NCBI GenBank assembly: GCA_030704615.1
Contig: CM060731.1
Span: forward strand, 48,050,001 to 48,114,000
Source of the DNA: Takakia lepidozioides
Taxonomy: Eukaryota > Plantae > Bryophyta
DNA: 64,000 nucleotides
Direction of reading: 5' to 3'
The notes under the pieces are model-generated. The model worked only from the letters and a program-made list of their open reading frames with translations. It was not told where the DNA came from and did not search any database. Both the position numbers and the translations under genes were made by a program. Numbering within the stretch: the first letter of the stretch is position 1; the number at the start of each line of letters is the position of its first letter. Positions 1 to 64,000 of the stretch are shown here, piece after piece.

Positions 1-62
1 TTAGGAATTGAACGGCAGAATTGTTTTGTATGATTTTATAAAGAGCTATTTTTTACGATTGC

Positions 63-1278
63 ATGTATAAAAAACGTATACATCCAAATATTCCTCTTCA
101 CTTATTCCTAACTGGTGGAGTGCGCACTGGAAAAACTTTTACTTTACTTCTCATTAACCAAGGTTTGCTTCAATTTTACAATAAACATCCACAAGTGGAT
201 CCTTTAAGAAAAAAAAACTATTTTGATGGCATATACAGGAAAAGCCGCGTTTAATATTGATGGTACCACTATACATTCTGGACTTAATATCCCTCTCAAT
301 TATAAAGAGCTACCATCTCTGGGCTCAGAAAAAATAGATTCAATGTGTAAACCATTTGATCAAGTTCAACTTATGGTGCTAGATGAAATATCTCTTGTTG
401 GAAGTAGAATTCTTGCTTTTGCATATCAACGGTTGAAATCAGTAAAACGAATTCATAATCATTTTTTTGGTAATTTGGACATCATTATTTGTGGCGATTT
501 CTATCAAGCACCGCCTATACGTGACACATGGGTTTTCAAAAAACTAAATACCGGTTCAAATGCTCTAGGGCCTAATTTTTGGCATGACTGCATAAAAATG
601 CTACAAATTGCAGAAGGTGATGCGACAATCAAACCACCAATTCATAGATATATTGAACAACTGCGAACAGCAACTCAAACCCAAGATGATCTTAATGTTC
701 TTAATCAAGAATGTTACCGTTAATGCCCCTCCAATGATCCCACATTTCCACATTTATACTATACAAACAAAGCTATGTTAATTCATAATCAACATGCATT
801 TCAAGAAACCCCTGGGTGTATATACATATTCAAAGCAATTGATAAACATCACGATACATGTCCATTTTTATTTTATTTTTTGGATTAACAGGGCTATTTT
901 TAAATTGCAAGATAATACATCTAATACTGCAGGATTACATACAACAATTTATGTAAAAAACGAAATGTTAGTAGAATTATGTGCTGGAAACTATGCAACA
1001 CGATGGCCTTGTAAATGGAGCATATGGTATATTTAAACATGCTTCAATTTTATCAAATTCAATATCTTTAACATGGATACAGTTTAACAATACAAAAATA
1101 GGTTTAGAAACACGTACAAAAAATGAGCACTTGTACAACAGTGGAATAGATCCATTATGGACTCCCATAGAACCTATCTAAAAAGAAATTCAAATAGGTC
1201 CTAATACGTCTCATTTTATTACCAGAACACAATTTCCCTTTCAATTAGCTGCAGCTCGAACAATTCATCGTTCGCAGA
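63..1278 (+). mobile_element. Helitron-type PIF1 (SF1B) helicase remnant, frameshifted and truncated
   Basis: Helicase motifs occur in order across frameshifted ORFs: Walker A FLTGGVRTGKT, AYTGKAAFNIDGTTIHS, Walker B LDEISLVG, FFGNLDIIICGDFYQAPP, DGLVNGAYG, and QFPFQLAAARTIHRSQ (about 1229-1278). The region is AT-rich and breaks off after RSQ. Confidence 0.88.
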
Positions 1279-1777
1279 GCAGGCAATCATGATTAACAAT
1301 TGAGAACAAGCAAAATGTGATACCATCCTATAACTACATTACCACGAACCCACTTTCCAATGAAGCCATGGTATTATAAAGTTGCGTGAGGACACAAAAT
1401 GTGTCACACTCGCGGCTCGCCACGTCACCACAATAAAGATAAAATAAAAATAAAGTTTCCATTTCAATCATTACAACTACCCCCCGAAACTTGGGCACTA
1501 TCATCAACAAAAACCCGAGCTCCGAGGTGCATGTTGGGCTTCTGAGCAGGCCAACAAGCAGTTGGGGGAGACATCGTGACACTCTGCTACGAGCAATAGC
1601 CTCCGCGTAGTCGGGGAGGGCTGCACCACAAGTTACTCTGAAGAACAGAGACGTCATGCAAAGGAATAGCTTCCAATATCCTGCACCCAAATTACATGTA
1701 TTGCATTAGCTAATGTGAAAGACATAGGGGGGGGGGGGCACATGCTATAACTAGGAGGCGAACACCAAATGAACTTA

Positions 1778-2247
1778 CTCACATGTGAAATCGTCTCCGA
1801 GGTCATTGTCGTCTCCCTCATTGATATCGACATGAAATACAGCCTCCTGCTCTTTGGCGGCAGACATTGGCCCTTGCAACTCTTGGAGGCTCAGTAAAAA
1901 TGGTTGCATCCCATTCCATACCCAACAAATGCCGGCCCGCTGCCTTGCAAGCATGGTATGAAGCTCCTGCAAGACACAATTGTGTTACTAAGATGTTACA
2001 AATTGTGTATTAAGGGAAACAAAGACCACAGAAGAAGAGATGTCAAACCTATTCCAAGAGTCAGATCGACAATGCACGCCCCCGGATGGGAACATGTCTC
2101 ATTAACAGTTTGAATAAAAGCTGGACTCTTCTCCTTGGCCCCTCTCCATGGTGTTCCATTCGACTTTCTCAAACAAACATTCGAATCCACGTAATCCACA
2201 TAACAGACAGGCAGCAAACATGAACTACCCTCCAAAATTAGAAGCAT
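1778..2247 (-). pseudogene. C-terminal remnant of a beta-class N4-cytosine/N6-adenine DNA methyltransferase (N6_N4_Mtase-like), two exons
   Basis: Exon to 2049 reads NGTPWRGAKEKSPAFIQTVNETCSHPGACIVDLTLGI-G. An 82-bp GT..AG phase-1 intron spans 2048-1967. The exon from 1966 reads ASYHACKAAGRHLLGMEWDATIF. Together these match the motif X / SAM-binding motif I / motif II pattern KPxxL..SxPGDxVLDPFxGSGxTxxAAxxxGRxxxGxE. The catalytic (D/S)PPY half is not seen, and an apparent frameshift near 1890 leads into an acidic tail. Confidence 0.7.
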
Positions 2248-2276
2248 GGCTTAAGGGGGACGAACCACATCTACAT

Positions 2277-2333
2277 TTGTGGCCCTCTGAAACTGTATGT
2301 GTCAACGCACTCAATTTTGGAGGGCCACAAGTG

Positions 2334-2373
<40 letters not shown>

Positions 2374-3383
2374 TGCCTAAGAACTGAGTGCGTCAACGCA
2401 CCCAATTTCTTCACTCATAAAAGAGCTCCGTAAACGCATTCAATTTTTGAAGTTTGAAAGATGTCTCTCACTGCTCAGACTTCCCGAACCTTTCTTCATA
2501 GATTAGGGAAAGCAGAGACCGAAAGATGAGAGAAGGGCATTGATAGAACCCTCAGAAATTGCGTGCGTCAACGCACTCAATTTTGAGGGGGTTCTCTTTC
2601 TCCCCTTCATTCACCTCCCTTGATAATACAGTGAGAGAAGTGCAAGGTGTGATAGTGTGAGAACACGCAATTTTTGGGGATGCTCGCATTGCCTTTCTCT
2701 CATCCTTCTTTCTCTGCGGTTTAGGAAATGAGCTTTAATTCCAGCCCATAAGACCAACCAGATTAAGGTGTCGTCAACGACACCTTAATTCCCAGCCCCT
2801 GTTGGAACATGACAATTCACCCCAAAAACAAAACAAACAATAAAAACTAAATAAAAACCTTGGCGAGGAGCCATGTTCGTAGAGGGAAACAGGCTTGGCA
2901 TTAAGGTGGCGTCAACGCCACCTTAATTCCCAGCCCCTGTTAGAGCTTAATTCCAGCCCAAAAGACCAACCAGATTAAGGTGTTGTCAACGACACCTTAA
3001 TTCCCAGCCCTTGTTGGAATATGACAATTCACCCCAAAAACAAAACAAAAAACAAACAAAATAAAAGCCTTGGCGAGCAACCATGTTCGTAGAGGGAAAC
3101 AGGCTCGGCATTAAGGTGGCGTCAACGCCACCTTAATTCCCAGCCCGTGTTAGAGCTTAATTCCAGCCCAGAAGACCAACCAGATTAAGATGGCATTAAT
3201 CTGGCACATTCGGAAAATAAAATAAAATAATATAATATTTTTTTTTAATTTTTTTTTTTCTCGAATGTGCCAGATTAAGGTGTCAACGCCACCTTAATTC
3301 CCAGCCCCTGTTGGAGCTTAATTCCAGCCCGGAAGACCAGCCAGATTAAGGTGGCGTCAAGGTGGCGTCCACGCCACCTTAAT
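2277..3383. repeat. Array of about 9 imperfect palindromes centred on GT-CA-AC, partly within about 211-bp tandem units
   Basis: Class 1 hairpins lie at 2277-2330, about 2379-2411 and 2545-2595. Class 2 (ATTAAGGTGKCGT-CA-ACGMCACCTTAAT) lies at 2762, 2900, 2974, 3110, about 3274 and about 3345. Tandem units are about 2737-2947 and 2948-3157. Confidence 0.9.
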
Positions 3384-3876
3384 CTGGCACATTCGTCTCC
3401 TCTCATCTCCCCCTCCTGTGGTCTGCGACATAGGTGGTTTTGTGTAGAGCAAGGTTAGTATCTTTATAGACAATTCTGCATCAGTTTTGGGCTCAAAATC
3501 AGATAACAATGGAAGTGCTTTTTCGGAATGACTCATTTGTTTTAAGACAGACATTTATGAAGCACCATTTTCCCTGCCTTGCATGTTTGAAGATGTGTTT
3601 TCGGGCTTCTTTTAGCGGTTCCCGGTCTAAATTCGTCGTTTTCATTCATCCACTATCTTTCTCATCCATCTTTTTTCATCGCACATTCATCCATCATTCA
3701 TCCACTCCTTTCATCCAACTCCTTTTCAAAACACACTCAAACATCAATCAACCACTCCACAATGTTGCTACTAATCCGCAAGCTCACTCTTAAAAAAAAA
3801 ATGCTCCCTTTTCGACGCTTGAAGCCCACAGTAATAGGGCTTCCAGCAGGTACAAGTCCGCGGTAATAGGGTGAAA

Positions 3877-3922
3877 ATTGTGAGCAGAATCCTGCGTACA
3901 GTTTTTTCTGCTCACAATCTAG
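3877..3922 (+). mobile_element. Candidate Helitron 3' terminus (hairpin followed by CTAG)
   Basis: 13-bp stem ATTGTGAGCAGAA (3877-3889) pairs with TTCTGCTCACAAT (3906-3918), followed by CTAG at 3919-3922. TTCATCC-rich repeats precede it (about 3640-3720). The spacing and the following base (C rather than T) are non-canonical. Confidence 0.4.
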
Positions 3923-4199
3923 CACACCCTTGCACAAAGAGAGTTATGAAGAAAACGACCTGGCATGAAATTGCATCTTTTTGATGATTTGTACGAGTCT
4001 CCCATTAATTTAACTATTACTACACTTGTACATGTTTCAATACAGTGGTGATCATCACCAAGCTGACTGAATCAAAATGGCGAAGCACCATAAACTAATT
4101 TATGAAGAATTAACCTTGAAGGATGGTACATATCGTCGGCACATAGTGTGTATGAAACTCATATGAAACTGGCAGTGGGTGTTTTACCCGTCGCCAAAT

Positions 4200-4860
4200 G
4201 TTCAGAAGCCAAGTGTACGATTCAGAAAAAAATAAGTGCACAACCGCGAGGACGTTGATCTCATAAGAGAAGACGAGAGAGTTTTGTCAACAAAGCTCAA
4301 AGGAACCCGACCCTTGAGCGTCTTAGGGCAGCTTTCCGGTAGAGAATTGGCAGGCTGACCACGGCAATACACTTCCATCCACGAGGAACTACTTGGAGAA
4401 AAGCAATCGATGACACAGAGAATTGCGATGCTTCTTGCAGTGCATGGCGTCGTTGAGCAACGATACTGCCGATTTGCGGCTCCTGCTGGATCATGGGGTG
4501 ATCGACAACAAGGTGGGGAACAACGTGTTGGGGATGTGGGAGCGCATCTTGAGGGGAGTGAATACATCGTCGTCTTTAGAGTCATGGCTGCTGTCTTACC
4601 AGGACATCCACAACCATCGCAAGAGTCGGGTGAAGCGGTGGTGTCGTGAGGTGTGGGTGCTGTTCTTCTCCAAGCCGTGGACGTTTATGGGGTTGTTGGG
4701 TGCGTGTGCAATATTGTTTCTCATTGCTGTCCAGACGTGGTTTACGGTGGTCAATCCGTCAAATAGAAGTTGGCGTTGGCCGAGTGGCACCTATGTCAAG
4801 CTCGGAATCGAACTAGAAGTTAAAAAACTAGAACCCAGTGGCCGGGGAAAAAGCTCTTAA
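4200..4860 (+). pseudogene. DUF247 (UPF0481) family C-terminal fragment
   Basis: CFLQCMASLSNDTADLRLLLDHGVIDNKVG ... HRKSRVKRWCREVWVLFFSKPWTFMGLLGACAILFLIAVQTWFTV resembles the DUF247 C-terminus with its terminal TM helix. The upstream part is disrupted. Confidence 0.75.
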
Positions 4861-4954
4861 TTTAGTAAAAATTTACAGTTATTATAGGTTACATCTTAAT
4901 ATATATTTATTTAAGATTTTTTTTATTAAAAAAATTGAATTATTACTTTTAATT

Positions 4955-5547
4955 TTTTTTAAAGTAGTCATTTATTTGGTATATTCCAAGATTATCACTT
5001 ATTCCAAAAGTAACCAAAAACACAAAAATAATAATTTACTTAACCACTAAGAAGTTTTACTTTTACCTATAAATGATCCACCAATCATAAAGGCTTATGC
5101 ATGGTTCTACTTTTGTTTAAAATTATCAACCAAGGCTTAACCAAAGTTGTACTTGTGTTAAAAAATTCTCTTGATTTGTCTTATGTTTGAAAGCCTTGTG
5201 ATTTTTTTATTTTTTATGTTTTTTCGTATGTTTGCGCAAGTTTCATCTAACAATTCCACATGGAAACACCCTCCTCTCCTCATCCATCATTCATTTGCTT
5301 TCTTTCCATCCAATGAATCTATTGGCTACTTCGTATTGGTTGATATTTTTTAACTCAAGTATAACTTTGGTTAAGTCTTGGTTGATAATTTTAAACAAAA
5401 GTAGAACCATGCGTAAGCCTTTATGATTGGTTGATCATAGGTAAAAGTAAAACTTCTTAGTGGCTAAGTACGTTACTATTGTATTTTTGGTTACTTTTGG
5501 AATAAATGATAATCTTGGAATATACCAAATGGATTGTTACTTTAAAA
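4955..5547. mobile_element. AT-rich fold-back / MITE-like element with about 210-bp inverted arms
   Basis: About 4955-5170 is the approximate reverse complement of about 5341-5547 (e.g. ATGGTTCTACTTTTGTTTAAAATTATCAACCAAG vs CTTGGTTGATAATTTTAAACAAAAGTAGAACCAT), with a spacer of about 170 bp. Confidence 0.8.
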
Positions 5548-5714
5548 GTATATATACTAACACTCTCTTACACAAAAGATCAATTAACACTCTGATATTT
5601 ACACTTGTTATTTAATTTTGCAAAGCATTGTGTTCCTATCATACTTTACACTGGTATTTTGTTCTCATAGGTTGATGCAGACATACATAGACATCCTTAG
5701 ATTTTGCATACAAG

Positions 5715-6810
5715 ATGAATAGCACCTCGGAGCAGTTGAACCATTTGAGCCTCCATGATCATGTTGAATCAGATTTAGAAGGTGACAAGGAGACGACTGA
5801 TGACAATCATGTATTGCTAGGTTTCTTAGATTCCATTGAAGATACAGAAAAGAAGGTTGCGGAGGGGCACCTTCTTATGAGCAAGGTTGGTGGGCATCCC
5901 AATTGGTTGGAACAATGTGAATAATTCCACATGGTCATCTTCAAGTTTTGTTTGTGAGATTTGTCATGGTGCACTTCAGTTCCTTACGCAAGTATCTGAT
6001 GATATGCTTGAACAAGAACCTGCATCTCATGTGTATTGCACTCTACTTGTGTTCATATGTCCAAACATGAGATGCTTACAACAAGACCAACAGGAGCAGT
6101 ACAAGCAGTTGGAAGAAAAACCTTGTCGGAGCATTGAAGTGGTTCGGAATCAATTGTTGGATCCAACAAACTCTTCATCTAGTGGTATTGTGCACAAAGG
6201 CCTCCCAAGTGGCTTCAAGTCAGTAAGAGAGAAGAAATCATGGCCAGAAATGGAGCTTTTATTTGAGTGCGAATGGATAGAAAATGAAGTTGTCAACAAA
6301 GAGTTTGGTTTGAAATCAACAAGAGATAGGGTGCAAGAGCTTCTAGGAGATTATGTGCAAAAGGCTGTGAAAAAAGGCTGGTGAGGAGTTCACAGCCACG
6401 GACACGGAGGAAGTCCAAGAATCGTCTTTAGATGAAGAGATTTTGAGATAACAATTGCAAGCGCACCTGAACAAGTATTGAGGATCTCAAGCTCACCAGA
6501 GGCTAAGCCCTTGTGGGTTTCATCAAAGGGACAACCAAAGAACGCTCACATTCCTCCATGCCCTCATTGTGGCAAGTGCCGTGTGTTTGGGCTTCAGATC
6601 ATGCCCCAACTGCTTAGCTTTTTGGAACTTGACAATGGGTCGAATTCTCTGGATTGGGGGACAATTGTGGTGTATTCGTGTGAGGACTCTTGTGCGGTTG
6701 GTGTCAGTACTACAGGCTATGCAGAGGAGTTTGCTTGGGTGCACTTACATCCTTATCATTTTTTACCTCCTGGTCTTGAGTCGTCCTCACAACACTCCGT
6801 TCAAATATAA
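5715..6810 (+). pseudogene. PDCD2: Intronless, frameshifted PDCD2-like (programmed cell death 2) copy lacking the MYND finger
   Basis: Motifs VLLGF, SKVGGHPNWL, CEIC..LQFLTQV, LLVFICP..CLQQDQQEQYK and the PDCD2_C region IPPCPHCG..FGLQIMPQLL..LDWGTIVVYSCEDSC..YAEEFAWV are split over three ORFs with no introns between them. Confidence 0.85.
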
Positions 6811-9300
6811 AAAGCCTTTGTTCGAGCTAACTTTTGACATAATCAGTATGGAATGAAGGAGAGAGACATAATTATTCAAGTCTGCCGAAATGACGCCGTA
6901 GTGTGGATTCCCCATGGCGTGGGGTGCACTTGGCTTGACTTGTATTTGAGTGATGAGGTGTGGAGTGAGCCCCGTGATGTGGCATTGGCGCAAGGTGACG
7001 TGGCGTGAGCGCAGTTGCGCTCACGTGACCAGGCTCACGCCGAGGCATCCCTGCTCCCCAGCAACCGCCGCCAAGAAAGAATTGCCTCTTAAAAATGCTA
7101 GGGATGGTTCCATGAAAACCATCCCATCTGCCCCCCTGTAATTCATGGCATGGGCCCCTGACATATTAAATTACATTAATTCAAGGGTGCCAATCCGCGG
7201 GAATACACTCCACTTCTTCCTGGGCGCGGTGACGCGGTCTTCAAGTGTGCCCATTCCCAAATAGTGTGTTGGAACTACTCCTTAACTACAACCAAGTCTC
7301 GAAAACAATGGCATGCACTTGCCCAGTGTTCGAGGTTCTCAGGGGAGCAACTTTATGCTGTGTTTGGCCACGGCAAATCCCCCCTCAATGGAGGGGGAAG
7401 CGAGCCAGCCTCTTCTGTTTCCCCAGAGTTTGAAAATGAGGACGTTAACTGGAAACATGTGAGGGCCTCCACGAAAACAAGACTTGCCTTCATCAGATAG
7501 ATTACCACAAGCTCCGCATTTAAATGGCCGAAGCACTAGATCTCTGTTTACTTTGTCGTGCGTATACATATCGCTACACAACTACATCGCTGTCCAAAAC
7601 CACACAACATATGTGCACACCACACACTAGTATACTACTAGTCCACCACTAGTCCAGCCACTAGTCTACAACTAGTCAGTCACTAGGCTGCCACTATGCT
7701 GCCCACTATGACAGTCACTAACTAGTCCACACAATGATAAAAAAGAAGAATACAAGCACAAGCTCATGCGAGCTCACAAAGCTGAAGCATAAACTCATGC
7801 ATTGTGGAGAGGGATGAGACTGCACGACGCGTCTCACTGCGCCATGTTGCTCAGTTGGTGCAGCAGTACCCTGATTTGTTGCCACAAAATTTTATTGGGT
7901 TTCTTCCTTCTACGAACAACATTTCATTTTCTTTCTTGTTCTTCCTTTTCTTTCTCTTCCCTCATTGATTCAAAACGTGCAGAGCCTCTTTTAGCTGTTC
8001 TCCCTCACATTGTTTCCGAACATGCCGATAAGTGTCAGAGATCTTGTCGACTCCCTCTATTGGGCTTTGTTTGGAAGTGGTACGGTCCATGGTGCACGTG
8101 CCTGATTTTATCAGCTGTGCTGCTGCTGCTTCCAGTTGACCATCTACCATTGCTGGTTTCTTGTACCTCTTAATCCACAATGCCTCACTCTTGTGCTTGA
8201 AATCTGGTTGCCTTGGACTGGATCTGCACGCGCACTCTATCCCTGCCTCAACAACAATAATGCACAGATCCTGCGCTGAGAATGAAAACCAGCAAACACC
8301 CCATCCCTACTTACCAAACACTAGTTTCTATGCTGAATTGCTGACAAGATTTCAATAACATACCAGACGTTCACCATTTTGCCTGCATTGTCAGACGATT
8401 GATTCAGGTTTGAAAAATAGTCCTTCCAAAGCTTCTTCTCGTCTCTATTTTCGGGTTTTGGACGTTTGCCTGCAACCCCACTGGCAATAACATGTCAAAA
8501 CAATTCAGAACCACATAGATGCACTCCATGAGCTAACTTACTGATGAAAAAGCAGGGAAAAATCTAGTAAGAGGACAAGAGAGCCCAAATATGTTCTCAC
8601 CACGCTGTCCTTGACCTTCTGTCAAGGCAGCAGCTAGCTTTTCTTTCACCTAAGGCCTATATAATCCAAATCCAAAGAATGATTTTAACTATTTAAAAAC
8701 CTAAACTAGAGTGAAAGACAAAGGATTCAACCAACCCTCAATCCGAAGAATCTCTTGTGTTCACTGCTTATGTCTGTAGTCAGTTAGTTTGGGTTGGTCT
8801 GTGAGAACCACCAGGTGTAGCTGAGCGCCAGAGTTTTAATCTGAACTTCCTTAGCACAACCGTCAACCCTCCAAAATACCTTGCAAACTCAAGGGAAAAA
8901 ACCTTGAGCAAACCTTCTCTCATGCCCTGGTGTATAATACCGACAGTAAGAGCTCTGTTGCAGAGCAAACAGGGATTCTAATCAAACCCAACAACTAGGG
9001 GTACAATCCAGTCCACAAACTGTCAGAGCCAGTTCCTCCTCTCCTTCCTTGACAGACTTTTCCTCGACCCACATGACAATAGCGGACCTTGTCAATGCTG
9101 TAGTCCTACCGTTGTGAAGGGTCTCTAAAGAAGTCCTGCCAGCGCTGTTCCATGCTCCACCGTTGACCTACGTGCCAGATGTACGCAAAGCTTCAAGAGG
9201 GCAGAGATTATAGCCCTTGTCTGACCATCGTGTGTGCTTCTTCGGCCAAATTAGGTTAGTTTCTGGATAGGTCAACTCCACTTCCAAGTTTAAAGAATAG

Positions 9301-10850
9301 TCAGCAAATGTGCAGTGGTAGCATTCAACGACAGAGGAGAGGGAGGAAGTGATCTTAAGTGGCAGTGGAGTAGCCAAGAGATCCCGGTCCTCCCTTCCTA
9401 CACTTACCTGGGCGTTGAGTTCTCCTCCAATTGTAATTGGGATGCACATATCCGGAAAGTTGTTCAAAATGGCAAGGGCAAAAGCTCTGGGGCTCACTAA
9501 ATCTTTCCGCTGCAGAGGGGTCAACTCTGAGGTTAAGAAAACCATGCTTTGTCGTGTTATTAGACCTGCCTTGGAGTACGGATCTGCTATATGGGTTGAT
9601 AACTCCAACCGGGCTAAGTCTCTAGAATCCATTCAAGTGGGGGTGATTAAGGAGTGTATGTCAGCATGCTCCAAAACAGCCAATGTGGCTGTTCGGGGTG
9701 AGTTTGGCGTTCCGTCCTTAAGCTCCCGACAAGATGAATTCAAGGTCAGATGGTGGGGTCAGCTGCAACATATGCCCAACACCAGATATCCTAAGTTAAT
9801 CAACTCTATATCTTGGAATCGACTCTACCCCTGTTTACCAACTTTGAAAGTCTCGAGGCTGAGCCAAAAGCCCAGGCCCTCCTGAGGCCTAGTTTTTGGG
9901 CAAATCACACACAGCAGATTGATGCTTGTGTGAAGGGATTTCTAGAGGATATCTGGAAAACCCGGATTAATTCTATATATGGAGGTAAGTCTTACTACCA
10001 ACGTCAGCCCCTGACAGAGGTAGGTTCTGTCCCTTTTGTTCCCGCTCAAACTGGGCGCGGGGTCAATGGCCACAAGGCTACGGCAAACAACGTCTTATGA
10101 GTACAATCTATATCTTGGAAACAGGACCGCCCTGTCAAACAGGCCAAGTCCTGGCAGAAGAGAGTAGAAGAGATCCTCAAGGACCTGGACCTGGATCCGC
10201 AAGTCTTGACCCTGCTGGGTAAATCTGACTTAGAGGCTGTAGTGTCCTCAGCCATGTCTGTTGCCATGAGATTGTCTGATGAAAATGAAGTTAGGCAGAA
10301 AACTTCCCTGAACTTGTTTCCAGTCAGTGACATGGGGGAGGACATCTTGGATGACCTCAAGGGTCTACCCACTCTCGGCACTAGACTGAAATTTAAAGTC
10401 AGGGCAGGAAGCCTACCTTTGAACAGCAAACAGAAGCAGAGAGGAAAGGGAGAGTGCAATTGCCCGTTGTGTGGGCAATCTGAAGACAGTATTCATTTTC
10501 TGATACACTGTCCGGGGTTCTCTCACCAAAGAGACACTCTCTTCAAATCTATTAAGGCAATTGTGCCTGTACCCCTGTTTACCAACTTTGAAAGTCTCGA
10601 GGCTGAGCCAAAAGCCCAGGCCCTCCTGAGGCCTAGTTTTTGGGCTAATCACACACAGCAGATTGATGCTTGTGTGAAGGGATTTCTAGAGGATATCTGG
10701 AAAACCCGGATTAATTCTTTATATGGAGGTAAGTCTTACTACCAACGTCAGCCCCTGACAGAGGTAGGTTCTGTCCCTTTTGTTCCCGCTCAAACTGGGC
10801 GCGGGGTCAATGGCCACAAGGCTACGGCAAACAACGTCTTATGAGTACAA
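9301..10850 (+). mobile_element. 5'-truncated LINE family A (RTE-X-like) containing a nested family A 3' fragment (9819-10106)
   Basis: Encodes the RT thumb (YTYLGV) and C-terminal CCHC (CPLC..EDSIHFLIHCP). Outer TSD is TTTAAAGAATAG (9289-9300 / 10851-10862). Inner TSD is TCTATATCTTGGAA (9805-9818 / 10107-10120). Confidence 0.92.
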
Positions 10851-11470
10851 TTTAAAGAATAGAGGTGCCAATCTTTCCAGTTACTACCTTCAATTAGCAT
10901 CCCTGACAGCTTAGGAGGCGCCATAGCTACCACATGCTCTCGGTCCTTGGCACATTGCCAAGGTGGATCCTGCTTCCAGCTCCAGAGCCCAGAGTCTTAA
11001 TCTGTTACATGATGTGAGGCCTCTCGCATGACCGAGACGAGAAGACAGGGCCTTGGGTATGGAGTCCACATCCACACTCAGGAGAACGTCGGAGCAAGCT
11101 GCCATCCCCTCTCATGAGTGAGAGAGACGCAGAAAATATTCTCCGGTACAACCCACCCCGTCCCTTCGACCCGATGCGAGAAACAATGGCACCACTTTCT
11201 CAAGATGGGAAATGATCACCCAGCTTCATGGACCATGCATGGCTGTAAACCATCATTTGCTTCTCCATGTTGCTCTTACTTGCTTTCTTCTCCGCTCCAC
11301 ACATCACAAATGACTACCTAGCAAGTGCCCTCTCTAGCATTACGCATAAATAACATGCGTATTAAAACTGTAGGATGTATGCGTTGCTGGTGTAGTGTGC
11401 CAAGTGCCAACCCACTTTCGAATTTCGGTAAACTCTGACACAACACACTTCTTTCGTAGGTATTGCTTGT

Positions 11471-13662
11471 TCACCAGTAATCCCCACAAGAACAAAACCA
11501 CACATATGCAGAAGACAAATTCCATCCCCAAATTGAAGAAATCCATGTTGAGCTGAAGAGGTTGTATCAGCAGATGAAGGAGGCTGGATATATGCCTGAC
11601 ACGCGCTTTGTGCTGCATGATGTGGAGGAGGAGCGAAAGGAGGTTTCTCTTTGCTATCACAGTGAGAAGCTGGCCATTGCTTTTGGGCTCATCAGTACAG
11701 CTCCTGGGGTGCCTATTCGCATCATCAAGAACCTTCGGGTGTGTGGCGACTGTCACGTGGCCACCAAACTCATCTCAAAGATTGTTGGGCGAACAATGGT
11801 TGTCCACCTCAATGCTGCTGCACCCTGGTACCTTTCTCACCCCTCTATCCTCCATCATTTTTCTCACCTTTGCTACTTCCTCCCACTTGCCAGCTGCAGC
11901 ATAGATGTTTGATAGCAGCACATAAGTTCCAGCCTCTTGTGGATACAATGTGAGAAATCTTTTCGCCACACGTTCTGCAACCTCCACTTTGTCATGAATT
12001 CTGCACGCACCAAGCAAGGCCCCCCAAACCCCAATATCTGGTTCAACTGGCATTTTGTTAATGAAGTCCTCTGCCTCATCTAATTGCCCTGCACGGCCAA
12101 GAAGGTCCACCATGCAGCCAAAATGTTCTAGGGTAGGAGTGAGGCCATGATCTCGAGTCATGGAGTCAAAATAGTGATGGCCTTCTTCCACCAGGCCCAC
12201 ATAGCTACATGCAGATAGAACACATATGAAGGTGATACTGTTCGGATTCAAGCCTTCCTTTTGCATTTGTTCGAATAGTTGCAGAGCTTCCGTACCACAC
12301 CCCTGCTGAGCATATCCTGCAATCATTGCGTTCCATGAGACCACATCTCGTTCAGCCATATTGTTGAGCACTTGACGCGCATCCTTAATGCTCCCACATT
12401 TTGCATACATATCAACCAGGGTGTTCTCCAAAATTATATCTAAGGGGATTTTGGCTTTCATGATGTCAGCATGGACCTCCATGCCCTTCTCCAGGGCTGC
12501 CTGACTTGCACATGCATTTAGAACAGAAATGAGTGTGACCTTGTCAGGCATCACCCCTTCTTGTAACATTTGCTCGTATATGTCTAAAGCATCCCTCCCA
12601 TTCCCATGCTGAGCATATCCAGTGATCATTGCATTCCATGAGACCACGTTTCGCTGGGCCATGTTGTCAAACACCTGACGTGCCTCCCTTATGCTCCCAC
12701 ATTTGGCATACATGTCAGCAAGGGCAGTCTCCAGAATGATATCCTGCCCAATACCAGCTTTGATGATGTCAGCATGGACATCTTTGCCCTTTTCCAGGGC
12801 TGCCAGGCCGGCACATGCATTGATAATGCAAATGAATGTGACCTTGTCAGGTGTCACTCCCTCTTGTATCATTTGCTCATAAATCTCCAAAGCCTCCCTA
12901 CCACGCCCATGTTGAGCATATCCCGAAATCATTGTGCTCCATGAGACCACATCTCGTTTACTCATGTTGACAAACACTTGGTGTGCATCCTTCATACTCC
13001 TGCATTTGGCATACATGTCAACAAGGGTGTTCTCCAACTTCCATGTATGATGCAATTCCAGATGTCATTATGTCAGCATGGACGTCTTTGCCCTTTTGCA
13101 GGGCTCCAAGGCTGGCACATGCCTTGAGAATGCAAATGAATGTGACTTTGTCGGGCATCACAGATTTTTGTATCATTTCATCATATATCTCAAAGTCCTC
13201 ACTACCACACCCATGCTTGGCATATCCTGCTATCATTATATTCCATGTACATATATCTCGTTCGGGAATTTTGTCAAACAATCTGCGTGCATTCATTATG
13301 CTCCCGCACTTGGCATACATGTTGAGAAGGGTGTTCAGGAGAAAGATGTTTGGCTTAAATTCAGTTCGGACGATGTGGGCGTGCACCTGCTTTCCCTCTG
13401 CTAGGCGTTTCCTGTTGATGCCCTCCTGCAAGACACATACATAAGTATTGGAATCTGCTCTGAAGCCTTGTTGATCCAAAACATGCAGTGCCTCCTTAAG
13501 TCGTCCTGCCTTGCATAGCGCCCTAACATCCCCATAAGTGCTAGAAGAAATTCTGCTGAGTGCCTCTCTTGGTCTTTGAAAAGGAAGGGTGATGGTGGAG
13601 GTGGTACCCTTGCCACCAGTCTGATGTCCAACAAACAAGTGTGCCTGATTCGACTCTGCCAT
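11471..13662 (-). pseudogene. PLS-class PPR-E-DYW RNA-editing factor with a frameshift (about 13045) and an internally inverted DYW segment
   Basis: PLS repeats (LVDMYAKCGS..ARQVF..RDVVSWNAMI) and E1/E2 end at GCSSIEVDN (about 11800). The DYW core ([21 protein letters not shown]) is on the + strand at 11508-11804. The terminal CSCGDYW* is on the - strand at 11494-11471. Confidence 0.92.
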
Positions 13663-15264
13663 CCTGCAGGACTCATAACTCTCAGTTACAAGCCCTCGAA
13701 ATCCATGAATGCTTCAAAGAAAGATCCCTCTACATATGAACAGCATAACAAAACTATCCGAGTCAACCACTTCGAGGATAAAAAATACCAATTCTATCCG
13801 TTTGGATATGGGACCCTTGGCATGTACCCTCTGTATTCTGGGCCTGAAGGTCCATTGCTGTGTAGATAGAAGGTAGAACTGTCACCAAATTGTGCTTCGC
13901 CTTCGATCGTGGCAGCTAGCTCTGCTTTCATCCAGGGAGGGTTCAACCAACCCTCCATCAAGCGGTCCTCTTTTGTGCTCTTGTGTCTGAAGTCTGGTGA
14001 TCTTTGACTCTTCTGCAGGGCCCGGCATGGCCGAGGTGGATGTCCATTTTAGCTCCAGAGCCTGGCACGTCAATCTGCTGTGTCTCTGCCGGTGTAGAAG
14101 GTCAATGACAGTCTTGAGCCTGCATGGATCCAACGCCGGGCACTTGCAACCATGGTATCTCTGAAGGTGTGCTTCCCAATTTCTCTACAAGGTTCCAATG
14201 CAGGGCACGTGTGACCATGGATTTCTCTGGAGATTGCTGTCGTGGTTGACCATTTCTCCAGGTTGGAATAGATGGCTCCCATCCAAGACACAGCTGAACA
14301 TGGCACTTTGTGGAGAATTCTGCTGTGCTCGCCGAGGTCTCGATTTTGCTGTAGTTGCCTGCCTCCCACGCACAGCACAGGTACTGAACTACAGTTGTGC
14401 AGCTCCGAGGCATCTTAAGAACTTGTTGATGATTGTTCTTCAGAGATCAGTGTTTTTGTGTGCTGACCTGCTACTCATTTTCCTTTGGGACAATCCCTCC
14501 CTCTTGGCAACGTCTAAAAGCCGTCAAATTTGAAGTCCGGATTTTGACCGGGGTTATTTCTGAAGGTCGAAGCCAAGGGAGAGCAATGGAGTGGCCGATG
14601 GGGAGGGAGGCCACTCGGTGTTGGAATGGCTGACAAGTGAGGCCATGTGTAGAGGAGAGCCTAGAAGTAGGATAAATGAGGGGGTGGGCCATCCTTCTAG
14701 AGTGTTGCAATGAGGTGGGATGAGCCGGTGGTCCTGTCTCCAAGGCTCCACCACAGCCGAGACAGATTGTAAAGGACTGATGAAGCAGGCTTGCAGAGCC
14801 ACCAAATAAGGTTGAGGCTCAAGAAACCTGTAGAAGGGCCTTACCTCAGTCCAGACTTTCTCATGGCTGTGGTGGAGCCTTGGAGAAGGAGGCCCCCACC
14901 GGCTCAACCTACCTGTACCCTGCCTCCTTTCTGGCACCTCACATAGTCACTTACAGCAAAATCCCTCGCCCAGTCCCTGCGAGGGGAAGGGGCTCTTGCA
15001 GTCATCTCTCTGTGATCGCATGCTGGCGATGGAATTAGACCCATTGAACACCACGGCCAAGGGGTCGATGAATGTTAACCAAAATCAAGCGGATGTCACG
15101 CTCTTCATTCTACAACTCCTCAAATCCCACTCGTGCGTGCCTCCTCGTCGCGATCCTCGAAACGGAGAACATACGCAATCCTTCTGAGGTACTCGCAGGC
15201 AGCTTCATGTTCATCAATTTGGGATGTCCTGAAAGGCTGAATCGTTGAAAATAGACGTGCCTAG

Positions 15265-16823
15265 GTGTCTCCCAAAGAGATGCTGGAAAGAGAGGTACAA
15301 CTGCCTCTGGAGACCAAGAAGATTGAATCTCCCAAAGAGATGCTGGAAAGAGAGGTAAAACTGCCTCCGGAGACCAAGAAGATTGAATCTCCCAAAGAGA
15401 TGCTGGAAATAGTGGTACAACTGCCTCTAGAGACCAAGAAGATTGAATGGAACAAAGCATCTCCGACGTTTAGCGAGGTGAGAGAGAGGCTGCACAACTG
15501 TGGGGTTGCAAAGAACTGGTGCGTGGAAGTATTGCGCGGAGATGAGTTTCTCTCCCCAGACGAGGACGACAAATTGCAAGGTCCAAGCTTGTAGTCCGGG
15601 CATCACCAATCCTGTATGATACATCATGGAAGAAGCAAAGGCTTTCTGAGATTTCCGTTCATGGTCCTCGCTCCCACAGCCCATCCAGAATGTTGTCATT
15701 TTCTGCTATGATTGTGAATAGGTAGGAGGCCATCACTTACATAATCGGGTTTGTTGAACTTTGAGCTTTTCTCTAGCTCTGTCAGACTTGACAGCATTCT
15801 CTCCCTCTCTCTCTCCATAAGCTCTATGAGCTTTCCGTGGACGTTATAAAGCACCATTTCATTTCATTTCTCTCCTTGCCTTGGGCCCCTTGGCAAATTT
15901 GGATCTGCAGGTTGGTGTATCAGCACTGTTTTCGTAAAAGAGTGCAATGATGTCTTTCAGGTACTATGAAAGAGAAAGCTCCTCGAGAATGGCACAACCG
16001 ATATGAGGATCTGTTTGTTGAGGGAGTCATACCTTATGTTGGTCGCGTGTTTGTGCTTCCCAAGAGTTTTGAGAACATTTGCTTGGAGGATTGCACAGGC
16101 ACGGTGGGGCTGGTGGGAGCTAATGGAGAATCCATAGGAGCTTTTCACAGTGTATACAACGGCTGGAAGTCACCGGATAAGTATGATGTGTATATCAAGT
16201 ATATCAATCATGACAGACAGCCATGCTTTCCAGCGAAGATCACTGTGTACAACAAAGAATTGGACCTCTTCATAGCAGCACCTCTTCCTCCATTTCAATG
16301 GCACTTTCCCAAATATCTACAGCCAGCAAGTGGTATCTCTGTTGGTGATGCTGTGCATTGTTTTGGATTTCCAAAGCTGATCGACATTGAAGTTCTGTCA
16401 AAGCTGAAAGAGTGTGCAAGCAAAAAACCGCCCTCTCCATCTGTAAAAGAGAGCCTAGAGTTCCCAGCCGTTTTCTCTGGCAAGATTTGTTTCTCAGGAT
16501 GGAAGCAGGTGGTGGCAGACTACAGATCCTTTCCCGATTGCTCAGGGGCTGTTATTGTTGACGACAATGGCCATCTCAAAGGGATTCATATATCATCACT
16601 CTCTGTTAGAGACTTCAAACCACAGTACAGCTCATTTGAAGAGAGTGAGACAAGTACCAAGAATACCAAAAACCTGTACCGATGTGTGAACTCATCTTTT
16701 CCACAGATTGCTGCTGGCGTGCAACGCAACGCAGAGGCAGCCGTCTTTGTTCCCATCAACATTCTCATGAAACAACTCACCCCTGCCATGAACCCAAGGA
16801 CCAAGCAGATATTGTACAGCTAG
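15265..16823 (+). CDS. Two-exon trypsin-like serine protease with N-terminal 20-aa repeats; Crinkler-like architecture suspected
   Basis: Exon 1 ends at 15580 (CAAG|GT) and joins 15961 (TTTCAG|GT ACT ATG) in phase. Triad-like motifs are IGAFHSV (His), ELDLFI (Asp) and PDCSGAVIVDDNGHLKGIH (Ser), with GDAVHCFGFP between the last two. The first ATG is at 15280; the true start is uncertain. Confidence 0.7.
15268..15447 (+). repeat. 3 x 60-bp coding tandem repeat (SPKEMLEREVQLPLETKKIE)
   Basis: Three near-identical 60-bp units are directly visible. Confidence 0.95.
15815..15870 (+). mobile_element. Short 3'-end fragment of LINE family B with (CATTT)n tail, in the protease intron
   Basis: CCATAAGCTCTATGAGCTTTCCGTGGACGTTATAAAGCACCATTTCATTTCATTTC matches the reverse complement of the family B ends at about 25052 and 39893. 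TTCTCTCC occurs on both sides. Confidence 0.85.
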
Positions 16824-17690
16824 ATGGAGGAGCTTTGCATCCACCATGGCAGTCGATGCAACCATGCTCACCCTGTGGAAACTCATGTGCCAGCAAGATA
16901 AGGAAGTCTTCATGGGGCCACAAGATTCAAAACATTTGTTAGCAGACGCTCTCCCTCTCTCGAAGCTATACTACCTGCACAAGCCAACAGGCCTGGAGAG
17001 CTGTGATCATTCCTACCTCCTAACAAATCAGCTCTGAGCAATGTCCACTCTCTACTTACAAATTCTCTGTAAGTTGCAAATGCTGGCCAGGGCAATGGAG
17101 GGGTACTTGAGATGCAACGTCCCCCACAAGCCAGCTTTACAAGGAGGTTGGCTGCCGGGAGAATTTTTTTTGATTGCGATCTGCATGACTGGAGGTTAGT
17201 TTAGAAGGTGCCTGCAATCATCTTTCAGAATCAGTGGTGCAACTATGCACAAAGAACTGCATGCTATCAAATTTTATCACAGCATTGGTTCCTTAAGTGG
17301 TTAACATGGCATCGAGGTTCAGAAGAGCCCTCAAGTGTAGGGAGTATAGAGAAAACTCAAGTGAGACGCATTACACGGAGGCCAAAAGGTCAAGGGAGAC
17401 AAATTGAGGGAGTTGACCGAGAGAGAGAAAGAGCACGCGGCGCTCCTCTAGTGCTTTTTCTGTTCCACCGTTACTGAAAGAAAGAAATAGAGCAGAAAGC
17501 AAAGATAGAGAGGGAGAGTAGGGCCATTGCAACTTAATTTTTGGATTTAGTTCAACTTGGTACTGTTGGCCTGTGTTACCCATTATGGAAGATGCACACC
17601 AGAGAGAGTGAGACACACAACAATAAGAATCAGACAATCCAGTAAAGACTTCTATATATGGCCAATATAGGCCTTAACCTTGAAAAATAA

Positions 17691-20600
17691 TTAAATATCA
17701 CGATCTGTGGAGGCAGATGCTGCAAAAATAACCAACACACCAATCAATGCAGCAATGGCCGTGAAACGGGCCACATACTCAAAATGTGCAGGGTTCCCGG
17801 CAGGAACAAACCATTCCAGCACTTCTGGGGTGGTTGTTGAAACACTCGTGTTTCCCCAAACGACTGGTATCCATACCCAGGGAGTCTCTTCAGTGCCATG
17901 ATCAACTTCCCCTTGTTGACAAACGACAAACATGTGTGGGCTTGGAATGTGTACCACACCGTGGCTTTCCACACTCAAAGGCTGTAAACACACACCACGA
18001 TTAAATCAGAGAATGTAGTGATCCACAGCGAAACAGACTATGAGGAGAAGGGTAGTTGGAGATTAAGGACTATGGAAACCAATTTCGACTGAAATGATTG
18101 TGCACCATGAGAGAGATTGTACTCATAAGACGTTGTTTGCCGTAGACTTGTGGACCATGAGAGAGAGAGAGAGAGAGAGAGAAAACTTCATAACATCCAC
18201 AGAAAGCGAGAGGTGAAATTAAACAGTATACCGGATAGCGAGCATGCAAAGGAAGGATAACCTCAGCTTCCAATAATGCCAGTCCGTTACTGCTGTTGCT
18301 CAGTGTCCCATGCATAGAAACATAGACCTCCACAATTGACTGTCCCGATAGGAGAGCCGGTTGCTCCAAATTGATGTCCCCATAATTCATTGCCTTCTTA
18401 AACACTGCAAAAACCACAAATGGATCTCAAATCAGTGCTGTAAGATGTCCTGATGATGGCAATGTATGACCAGGAGGAATAGAATCTCCATGCACAGAAG
18501 AATGCACCAGTCTAAATTTGCCGCTCTACACTTCTAATACTATATTGGAACTGCCGCATTTCTCAACCACCAAATAAGAGAGCCCTTATTACAGATTTCT
18601 GAACTAACCAGCCCAGCTCGAAAACGGTCTCCCTTACCCCTGACCTTCTCACCATCCTGAAAGTGATCCAACTCAACAAGACTCACCTCCACGCCGTTGA
18701 AGGCCTTGTAGCTCAAATTGATCAGCAAAAACCCCAATAGGCAACCTCTCCAGCATTGACAAATAGCAAGCCCCAGCTTGAACCCCAAACCCCCTTGATT
18801 GTTGTGCCAAATTTACTACTGATCGTAATTGTCGATGAGCACCATTGCCCACGAGGGTCCGCTGCATAGCTTGAAGTACATAGTGTCCTTCTTTCCCTCC
18901 AAGCATTCCTGAGCTCTTGCAGTCACTGAGCTTTGTAGCAAAAGAGTTTATATCTTGGGAAGATTCAATGGTTGCAGTTGCCCTGTGGGACTCTGTTATC
19001 CATTTTGATGGTGAGCTGGCAAGAGCTGATTCACAGAAGTAGAGAGAGAGGCCTTTGCCTCCATCACTGGAGACTAGGCTAAGGCTGCGCTGGTGCACCT
19101 GCTCGCCAACATCCACACAATGTGACTGTAAGAGATAATAAAGGTTTTGTTTATCTCACCATTATAGAGTACAGCATTGAGTTGGCCCCCACCTGGCCTT
19201 ACATACTACCCCTATTCAAACAACTGAAACGCTGCCCATGGCCATATATCGTCAATTCTTACCAAAAGGGAGGAATGGAATTGGGAAGGAGCACGAAAAT
19301 TTCTAAAGCCAGCAGTAGTTCATACATACATCAGCAGTTGACAATCACTCGCATCAGATATGGGGAATGGCAACCTGCCATAGCGAGGAGGAGAGTTCCT
19401 TTGCCCACATAGACGCTTGTCCAACCAGCCATTGTTGTAAGATAGGACCCCTTCTCTCGAGATTGGGGTGTGCTTTTGGTTGCCCTAAAACAGGAAAGAA
19501 GGATGGCCATCCATCATTCCTCAGTCTGCCATTGCTCAAAAAACCAGGCAGCCAATGCCAAAATCCTACAGTGGAGTCCCCTGCTCCACTTTGTTTGCTC
19601 TTGATGGTGAGGTCAGGGATAAAGTCCTCAAAGATGGGGGATGATGATAGTTGAAGAACCTCTCCAAGTCCAAGGCCTGCACCCTCTGGGAGAACCACCA
19701 TGTTCTTCAAGGGGGACTTGATCTGCGCAGAAAGAAAGGCCTCCAGGGGAGAAACAAAGCCAGATGGACATGCAAGTGTGAGAACTTCAGTGCATTAGGC
19801 AAATGCAGTGCAATACTGGTACACATTGACATAACTATGACTATTGCACAGCCACTGAGACAATGAATGACCCAGTTTGAATCACCTCCGAGGTCCAGTA
19901 CCTCTCTGATATCCTTCAGTCCACCAACGGTAACATCATCCGGTGATGCATGGCCATTTCGTTCCCAACCTAAAGCAGCTCCTCCAACAACTTGTTTCAG
20001 CAATAACTCTACTTTGGTTAGATCCGAAGGAGAAACAGTGTTGATTATTTTGCTTTGAGAAATCGTGGTACCACTGGTGTTGGATCCTGAAGCATGCTGA
20101 TTCCTGAAGCTTAACACCAACCGTGTTCCAAGAGGCCCATTTGCATCACCCTGCATTACAAAGCCATGGCTGTGCATCGACTTAGACAATGTAATTATTG
20201 CAACAGTGAACATGCTGTCTTCATCATTCCCAGCTAGTTGGTTGACTTCCTTCCGTGCAATTCCTGATAACAACTAAGGGTCCAGATGACTCTGGCAGGC
20301 CCATCCCAGAGACCACAAGAGTGACAGAGACTGTCTCTGCCCACACATGCTTAGCTTCACAAGGTACTCCATCTTCCATCGCGTGTATTTTCTAGTGGTT
20401 TCTTTGTTTGGCATTCATTTAGTCTAGTCCAATCCACTCTTTGAGCTTCATGTGGACATTATAATGTGTTATGGCCTTATTTTAATCTGCTAAAGTTTCC
20501 GTCTCTCAACTTTTCAGCATGTCCAAACCAGCATCGTCTGTACCAGAAACAAGAGGGAAGTCTAAAGAGTAGATATCTCTCTAGCTTTCGACTCAGCACC

Positions 20601-21062
20601 GTCTCTCTTCCTTTTCCCAATCACACACCCTAAAAGTAACCCTATGCTGGGAAGCGACATAGATTGTTTTCAAGCGCACCTGAACATTGCAGTTGAAGGA
20701 CGTATCGACAGTTATGGAACTGTGTACTTAAATCCCATGGCACAAACATTCTCTACAGAGAAGAATCTCAGTAAGATGGGACGAACTCATACCGGAAGCA
20801 AGGCATTCACATTCTCCATGCGCAACCAGCTCAAATGCCTTAAAACGCCGGCGTCAATGTCAACGTCCTTCAAAGAAAGATCCGCACAGAAGCGCACTCT
20901 GACTACTTCCTCTCGCACCACACATACCCCCTCTCTGTGAACAACTACACCAGAAGTCTCCACGCTTCCTGCGCTCTTCATTGCAAATTCCAACTCTGGG
21001 GGTTCCTCCAATGAAGCAAGTGCAATTGCCACTCCGAAAAGCAGCATAACGATGGATCTCAT
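17691..21062 (-). CDS. PIGX: PIG-X/PBN1 (GPI mannosyltransferase I subunit) with a predicted about 330-aa N-terminal extension and signal peptide
   Basis: PIG-X motifs include LQAMQRTLVGNGAHRQL, LERLPIGVFADQFELQ, GDINLEQPA, LPLHARYP and WFVPAGN followed by a C-terminal TM. A phase-compatible GT-AG exon chain runs 21062-20793, 20273-19902, 19722-19375, 19125-18687, 18404-18232, 17981-17691. The last three exons are high confidence; the first three are moderate. Confidence 0.8.
18117..18153 (-). mobile_element. 37-bp LINE family A 3'-terminal insertion with a 13-bp TSD
   Basis: Reverse complement is CCACAAGTCTACGGCAAACAACGTCTTATGAGTACAA. TSD ACCATGAGAGAGA lies at 18104-18116 and 18154-18166. 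Confidence 0.9.
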
Positions 21063-23181
21063 TGTCAAGTTGTGCTGCATTTTGTCAAACCCATGCAACA
21101 CTAAAGGCAGCAGCAAAGTAAGCACCAAATCTCATCGGCGGCTTGTAGGCGGTGCTCTTTTTTCCAACTGTTGGAATGCAACTGAAACTTTCCCGAGTTT
21201 TCCATGAAGCTAACTAGATCGATCTGTGATGATACTCTGCACGTCATTGAGATGGTAGATTTCTCGCATATGACCAAAACTACGTGATGTTTAGTGTGAG
21301 ATCTGTACATAGACAGAAGACAGAAGACATCCGCGTTTCTGATAATTCAAGACTTCAGAGTGCAGACAGTCGGAACTAGTTACTACCAGGAAATGATGTG
21401 CGGTAGGGTGTGATGCCTCAAAACATTTGAAGGGATTGCAGTTGTATTGTATTCCTTGTTGCACGAAGCATCTTCCAGACGGAGTGTCAGCACGCCATCA
21501 GGACTGATTTGCGCTTTGTTGGCCATCTCATTTGAGTTCAGTTTTCAGTAAAAATTTGCAATACACCAGCCAGCTGCAGTCTTTATTGAATGGTCGAGGT
21601 GGTTGACACTCATCCCTTTCTTAAATACCGGAACACCAGAATTGCGACAGTGCTCACAAACCTACAAGAACAAACAAGATTCGAATGGTAGTTTGAGCTA
21701 TCCCAACAAAAGTATACTGCATGACCTACACACTACCGTAACCATGGCAAGAACCTTGGATATCGGACATCATGGACTTGGTCCAAGACTCCCAAAAACA
21801 AACAAGCAGGGATGTAATCTCATGACTTCGGCCAGTGGTAGGGACAAACTTACAGTCAGCCCTCCATATCTGTGACCTCCATAAGCGTTAAAAAACTATA
21901 TGTGTTAGCATAATTCTTACTCCCTAGTCTGGCAGGTCGCCTGCAAGAGTATAGCCGTAAATACAGTATTTGAATTATTTGGCTTTTGGACCCACACCTC
22001 CACTCAATGAGTGGCTAAACCATACCCCACCCTTTTTTGGAATTCTGGATACCATGGCAATCACTTTTTTCCGGTGAATGGGATGTATTACGTCCAACGT
22101 TGAATTTCGAACCACTCGGGTGAACTAAGCAAGCTTCAAGTGTTTAGCTCTTAAGTGTTACTCCCCTCTTTGTATAATGACCATGTGTATGTGTTAAAGT
22201 GCTCTTATCCACTCAAAGTTAAGTCTCTATCAGCTCAAGTGGGCATACACTATATGGAGGAGCTTAATAATAGAGACTCCAGTGGACAAACATTAAGTGA
22301 AAGCTGCAGGAAACTATTAAGTGGCTATTAACTATTACCTATTAACATTCACATCAGACCCTCATAGAATCTTTCTTCCTGCCTTCACTGCCTAGATCAT
22401 CAGCCCTGATGGCATCTTTTCCCTTCTCATAGTTCTATTAACATGAACTTTACAAATGTTACTTTTCATTGATCCTAAATTTGTATCTGTTAAAGTGTTA
22501 CAATCCTTAGTGTTACAGTTTTTCTTACTCCCAAAGATTAACACATATGGAGGGCCGACTGTACTCCGACAGCCTGACACAACTGCTCTTGCAGGTACTG
22601 GAGAATGCCCACAATGTATGGGTATTGAAAACATAAGGGAGTATAACCACATCAAGATCTAACTGTAAGGGCTCAAAGATTCCTGCAATCATACAATAGT
22701 TAAATGACTTTCCTGTAGCCTAATGTCTGAAACAGCTTGTTCCATATTTGAGTGTTAGAACCATGCCATTAAGCATGCCTCCCTAGCATGAACGCCAATG
22801 AAATTAAACCTCATGACTTGCAGCAATAGGTAAGCAGCAATCTCCACTGACACTTAGTCCCACACTTGTGCACAAGGATTGTTACATTGATGGTGATTTG
22901 GGTCCACGTTGATTACCCAGTCGTGTTAGAACTCCTGGATTCATTCTGTGCAACTAAACAGTCTCACCTTCCCTTCGTTGACGGCCCTGACCTGCTCTGC
23001 ACAGGAGATCCAGACAAGAAAAGATGTTCGTTCGAGCTTTGTTCTGGCGAGAAGCCAGTTGAATTTCCTTCAGAACTGCATATTGTAAACTGGAGCCCAA
23101 CTTAATCCTCTTGCAAAGTGAAGATGACATAGCTTGCTTTGTTTGGAACAGGGTAACTAAGTTAGTAAAACAACACTTCCA

Positions 23182-26100
23182 CTATCGTCTCCGTTTTTTC
23201 CTTCCTTTACCAAGTTGCCCGGATTTGAAGGCAGATTCTTGCTCTTGTAAAAATGACATAGCCTTTCGGTACTTTTCATCACGTTCCTCCGCTGCTACAG
23301 TTCTCTCTTTAGCCCTTTCCTCAGCCAAAAAGTAATTATCTTTCCGCAGCTCACGGGCAGCACCCTTGGCCTCTCGCTTTGGCTGCCGCAACAGCTTCTT
23401 TTTCTCTGCTCTCTCGCGATCGGGATCATAGTCCCTCCCTTGCGCAAAACTGTAGGACATGCTTGGGGTCATGAAGTGTTGAAGTGTGCCCAAATATTGT
23501 AAACATAATACAATGAGGTGAAGTCATTCCAGTATGAATGAATAAGGGTCACATATAGAACTTACTTCTCTTCAAACCTCGGATTGAACTGCTTGATAGG
23601 CACAGGCTTGTGCATTCGCATGCGCAAAGGCTGGCGCAACTCATGCTCTTTCATTTTCTCCGTCATTGACTCTGTTACCTGCAAGGTCAAGGTAAGCAAG
23701 CCTTTGGGTAGCACACTCTCCCTTGAGATTGCCTCTACTACTGCACGGATTGGGGAGAACACTTCAGGAAAGGAGACGAGATCTTTGTAGATGCTGACAA
23801 ACCCCTGCAGTGTCTGCAGAACACTCTGTAGGATGCCAATCCTGCACAATAGAGAAAACCAGTTACTCTACTACTTATATACAAGTGCGCCCAGGAAATA
23901 GATACCTCAACATGGTGTAGCCACATGGCATTAAGACTTCTCATCTCACTCCATGAGCGGGAAAAGTACACATGGAGGGAGGGTGCAGCAGAATGTGGCT
24001 GTCTAATATCCCCGAAGGGTCTCCAGGTACTAACCTTTCAGAACATAGTCTGTTCTGGCCTGCAGAGAGCTTTTTATGGGTTTCTTGATGATGCTTGCAC
24101 AGAGGGCACCTTGCACCTTGAAATACTGGAAAGTTGCAGAGGGAAAGGTACACACAAAAAATATAGAGTTTGTCTCATGTAAAGCAAATTTACAGAGCCT
24201 ACTACACACAGCCTGACGGACCCATTGGTGGTTGAAGGATTAAACCCAGGATCACCCTCGTTATGGAAAAGCAAGGCACACAACCCAACCACTCGCTGCC
24301 TGCTCAAGTGTCAACATATTCACCTGAAAGAATCGGACTCAAAAATGGGTGATGAGTCATCTGCTGTGAGCAGGCCAACAAAGTCCAGAGGTTGCAGCTC
24401 CACTGATTTGGACTCTAAATTTGACAGCAGCAGCCATGGCCTTGATGCCACAAACTCTATGAGATATGCAGGACATTCCTGCCAGATAAAGACATACTTC
24501 AGTATGTGATGAAATGCATAGAAGTCCACTAACCCGCTTTTCATCCTTTCATTGGAAAACCTATCACCAATGTGACACTCTTGAAAAACTCTGATCTCAC
24601 ATTTGAGAGGTAACCAAAGTTCAGATAACATAGTAAAGAAGAGCTTTCAAAGCGGAAAACATAGGGAACAGTACAAACATCAAGGAAGTATACTCTTCTA
24701 CGTATTCGATAAATAAGAAGCCGTGAGGAGGTAGTGTGTGCAATCTGGTGGACTAACAAGAGTAAGGTTGGAGGTGGCCTTCGCTGAGTTCTTTGGTAAA
24801 GCCGAGAGTAACAGAGCATGCAAAAAATTGAGAGCTTCTGGACAGAATCTTTGTGCTGGCCTCATAACCTGCAATCACCCAACAAATGAGCACTCCACAC
24901 TTAGATTGACTCCACTAACTCCAGTGCAATTTGAGGAAAGTCTTTAGTCATTTAAAGAAGAAAAGAAGAACTCCATTATATACAAGACTGAAGCCATGAA
25001 TGCCACTCATAATCATTTCCTAATGTGTGTGTGTGAGAGAGAGAGAGAAATGAAATGAAATGGTGCTTTATAACGTCCGCGGAAAGCTCATAGAGCTTAT
25101 GGGACAAAATGGAAGAAAACATGAGAGAGGAACAAATCCAGAACCCAAGAATAAGAACTAATGTTCTAGCGATTGTCTAAGGGTGAAGGCCTCGTGCAGG
25201 TAGGCCGCCAAGCATTTTTTATCCTCATAGTGGAAGACATCAGTGAGAGTTTAGGTCCCACTGAATAAACAGTGGAATCTCCCACGGGTCTCGTAGTATA
25301 GAGGGCAGTAGAAGAAGAAGTGTTCTTCAGTTTCAATTTCCTGGCTGCGCCCTATGCAAGCTGGACATAGGCGGTCCTCCTGTTGCAGGTTTTCCCATCT
25401 GCCAGTCTCTATCCGTAGGTTGTGGGAACCCACCCTGAACCGCCTCAATGCCCTCAGGAGGGAAGGAGATAAGGGTGCTGAAAGGTAAGAGAAATGAAAT
25501 GAAATGAAATGGTGCTTTATAACGTCCGCGGAAAGCTCATAGAGCTTATGGGACAAAATGGAAGAAAACATGAGAGAAAATAGGAAAACCAGAGTCAGAG
25601 AAAAGAACTATTGTTCGAGTGATTGTCTAAGGGTGAAAAAGAGAAATCACCGAAAGAAGAAGGGAGCAGATGAAGGAGCCAACAGCAATATCATGGCCAC
25701 AGTTGATGGGGCATCGCAGCAAGTACTCAGCCATAAGGAGCATGGCAGGTGTCATAACCCCATGCCGAAAATCAGACGGTGGAAATATCATAGACCAAAG
25801 TCTCAGTAATAGCAGCGTTCGCATGGAGGGCCAGCAACTGATGTCCTCTGCGAGAATCACAACAACAAAGAAGCAGTACCATGCTTTCAAGCTTCTTGCA
25901 CTTTTCAGGCTAAAGTTACTGATCCTCAGGCACTCTTCCACCCCTTGAGCTCAACTAAATTCCATGAATCCTTCCCTTGCAAGGACTAGGGCAACCTTAA
26001 CCTAAGTGTCTCATTGAGGTAGGTGAAAAACCCCTTACTGACTTCATGGCAACATAGTTCCCACACAGGACCTGTGATATTAAAAGCATCGATCAACAAT

Positions 26101-29100
26101 AAATGGTCAGCAAGCAAGCCAGCAAGCCCAGCGCCCCCCTTCGAGATTGCCTTCTTGCACCTGAACTTTTTAGCTTTTCAGAAAGTTGGCCCCGCATCCG
26201 GATAATGCGCTGGCGTGCACAGACAGCAGCAAAATAGGGTGTCTCTGCACTCATCTCTATCAATGGCATAACAACTAAGTTGACTCTCCGCATACACAAG
26301 GGCTTTTCACCAGCAAGGGCTGCGAAGTACTGAAGCAACACACTGTAGAAAACCTGTAAAACAAAACCAGATTGAGGTGAGTTTGTTGTAAGGAATCTGT
26401 CACTTGAGTGGCACACTCTGTCAATCAAACTTAAAGAGTTCACAATGCAGACCCTGCCATGTACCATGTCAGCAACAAGAAAGTAAGGAAACACAAGCCA
26501 AACCTGCATTTTTCTTCGATTCTCAGCTGCCAAACTAATTGCGTTACAAGTTCGGATCCTTTGTACTGCAACTGCAAGGTCCTCTACAGATCTATGAGCA
26601 ATCAGCTGCTGAAAGTCCTTCAGTGTCTGTGGGGCATCAATCACATATGGGAGGCTGTCCACATTTTGGACTTCCTCAACAGGAACTTTTGGAGCCCTTT
26701 TTGGGCCTGTTTTTCCCCGCTTTTCCTCATCTGACAAGCCATCTTTTCCCTTCAGCTCTCTGCCAGCCCTTACGGATTTGCTTGCTGAATGGTCATTGTT
26801 CTTGTTGTTTGGCACTTTCCTGGAAAAGTTCTCCGGCACAATATTATCTAGTGCAGCAGCTTCATCATCACTTTGCTCCCACTCATCCTCTGAATAGCTC
26901 TCCTCATCAGAACCCTTATCACTGTCCCCATCCGACTCCTCCTCATCATCAGGCAAATCTTCATCGTCACCGGATTCATCGCCAGAATCCAAGTCACCAC
27001 CTGATTCTTCCTCTTCTTGCTCCTTCCCCCTCTGAGCTAGCACTTCATCCACCCACCCTTTCTCTTGATACTCATCCTCCATCACAAAGTTCTCACCCAA
27101 ATCATCACCAGATATCTCTGGTCCCTTCTTCCTTTTCTGGCGCTGCGAACCTGCATTCTCATCATGGTCACTTCCCTCGCTTGCCTCCTCGTCAGAATCT
27201 GATTGCCCAAGCATCCGTTTCTTACGTTTTTTCTGCAAGAAAGTCGGAGCAGCTCATAAGCTTCTTTGAAAAGACAGTTCTCAGTTCTGACTTTGTAAAA
27301 AAATCTTATTTGCTAGCAGAGTAAAAGGAGCTATATCTCTGGGGTTCCAACATTTGTACCTAGCATAGCAGGTACTCTGCCTACAATAAGCGAAATAGAA
27401 ACACAGAGACAACAATTATGAGCATGAAAATCTCCAAGTGTTTCAGTCTGCCAGACTGATAGGTTACAGCCAGTGACCACATGCAAACTGACACAAACTC
27501 CTTACTTCCAGATCTTCCAAGCGGGTGCGCTCATCTTTGGCGATCTCTTCTGCTGTCTTCTGTCGATCAGAAGCATGTGCTCTCATCTCAAATGTCATCT
27601 CCTTCATCAGCTTGTCATAATCATCAGGCTTCTCCTGTATCCATACCCACACAAAGCCATTGCAAACTTTATGTCACAAACTCTGCAGCAAGGCAACTTC
27701 ATGTCCCTCTCCCCTCTGCCCCTCTCATACACAGGCACCTCACTCCTCTCTAGATCTCTCTCTCACACAGACAATTCCCCTCCATAAACGCTAGGAAAAA
27801 CCGGGAAGTCATTCACCTTCTCAGCACTTGTGTTCTCAGCTATACGGGAGGTACTCTGGGGTGGAGCCTTTGGCCAAAAGAGACTTGAGAGCATTCATCT
27901 TCTGAGGACGCACTAGAGACAGCAATGCCTGTGACTGGGCCAATGCCGTAAACTCGCTGTCCAGCTTCTCCTTCAGGTCTTGATCCTCTTCCTTCTCTTT
28001 CGACTTTTGTGCCTGCATTTGAGCTTGGTTGACCACTTAGTATCATTAAAATCCTCTCGAACTCAATTTCTCTCTCTCTGTGTTGAGACACACCAACCAG
28101 ATCAAATCTATCCAGGAATTGTGCCTGTACCTCTGTTTACTAACTTTGAAAGTCTCGAGGCTGAGCCGAAAGCCCAGGCCCTTCTGAGGCCTAGTTTTTG
28201 GGCAAATCACACACAGCAGATTGATGCTTGTGTGAAGGGATTTCTAGAGGATATCTGGAAAACGCAGATCAATTTTTTGTATCAAGGTAAGTCTTACTAC
28301 CAACGTCAGCCCCTGACAGCAGAGGTAGGTTCTGTCCCTTTCTGTTCCGCTCAAACTGGGCGCGGGGTCAATGGCCACAAGGCTACGGCAAACAACGTCT
28401 TATGAGTACATTCTATTGAGACACACCAACCAGACAAAGCTCCAATTCTAAGTACACATGTCGCATGTGTTGAGACTCTCCATATACAATCAAACACACA
28501 AAGAACATATTTCCAAACAGTAGAAAAAATAAACAACCACATACGTCGGAAGCGTACAGTAGCTTGCCTTGTAAAACTTGCTCTTAGCAATAACTTCCTC
28601 CATTATCTCCTTCTTTGAACGCTGCTGCTGCTCAATCCAGATCCAACATCCGCACAAAATGCATGCACTTAGTACCATTTACTTAGTGAGAACGACCGCA
28701 CCTGATTTAGTTGAGTACATAGAAGGAATATTTTAAGATAAAATTACAAATCTCAAATTTTAGGAGCTGGAATTTGAGATAAGAAGGGCCCCCTCAGCGC
28801 CTCTGAAGTTCTTGTCCTTCCACACATAGTGATAATTTTCTATCTGTCATATGATGTTAGTCATCCTCGAAGTGCTAGTACATACCCCAAGCCCAACCCT
28901 CCGAGATCCCTGAGATCCAGATATGGTTGCAGAGACTGTGTCCAAACAAAAAGCCCACCTTGTGTTCTCCTTCAGCCTCCACATCCTTGCCTTCATTTTT
29001 GCTTGTTAGCCCACCTCCAAAGTGGAGTTCCCTTACCATCTCTGCATCCACTGGAGTTCCACCATTCCTGCTGGTTAATACTAACAACAGATTAAGTGGA

Positions 29101-31355
29101 GTCTCTTCTCCCCCTCTCTGCGTCAAATAGCCGCATCAGACCGATAGTAGGGTAGATGTCCCTTTGGGTGAAACTGGAAGGTAAGTGCTACTGCAGTGAG
29201 CTTTCTGAAATGGTAGTGGGCCCCACTTTTCTCTCCCTGATCCCCTCTCTTCCCATCTTCTGCTCTGTCATAACTGGACGTCGGATCCACAGAGACAAGG
29301 AAACAGCAAGCAAACACTCTCTCTCCTCTCTTTCTCGTAACTTCCTTCCACATCTCCATGTGACAGCACACAAGATGCAAATAAAATTTGGTGAGAGATT
29401 GGTACAGAATCATCAACTGACAGATCAACAGTAAGAGGAAAGACTAGAATGGGTAAGGAATGCGCCAGCTACAAGAAAATCAAAAGATACTGCCTGGAGA
29501 AACAAAGACATACATCCTCGATCATCATCCTCATCTTCTGTTGAGACCTCGAAATCATCCAGTGTTGAGAGAGCAGTGCCCCCGTGCGTAAGGACCTCGG
29601 TCTCCTCCCCATCTCCGTCATCCTGTAAATTAAATTTGCTCTTCCGCTGCATTTGAACCTAAACATCCAGCAGTGACAATATCGTTCCCACCAAAAAAGG
29701 GTCATACCACAGATATATTCGGCATTAAGCACCAGGTCTTGAAGACTAGAGCAGACAATGTCAGAGTTCTGATATGATCATTCAAGAGATCCTAGGCTTT
29801 TAATTAAAGATTTTGAAACCAGTGACATAATTGTCATTGCTATCAGGGTGAAAGATTGGTACCATGCGCTCCCGTTGGAAGCGAAGGATAGCCTTGTCAT
29901 CATCAGCAAGATTCTCATCTTGCTCCCCAAATCGATGGTCTAAAAAAGCATTTGCCTTGCCCCGCTGCTTATACTCCTGCAGCAGTGTCTTCTTTCTCTG
30001 CAGTGGCCAGTCAGTCAGTCAAAATTAGCATTGCATCCAGTAAACACCTCCACCTGGTCAACCACCAACAAAAGATGCAGTTGCATTGCCATTCACCATT
30101 GGTAAACATGGTTATCGTGATGAGTATCCAGTGGAGCAAATGTAAAAGGGCCCACTACTTCATCTCCAATACAGAGGTTGTGACGACTAAGGTTTAATTC
30201 CCCACATCAAACACTTGTAGCAACACATGATGTACCCATTGACCATCCCTGGGACGGTTCGCTACAGAGTGCCTGTCAGCCCAAAAATCAGCCCAAAATT
30301 CCACGTAAACTGACAACCTGACAGTTACAGGAAATTCACGCTGTCCGCGTAAGGGCTGCCATCAACATCGTGCACATCCTAATATCCACTGTTTCAATCT
30401 ACCCTCATATCGATCAAACATATGTAAATGTACTCAGAAGCTTTGTTTGCCGTAGCCTTGTGGCCATAGACCCCGTGCCCAGTTTGGATAGAAACATAGG
30501 CAATAGGCACTACCTTTGTGAGGGGCTCACTCCAGTAGTGTGACTTACCTTGATATGAGCAATTAGTTCAGGCTTTCTAGTGAGGGGCTCACTCCAGTAG
30601 TGTGACTTACCTTGATACAAGGAATTAGTTCGGGCTTTCCAGATTTCCTCTAGAAAGCCCTTCACACAAACATCAATCTGCTGTGAGTGAGCAGCCCAAA
30701 AGTTAGACCCCAACAGGGCCAGGGCTTTAGGCTCAGCCTCGAGATTTTCAAAGTTGGCAAACAGAGGTTCAGGAACCATGTTCTTGATGTTCCTGAAGAG
30801 GGTCACTCTCTGGTGAGAATACCCCGGACAATACATCGGAAAATGAATATTGTCTTCAAGTTGCCAGCGCATGGGTGATTACAATCTCCTTTTTCTCTCT
30901 GCATCTGTTTATTGTTCGAAGGTAGGCTCCCCACCCTGAGTTTGAATTTCAGTCTAGAGCCGAGGGTAGGTAGGCCCTTCAGATCATCCTTAAGGTCCTT
31001 GCCCATGTGACATACTGGAAACAAGGTCAGGGAAGTTTTATGCCTAACTGAACAACATATATAGTGGAATTAACACTGTACTTCACCGTAAGATATACAA
31101 GTATCGAGCAAAGCTCTTGGTGCAACTTACCTTATCAACAGCCGCGGACCGTGACAATCCAGCGCGTCGGCCTTCACCCTTCTGCTTCTTCCCAAGCACA
31201 TCGAACTTGCGCCGGGTCCATAGGGTCTCAAAAACATTGCTGGAATGGACCGGTCCCCCGCGGGAGTTCTTTGTGGTAGCAGATTCCGATGGACCAGAGC
31301 GTGCCTTCTTCTTTGCCACCGCTGCAGGCGCACCTGTCTTCCTCTTCTTTCCCAT
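23182..31355 (-). CDS. NOP14: Nucleolar protein 14 (SSU processome), multi-exon, apparently intact
   Basis: Exon 1 reads NVFETLWTRRKFDVLGKK..GLSRSAAVDK and exon 2 RKKTLLQEY..FLDHRFGE. Further motifs are SKKEIMEEVIAKSKFYK, DDYDKLMKEMTFEMRA, ISGDDLGENF, LPYVIDAP, IRTCNAISLAAENRRKMQ, SDFRHGVMTPA, PIKQFNPRFEE and DYDPDRERAE..KGAARELRKDN..QESAFKSGQL. The splice sites checked are canonical; not every exon was checked. Confidence 0.95.
25052..25639 (-). mobile_element. Two tandem 5'-truncated LINE family B copies (about 25052-25487 and 25496-25639) in a NOP14 intron
   Basis: Encodes the RTE-X-like C-terminus FRVGSHNLRIETGRW..LCPAC..ETEEHFFFYCP, with (CATTT)n tails. AGAGAAAT occurs at 25044, 25488 and 25640. 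Confidence 0.9.
28102..28415 (+). mobile_element. LINE family A 3' fragment with a 19-bp TSD in a NOP14 intron
   Basis: Encodes FTNFESLEAEPKAQALL..NNVL*. TSD TTGAGACACACCAACCAGA lies at 28083-28101 and 28416-28434. Confidence 0.9.
30427..31050 (-). mobile_element. Diverged LINE family A subfamily 3' fragment in NOP14 intron 1
   Basis: Encodes DDLKGLPTLGSRLKFKLRVGSLP and FANFENLEAEPKALALL. It contains an internal duplication of about 62 bp near 30517-30630. Confidence 0.85.
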
Positions 31356-32700
31356 TGCTCTGCTACCGCTGTGCTGATAACCTTCTGATGGTTCGAGCAG
31401 TGCCGCTCAAAACAGCAGGTAACATAAAGCACCTCCCTCTCTATGTCCTTCTTGTGTTATGGATTCTTTCCCACCTTTTCCGCTCTTGACATCCCTCTTC
31501 TCTGCTACCTTCCTCCATTCTTTCCCCCCAAGACCCTTCCCCCACCATCTCCTTCTCCCTCTCTCAAAACCCTGATCATAAACCCTTGCAGAAACCAACC
31601 CTAAAACCCTGGCAAAGGTTGTATCACGGTAACTAACGCATGCCGCCAGACGTTAGCTAACGTATCGGTAGGTACCTCGAGTTGTTTACATAGACTCAGT
31701 TTCTCTTTTGAGTGCGTCTGCGGAAGCGCAGCGATTATGCTAGATGCTAGATTGATCCTTTGGTTCTCGGCTTTCGCTAGATTGTGATTGCTAGACTCCC
31801 AAACCCATAGTTTTCTGATACCATCATGGCATTTTCATGTTCTGGGCAAAGGAAGAATGAAACTATCTCGCAGTCAGAATTCAAGCAGAGCTTGGTAATT
31901 GTCACTCAGTTTCCGTTGGATTATGTAACATTGTATGTTCTTGGAAGAAGGAAGGAAGCAATCGGTTCCAGTCAATGTCTTGCAGTGAGAAATCTAAAGG
32001 GTAAACAACTCGAGCTTCGTGATTCTCATCCCGTGGTACTCAGTTTCTGTTTCACCAGAAGAAGGCCCAGGCATTTGAAGGCGACCAGCAGGAACAGAAG
32101 CTTCCATTGCACTCATGTGTCCACAACTCGAACAGTAATCAAAAGTAAGTTGTCTCTCCTTGATTCAGATTAGTGGAATGACAAAGAGGGAAGCACTTTC
32201 AATGATCCCAATCCATACCAACTGACTGACAAAGGAGTTTTGATGAGTAACCCAAATTTCATTCAATTTGTCCCTTACCCGTATGCAGGGTGAAGCGCAG
32301 GTCCTTTACATTCAACCTCCTCCATTCCATGATCACGTCTGATCTAAAGCGAGAACCGTGATAACTACTTGCTACATCCGCTGCCTATTGCGGGAGGACA
32401 GGAGAAGACCACATGTTCAGGGCTGGTAAGCCCACCTCCGAAAGGGAGCAGTTGCCAAAGGTGTAACTTAGCCGGAGTCTTCTCTCTTCAGGTGGTAAGA
32501 CATTCTTCAAAGAAACTGCCATAGTCTAGAAGTCATAAGTTGGAGATGGACACAGTGTAAGGTGGTACTCTGCAGCTGTTTAACTTAATGGCTGGTCTTG
32601 GGCTGGACCTTGGGTACACTTGGCTGCTTGGGTACATTGCCTTGCATTTGGAGGGAATCCCCAGAACTACCAGGTTTTTGCACACCTGTCTTGCCTGCAA

Positions 32701-35700
32701 TCACCGCTCGTTGGAGATCTTATGCTCTGTCTCATTAGACCCCTTTTGCCCTGTTTCCTTCTCCAAGTTGTAAGGCTTGTAAGTCACAATGAAGTGGAGC
32801 TTTCCGAGATGTTGGGATGGTACAGGAGAGTTGGGATCTTCGTACACATCTCGCCACATCTCTGTGGGCGAGTTCGGTATTAACTGCAGAGGCCAAAACA
32901 TTAGTCAGGAAAGTGACAATGGCCACTACTTTTCTGCAGGCCACAAAGTCAGAACACAAAGTCCATCTGACAAAAAAAAAACGGACAAAGGCTGCTTACC
33001 TCCTTACACCCAGGGTGTTCTTTCCCAAGGAGCTGCTATTACAAAGGACAACTACAGCACTCGCATTTACCTGATTTTCCCCTTTCCAAACCTTGACGTT
33101 CCCCAACCGAATTGGCAAGGGAACACCCTCCCTGATGACATTGTTTGCTTAACATATCCTCCATCACAGACCTACTAAAGTTGACAATCCTTCTTCAGTG
33201 CTGAAGCAATGTTGGGTACCTCAACACTGCGCAAAAGCTAATGAAAGAGTTTGTTTGCAATTTGATAGCACAGACTGTCTCTAAAGGGTACTCCAAACAA
33301 ACAGTAAACTGACAAGAGCTGATTGGATACCTCCCCACTTGCGCCAAAGCTATTGGAAGAGGTTTATTTGCAAATTGATGGCACAGACTCTCTAAAGGGT
33401 ACTCCAAACAATTGGTAAACTGACAAGAGCTGAGGTGCCTGTAAAATTTGTCACCTGTTGTATGTTCGGAACCATTACACTAAGTTTCCAAAAGAAAATT
33501 AACTGTAACTATCACTACCAATCCATAAAGGTTCTTCTAAAAGCTGTGCGAGCTAGTAAGAAGCCACAATCCTGTGGGACCTGTAGTTGGAGGGTTTTCA
33601 CCCACCATACCACAGAGATCAGTCTGGAACTGCTGTAGCACAGAGAGAGATTGTACTCATAAGACGTTGTTTGCCATAGCCTTGTGGCCATTGACCCCGC
33701 GCCCAGTTTGAGCGGGAACAAAAGGGACAGAACCTACCTCTGTCAGGGGCTGACGTTGGTAGTAAGACTTACCTCCATATAAAGAATTAATCCGGGTTTT
33801 CCAGATATCCTCTAGAAATCCCTTCACACAAGCATCAATCTGCTGTGTGTGATTTGCCCAAAAACTAGGCCTCAGGAGGGCCTGGGCTTTTGGCTCAGCC
33901 TCGAGACTTTCAAAGTTGGTAAACAGGGGTACAGGCACAATTCCCTTAATAGATTTGAAGAGAGCGTCTCTTTGGTGAGAGAACCCCGGACAGTGTATCA
34001 GAAAATGAATACTGTCTTCAGATTGCCCACACAACGGGCAATTGCACTCTCCCTTTCCTCTCTGCTTCTGTTTGCTGTTCAAAGGTAGGCTTCCTGCCCT
34101 GAGTTTAAATTTCAGTCTAGTGCCGAGAGTGGGTAGACCCTTGAGGTCATCCAAGATGTCCTCCCCCATCTCACAGATTGGAAACAAGTTCAGGGAAGTT
34201 TTCTGCCTAACTTCATTTTCATCAGACAATCTCATGGCAACAGACATGGCTGAGGACACTACAGCCTCTAAGTCAGATTTATCCAGCAGGGTCAAGACTT
34301 GCGGATCCAGGTCCAGGTCCTCGAGGATCTCTTCTACTCTTTTCTGCCAGGACTTAGCCTGTTTGACAGGGCGGTCCTGTTTCCAAGATATAGAGTCGAT
34401 TAACTTAGGATATCTGGTGTTGGGCATATGTTGCAGCTGAGCCCACCATCTGACCTTGAGTTCATCTCGTCGGGAGCTTAAGGACGGAATGCCAAACTCA
34501 CCCCGAACAGCCACATTGGCTGTTTTGGAGCATGCTGACATACACTCCTTAAGCACCCCCACTTGAATGGATTCTAGAGACTTAGCCTGGTTGGAGTTAT
34601 CAACCATATAGCAGATCCGTACTCCAAGGCAGGTCTAATAACGCGACAAAGCATGGTTTTCTTAACCTCAGTGTTGACCCCTCTGCAGTGGAAAAATTTA
34701 GTGAGCCCCAGAGCTTTGCCCTTGCCAGTTTGAACAACTTTCCGGATATGTGCATCCCAATTACAATTGGAGGAGAACTCAACGCCCAGGTAAGTGTAGG
34801 AAGGGAGGACCGGGATCTCTTGGCTACCCCACTGCCACTTAAGATCACTTCCTCCCTCTCCTCTGTCGTTGAATGCTACCATTGCACATTTGACATTAGC
34901 CTCTAGCCCCCAAAGATCAAAGTATCTCTTCGCGCAATCAATCAACTCCTGGAGATTGGTTGGAGTCTCCCCTATGCCTGCGAAGTCATCCGCAAACATA
35001 AGGGCTGGTATTGTGGTATCACCCACCCTTAACCCAAATCCCTCACTTTCCACATCCTCGAGGAGTTGATTGATGAAAACATTGAAGAGCAGAGGGGAGA
35101 GAGTACATCCTTGAGCTACACCTTGGTCTATGTCAAAGAAGTTGGACTTCTGTCCGTTAACAGTGACACAGCTTTTGGTGTGAGCATACAAGTTGTGGAC
35201 AACTCTCCACATCTTTCCCTTGATCCCACAAGACCAGAGGCGGAACCATAGGCCATCTCTCCACACTGTGTCATAAGCCTTTTTGACATCCAGGAAAAAG
35301 ACATAAGTGGGTTTCCCTTCTTTTTTCCTTCCCTGGATAATCTGGCTTAGAGTGAAGATATGATCCACACAGCCCCTGTTTCGCCGAAAGCCAGCTTGGC
35401 CTTCGTGGAAACAACCTCTAGACTCCAGATCAACCTCGAGACGAGTACTTATAACCCTGCAGAATGTCTTGCCAACAGCATTGAGGAGCGTGATGCCACG
35501 GTAGTTCCCCGGTTCTTCTCTGTCACCCTTCTTGTATAGATTGACAATGACCCTCTGTCGCCAGCGAAAGGGGATCATTTCAGTCTTCCAGATAAGGTTA
35601 AAGAGGAGAACTAGGGCCTCTATCATGGGATCACCACCGTGCTTGATAAGCTCGTTGTCAATACCATCAGGTCCACCAGCTTTATATCCATTTAAATGTT

Positions 35701-38700
35701 CAATTGCTTCCACAATCTCAGAAGAACTAATGGGAGCATTATAAGCCATTGAAATATACTCCAGTTCATCAGGGCTGTTTTGAATCGTAGGAACAGTTTT
35801 TCCAACTGTGTCCCTCCATTCAGCAGAAGACCCCTCACTGTTAGACCTAGAAGTTCTGCCAAGGATACTGTAGTGAGTTTCAAAGGTTTTGACAATGTCA
35901 ACCGATGAAGTCACCACTGCACCTTTAGTAGTCTTCAGCGCTTTACTTGCTGACCGTTTTTCGGCTTGTACAAACGTTGAAGGGCCAACCAGAATTTCTT
36001 GTCATTACCACCATGGTGGTTTGAGTTTATTTCACTGTATAACTTGTCCCAGTATAATTTCTTCTGAGACCTAACAAGCTGATTGATATCTTTACGGAGC
36101 TGGTAGTACCTCGCCCACAATTCTCTGTTGGTTTCCAAATTGCAGCACTCTTTATAGAGAGAGAAAAAGAAAGGAAGCTGGTAGAGAGTGAAATTGGAGG
36201 TTGAGAAGAGAAAAACAGAGAAAGTTATTATGGCTTCAATCTAAACGCACCTCAGCAATAGGCACCAGACAAGCGCCGATATACTCTGATTTCTCAAGTG
36301 TCTCATCGTCCATCAGTCGGAACGTTAATTTCTGTGTTTCTGCATCCTCCACCTGCCAACAGATTTGCCAAAAGGTGACTTTAGTTTTCACCCTCACACA
36401 GGGAACAGACTCCAATACTTGTCGAACAGTCATACCTGTAGGGATTGAATATTTTGGTATTATCCTCTGAATGTATCAACTGGGTGGTACGTGTACCAAG
36501 TCTTAAAACCCCCTTCCTTGAATTCAACTCTAACACTACACATGGAATGAATAGACTGACAATGGACTGTTCATTCACACATCAGGCTGGGGAGTCTTAA
36601 AGTTTGCTTCCCGGATTATCCATCTCATTTGCTGTTGACAGCCCAACGCATATCCTCATCATAGTGATTCTTTCAAAGGAATTTACCTTGACAAGTGACC
36701 CTTTCTCAGCAACAATGACAACCACAGCAAACTATGGAAAAAATCCCGATAGATCATCAACAAGAAACATTTCCCAAATAAAAGGAAGTACCACAATGTT
36801 GAACGTCTCATTCCAGACTGGCTTGAGTGAATTTTTCTTGACGGTGCTGCGCTTCATCACATCTTGCTTTTCGCGTACGAACATTATAACAAAGGGATCC
36901 GTCTTACCCACGATATCAGTATTCTTGATATCCTTCCCTTCGATTAATGACACCTCCAACTCTCCAACTGGATGCAGTTCCAAAAAGCTGCTCTCCACCA
37001 CACCACCCAAAGCTTTTTTCAAATAATATCAAAGAGAATGAAATGAAATGGTGCTTTATAACGTAAATGGAAGGACATGGGAGAAAATAGGAAAACCAGA
37101 GTCAGAGAAATCATGGGAGAAAATAGGAACCAAGTCAGAGAAAGAACTATTGTTCGAGTGATTGTCTAAGGTGAATGCCTCGTGCAGGTAGGCTGCCAAA
37201 CATTTCTGATCCTCATAGTGGAAGACTTCAGTGAGAGATTGGGTTCCACGGAATAGACAATGGAATCTCACGGATCCCATAGTATGGGGGCAATAGAAGA
37301 AGAAGTGTTCTTCAGTTTCAATTTCCTGGTTGCGCCCTGTGCAAGCAGGACATAGGTGGTCCTCCCGCTGCAGGTTTTCCCATCTGCCAGTCTCTATCCG
37401 TAGGTTGTGGGACCCACCCTGAACCGCCAAAGCCCTCAGGAGAGAAGGAGATAAAGAGGCCGAAGGTAATTGGGCCGCAAGATTCTATCATCCCGGAGAA
37501 CCAAGAATGAATGTGAGAAGAACAGACACCCACACTTATATACATCCAAAGATAGAAATGAAGGTATGCATTTCATACATACATACCTTCATGAAGATGT
37601 GCATGATATGTACAACCATTATTACATCATTGTACATCATGGCTTGCCTCTCCATATTAGGCTCACTTAAGACAAGAAAAAAGTTGAGAGTACACACCTG
37701 AAGTCCCCTGGCATCATGGGAATGACAATCCGGTTTGGCCATACCAGAATATCCATCAGCGCTGTCCTAATTGAATTCTGTTTTGCCCCCCTCCCAATCC
37801 CATCCAATCCAAAATCACTCCTAGTTCCTCCCAGGCTCCTCTAATGGCAGATCCAGACCCGACTAAAACTAACTCTTAGCTTACAGTGAGCAGTTCATAA
37901 TATTCTCATTACTGTATCATTGGTATAAAAATCATCTACTGAATCATACAAGTTCATTATCAGCTCACAGACATAACCAACTAAAAGAGGGAAATTGCAA
38001 CAGAGAAGGTATACTCACATCTATCATCTTCTCAACACCAGGTAAAGCGTTGATGTCGCCCCCCAAAAATTTGAGGTCAACCCAAGCTCTGGCTGAACAC
38101 CCAAAGTTTCACAACTGTTTGTGTCAATCTCCCCACTACAAAAGTTCTGTGAGAAGAGTCCATCATCGTCTCCTCCCCTCTCTAACTTGTCTCCTTTTCT
38201 CCCTGTCCTCTAGGAAGCCTATTGCCATTGGGTGGACTTGATACGGGAGTACGTTAATGTCTCTGTGACTAAATGCCGGCCTTGTGACCTTGTGTCTTTG
38301 TTTGTTTCGACCTGAAGCGCTTTGCTCCAGGTAAGGTAGTGCATTGGATTTAGTTTGAAAGCTTGGGGCCTTTCCCTCTTTAGAATATGCCTACACGGGC
38401 CATTCCCTGCAACTCCCTGAAGTGTGATCTCTGAATGGTAACAAGCAGACCCCTACCGCTTGGGGGCAGCCGCCTCCGCCCAAATTGGGCAGTCGTATGC
38501 TCTGTCTAGCATACTCGGCACTTGGGCTCGGGTTGGTTCCTGTGCTTAAACTTATAGCCTGCGACAGCAATCAAAATTTTAGCTCCTATCAACATCAACA
38601 CTCCTCAGGGTGATTCCTGGGAATAGGTTACTTATGCCAAATCTAGGGCTTCATGTGTAGTTTTTGGGGTGAATCCTAAGATGGACGATGTGTCCTTTAA

Positions 38701-41700
38701 AACTACATGCTCTAGCTTAGGCTTGGATTTCATGGCTAATGGTTCGATCTCAAGACTTGATAACAGGGGTACGTTGAAGGTTGCAATGACCAAAAGTGCT
38801 TCTAATAGAGTCCCACATCAATTCAATCTCAAAGAAGTTTGTCCCTCGACTGGCTGGAGAGCGGTCTTAGACATTGGTGATTCAATGGGGCGCTCTAGGA
38901 AGACAACCAAGGGCAAGGACTTCAACTTGAGAGTTTCTAATCGGTTTGATGCTCTGGATGAGGTTGAATCCAAACAGCCAGAAGGACAAGATGCCCCTAA
39001 CTGAATCTGAAGGATTTGGTACTCTGAATGGTTTACCAATCCTCAAGGTTTACACAAGACGAGTAAATTCTATACACGGGGTAATTGTCCCCAAGCCGTC
39101 AGATGGACACTCTGTCCCTAAGTGTGCAGAGCCTGAACGTCGTGTAACTGAAGGATTTGGTACTCTGAATGGTTTACCAATCCTCAAAGTCTACACAACG
39201 AGCAAAATCTATACACGGGTAATTGTCCCCAAGCAGTCAGACGGACAATCTGTCCCGAAGTGTGCGGAGCCTGTACGTCGTGTAACTGAAGGATTTGGTA
39301 CCCTGAATGGTTTACCAATTCTCAAAGTTTACACAAGACGAGCAAAATCTACACACGGGGTAACTGTCCCCCCTTTGCAGAACGGTTGGCCGTCCAGGAG
39401 CAATCACAAGCTACCTAGACAACAAACAATTCATATGCAAAGAGCTGGCTTGCGGCTGGGTACTTTCAATTGTCACAGCCCCTCATAGCCCGTCACAGCC
39501 CCTCACAGCCCGTCACAACCTGACTAAACCAAAGGAAGCAACTCGAAGCGGCACAAGTTCTTCAGGCCAATAACATTCATATTTGTGCTGGTCAGGAGAC
39601 ATGGGAAACTCTGGATAAATTGGTTGGAGATGTCAATGGTATAAGTGGACGGGTAAGATGTGTACTCTCAAGGCAGCCTCTGCCAAACACGGCCAAAAAG
39701 GGGTTGGATACTTTGTCCGCGATTTCTTGTTTGATAATTGTGAAATTATCAACAAGGGTTTGAGGTATGAGCATAGTATCTGGCTAAAACTGAATCTGAA
39801 GGGCGCGAATACGAAGGACCTCTTTGTGGGTTGTGTATACATGCCCACAGAGGGGACCCTTAGTGTTGACGCAGACAAAGCCTTCGAAGATGAAATGAAA
39901 TGAAATGAAATGGTGCTTTATAACGTCCGCGGAAAGCTCGTAGAGCTTATGGGACAAAATGGAAGAAAACATGAGAGAGGAACAAATCCAGAAACCACAA
40001 TTAATGTTCTAGCGATTGTCTAAGGGTGAAGGCCTCGTGTAGGTAGGCTGCCAAGCATTTTTGATCCTCATAGTGAAAGACATCAGTGAGAGTTTGGGTT
40101 CCACTGAATAAACAGTGGAATCTCCCACGGATCTCGTAGTATAGAGGGCAGTAGAAGAAGAAGTGTTCTTCAGTTTCAATTTCCTTGCTGCGCCCTATGC
40201 AAGCTGGACATAGGCGGTCCTCCCGTTGCAGGTTTTCCCATCTGCCAGTCTCTATCCGTAGGTTGTGGGAACCCACCCTGAACCGCCCCATGCCCTCAAG
40301 AGGGAAGGAGATAAGGGTGCTGAAAGGTAATTTGGTCTCAAGATTCTATCATCGCGGAGCACCAAGAATGTCTCTCGATAGAAGTGGAGCTTTGTCGTGA
40401 GATTGGGTAGCATCCAAGTTCTCTTGACATGTAATTCCATAAGCTCTCTCCGAATCAAAGCCACTTTTGGTCGGGGGATGCCGCAGATGTATTTGCTTGC
40501 ATTTGGCCTGAAGGCGGACAGAGGCCGCCTTACCTTTAGTCAACCTGTCCAAGGCAGTGGCTGCAAAGTGAAACTTGGGGGAGTGGATAACCAGACCTAG
40601 GTACCGGTATGATTTCACAATCTCAATTTCCTGCTGGTTGAAGATGAATCTACGATCAGCCTGGCCATTGAAGACCATGATCTTGGTCTTGCTAAGATTG
40701 ACCTGCATCCCATAGTCTTTGCAGAACTGTTCCAAAATTTTGAGATGGCGTTGCAGAAAGACCGGGGATTGTGCCAAAAGGGCAACATCATCAGCATAGA
40801 GGAGATCTGATTGGGTTGGTCCCCCATCCAATGGGACCCCAACCCCATGGTTTTTTGATATGTAATTCTCCAAGGCGTCAATGTAGATCCCGAACAGGGT
40901 AGGTGAAAGGGGGCAGCCCTGTTTGACTCCAATGTTGCTGTGGATCTCGGCTGAGAATTCACCAGGGACGTTGACCATGCAAGATGTAAAGCTGGACTGT
41001 GCTTCGTTCCTTGCCAAAGGTCAGGTGGTTCTATTGGGTGACTTCAATGCCCGGGTGGGCAAAGGTCTCCATCAGGACGATATCATTGGGCCTTTTGGTG
41101 AGGACGAGCTGAATTCTAATGGCAGACGGTTAATTAACTGTTTGGAAGAGCTTCAGCTTTTGACCTTGAATAACAGGACAAGAGGTGACCAAGTGCAATG
41201 GACTCGTGAGAAATCCCAAACTGGGGAACGTTCCATTGTGGACTATATCATAATGGACAAAAATTTGTTTCCCCAGTGTGCCAATGTGTTGATCGACAGA
41301 ACTGATATTGGTACCTCTGACCACTTCCTGGTTTGGACTGAGATCAAAAGGTGTTTTCCCAACACCAAGAGATCTGTGAACCGTTCGATTTGGAAGTGGC
41401 ACATAGAAAAATTCCATAATGAGGAGGTCAAGGCTGAGTATGTCCAGGCCTTGCAAGAGGCTCTCCCTCATTTTGTCCAATCGCTCCAAGAACTTCAGTC
41501 TCGCTCTGACAACGCAAGAAATGAAGTCGAAAGAGCAGTGGACTCTTGGGAGAGTTTTGTTTTCTCTGTGGCTGACAAGATCATTGGGAGGAAACTAATT
41601 GTCTGCGGTAGAGCTGTTAATTGGTGGACCAATGAGATTAAACTCACGATAGCTGAGGGACGAGCCCTCTATAAAGAGTGCTGCAATTTGAAAACCAACA

Positions 41701-44700
41701 GAGAATTGTGGGCGAGGTACTACCAGCTCCGTAAAGATATCAATCAGCTTGTTAGGTCTCAGAAGAAATTATACTGGGACAAGTTTACAGTGAAATAAAC
41801 TCAAACCACCACGGTGGTAATGACAAGAAATTCTGGTTGGCCCTTCAAAGTTTGTACAAGCCGAAAAACGGTCAGCAAGTAAAAGCGCTGAAGACTACTA
41901 AAGGTGCAGTGGTGACTTCATCGGTTGACATTGTCAAAACCTTTGAAACTCACTACAGTATCCTTGGCAGAACATCTAGGTCTAACAGTGAGGGGGCTTC
42001 TGCTGAATGGAGGGACACAGTTGGAAAAACTGTTCCTATCATTCAAAACAGCCCTGATGAACTGGAGTATATTTCAATGGCTTATAACGCTCCCATTAGT
42101 TCTTCTGAGATTGTGGAAGCAATTGAACATTTAAATGGATATAAAGCTGGTGGACCTGATGGTATTGTCAACGAGCTCATCAAGCACGGTGGCGATCCCA
42201 TGATAGAGGCCCTAGTTCTCCTCTTTAACCTTATCTGGAAGACTGAAATGATCCCCTTTCGCTGGCGACAGGGGTCATTGTCAATCTATACAAGAAGGGT
42301 GACAGACAAGAACCGGGGAACTACCGTGGCATCACGCTCCTCAATGCTGTTGGCAAGACATTCTGCAGAGTTAAAGTACTTTCTTGAGGCTGATCTGGAG
42401 TCTAGAGGTTGTTTCCACGAAGGTCAAACTGGCTTTCGGCGAAACAGGGGCTGTGTGGATCATATCTTCACTCTAAGCCAGATTATCCAGGGAAGGAAAA
42501 AAGAAGGGAAACCCACTTATGTCTTTTTCCTGGATGTCAAAAAGGCTTATGACACAGTGTGGAGAGATGGCCTATGGTTCCGCCTCTGGTCTTGTGGGAT
42601 CAAGGGAAAGATGTGGAGAGTTGTCCACAACTTGTACGCTCACACCAAAAGCTGTGTCACTGTTAACGGACAGACGTCCAACTTCTTTGACATAGACCAA
42701 GGTGTAGTTCAAGGATGTACTCTCTCCCCTCTGCTTCAATGTTTTCATCAATCAACTCCTGAGGATGTGGAAAGTGAGGGATTTGGGTTAAGGGTGGGTG
42801 ATACCACCATACCAGCCCTTATGTTTGCGGATGACTTTGCAGGCATAGGGGAGCCTCCAACCAATCTCCAGGAGTTGATTGATTGCGCGAAGAGATACTT
42901 TGATCTTTGGGGGCTAGAGTAATGTCAGCAAATGTGCAGTGGTAGCATTCAACGACAGAGGAGAGGGAGGAAGTGATCTTAAGTGGCAGTGGGGTAGCCA
43001 AGAGATCGGTCCTCCCTTCCTACACTTACCTGGGCGTTGAGTTTTCCTCCAATTGTAATTGGGATGCACATATCCGGAAAGTTGTTCAAACTGGCAAGGG
43101 CAAAGCTCTGGGGCTCACTAAATTTTTCCACTGCAGAGGGGTCAACACTGAGGTTAAGAAAACCATGCTTTGTCGCGTTATTAGACCTGCCTTGGAGTAC
43201 GGATCTGCAATATGGGTTGATAACTCCAACCAGGCTGTCTCTAGAATCCATTCAAGTGGGGGTGCTTAAGGAGTGTATGCCAGCATGCTCCAAAACAGCC
43301 AATGTGGCTGTTCGGGGTGAGTTTGGCATTCCGTCCTTAAGCTCCCGACGAGGTGAATTCAAGGTCAGATGGTGGGGTCAGCTGCAACATATGTCCAACA
43401 CCAGATATCCTAAGTTAATCGACTCTATATCTTGGAAACAGGACCGCCTGTCAAACAGGCTAAGTCCTGGCAGAAGAGAGTAGAAGAGATTCTCAAGGAC
43501 CTGGACCTGGACCCCGTCTGACCCTGCTGGATAAATCTTTTTGAGGCTGTAGTCCAAAGCCATGTCTGTTGCCATGAGATTGTCTGATGAAAATGAAACA
43601 GAGAAACTTCCCTGAACTTGTTTCCAGTCAGTGACATGGGGGAGGACATCTTGGATGACCTCAAGGGTCTACCCACTCTCGGCACTAGACTGAAATTTAA
43701 ACTCAGGGCAGGAAGCCTACCTTTGAACAGCAAACAGAAGCAGAGAGAAAAGGGAGAGTGCAATTGCCCGTTGTGTGGGCAATCTGAAGACAGTATTGAT
43801 TTCCTGATACACTGTCCGGGGTTCTCTCACCAAAGAGAGACACTCCCTTCAAATCTATCAAGGGAATTGTGCCTCTACCTCTGTTTACCAACTTTGAAAG
43901 TCTCGAGGCTGAGCCAAAAGCCCAGGCCCTCCTGAGGCTAGTTTTTGGGCAAATCACACAAAGCAGATTGATGCTTGTGTGAAGGGATTTCTAGAGGATA
44001 TCTGGAAAACCCGGATTAATTCTATATATGAAGGTAAGTCTTACTACCAACGTCAGCCCCTGACAGAGGTAGGTTCTGTCCCTTTTGTTTCCGCTCAAAC
44101 TGGGCGCGGAGTCAATGGCCACAAGGCTATGGCAAACAACGTCTTATGAGTACAATCTAACTTGTCTCCTGTGGTGTGACTGGCAGCAGCACCATACCCA
44201 CATGAGTCATGCCTGTATGGAGGCAGAGGGCTACAGAAGTGTTGGACTCAATCTTGCTTTCAGGAACAATTTGAGCGCCACCTTACATTATCTTTCCGAG
44301 CCTTGTCACATGACTATCATTGGCTTCAGGGTATGGCGGCTGTGAGCTCAGACCAGCTCCAGAACCACTCCAAAGGACCAGCATAGTACCTCATAAACAT
44401 CCATCAAAGTGATTGAATCCGCCAACCCATGTAAACTACTACTCGTGCAAACTACAGTTAACAAAGGACATATGAGAGAGAAGTTACCACACCGGTTCAC
44501 TCATCGAAGCAAGAATTGCGCCAAAGCCTGGGATCTGCGGTGTCAGAGGCTTGAAGACCACCTTTCCTACTCCATTCACGCGCCAATTTTTCACCTGTGA
44601 GCACACAAACATTTCATATACGTGAACCTGCTGGAACAGGCTGATTCAAATCAGCACTTGTGATATCCTCTGCACTAAACACTATATCAGAAAATGGATA

Positions 44701-47700
44701 TTTTCTTGAGGCCGTCCGCCCATCTTAACAATCTCCTTTCCTCTCTTCACCTGTTTATTGGTCAAGGTACTCCCCGCCCTGAGTGTAAATTTCGAGGGTA
44801 GGTAAGTCCTTCCGATCATCCTTAAGGACCACCACGTCACAAACTGGAAACAAGGTCAGGGAAGCTTTATGCCAACTGCATTACCATATGAAGGAAGATC
44901 ATCCAATTTGGTGACTTATCTGAGTTTGAAACTGCAATAGCTGTCCGAAATGTGAGAGTGTTAGAAATGAAATGAAACTGTTAGAAAAAGAGTGAGAGTG
45001 TTAGAACGAAAGGAAATATTTGAGGTGGTGCAGGAGGAGAGAGGTCCTCACAAAGGAGAAGGGGAGAAAGCAAATCAAGAAAAAGAAAAAAGAGAGGGCG
45101 GAATCAACACCCACCAACTTTAAAGTCAGGACCAGTCGTATTGACTTTGAAAACCAAGGATTCCTTCTCAGTTTCCCATCCAATGTGTACCTCCAATACA
45201 CACTCATCTTCATCACCTTCAGTTACCCTAATTCCTGACACCCCCCAATTGCACATCTCCTCACTGTTTGAGTCTTGACTAAATCGCATGCCTGCTTCAT
45301 TGGAGTGGGCCAAGAGGAATTCTGATGCATTCAGAGTGTTTACACAAAATCAATTTCCACCATTCAAGATAGATTAAGACAGATGGTTATCACCCTACTC
45401 AGGCAAAAACCCCAGCATTGAAAAAATGCAACATTTATAGCGCACAGTAACAGAGGCAATGGCAAGCTGGTTGGGTGAGAATTGCAGTATGGAAGTGCCA
45501 AATCTCTCTCATACCCAATAGTGAGATAAGGAGGAGAATATTTTCACATTCAGAAGAGAAAGCCAGAAAGCAGAGACACATACTTAAAACCTGAAAGCAA
45601 GGGTAGGTGCACAGACCGAGAACTCGAGGGGCTCGGACTCCAAGTTTGACAGTTTTGATAATTAACTTATGAATGACACCAACGGCATATTGGTCCAGGA
45701 CTGGCTGCAAAGTATCCATTATCATTTTTGATGCCGCCTGTTCAGCACCAAAGCTTCAGCATCACAAAACTTCCTCAAAGCTGAATTTCTCAGGACCTAA
45801 TTAGTGTGATTTGGTCTCAAAACTTGATCTATCTCTCTCACATACAAATAAATGGCTGTGGATACCGAGTAAACTTCACAATTGAAAACGGAGATGGTCG
45901 GGCTATTCATTGATACTGAGAATCACACCTGACTGGGAGGGGTTATATCCTGCATACTAGATGCCCAAAGCTGCACCTCTGTAAGTTCATGGAAGTGAAC
46001 GGCAACTAATACTTCTTCATGGCTCTCTCTCACCTTAGAGGAAATCTGGAAAACCCAAACTAATTGTTTATATTAAGGTAAGTCCCACGACTGGAGTGAG
46101 CCCCTCACAAAGGTAGTGTCTGTCCCCTCTTGTTCTGCCGAAACTGTGCATGGGGTTTATAGCCAAAAGGCTACAGCAAACGTCTGTCTTATGAGTACAC
46201 TCCCTCCCTATCCCTCTCCTTTTTAGCCCATTGATGCCAGGTCACAACTTTGGAGAGTAAGATTAAAGGTCCACCAGCTCACCTCCTCAAGGACTACCCA
46301 CATTTTATTTATTTCCCTGTTCAGCCACTCCATCTGCATCACGCATCCCCAACATCAGTTGCTGAATACCACACAAGAAGACAACCTTAATGTCAACATA
46401 TCTGCTTAGCTTTAATTCCTGGCTAAATGTTGATTAATTTCACAAGCTTATTGCACACATACCCTCATACACACCAGGAGCCTATTAACAAAGTTTTTTG
46501 AGTACAATGTTGAGTAACACTAAATTTTTTTAAGGTCAAGATCACCAAACCATACTGCGGATAAAACTGAGACCATGGGTCAGTTGATGAAGTGACGATT
46601 ATCATGCTCACCAAGTTCATCAGAAGGACCCATCACATCACTCTTATCTCAGTACACCAGATCTACCTCAAGTGTCACACTCATGGGTATAGGGCTGCAC
46701 TATCTACATGAGACTATTACCAAGGTTGGTTTGAGCAAGTTGCTTCAGATTCTACACGTTTCATCACAAATCAAACCCAAAATCTAAAGAGTATCTCTAT
46801 CGTGGAGAATCACAAGTAAACTTTGTTTGATGGTGGGTGAAATCATGTGGTCCATTCATGGCTATAAGCCTTGTAATTTGATTGACTGGCAGATGCATAA
46901 AGATAATCAACTCACAGGCACTCTTAACAGATGCCGTAGACTGTCTTAAGCAAATTAGGCCCAAAGTAAGGACCCTTGAAAGGAATAAAGATATGGAGTT
47001 CACCTTTTCAAAGTCAGTAAAAACGGCCCATCTGGGAAAAGACTCAGAATTGGGAAGAAGAATTCTCAATGCATTCGCATTCAATTGTGACATTTGTGCA
47101 ACGGACACCACCTGCATACACCAGGCTCCATGTCAATTTTCTCTACTGCAATGAAAAGATACAAATGATGTGAAAGAACCTCCTTCGTTGGAGAAGGGGA
47201 AGCTATACATTCTTTACTGCACAACTGTTTGTGATGGATAGAATTAGAGAGGGACCCCACCTTGTGCATGCGCAAGTCAGAGCGATAGCAGCTTATGAGC
47301 TGGAATGAGAACATGGCGGTAAAGCCCAGGGTGATGCCCACGATAAACTGGCTTTTGAAGGACAGCGAGCTTATATACAGCATACCCATCAGCAGTAAGG
47401 GGACCACAGCTGCAGTCACTGCAATGGGCAGCCGAATGCGGATTGTCGAGCATCTTCTTGGCAAGTCCTACATTTGATTGCAGTGATGTCTCGTTATTCC
47501 CTTCCTTCTCCATGCCTTCTGTTGCATTTGATGATTTCTCGGAGATGGATTTCTTGAGCTCTCCTGTAGATTGATCCTTTGGTTTGGGAGCTGGGTGAGA
47601 AGTTCCCAGCCCATTAGGTTGCTGCTTGTTTGCAACTTTGGGTTGCTGGTCCGCTCCATCAGCTTCAGTACCCTGTGTGAGAACTGGATTGGAACCTTGC

Positions 47701-47780
47701 TGGAGAGCTTCACGTGCATTGTCTCCCCGATCTATCGTCGATTTTGGACTTGTGCCTTCCACCATAGGGACTGATGCCAT
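32701..47780 (-). CDS. Synaptotagmin-like SMP + C2 protein (SYT4/5-like), about 11 exons, with an apparent 1-bp frameshift
   Basis: Exons in order: TM FIVGITLGF..; SFPRWAVFTDFEK; MEWLNREINKMW; LQPVLDQY..KLGVRAPRV; GIRVTEG..; VFKPLTPQIPGFGAIL; DLKFLGGDINALPGV; MDILVWPNRIVIP..GDFS; LELHPVGELEV..KNTDIVGKTDPFV..LKPVWNETF; VEDAETQKL..; final exon 32885-32701. Start is 47389 or 47780. Confidence 0.85.
33211..33433. repeat. 2 x about 112-bp diverged tandem repeat (intronic)
   Basis: TCTCTAAAGGGTACTCCAAACA..TAAACTGACAAGAGCTGA occurs twice. Confidence 0.8.
33651..36155 (-). mobile_element. 5'-truncated LINE family A (RT + CCHC) in a synaptotagmin intron
   Basis: RT motifs NYRGITLL, QAGFR, FLDVKKAYDTV, GVAQGCTLSPLLF and MFADD. 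TSD AGAGAGAGA lies at 33642-33650 and 36156-36164. Confidence 0.95.
37036..37505 (-). mobile_element. 5'-truncated LINE family B in a synaptotagmin intron
   Basis: Encodes GSHNLRIETGRW..LCPAC..ETEEHFFFYCP with a (CATTT)n tail. AGAATGAA occurs at both ends. Confidence 0.88.
39008..39370 (+). repeat. About 2.6 x 140-bp coding tandem repeat upstream of the LINE-A endonuclease
   Basis: EGFGTLNGLPILKVYT is repeated three times in ORF 38946-39488. Confidence 0.9.
39893..40980 (-). mobile_element. LINE family B (RT 3' half, internally deleted) nested in the LINE-A endonuclease
   Basis: Encodes GVKQGCPLSPTLF, LLYADD, YRYLG and the GSHNLRIETGRW end, with a (CATTT)n tail. TSD AAGATG lies at 39887-39892 and 40981-40986. 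Removing the insert restores DKAFEDVKLDCASF..GDFNAR. Confidence 0.95.
44740..44875 (-). mobile_element. Old LINE family A fragment
   Basis: Similar to the LFPV..DDLKGLPTL region and to the subfamily at 30980-31050. Confidence 0.6.
46033..46199 (+). mobile_element. Old LINE family A 3' fragment
   Basis: TAGAGGAAATCTGGAAAACCC...GTCTTATGAGTACA matches the family A terminus. Confidence 0.75.
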
Positions 47781-49147
47781 TTTGGATCCGTTGTCAAATT
47801 AGATGGAGCTGAAAAGTTCAGTGAGTGACTACGCGATGAAAAAAACTACATGGGCTTGTTGCGATGTCTGAACCTACTTGAGCAGGAGATCGATCTGACC
47901 CATGGGGAAATCATCACACGTAAGAGTAGCAGGCCGAGAGTATAACTACACGCAAATAGATGACTGAGAGAATGGTGGAAATGGGGAACAGTGTGAAGAA
48001 CTTCGATAAACCAGGGATAACAGCCTCCACAAACCCAATCTGAGAAAGCTACACAACAAAAAAGCGGTGAAGAATGTACAGTCTAGCCTTCAGGTGCAGG
48101 AAAGCGGAGTACAGTCACGAGACAATGCATGAGGGTGAAGCAGACTGCTAGACTTGCACTATCATAAATTTCTCGTCTTTCTCAGAAGACGGTTCAGATC
48201 TTCTACCATGAGCATCGAACGGTCAGATTACTCGCACGTGGAGGCATGCGATGAGAGGACCATGAAGGCAAAGCAACGTGTCGACCTTTGGGAGCTTTGC
48301 CAAGTGGCGCTATGAGTAAAGGACAGGAAAGGGAAGGCACACCAACAGCTCATCCCGGCAGGACAGCAGTGCTGGTAAAATCCTTGGAGCTACAGTTCTG
48401 TGAACATGTTTGTCGCAGCTCAAATTTAGATCTGTCAATCAGAGCTTCCGCGCACCAGTCACACGAAGCTCGGGCAGTGGACAAGGATTCGCTGAGGTGT
48501 TGAGGTGGAGAAACTGTCTTGGAAACGGTCTGAGAACAGGGGATTTAGTGTGGCAGTTTCATTGGCGGCTGTTCTACTTAGACCACCGCCTTCAGTTTTT
48601 TCCTTGCAGAAAGTAGTTGATAAGATTGATGCCGCATCCAGTTGGGATCGTATGGGGGTACATTTGATGCTGTTGCTAAACATTGAAGTGATGTCAACAT
48701 GAGCAATACGACTGAAAAACCAGAAAGGATTTTGTACAGTATTAGGTGACCTTGAAGGTTCTGTGAAGTCTGAGTTCTAGTTCCCCTGCGTCTCCACATG
48801 CCTGTTGGGTCTCTCTCCCCTTCACGCCCGCACAGAATGATATGAATGTGTTGAAAATTTGCCAGTTCCATATATTCTTTACTACAGTTGAAACCATCAT
48901 GTACTAGTGGAACAGCTTGGCTGCTCCCTCTAAACTGTAAACCTCTGTTAGCCACCAGCCAAGTTTAGCGAAGCAATGGTGCTCCCATAAAAATACCCAA
49001 ACAGCGGTCCTCACCTGATACACAGACCAGGGTGCTGATGAACATCTACTCTGTAGCCAAATAACATCTTGCTGCATTGCGAAAGTTTGGGGCTTGCTGG
49101 AGCTGGGTCATTTCAACCAGGGAAAAGTCCCTACACTACCAATTGCG

Positions 49148-49496
49148 TGCTCCACTCTTCTCCTTTGCAGTTAGACCCCAGCAGAGAATATGGTAGCCAT
49201 GGTTCATTATCTTCATATTTTCTTGCATTGCACAGGTGTGAAGACCAGTGTAGCAGCAAATGAGGCGAGAGGGAAGTTTTTCATGACCAAAACTCACATC
49301 ACTCAATACTGATGCACTGACTCCCAAGATATGGATGCTCCACTCCTCTCCTTTGCAGTTAGAAACCCCAGTAGAGAATATTTGGGTAGCCATGGTTCAT
49401 GATCTTCAATTTTCTTGCATTGCACAGGTCTGACGACCAGTGTAGCAGCAAAATAGGCAGAGAGGGACCCATCACTCAATACTTTTGCACTGACTC
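49148..49496. repeat. 2 x about 188-bp tandem duplication
   Basis: TGCTCCACTC..CTTTGCAGTTAGA..GTAGCCATGGTTCAT..GACCAGTGTAGCAGCAAA..CATCACTCAATACT occurs twice. Confidence 0.85.
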
Positions 49497-50509
49497 ATGG
49501 AGGACCCAGACATCACCCAGACATCAGACAGGATAGTCACAAGCATGCGAGAGAAAGTTAAGGACATTGCAGGACAATCTGTGCAACATTATACATATAA
49601 TCTCTTTCCATGTTGCCTGTGATGACCACCATAACCCTTTGCCTGTTTGGCGCACTGTAAATCTCAATCTTTACAAAGCCCCATTTTCATGGGGGACACC
49701 AGAGACATGAGTGAGGGAGACAGAGACCACATGCACCCAGCAACAATGCAAAGGAAGCCATGGTTCATAAAGACAGTTTCTTAACATTTTGGGGAAGTGG
49801 CGAAGTTCTCAGCCACCTTATAGAATGACTTGTCTCTCCCTCTCCCTTCTATCAATCTGTCGTTCTTCGCTGTTTTGCATCTGTTGGAGGCCCTATTGTG
49901 ATTCACTCCTGTAAAAGGTGAAATTGGAACATAGCCAAGGATTTCGACTGGGCTGACATGCTGTTGCAGATGCACGTCCATTTGACCAGGCTGCACAACG
50001 CCTTTCATGGCTCATCCAGTCACCAAATTTGGTTAAGAAATATAGATTCTTTTATATGAGCCACTAACCAAGGCTCTCTGTGGAATTAAACATCATGTGT
50101 CGACCTCTCTAACAATGGTAGTGCCACGTGCCTCTGCGGTGACAAGCCAGGTGCATGGTGAGGGTGTGACGGTACAGACCCTCATCTTCTCTCCCCCATT
50201 TTCTCTCTAGCCTCCCTCCCTTGCACCTGCATACATACAGATCCTCATGCAACCTCACCCTACTTTAGATGGAGAGTCTGAGTTTGGTACAAGCAGAGAC
50301 AAATGGTGTAGTATGGGTTGCAAGGAGAGTCCCAAGGGATGTAAGTATTACAATTTAAATACCCACTGAAATATAAACCGTAGAAGCACATAAATCGGAG
50401 AACTACTAAACGTTGTATAGAGCCAGTGTCTGATGCTGTACCTGCCAGGCACTGGGGCAGACCAGGACGAGAGAGAGCATAGAGTATAGGGAATGTGTTT
50501 CTAATTTGC

Positions 50510-50992
50510 AGAGTGTTCCATGGCAGCTAGGTGGCATCCTATCTGCCTCCACCTTATTCAGCCCCAATGATCCTGATGGTTTTCCAGGCACCCATCCGAG
50601 ATGCTGTGTATAATTACGTGGCAAAGCGATGGTATGAATGGTTTGGCAGGTACTCTGAGTGCATTGTGCTAGATGAAGAGGTGTGGGATCGTTTTGTCGA
50701 CAAAAGAGAGCTACAGGAACTGGCATTGCAAGATGAATCTGAAAGAGGAGGAAGGTTGAACCACGGCAAAGAAGTCAAAGTAACAATCAACACCTATCAG
50801 GCAGATTCTTACACGCCACTCTTTTCTGTCCACTGGCTGCCTGAGTTGGGGCCAGACATCCTTTTGGAGCAGCTTGTGGCAAACATATTGTCACTGCAAA
50901 CCACCACTGTGCGACTTTTGCATCCACGCCCTGTCCTGGGACTTGAACCTTTTTGGTCCACAGACGAGTTAATAACTTGGTGTGATTGTTAA
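50510..50992 (+). pseudogene. DCC-family (DUF393) thiol-disulfide oxidoreductase, last-exon remnant
   Basis: VASYLPPPYSA..PIRDAVYNYVAKRWYEWFGRYSECIVL..WDRFVDKREL resembles plant DCC C-termini. An acceptor lies at about 50510; the upstream DxxCxxC exon was not found. Confidence 0.7.
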
Positions 50993-52774
50993 CATTCAGC
51001 CAAGGCCATGATCCAGCATTTAAACACACATTAAAGAAAGTGGTCGAAGTCTTAAGGATGTTTCCAAGCACTGGGCTCTCCCACCAGTTTCTTGAGAATG
51101 GAATGTATAGGACTTCAATTACTACTTTCACCTGAGTTTATGATAAACCCTGCATGTCCATGGACAGGCTGGACAAGATAGTTTCCTTTGTTCACTCGGA
51201 GATATTACGATGACTGTTACATTCGCCGACTTGCAGACCCTGGTTTTGGGGCTGTTGAGGTTGATTTTCACCTGTCAAGCAGTGGTTGCAACAGAACGTA
51301 GAGGGTACACAGCTGCTATTGCACCTGACCAACCTCCCCACTGCAGTCCCGCCAAGGCTCCTCAGCTAATATTTGCCAGACACCTATGCTGTGGTATTTC
51401 AATCAGCCTGCACTCAGCCAGTTAAGGGTTGGGTGACCCACGGCGTAAAATCGCTCTGTCACAACCCCCAACTCACTTATACATGCACTTATGTAAAGCA
51501 CATTTTCCCTTTTCAGCAGAGCAATACCTATTGCACTGCAGCCAGAGTATGTAAGTGCCCTGCCTGACACAGTGTCTTATAATCTAGCAGTTGGCAACTA
51601 GCACCCGCTACATGAATCATCTATGCAACCAAGAATCATGACCCTTACACATCATGGGGATGTAGTTCTCCTCATGAAAACATGTTGCCTAAAACATGAC
51701 CACTGGGGGATAAGAGCGACCCTAGGAAAAAGTAGGTAAGGTCTGCTGAATAGTGCATCTGTGGTATCCACTTCCATAAGGGCCAGTAACTTTCACAAAA
51801 ACTAGTCCATGCACATAAGATAATGAAGCCCTATAATGTATGATTACTGTACAACCCACAAACACCTGCAGAGTCAAGTCGAAATCCAGGACTGCAAGTG
51901 GTGATAAGTAATGTATTAACCAATTCACATTTACAGATAAAAATCGAAATGGCAACAAAAATGTCTCAATTCAAATCTGTCATCACACACTGGCCTTCTT
52001 TTGTTCCAAAAGGTTTTAATCTGTTAAGAATCCTACCTCCTACAAAACCTCATCTCATCAACCCTTCCTTCCAGGGTCAGACCAGCACTGCACCAGGCTT
52101 CAATTGGAAGCAGCCACATTTGTCTCCAGAGATAAGGAGTCCAAGGAGCTCACTAATCATAGCTACTGGAATATGCTACTCACAGAGCAGTCAGAATATG
52201 TCTGTGGTAAGAGAAGAGATTGTTTTGGCAAATAATTGACCCAAGTGATACCAAAATCCCTTACTCTTAGAGTGGGAAAGGATAGCATCAACACTATCAT
52301 GTGGAGACCTCCCCTGATGTGCAGACGGCTGCTAAACAATCCCCAAGGTTCAACATCATTGCAGGGAGACTGTCAAGGAGCGCCGCGGGGTATATCTGCA
52401 GCTCCAAGCCAGTTTGGAATGACGTGGCAATGTCCTTATTGGTAATATAACCCCAGGGCAGTGGCCCAATCTCCAAACCCAAGTCCCACCATTTTAGCAA
52501 TTCACCCTTGATTTCATGGAAAGGAATCTTTAACTGATAAATGTCGCTAATTGTTCGCAAAAGTCGTCATTGTGCATCAAATAGCTCGGCTCACGCTTCC
52601 AATAGTACTCTGCGTTGTCCATAAAGTGCAGGTAGAGGCTTACCAGACGCCACTCGCCTAACCCTTCCTTGCATATCAAGTGCCTCTTCTCAAATAGAAT
52701 GCAGGCCAACTCCATACCCTCTGTGCCAATACATACAACTTCCTGTTAATTAGAACGAAAACGGAAACCGGCTG

Positions 52775-53570
52775 CAAGTTGAGTAAGGAAATGGAGCCAA
52801 AATCTCCGAGTGAGATTGAGGAAATGGCTAAGGTTCCGTATCAGCAAGCCATGGGATCTCTGATGTATGCAATGATTGGCACCAGGCTAGACATTGCCTG
52901 TTCAGTCGGAGTGCTTAGTAAGTTCATGCACAACCCAGGACCTCAGCATTGGAAAGCACTCAAGAGGGTGATTAGATATATGAAAGGGACTGCGGATACA
53001 TGTCTAACTTACAACGAGCAGGACACTGGAGCATCACTAGAAGGATACAGTGATGCAGATTGGGCAGGAGACACAGATGAGAGGAGATCCATATCTGCCT
53101 ACTGCTGTGTAACGAGTCGAGGTGCTGTGAGCTGGAGCAGCAAAAGACGGCACACCACTGCTCTGTCCTCGACTGAGTCAGAGTATATGACTCTAACTCA
53201 TGCGGCTAAAGAAGCCATTTGGATTCGAAGGCTTCTTGGTGAACTTGGCTTCAGTCAAGAACAGCCAACGAAAATGCATGCTGATAACAGGAGCAGCATT
53301 GAGCTCAGCAAGAATCCTGTTTATCATGCCCGGACCAAGCACATAGATATCAAACATCGTTTCATTAGAGAGAAAAGATTGGTTTGGAGATTGAGTTGGT
53401 TTTCTGTAATCTGAGGACATGGCAGCTGATGCACTCACAAAGGCTCTATCTAAAGAAAGGCATTCTAGATGCATGGAACTGATTGGGTTAAGCCTCCATC
53501 TTCGCTGAGTGGGAGTGTTACAAGTCAGCTCAGGTTTAGTTAGGTAGGGTTCTGTTAAGCTTGGCCATCG
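52775..53570 (+). mobile_element. Ty1/copia RT-end and RNase H fragment with PPT and start of 3' LTR
   Basis: Encodes YQQAMGSLMYAM..TRLDI, GYSDADWAGD, SWSSKR, ALSSTESEY, DNRSSI and HARTKHIDIK. A PPT-like GAGTGGGAG is followed by TGTTA (about 53507-53520). Confidence 0.92.
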
Positions 53571-54125
53571 TGCTTCCACAATTTCAGAAGAACTCATGGG
53601 AGCGTTGTAAGCCTTTGAAATAAACTCCAGTTTATCAAGGCTGTCTTGAACCATAGGAACAGCTTTTCCAACTGTGTCCTTCCATACTTCATCGGAACCC
53701 CTCATTGTTAGACCTAGAAATTCTGCCAAGGGTACTGTAGTGAATTTCAAAGGTTTCGACAATGTCAAACGTTGAAGTCACCACTGCACCCTTAGTAGTC
53801 CTCGGCGCTTGTACTTGCTGACAGTTTTTTCGGCTTGTACAAACGTTGAAGGCCAACCAGAATCTCTTGTCATACCACCCTGGCGGTTGGAGTTTATGTC
53901 ACTGTATAGCTTGTCCCAGTATAATTTCTTCTGAGACCTAACAAGCTTATTGATATCTCTGCGGATCCGGTAGTACTTAGCCCACAATTCTTTGTTGGTT
54001 TTCAAATTGCAACACTCTTTAAAGAGGACCCGTCTCTCAGCTATCTTGAGCTTAATGTCATTGGTCCACCAATTAACAGCTCTACCGCATACAATTACTT
54101 TCCTCCCAATGATCTTGTCAGCCAA
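53571..54125 (-). mobile_element. Internal LINE family A fragment (APE-RT linker, diverged subfamily)
   Basis: ADKIIGRKVIVCGRAVNWWTNDIK..KKLYWDKLY matches 41570-42120. Confidence 0.88.
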
Positions 54126-54614
54126 GAATTACTTGTGGGCGGTACCAAGGCCAATAGCCGAGTGTTGAGATCCATCCGCTTGACCGTGTCCTCCAGCCCT
54201 GTTGAGTGGCATATTTGGTTTCTTCCAAAAATCAAGGCAGCTGCCTCCTCTGCAAACACAAGTAGTATTGAGAATCCTATTCAATCTCTGTCCTATACCT
54301 GCAGGTCTGGAGGCTCTGAGAAAGGGCAACAAGTTCATTCATGCTTGGTTCTTCCAGTTAGTGCACTTACCCTGAAATCTCTTGCAATCTTGAAGACTCA
54401 CTGGAAGCAACTTCTTCAAAAGTTTGAAGCGCTCCACAGGAGGGATCTTTTCCCTACTAAGGGAGGCAATCAGGTACCCGTACCAGCACAAGATTAGCTT
54501 AAGCAGTTCGCAAGATAGGATCCTAAGAAGCCACCTAGCAAACTCTCTTTGCACCAGCATGAGGGTTTCGTTCTCTCGATTTAGCTTATGTGTCTCTCGT
54601 CGTAGCCCGTAACC

Positions 54615-54770
54615 TTGGAAGCCTCTCTCTTCTCCCACTCTCTACCAATCTATGAGTCGTCAATCTTTGCCTTCTCTCACTCTCTACCATAGAGTATGGT
54701 AGAGAGTGAGAGAAGGCAAAGATTGACGACTCATAGATTGGTAGAGAGTGGGAGAGAGAGAGGCTTCCAA
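54615..54770. repeat. Near-perfect 156-bp palindrome (about 77-bp arms, 3-nt loop GAG)
   Basis: TTGGAAGCCTCTCTCT...CTCTACCATA-GAG-TATGGTAGAG...AGAGAGGCTTCCAA; one indel seen. Confidence 0.95.
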
Positions 54771-55179
54771 TCTCCGCATCAAACACTCCTCCCGGGATGC
54801 CCCTCGCCATGGCTAGCTGCTTCGCTCGCTTCTATGATAGAAAAGAGAGAAAAAGAAAAGTGAAAAGTGCCCCGTAGAAGGCACGTGGCGAGAGGAGGGT
54901 GTGGAGTGTCTTGGAGCGGGGAGCTATCCGCGAGTGCGCTGTGGGGCAGAGTTTTGAGGGCGATGGCGGGGGCGCGAGTGGGGGCGGGATAAGGGTGCGG
55001 CAGCGTGCGGGGCATGGAGCCCCAAGCGCCCGCATCGCTGCGGCAGACTGCTGCGGGCTTTCTTGTGTTGGGAGACAATGCTGTGCGCTGTTCAGCCATG
55101 TCTGCGCAGCCGCCGCTGCGCTTGGTTCATCATTCCCAGCCGTGAGTGTTGAGAGTGATATTTCATATGTACAAAGGCG

Positions 55180-58131
55180 ACTGATGATGGCATTTTGTGT
55201 ACGGTACCCTTGCACGAAATTGCTTGTTACATGGGTCTCAATTTGGGAATGATCAATATCAAGCACTTTGCAGATGGCGAGATTTATGTGCAATTGAGTG
55301 TGCGGGGGTGTGATGTGGTCTTAGTGCAACCCACATGTCCTCCTGCAAACGAGAATCTGATGGAGCTGCTTATCATGATTGATGCATGCCGTCGTGCATC
55401 TGCAAAGACCATCACAGCTGTGATCCCGTACTTTGGCTATGCCCGAGCAGATCGAAAAGTAAGCTTGCCAACTTGATATCGAAGATAAAAAATCAAGATA
55501 GGAGACAAAGTGATGGTTGTAAAGGCATGTAGTGTCTGTCTAACAGAATTATTCTTGCCAAGTGGAGGAAAGATAAGGGAGTGTGTGGAGCTTTGGTGTG
55601 AGAGTGCTGACACAGATAATCAATACCCACTTCTACATTTGTTTTGATTGTCGGTGCGGAAGAAGGATGTAGTAAAGGCAAGAAGAAAATATTTGTGCTT
55701 TGTTTTTGGCCTTTGTGTTTCCTTTGCATGCCAGTACCTACCATATTCGGAACTAAGCTTGCTTTTTCGCATTTGTGTTTCCTTCCCATGCCAGTTCCTA
55801 CCTATTGAGAACTAAGCTTGCCTTTTCTTTAATTCGCTTATTACTGGGTGGAGCATCAGTAAAGAGGCCATTAATGGCATGGAACTGCGTTTGTTTCATA
55901 TGACAGACACAAGGTCGAGAATCAATTGCTGCAAAACTGGTAGCCAACTTGATCACAGAAGCCGGAGCAAATCGTGTGCTTACTTGTGACCTGCATTCAG
56001 GACAGTCCATGGGCTACTTCGACATCCCTGTCGACCATGTGTATGGGCAGGTCAGTTGAAGCATCAATCTGTTTGATTGTCACCTGGCAATGTTTTTGGC
56101 CTTCTCTATTCCTCATGTCTTCCTTGTGGTCAATGGCCACAAGGCTACTGCAAACAACGTCTTATGAGTACATCTATTCCTCATGTCTTCCTCCACACCA
56201 AATTGTTTCCTTAGACAGACTGACTATGCATGCTTGCCAGCCATTATTCAGGAGTAGCTTTGCTTTAATACCTGTTTTGCACAATGCTTGGACAGCAAGC
56301 TCAAAGTTAGCAACCCTGAAAAGAGAAATATTCAACCTTAACCGGAGGTTCAACCCACATCAAATTGGGTGGATGAGTCACGTTTGTTCCCCAATTTGCA
56401 CGCTGTGTAGACCTTTGACTGTGTTCAAGTCAACTTGCATGTGTTTCCGACTTTAGAGGACGTGGACGCTTTTTTAAATCTATTGAGGCATTGCTTTAAT
56501 GGAAAAGACCAGAGGAGCAAGACATTGCTAGTGTCGATTGACCCAACAATCCTTCTGGAAGGCTGGCTTCTGAGTTGTCTTGGGCCTAGGTTTTCACTGC
56601 ATGTTTCTTTACTTGAGCCCATCTGTAAGGGGTTGTTCTCCCGTTTCTTTCCAGCCTGTGATTCTTGACTACCTGGCAAGCAAGATGATTTCATCAAATG
56701 ACTTGGTAGTGGTGTCTCCTGACGTGGGGGGAGTGACTCGAGCACGTGCATTTGCCAAAAAGCTGTCAGATGCACCACTTGCTATTGTGGATAAAAGGAG
56801 GCATGGCCACAATGTCTCTGAGGTACTATTCCAGTGACCCTCATATTGCAAGCATCTATCGCTATCATGTCAAAGACTGGCTTGCTGATGGTGTTCTGAT
56901 TTGAGGGGCAAAATTGGAGGAGAATAGAGATGTGTGCATTAGGGTGTAAGGAGATCGAGGGGAACTTTACATGAGGAACATAGGGCAAATTGCCAGAGGC
57001 ACAAGGATAAGGGCAAAGTGGGTTATATTAGCTAATTAGCTAACCCGAGTAGTGACATAAAGCTTTGCTTCCATTCAAGAGCTGAAAACAATGACAAATG
57101 ATGAGGGAGTGTGTACTTGCAGGTGATGAACTTGATAGGTGATGTGAAAGGCAAGGTGGCTGTAATGGTGGACGATATGATTGATACTGCGGGTGTACTT
57201 CTGTGTGGCTCACATCATTGCTGTTAATAGTTGCCTGGTGCAGCTGTCATCTGAAAGTTGGCAAGGTACATGTCTGTTGGTGATGCTACAAGTTTGCATC
57301 CACTAGATTACATCTGCAGATTAGACTACTCATGGAGTGCACTTATATTCAATTGGTCATTGGTGCTGTAGGTATCATTGCTAACGGGGCTGCGCATCTT
57401 CATGCTCAAGGAGCCCGAGAAGTGTACGCGTGCTCTACCCACGCTGTCTTTAGGTGACTCCATCCTCTTTAAATTCTTTTTTGGGTACCAATCCTTTTCT
57501 TTTTGCTCCATGATATGGGATTGAGAATGGAGTCCTTAGAATGAGATTGTGGGGCCGGGCTCAGGTCTAAAGGTGGGGAGGCAGGCTCAAGCACTGCAAT
57601 TCGTTTTGATGGCTTATCACTGCAGTGGGGCGTATCCTTCGGGATCAAGATCTCTTCTGATCTTCTAGGGTTTCCCAGGATAATGTACTCCTAGGACATT
57701 GTTTGTCATAGCCTAATCCTTTTAGAGAAACAGAGTGCACTCACAAGACATTATTTGCCTCAGCTTTAGAGAGACAGACACTTTGTACCACTCAAGTCCC
57801 CAGCAATGACTTGTTCATCAATAACTCCCCTGGCCCAGCAAGGGTATTTAAAACGCAGGGTAAGTTGACACAGAGTTGAGGACAGGGAGGGCAGGGAAGA
57901 GTAATACATAAGCGAGGTGTAGCGGGGAAAAAACAACTTGTGATCTGAAAATTCTGTATTGTGCTTGATCTGCAGCCCACCAGCGATTGAGCGACTATCA
58001 GGAGGGCTGTTTCAGGAAGTGAAGGAAGAGAACTACTTTCCACAGTTGACAGTGTTGTCCGGGGCAACCTTCTTGGAGAAACCATCTGGCGGGTCCACGA
58101 TGACGGCTCTGTGAGTAGCATATTCCAGTAG
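55180..58131 (+). pseudogene. PRS: Class I ribose-phosphate pyrophosphokinase (PRPP synthetase), spliced, with lesions
   Basis: Exons end at 55458, then 55907-56050, 56655-56822, 57123-57192, 57372-57453, 57976-58131. Motifs are [35 protein letters not shown] and VDDMIDTAG. Lesions: corrupted N-terminal FSGTAN region, QE missing, the TNTIP segment deleted, and a frameshift before LLGETIWRVHDD. Confidence 0.9.
56125..56172 (+). mobile_element. 48-bp LINE family A 3'-terminal insertion with a 20-bp TSD
   Basis: Insert is TGTGGTCAATGGCCACAAGGCTACTGCAAACAACGTCTTATGAGTACA. TSD TCTATTCCTCATGTCTTCCT lies at 56105-56124 and 56173-56192. Confidence 0.92.
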
Positions 58132-59774
58132 CTATGACTAGTGAGCCCGTTGGACGGGATTCCTTAGATCTGGAGACAAATGTGGCTGCTTCCAATTGAA
58201 GCCTGGTGCAGTGCTGGTCTGACCCTGGAAGGAAGGGTTGGTGAGATGAGGGTTTGTAGGAGGTAGGATTCTTAACAGATTAAAGCCTTTTGGGACAAAA
58301 GAAGGCCAGTGTGTGATGACAGATTTGAATTAAGACTTTTTTGTTGCCATTACGATTTTGGATATCTGTAAATGTGAATTGGTTAATACATTACTTATCA
58401 CCACTTGCAGTCCTGGATTTCGACTTGACTCTGCAGGTGTCCGTGGATTGTACAGTAAATTGGTTCATATATTATAGGGCTTCATTATCTTATGTGCATT
58501 GACTAGTTTTTGTGTAAGTTACTAGCCCTTATGGAAGTGGATACCACATATGCAATATTCAGCAGACCTTACCTACTTTTTCCTAGGGTCGCTCTTATCC
58601 CCCAGTGGTCATGTTTTAGGCAACATGTTTTCATGAGGAGAACTACATCCCCATGATGTGTAAGGGTCATGATTCTTGGTTGCATAGAAGAAGGATTAGA
58701 AGAGGCATTTCTCCTGAAAGGATCAGATCAAGAGTGCAGAGGATGAGGATCATCCCTTCTGATGATGCTTCTGATTCATGTAGCGGGTGCTAGTTGCAGA
58801 TTATAAGACACTGTGTCAGGCAGGGCACTTACATACTCTGGCTGCAGTGCAATAGGTATTGCTCTGCTGAAAAGGGAAAATGTGCTTTACATAAGTGCAT
58901 GTATAAGTGAGTTGGGGATTGTGACAGAGCGATTTTACGCCGTGGGTCACCCAACCCTTAACTGGCTGAGTGCAGGCTGATTGAAATACCGCAGCATAGG
59001 TGTCTGGCAAATATTAGCTGAGGAGCCTTGGCGGGACTGCAGTGGGGAGGTTGGTCAGGTGCAATAGCAGCTGTGTACCCTCTACGTTCTGTTGCAACCA
59101 CTGCTTGACAGGTGAAAATCAACCTCAACAGCCCCAAAACCAGGGTCTGCAAGTCGGCGAATGTAACAGTCATCGTAATATCCCCGAGTGAACGAAGGTA
59201 ACTATCTTGTCCAGCCTCTCCATGGACATGCAGGGTTTATCAAACTCAGGTGAAAGTAGTAAATTGAAGTCCTATACATTCCATATTCTCAAGAAACTGG
59301 TGGGAGAGCCCAGTGCTTGGAAACATCCTTAAGACTTCGACCACTTTCTTTAATGTGTGTTTAAATGCTGGATCATGGCCTTGGCTCTGAATGTTAAAAA
59401 TCACACCAAGTTATTAACTCGTCTGTGGACCAAAAAGGTTCAAGTCCCAGGACAGGACGTGGATGCAAAAGTCGCACAGTGGTGGTTTGCAGTGACAATA
59501 TGTTGCCACAAGCTGCTCCAAAAGGATGTCTGGCCCCAACTCAGGCATGCCAGTGGACAGAAAAGAGTGGCGTGTAAGAATTTGCCTGATAGGTGTTGAT
59601 TGTTACTTTGACTTCTTTGCCGTGGTTCAACCTTCCTCCTCTTCAGATTCATCTTGCAATGCCAGTTCCTATAGCTCTCTTTTTGTCGACAAAACGATCC
59701 CACACCTCTTCATCTAGCACAATGCACTCAGAGTACCAGCCAAACCATTCATACCATCGCTTTGCCACGTAATC

Positions 59775-60181
59775 AGCTGATCGGCATTTGTTGTTCAAGT
59801 TTCCGGACGTGTAGGTACTCAAATGGGCCTAGAGCTCTTCTTGCCAATTGCTCCAATTGTGGTGTGTTATGGCTTGAAACATTTCTAACAACTAGTGTGA
59901 TCAAGCTATGGTGGCTTCCTGAGCTCTGAATTTTCTTAAGGGTTGCGATCTGGCCCCCAACAGATCTACAGTTGTTGTTCAAGTTTCCGGACGTTCAGGT
60001 ACTCCGATGGGCCTATCTCCTTGCCAATTGCTTCAATTGTGGTGTGCTATGGCTTGAAACATTTCTAACAACTAGTGTGATCAAGTTATTATGGCCTCTT
60101 GAGCTTTGAATCTCCTTAAGGGTTGTGATCTGGCCCCCAACGATCTGCACTTGTTGTTCAAGTTTCCGGACATTCAGGTAC
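59775..60181 (-). repeat. About 2.3 x 180-bp tandem repeat, possibly degenerate LRR-coding
   Basis: TTGTTGTTCAAGTTTCCGGAC occurs at about 59788, 59972 and 60151. Minus-strand peptides include SLITLVVRNV and FEYLHVRKLEQ. Confidence 0.6.
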
Positions 60182-63100
60182 CACTACAAGAAAAGAGGGG
60201 CCTTTGCGACGCCCGGGCCACATCGCAGCGTCGGGAAAACGCGCATTTCGGGTACGCGGTAGGCGCCGAATTTGCGACGCCCGGCCGTCGCCCGACAGTC
60301 GCATGGGCGTCGCCAAAATGACATCGCAAAAATGCGACGTATGGGGGTCACGAGCCCCCACCCCAACTCCCACGACTGCCGGACGTCGTTTTTTGGGTCG
60401 TCCGCGCCGATGGCAGGGACCTCCTTTGAACGAGGTCTCGCCGTCGCGGCCCTCCAGCCGACAGCGTTGGTGGGGACAACGACGCGGCGTCACATCCCCT
60501 TTTTTTCTAACCTGCCCGGGAGTCCCATCCTAAAACCCAAAAACACGGACACGTGGCGTAAGGCGGGTGGTATGCCAAGCGACGTCAGTGCGTCGCTGCA
60601 AGCGACTATTGGCATGGCAAAAAAAAACAGCAGGAACAGGAGTCGGGCTCCGCCATGCCCGGGCGTGGTTTTCGCGACGCTCTGACGTCGCTTTTTTATA
60701 TATTTAATCAAAAAATAAAAGACGTGGTGCAGGCAGGGTGGCAGGCTCCGCGCGCCAGGGGCGTCGCGGCTTACCCCCGGACCAAAAAAACACGTCGGAA
60801 GGGGTGTCGGGTGTTGCCGCCCGCAAATGGGATTTGCGACGCTTGACCGTCGCTAATGGCGACATAATGTAGTCGCGAGGGCAGCCTGGTTGGGGGGGGG
60901 GTCGGGGGTTGATTTTGGGGGTGAATTGGGGGTGTTTTTTGTTTACTGCCTGGTTTTGTTTTTGGGGATGGGAGACCTTACAGCTTCTATTTCTCTGATT
61001 TAGCAGGTACACAATTGAGCAAGCATGAATCGAGGGTGAGGACGGTGCGACACATGAATAAGATGGAAGAGGGAAAGATGGAAATATAATGAGCTGAAAA
61101 GCTCACAAGGGTTCAGTAGGCTGACCCTGGGACCTACATGGACTAGGACTAGTCATCCTCATCCTCATCCTCAGTGGAGGACTCAGAGCTATCCGATGAG
61201 CTTGATGACTCCGCGCCCTTTGCCAGAGCACCTAAATGAGGCGGCGTTCCCCTAAGTCCCATAGAGCTCTTATCCAATCCCTGGCCATGACCCCGACCTC
61301 CATACTAGTGCCTTGTAGTACACTCATCCCCTCTGTGTTGGCCATGTTCTTTATGAGGGATTGCCAACCATGCTCCTTGGCGTAGTTGTACTCTACCGGA
61401 GATGGCTTTCTCTCAAACGCGTGCAGCTACACATGCCACAAATTAAAGTCAGTTCTTCGCGATGATGGAGCTAGAAAGAAGACATAACAAAATCCATAGG
61501 GAAGTACGACTTACAAATCGCAAGATAAAACCCTTGGATCCGTCGGCGCCCCACTTGTGTGTGGATTCGTGCTTGTCAAGGCTGACTGTTGTTGCTTCGC
61601 GTGCCTGGTCAAATTTGGCCTTGTTTGCAGCATTAGTCTCTCCCGCAATGAGTGCATCCACGATACCTATGACCTATAAGTAAATTACACACATACGTTG
61701 CATCGAATCCACCTCATTAATGCACATGCGACAAATGGAAGGTGACATGATTTGGGATTTGCCAACCTGTGTAATTCCATAAGGTGGTTTGGGTATGGCC
61801 CCTTTTTCCATTGCCCTCCGAATGATCTGTCTGGCACGGTACCTCCTGTCCTTCAAGTTTCGCCCCACCATCTCCATCACCCTTGTGTCACTCCAATTGC
61901 CCGGAAACCGGCGGTCTAACTCACGGGCATACGCCCGCTTCGCACCAAAGTGTTGATCAGCCCACTCGATGTGCAAAGGGACCACCTCAATGCGAGTTCG
62001 AAGGGTGGCTTCTTCATAGCCTCCCAGAACGCACCGCAGGGGTCACCATGGCGATTCACCTCCACCGGTGGCACCACGATCTTTGCCAACTCCACGTCTG
62101 TATCGCCAAGGCCATCCCACCCTCTCCTTCTTCTGTAGCCTCCTTCTCCTGCTCCTTGTTACCCCTGCCCTCCCCCGCCCCGCATGCACACTCACCACAT
62201 GGGACTTCTTCTTCTTCTTCTTCTTTCCTTCCCTTTCACGACCATTTCCTTCCTTTCCCGCTACTTCCCACTCTCTCTCTTCTCCTTCTCCCTCTCCCTT
62301 CTCCTCTCTCTCTCCTCGCAGTCCCTTCATTGATGGTAAAAGGGTCTCGGAGATCGAGGCCTCTTCTTCTTACCTTTGGTGTTCGGGCCCTTCATGAACA
62401 CCACGTGCTCTCCCTCATTGGCAACCCCACTGGACTGCACCAATGAGGCCAGCCATGTTGCTGCCTCCCTGAAGACAAATAACCCCTCCAAATTCAAAAA
62501 AAGAAACAAACAACAAAGAAAATCATGCATGCAAAGGAAAGGATAAATCATGGAACAGGTGCAACAGTTGTACCTTTGCAAGCTTGTCCGACTCGCCCTT
62601 GGTGTCACCCAATGTGGTAGGAGTCCCCGTTTCCGGATGTGCCCGCTCTATCCCCTCCCGGAGCGCCACTGGAAGTAGATTCCAGATGTGGAGCATAGCC
62701 GGCGGCGGCGCCCCGTAGTCCAGACCCTTCTTTGCTGACCGCTCAGGCTCAGGGGGCGGTGTCGCTGATCGGCTAGGCTGCTCCGAACCGGCCCATACCT
62801 CCTCCTCTCCCCCCCCCAAATGCGTATCAGGGTAGAAGCCCTCACCCGGCTTGACTTCTTCGAGGCGCTTCGCTATCTTGGCCACTTCATTGGCCCTCCT
62901 CGTCTCCTCCTCCCTCATCGACAACAATGGGCTGGCAATGGAGGCTTTCAAAGGCCCTTGAACCTGATGTTGGGCCTTGGCAAGTGCAGCCTTTGCTGCG
63001 GAGGAAGGGGTCGCTATGGGGGTGACATCCAAAAGGTGCCCATACCGGGCCCCCCGAACGGGTGATTGCTTGCCAAGGTACATTTCACCCGTCTTGGTGG

Positions 63101-63554
63101 TCGGGGTGTGCTCAACTGAGCATCTGGCTCAACAACAACCTCCCGAATATGAGAGCTGGCTGAGCCGGCCCCTGGCACATCCAAGATGTGGACAAGAGGG
63201 GGGGTACTGGCTGCGGCTGTCGACGGGGCTGGTTAGCCGTGAGACGCCCTGGCGCGTCACACGTGCCGGCAGAGCAAACGGATTGTCCGCCCTTTTCTTT
63301 GGGGCAGGGGACTTCTTCTCTTTCCCCATAAGCTGGCACCTGTCATGCAAACCCACAAGTTGGCCTCATTAGGAACATTCCAGATCAAAAACAAAAAAAA
63401 CCAAGCATGTCGGGGGCTGAGAGCAGCAAGTGCTCAGGGTCTCGAGAGGGGCAACAAAGAGAAAAGAAAAAGGTGGGGAGGGGGGGAAGTATTGAGCACC
63501 ACGAGCTCAATCACTCCCCCCCCATTTTTTATTTTTTTTTTTGTTTCCTGGTTT

Positions 63555-63570
63555 CTCCCTCTCCCTCTCC

Positions 63571-63624
<54 letters not shown>

Positions 63625-63628
63625 CCTC
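63555..63628. repeat. (CT)n microsatellite
   Basis: Directly visible. Confidence 0.95.
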
Positions 63629-63693
63629 TCTTTTTGCTGTTCACAAAAGTAAACAAACCACAAAGGAGAGAGGGTGCAGAAAAAGTTAAAAGA

Positions 63694-64000
63694 TTGTACT
63701 CATAAGACGTTGTTTGTCGTAGCCTTGTGGCCATTGACCCCGCGCGCCCAGTTTGAGCGGAAAAAAAGGGACATAACCTGCCTCTGTCAGGGGCTGACGT
63801 TGGTAGTAAGACTTACCTTCATATATAGAATTAATCTAGGTTTTCCATATATCCTCTAGAAATCCCTTCACACAAGCATCAAACTGTTGTGTGTGATTTG
63901 CCCAATAACTAGGCCTCAGGAGGGCCTGGGCTTTTGGTTCAGCCTTGAGACTTTCAAAGTTGGTAAACAGAGGTACAGGCACAATTCCCTTGATAGATTT
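63694..64000 (-). mobile_element. LINE family A 3' end (runs off the window), inserted in the CACTA element
   Basis: Reverse complement ends AACAACGTCTTATGAGTACAA followed by TCT. Confidence 0.9.

Follow-up and report, generated by a model that had tools for sequence, protein, structure and literature searches.

Positions 1467–3390 of the window (the whole 64,000-nt stretch of Takakia lepidozioides contig CM060731.1 that was analysed) are best explained, at a probability that we put at roughly 0.8, as a dead fragment of an accessory locus from a DNA transposon, abutting a decayed Helitron, not as the methylase of a Helitron family. The fragment would combine the three final exons of a spliced gene with the palindrome array of the same element (Table 1); the protein of intact copies would have a ParB-like domain at its N-terminus and, at its C-terminus, a domain of the beta-class amino-methyltransferase-like type, and the neighbouring helicase would have come to lie there by rearrangement, nesting or passive capture of a fragment. 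The window piece is dead; beyond being one more decayed copy, it adds no new biology. It does remove a tempting but, we think, wrong reading, namely a Helitron with methyltransferase cargo. Followed from the fragment outward, moreover, it confirms that plant-type contigs from many samples carry a ParB-like/methylase-like family with palindromes of its own, and documents a conserved phase-1 intron in motif I, purifying selection, a CcrM-like fold and a conserved non-canonical catalytic loop. This family, paralleled in algal transposons, is the object of interest rather than the window copy.

Table 1. Features at the left end of the window, in window coordinates
Feature	Position	Strand	Description
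PIF1-like (Helitron-type) helicase pseudogene	63–1285	plus	AT-rich, with stops and frameshifts; cut off after TIHRSQS
Junction and 3' flank of gene remnant	1286–1466		Base composition changes here
Exon C, probable last exon, frameshifted	1467–1650	minus	Weakly supported, by exon-C queries of four loci
Exon B	1779–1966	minus	End of motif I, GRHxxGxExD (motif II/III region), acidic tail
Intron	1967–2048	minus	82-bp GT-AG, phase 1; interrupts second Gly codon of GxG motif
Exon A	2049–2241	minus	...PWRGAKEKSPAF... (helix X) up to VDLTLGIG (motif I start)
Imperfect palindrome	2274–2370		29-nt arms, centre GTCAAC, then A37 tract
Palindrome array	2380–3390		About 9 units TTAAGGTGGCG-TCAA-CGCCACCTTAA, CG-N4-CG core, partly in a 210-bp tandem unit
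Hairpin then CTAG	3877–3922	plus	13-bp stem; possible Helitron 3' terminus

The gene remnant and its intron

Both minus-strand exons described in the initial annotation are present with the translations given there (exons A and B read separately), as is the short intron between them, whose junction reads G/GT...AG/GA (slashes mark splice points). At eight of nine homologous loci from other samples a phase-1 GT..AG intron of 82–175 nt likewise interrupts the second glycine codon of GxG; the splice is thus a conserved feature of the gene and no chance pairing of GT and AG. Exon A, searched with phmmer against 1.84 billion representatives, found seven real homologues (E = 3e–7 to 2e–4), all stopping at one identical exon end, while matches P0005, P0007 and P0008 were rejected as repeat artefacts. 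By tblastn, exon A matched locus L001 at E = 1.4e–11, and exon B of L006/L007 matched window positions 1979–1890 at E = 7e–7; exon B was also aligned with L001, L007, L008 and L009. Read through the splice, the window motifs are VDLTLGIG/AS...GRHLLGMEWD, against a family consensus of DLTxGTG/AS...GRHxxGxExD, and include two features expected of a beta-class amino-methyltransferase, a SAM-binding motif I with GxG and an acidic residue ending strand 2. No natural ORF running across exons A and B was found among the homologous loci: in L010 the two exons are in frame, but a stop lies inside the intron, and in L025 exon B is in a different frame. DNA-level similarity between window positions 1–4100 and the homologous loci was confined to poly(A).

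After exon B there is a GTAAGT donor at 1778, in the same phase as in L010, and then the probable exon C. Exon-C queries from L008, L009, L017 and L025 all matched 1592–1618 (LPDYAEAIA), each at E = 0.3–4.4, and the best reciprocal match, L010 2922–2969, is syntenic in position. A second frame (...ARVFVDDSAQ...) resembles ...PRVLRFIDQSAS... in L017, and a stop codon stands at 1464–1466.

The initial annotation had called this copy a remnant without a visible catalytic half, and rightly so. Motifs of the N-terminal half and of the ParB-like part are absent from the whole window, no further exons of the family occur elsewhere in it, and of the methylase-like domain only helix X, motif I and the motif II/III region are held. 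Since it retains the last three exons only and carries at least two frameshifts (one of a single nucleotide, in a T-run of exon B near 1897), the copy is dead; since both the ParB-like part and the half with the catalytic loop are missing, it encodes nothing functional.

Architecture and methylase-like identity of the family

Fuller homologues show that the window exons form the 3'-terminal part of a long, spliced gene whose N-terminus is ParB-like. In L001, L002, L008, L041, L052 and L053 one strand carries, in order, a ParB-like DGNHR region, 2.5–5 kb, the exon of the methylase-like N-half, exon A and exon B, and in every sufficiently long locus these exons terminate a long gene that begins with the ParB-like domain. 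Two things lead us to call the domain ParB-like, the DGNHR motif and a lead from language-model features, in which the nearest clusters are DUF3723 and ParB_N ranks lower. Searched by sequence against Pfam and PDB, the DGNHR region gave no ParB match, which counts against our main reading. So does the carrier: no transposase was recognised beside the gene in the homologous loci (Pfam on long ORFs of L034, L041, L047 and L048). A DUF7869 ORF stands beside the methylase-like domain in L007 and was rejected as a family trait, being seen only in L006/L007; we found no paper mentioning DUF7869. The family loci lie on land-plant-type contigs (with DUF247 and PPR-DYW neighbours) from many samples.

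The claim that the peptide comes from a beta-class N4C/N6A methyltransferase survived in part: it does correspond to the helix X/motif I–III end of a PF01555-type domain, but the Pfam gathering score was not reached and motif IV is non-canonical. The window's own exons A and B, searched singly, gave no match in Pfam, NCBIfam or PDB sequence searches, a further point against our main reading. Among homologues PF01555 was the sole recurrent Pfam family, always at the corresponding profile segment. Exon A of L008 came closest to the gathering score (22.0 vs 26.7 bits, E = 1.8e–4, profile positions 160–200), which no homologue searched attained; PF01555 was found at E = 0.025–0.26 for 5 of 10 homologue ORFs and at E = 0.13–0.17 for P0003 and L001, and the alignment of L031 spans positions 30–193 of the 221 in the profile. 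A trimmed profile of exon A, cleaner than the version with untrimmed flanks, which gave GPCR noise, had as its top PDB matches M.RsrI, DpnA and M.MboIIA, at the helix X/motif I segment. By sequence, the profile of the N-half drew no PDB match; in ESM (protein language-model) features, 22 of the 30 clusters nearest to the N-half were PF01555.

Structure prediction agreed. The AlphaFold model of the N-half alone was unusable (pLDDT 50); that of a natural ORF (L025:597–1208) had pLDDT 68.7 and pTM 0.71 and matched CcrM (E = 6.6e–8, TM-score normalised to query 0.58), M.BceJIV and METTL3, with E between 1e–6 and 7e–8 across the three. The ORFs of L017, L025 and L031 run from an IV-like loop through helix X to motif I, i.e., in the permuted Rossmann order, and in the L025 model the IV-like loop follows strand 6–12. 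Across 33 proteins the N-half exon is strongly conserved and shows the motifs VDLVIA(D/E)xP(E/D)GLPVPG and LHDDGA. At the position of the canonical motif IV, (D/S/N)PP(Y/F/W), the 33 homologues have instead a strongly conserved (D/E)-(I/Y/F/L/M)-P-(E/D)-G. Other family copies are under purifying selection, with dN/dS of 0.10–0.35 between them.

On sequence and modelled structure together, the peptide evidently belongs to a beta-class amino-methyltransferase-like domain. One could hold the similarity to be spurious, the peptide being part of an unrelated plant or transposon protein with a GxG-type motif, given that every sequence-profile match falls under curated thresholds and that the N-half profile drew a blank in PDB. 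We give that view almost no credence: PF01555 alone recurs, and at matching profile segments; the three structural matches come from an independent prediction; and the motif order, IV-like ... X-I-II/III, agrees with the beta-class permutation. Two other sources, the methyltransferase domain of a DIRS-type retrotransposon and a giant-virus insertion, were dropped given the ParB-like architecture, the conserved introns and the palindromes.

Palindromes, Helitron remains and their adjacency

The array that the initial annotation described is present, and what it was taken for, a Helitron feature, has to change: it corresponds to the palindrome arrays that accompany the ParB/methylase-like gene in L008 and L009. 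It contains 13 inverted-repeat pairs, with the 210-bp unit present 2.2 times at 2730–3189, and CGTCAACG has five sites in 2391–3127 where 0.36 would be expected in the whole 64 kb. In L008 and L009 an 18-bp palindrome, GGCCTCGGATCCGAGGCC, occurs in three and four copies, respectively, ~1.3 kb 3' of the gene (0 expected). The palindrome of the window array, TTAAGGTGGCGTCAACGCCACCTTAA, has the CG-N4-CG centre in common with these. Two differences speak against our main reading: the window palindrome has another sequence, and its array is placed 5' of exon A, where L008 and L009 have theirs 3' of the gene. The array next to the gene is the element-specific palindrome array of the ParB/methylase-like family, and arrays of this kind beside similar relics are not to be taken for Helitron hairpins.

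For the intact family we infer DNA binding, any methyl transfer and a biological role along these lines: the ParB-like domain would recognise element-specific palindromes as an analogue of parS, and the methylase-like domain, with its GxG SAM pocket, would mark the DNA of its own element or act on it in some other way. Tentatively, the window might then hold a relic of an undescribed land-plant transposon self-recognition system, in which a ParB-like reader fused to a CcrM-fold domain with a D-I-P-E-G loop would act on its own CG-N4-CG arrays, whether to deposit 6mA/4mC or in a role other than amino-methylation, and part of which, the array included, may have been taken away by a Helitron; this larger proposal we hold to be possible, and rather less than probable.

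The PIF1 helicase reported earlier was readily recognised, plus-strand ORF 223–723 matching Pfam PIF1 at E = 1.8e–14. Its motifs include GGVRTGKT (P-loop) near 112–135, VLDEISL near 375–395, CGDFYQAPP near 490–516 and TIHRSQS near 1262–1282, just past which the helicase ends abruptly at ~1285; no continuation was found downstream. GC content is 0.29–0.37 in the helicase part vs 0.48 from about 1350 on. The hairpin with CTAG is likewise present, 2.6 kb from the helicase on the same strand; a scan of both strands of the window turned up no other perfect hairpin+CTRR outside the array. CTAG is followed by C, vs the canonical T. The Rep part and the 5' TC end of such a Helitron would lie upstream, before the first letter of the window.

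These remains had suggested that an intron-bearing beta-class N4C/N6A methyltransferase travels as functional cargo of a Helitron family and marks DNA. Adjacency in the window and the methyltransferase-like character of the peptide favour such cargo, but the homologues show no Helitron linkage: the three helicase ORFs of the window, used as tblastn queries, found PIF1-like sequence in 0 of the 56 homologous loci (262 kb). In other contexts the gene comes with a ParB-like N-terminus and palindromes of its own, the window copy is frameshifted and without the catalytic half, and the canonical motif IV is missing from the family; we therefore regard functional cargo as very improbable. Homologues free of Helitron linkage, a non-canonical motif IV and Pfam scores below the gathering score are also largely what the initial annotation had itself named as speaking against it. 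The broken 3' end of another transposon's helper gene, lying beside a decayed Helitron or captured by it, is an ordinary relic and no new Helitron cargo.

Passive capture deserves more weight, since the hairpin with CTAG may be a true Helitron terminus. A Helitron would have taken up the last three exons with their introns and the array, and the stretch that starts before the window and runs up to the CTAG at 3922 would be one non-autonomous derivative with inert cargo. Gene captures by Helitrons are mostly inert and are typically intron-containing, antisense fragments, and the piece in the window is both intron-containing and antisense. A terminus that shares the helicase's strand and, leaving the array aside, is unique in the 128 kb of strand scanned fits a Helitron enclosing the fragment, and to that extent weighs against simple abutment. 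With its PIF1 remnant, antisense intron-containing foreign fragments and 3' hairpin with CTAG, the window resembles plant Helitron captures; unlike a demonstrated capture, it offers a single copy (no second one lies within the window), a non-canonical flanking base, a 5' end that falls outside the window and a helicase ORF that breaks off at the junction and has no remainder downstream. We consider capture of this kind unlikely, and prefer a transposon accessory-locus fragment that merely abuts the decayed Helitron.

Relation to known systems

The family shares with CcrM, M.RsrI, M.MboIIA and M.BceJIV (PF01555, bacterial and phage) the permuted fold in the order IV ... X-I-II-III and the similarity at helix X/motif I. 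It departs from them in motif IV, (D/E)-(I/Y/F)-P-(E/D)-G vs (D/S/N)PP(Y/F/W), and in motif I, DLTxGTGAS vs DPFxGSGTT, as well as in being a spliced eukaryotic gene that scores under the Pfam cut-off. Marchantia DN4MT1a/b provide another case of a prokaryote-derived amino-methyltransferase in a eukaryote; these are host genes expressed in spermiogenesis that cluster with bacterial N4C methylases (10.1101/2021.02.12.428880). For these genes we found neither a ParB fusion nor a palindrome array nor a transposon setting described, and their sequences have no detectable link to the present family.

The closer parallels are algal. Algal transposons have accessory genes that join ParB to an N4C/N6A methylase and whose products are proposed to bind the DNA of the element itself and to modify it (PMC12477816). 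Like these, the present gene would be a eukaryotic DNA-transposon accessory gene with a ParB-like and a prokaryote-type amino-methyltransferase domain; unlike them, the family is found on land-plant-type contigs and has a conserved non-canonical motif IV, and of the gene the window preserves just a relic of the 3' part. In the red alga Bostrychia, the Plavaka genes PAG2/PAG3 comprise an N6-adenine-methylase-like gene and a ParB-domain gene, the latter adjoining tandem inverted-repeat arrays (10.1101/2025.02.11.637652; Curr Biol 2025) that parallel the palindrome arrays of the present family. On Plavaka elements one gene joins ParB to a 2OG oxygenase and a separate gene joins the methylase to a SET domain, whereas in the present family both parts lie in one gene.

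The gene relic in the window

The two minus-strand exons proposed in the initial annotation are present, with the GT-AG intron between them, and are best read as the defunct 3' end of an accessory gene from a transposon-borne family. Exon A (helix X to the start of motif I) and exon B (the rest of motif I to an acidic tail) were checked separately by translation, not as a joined peptide; alone, the window exons had no match in Pfam, NCBIfam or PDB. A phmmer search of 1.84 billion representative proteins with exon A gave 10 matches, seven of them genuine (46-54% identity), and all seven are short ORF calls whose similarity ends exactly at the exon end, DLTxGTG. In the nine loci where both exons could be placed, the intron agrees in position and phase: it splits a shared glycine codon and measures 82-175 nt, with GT..AG borders in eight. 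Exon B runs on in other loci as ...LFNxVLKPL... and an acidic tail; the window exon reaches this type of continuation only if the frame is moved by 1 nt within a T-run near 1897, and its copy is thus frameshifted. What looks like a stop after its tail belongs to a GTAAGT donor, whose phase matches that at one homologous locus (L010). With a further, probable exon beyond it, the window therefore keeps the final three exons of a decayed gene copy together with their introns.

Features of the window, in window coordinates
Feature	Position	Strand	Evidence or remark
PIF1-type helicase ORF	223-723	+	Pfam E = 1.8e-14
Further exon, weakly conserved (LPxYAxDMA ... RVxxxIDxSA)	about 1467-1650	-	recognisable in two frames
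ORF with ...ASYHACKAAGRHLLGMEWDATIF (exon B)	1818-1979	-	translation
Intron, 82 nt, phase 1, junction G/GT...AG/GA	2048-1967	-	sequence reading
ORF ending ...PWRGAKEKSPAF...VDLTLGIG (exon A)	1996-2247	-	translation
Dense palindromes centred on GTCAAC	2274-3390		partly as 210-bp tandem unit
Imperfect palindrome, 29-nt arms, then directly pure A37 tract	2274-2370	+	
13-bp-stem hairpin abutting CTAG	3877-3922	+ (helicase strand)	2.6 kb downstream of helicase
DUF247 C-terminal part	4080-4860	+	ORF 4423-4857, Pfam E = 3.5e-13, profile positions 303-401 of 401
PDCD2_C gene	5887-6810		
LINE-type retrotransposon copies	9100-10900, 27900-28500, 30500-30900, 33600-36000, 40300-43800, 53100-54200		RVT_1 E = 1.7e-31 at 34574-35914
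PPR / E-motif / DYW-type editing-factor gene(s)	11562-13662	both	PPR_2 E = 3.6e-65, E_motif E = 1.8e-22
Nop14-like gene	26093-27235		

The methylase-like family in other loci

Fuller copies were found in a set of 56 homologous loci (262 kb), comprising the contigs of exon-A matches and 47 metagenome loci recovered with an upstream-exon profile. On one strand of L008 come, in order, a 215-residue ORF with ...VCDGNHRRQAW..., several exons, an exon with VDLILADIPEGLPVPG...LHDDGAI (the N-half exon), an exon ending ...PWRGPREKS...VVLDCTAATG and an exon GSSIHACR...RHIVALEAD; the order recurs in L001, L002, L041, L052 and L053. Natural ORFs run unbroken from the N-half exon to motif I in three loci (L017, L025 and L031). 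The gene copies in other loci are under purifying selection, with dN/dS of 0.10 and 0.35 between L008 and L009 and of 0.22 and 0.27 between L007 and L010.

PF01555 (N6_N4_Mtase) was the only Pfam family to recur among the homologues, each time at the matching profile segment, but its best score, for L008 exon A (E = 1.8e-4, 22.0 bits), lies below the 26.7-bit cut-off. It appeared in five of 10 further ORFs (E = 0.025-0.26), with L031 aligned to profile positions 30-193 of 221, and for L001 and a protein from the phmmer search (P0003) at E = 0.13-0.17. A trimmed exon-A profile placed M.RsrI, DpnA and M.MboIIA at the top of PDB, at helix X / motif I (E about 0.16-0.19), and ESM features of the N-half had PF01555 in 22 of the 30 nearest clusters. 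The AlphaFold model of L025:597-1208 (38-row alignment; pLDDT 68.7, pTM 0.71) matched CcrM (E = 6.6e-8, TMq 0.58), then M.BceJIV and METTL3. These profile, language-model and structure-model results together indicate that the family has a beta-class permuted amino-methyltransferase-like fold, with a predicted GxG SAM pocket kept, and that its putative motif IV is conserved but non-canonical. Beta-class enzymes have P-P-Y after the first strand, where the model has I-P-E-N after ADLVIAD. The N-half exon has 35 homologues in a 5.8-billion-protein collection, none with a Pfam annotation; the 33 that were aligned carry, in place of the (D/S/N)PP(Y/F)-like motif that the initial annotation proposed to look for, a conserved x-P-(E/D)-G, within D-L-x-x-A-(D/E)-x-P-(E/D)-G-L-P-V-P-G, which like L-H-D-D-G-A is invariant or near-invariant.

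The N-terminal region carries a DGNHR signature, typical of ParB/Srx-type domains. Its nearest language-model clusters were DUF3723, with ParB_N at lower rank, and Pfam and PDB sequence searches detected no ParB in it; we therefore grade the region as probably ParB-like.

In one subfamily, seen in L025 (3-600), L029 and L031, one ORF of 466 codons covers both the methylase-like domain and the sequence immediately before it, which contains ...CWYLECKRTW... along with acidic and lysine-rich stretches; intron content therefore varies between subfamilies. A long tandem satellite (unit about 193 bp) lies in L008 at 1040-4358 and 6426-7488; it precedes the ParB-like exon and is found again within the gene, where it separates the ParB-like from the methylase-like part. 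On the minus strand it reads as repeated ...HHFPPPTDHSRPRHH....

Palindromes, the helicase and the carrier element

The helicase, palindrome array and hairpin with CTAG are all in the window as first described; their reading as one Helitron is what changes. The array holds five copies of CGTCAACG, where 0.36 would be expected across the entire window. An 18-bp palindrome, GGCCTCGGATCCGAGGCC, occurs four times in L009 and three times in its relative L008 (0 expected), spaced about 100-125 bp and located some 1.3 kb beyond the 3' end of the gene. It differs in sequence from the window palindrome (...GGCG-TCAA-CGCC...) and has the same CG-N4-CG centre. Since palindromes thus accompany the gene, and share that centre, the window array is best read as part of the methylase-like gene's element family and not as Helitron hairpins. 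The palindrome and A37 tract at its edge may have arisen by slippage during replication, or may mark where a small retroposed unit ends in poly(A).

The initial annotation was right about a spliced methyltransferase-like remnant, but not about its being cargo of a Helitron family. By tblastn, the three window helicase ORFs matched nothing in the 56 loci; the window has no other exon of the methylase-like family, and no part of positions 1-4000 is repeated elsewhere in it. The helicase is AT-rich (GC about 0.32), its frame is broken several times, and it breaks off at about 1285, just past a TIHRSQS motif, the point at which GC rises to about 0.48; no remainder was found further downstream in the window. 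The lack of a helicase in the loci and of a second copy, and the cut inside the helicase ORF, argue against such a family. A non-autonomous Helitron might instead have passively captured a methylase-like gene fragment, which we consider unlikely yet worth retaining, because the hairpin-CTAG lies downstream on the helicase strand and is a rare structure, the sole perfect hairpin with CTRR outside the array on both strands of the 64 kb; the base after CTAG, however, is C rather than T. The DUF247 region begins about 150 bp past this hairpin; as apparently only the 3' third of that gene is present, the composite element may sit inserted in it, or truncate it.

No transposase was recognised in the homologous loci (Pfam search of the long ORFs of L034, L041, L047 and L048). 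In L007, two inverted copies of methylase-like exons (186-800, minus; 2856-3873, plus) surround a plus-strand ORF (1406-2413) with Pfam DUF7869 (E = 2.5e-45) and the motif ...MDNCAKDNKSKYN...GHTHEDVD..., transposase-like in look; we found no paper mentioning DUF7869, and the arrangement may reflect another kind of carrier element or one insertion nested in another.

Known systems and other window content

ParB-like and N4C/N6A methylase accessory proteins have been reported in a Sola1 transposon of Ectocarpus (PMC12477816), and in Bostrychia Plavaka elements a ParB-domain gene adjoins inverted-repeat arrays, with a separate adenine-methylase-like gene (10.1101/2025.02.11.637652). For chlorophytes and chytrids, Iyer, Zhang and Aravind described proteins in which ParB-HTH is fused to a methylase of the Dam type (PMC4738411), a methylase class other than that of the present family. 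The DN4MT1 pair of Marchantia consists of host genes with expression in spermiogenesis (10.1101/2021.02.12.428880); neither a fusion to ParB nor a palindrome array nor a link to transposons is described for it. Our literature search turned up no account of a ParB-like and methylase-like gene family in land plants; the present family remains of interest, the window itself being of little.

The PPR/DYW, PDCD2_C and Nop14-like genes are ordinary land-plant host genes. The many LINE-type copies, in each of which a conserved C-terminal ORF is rich in cysteine, make up a large share of the window.
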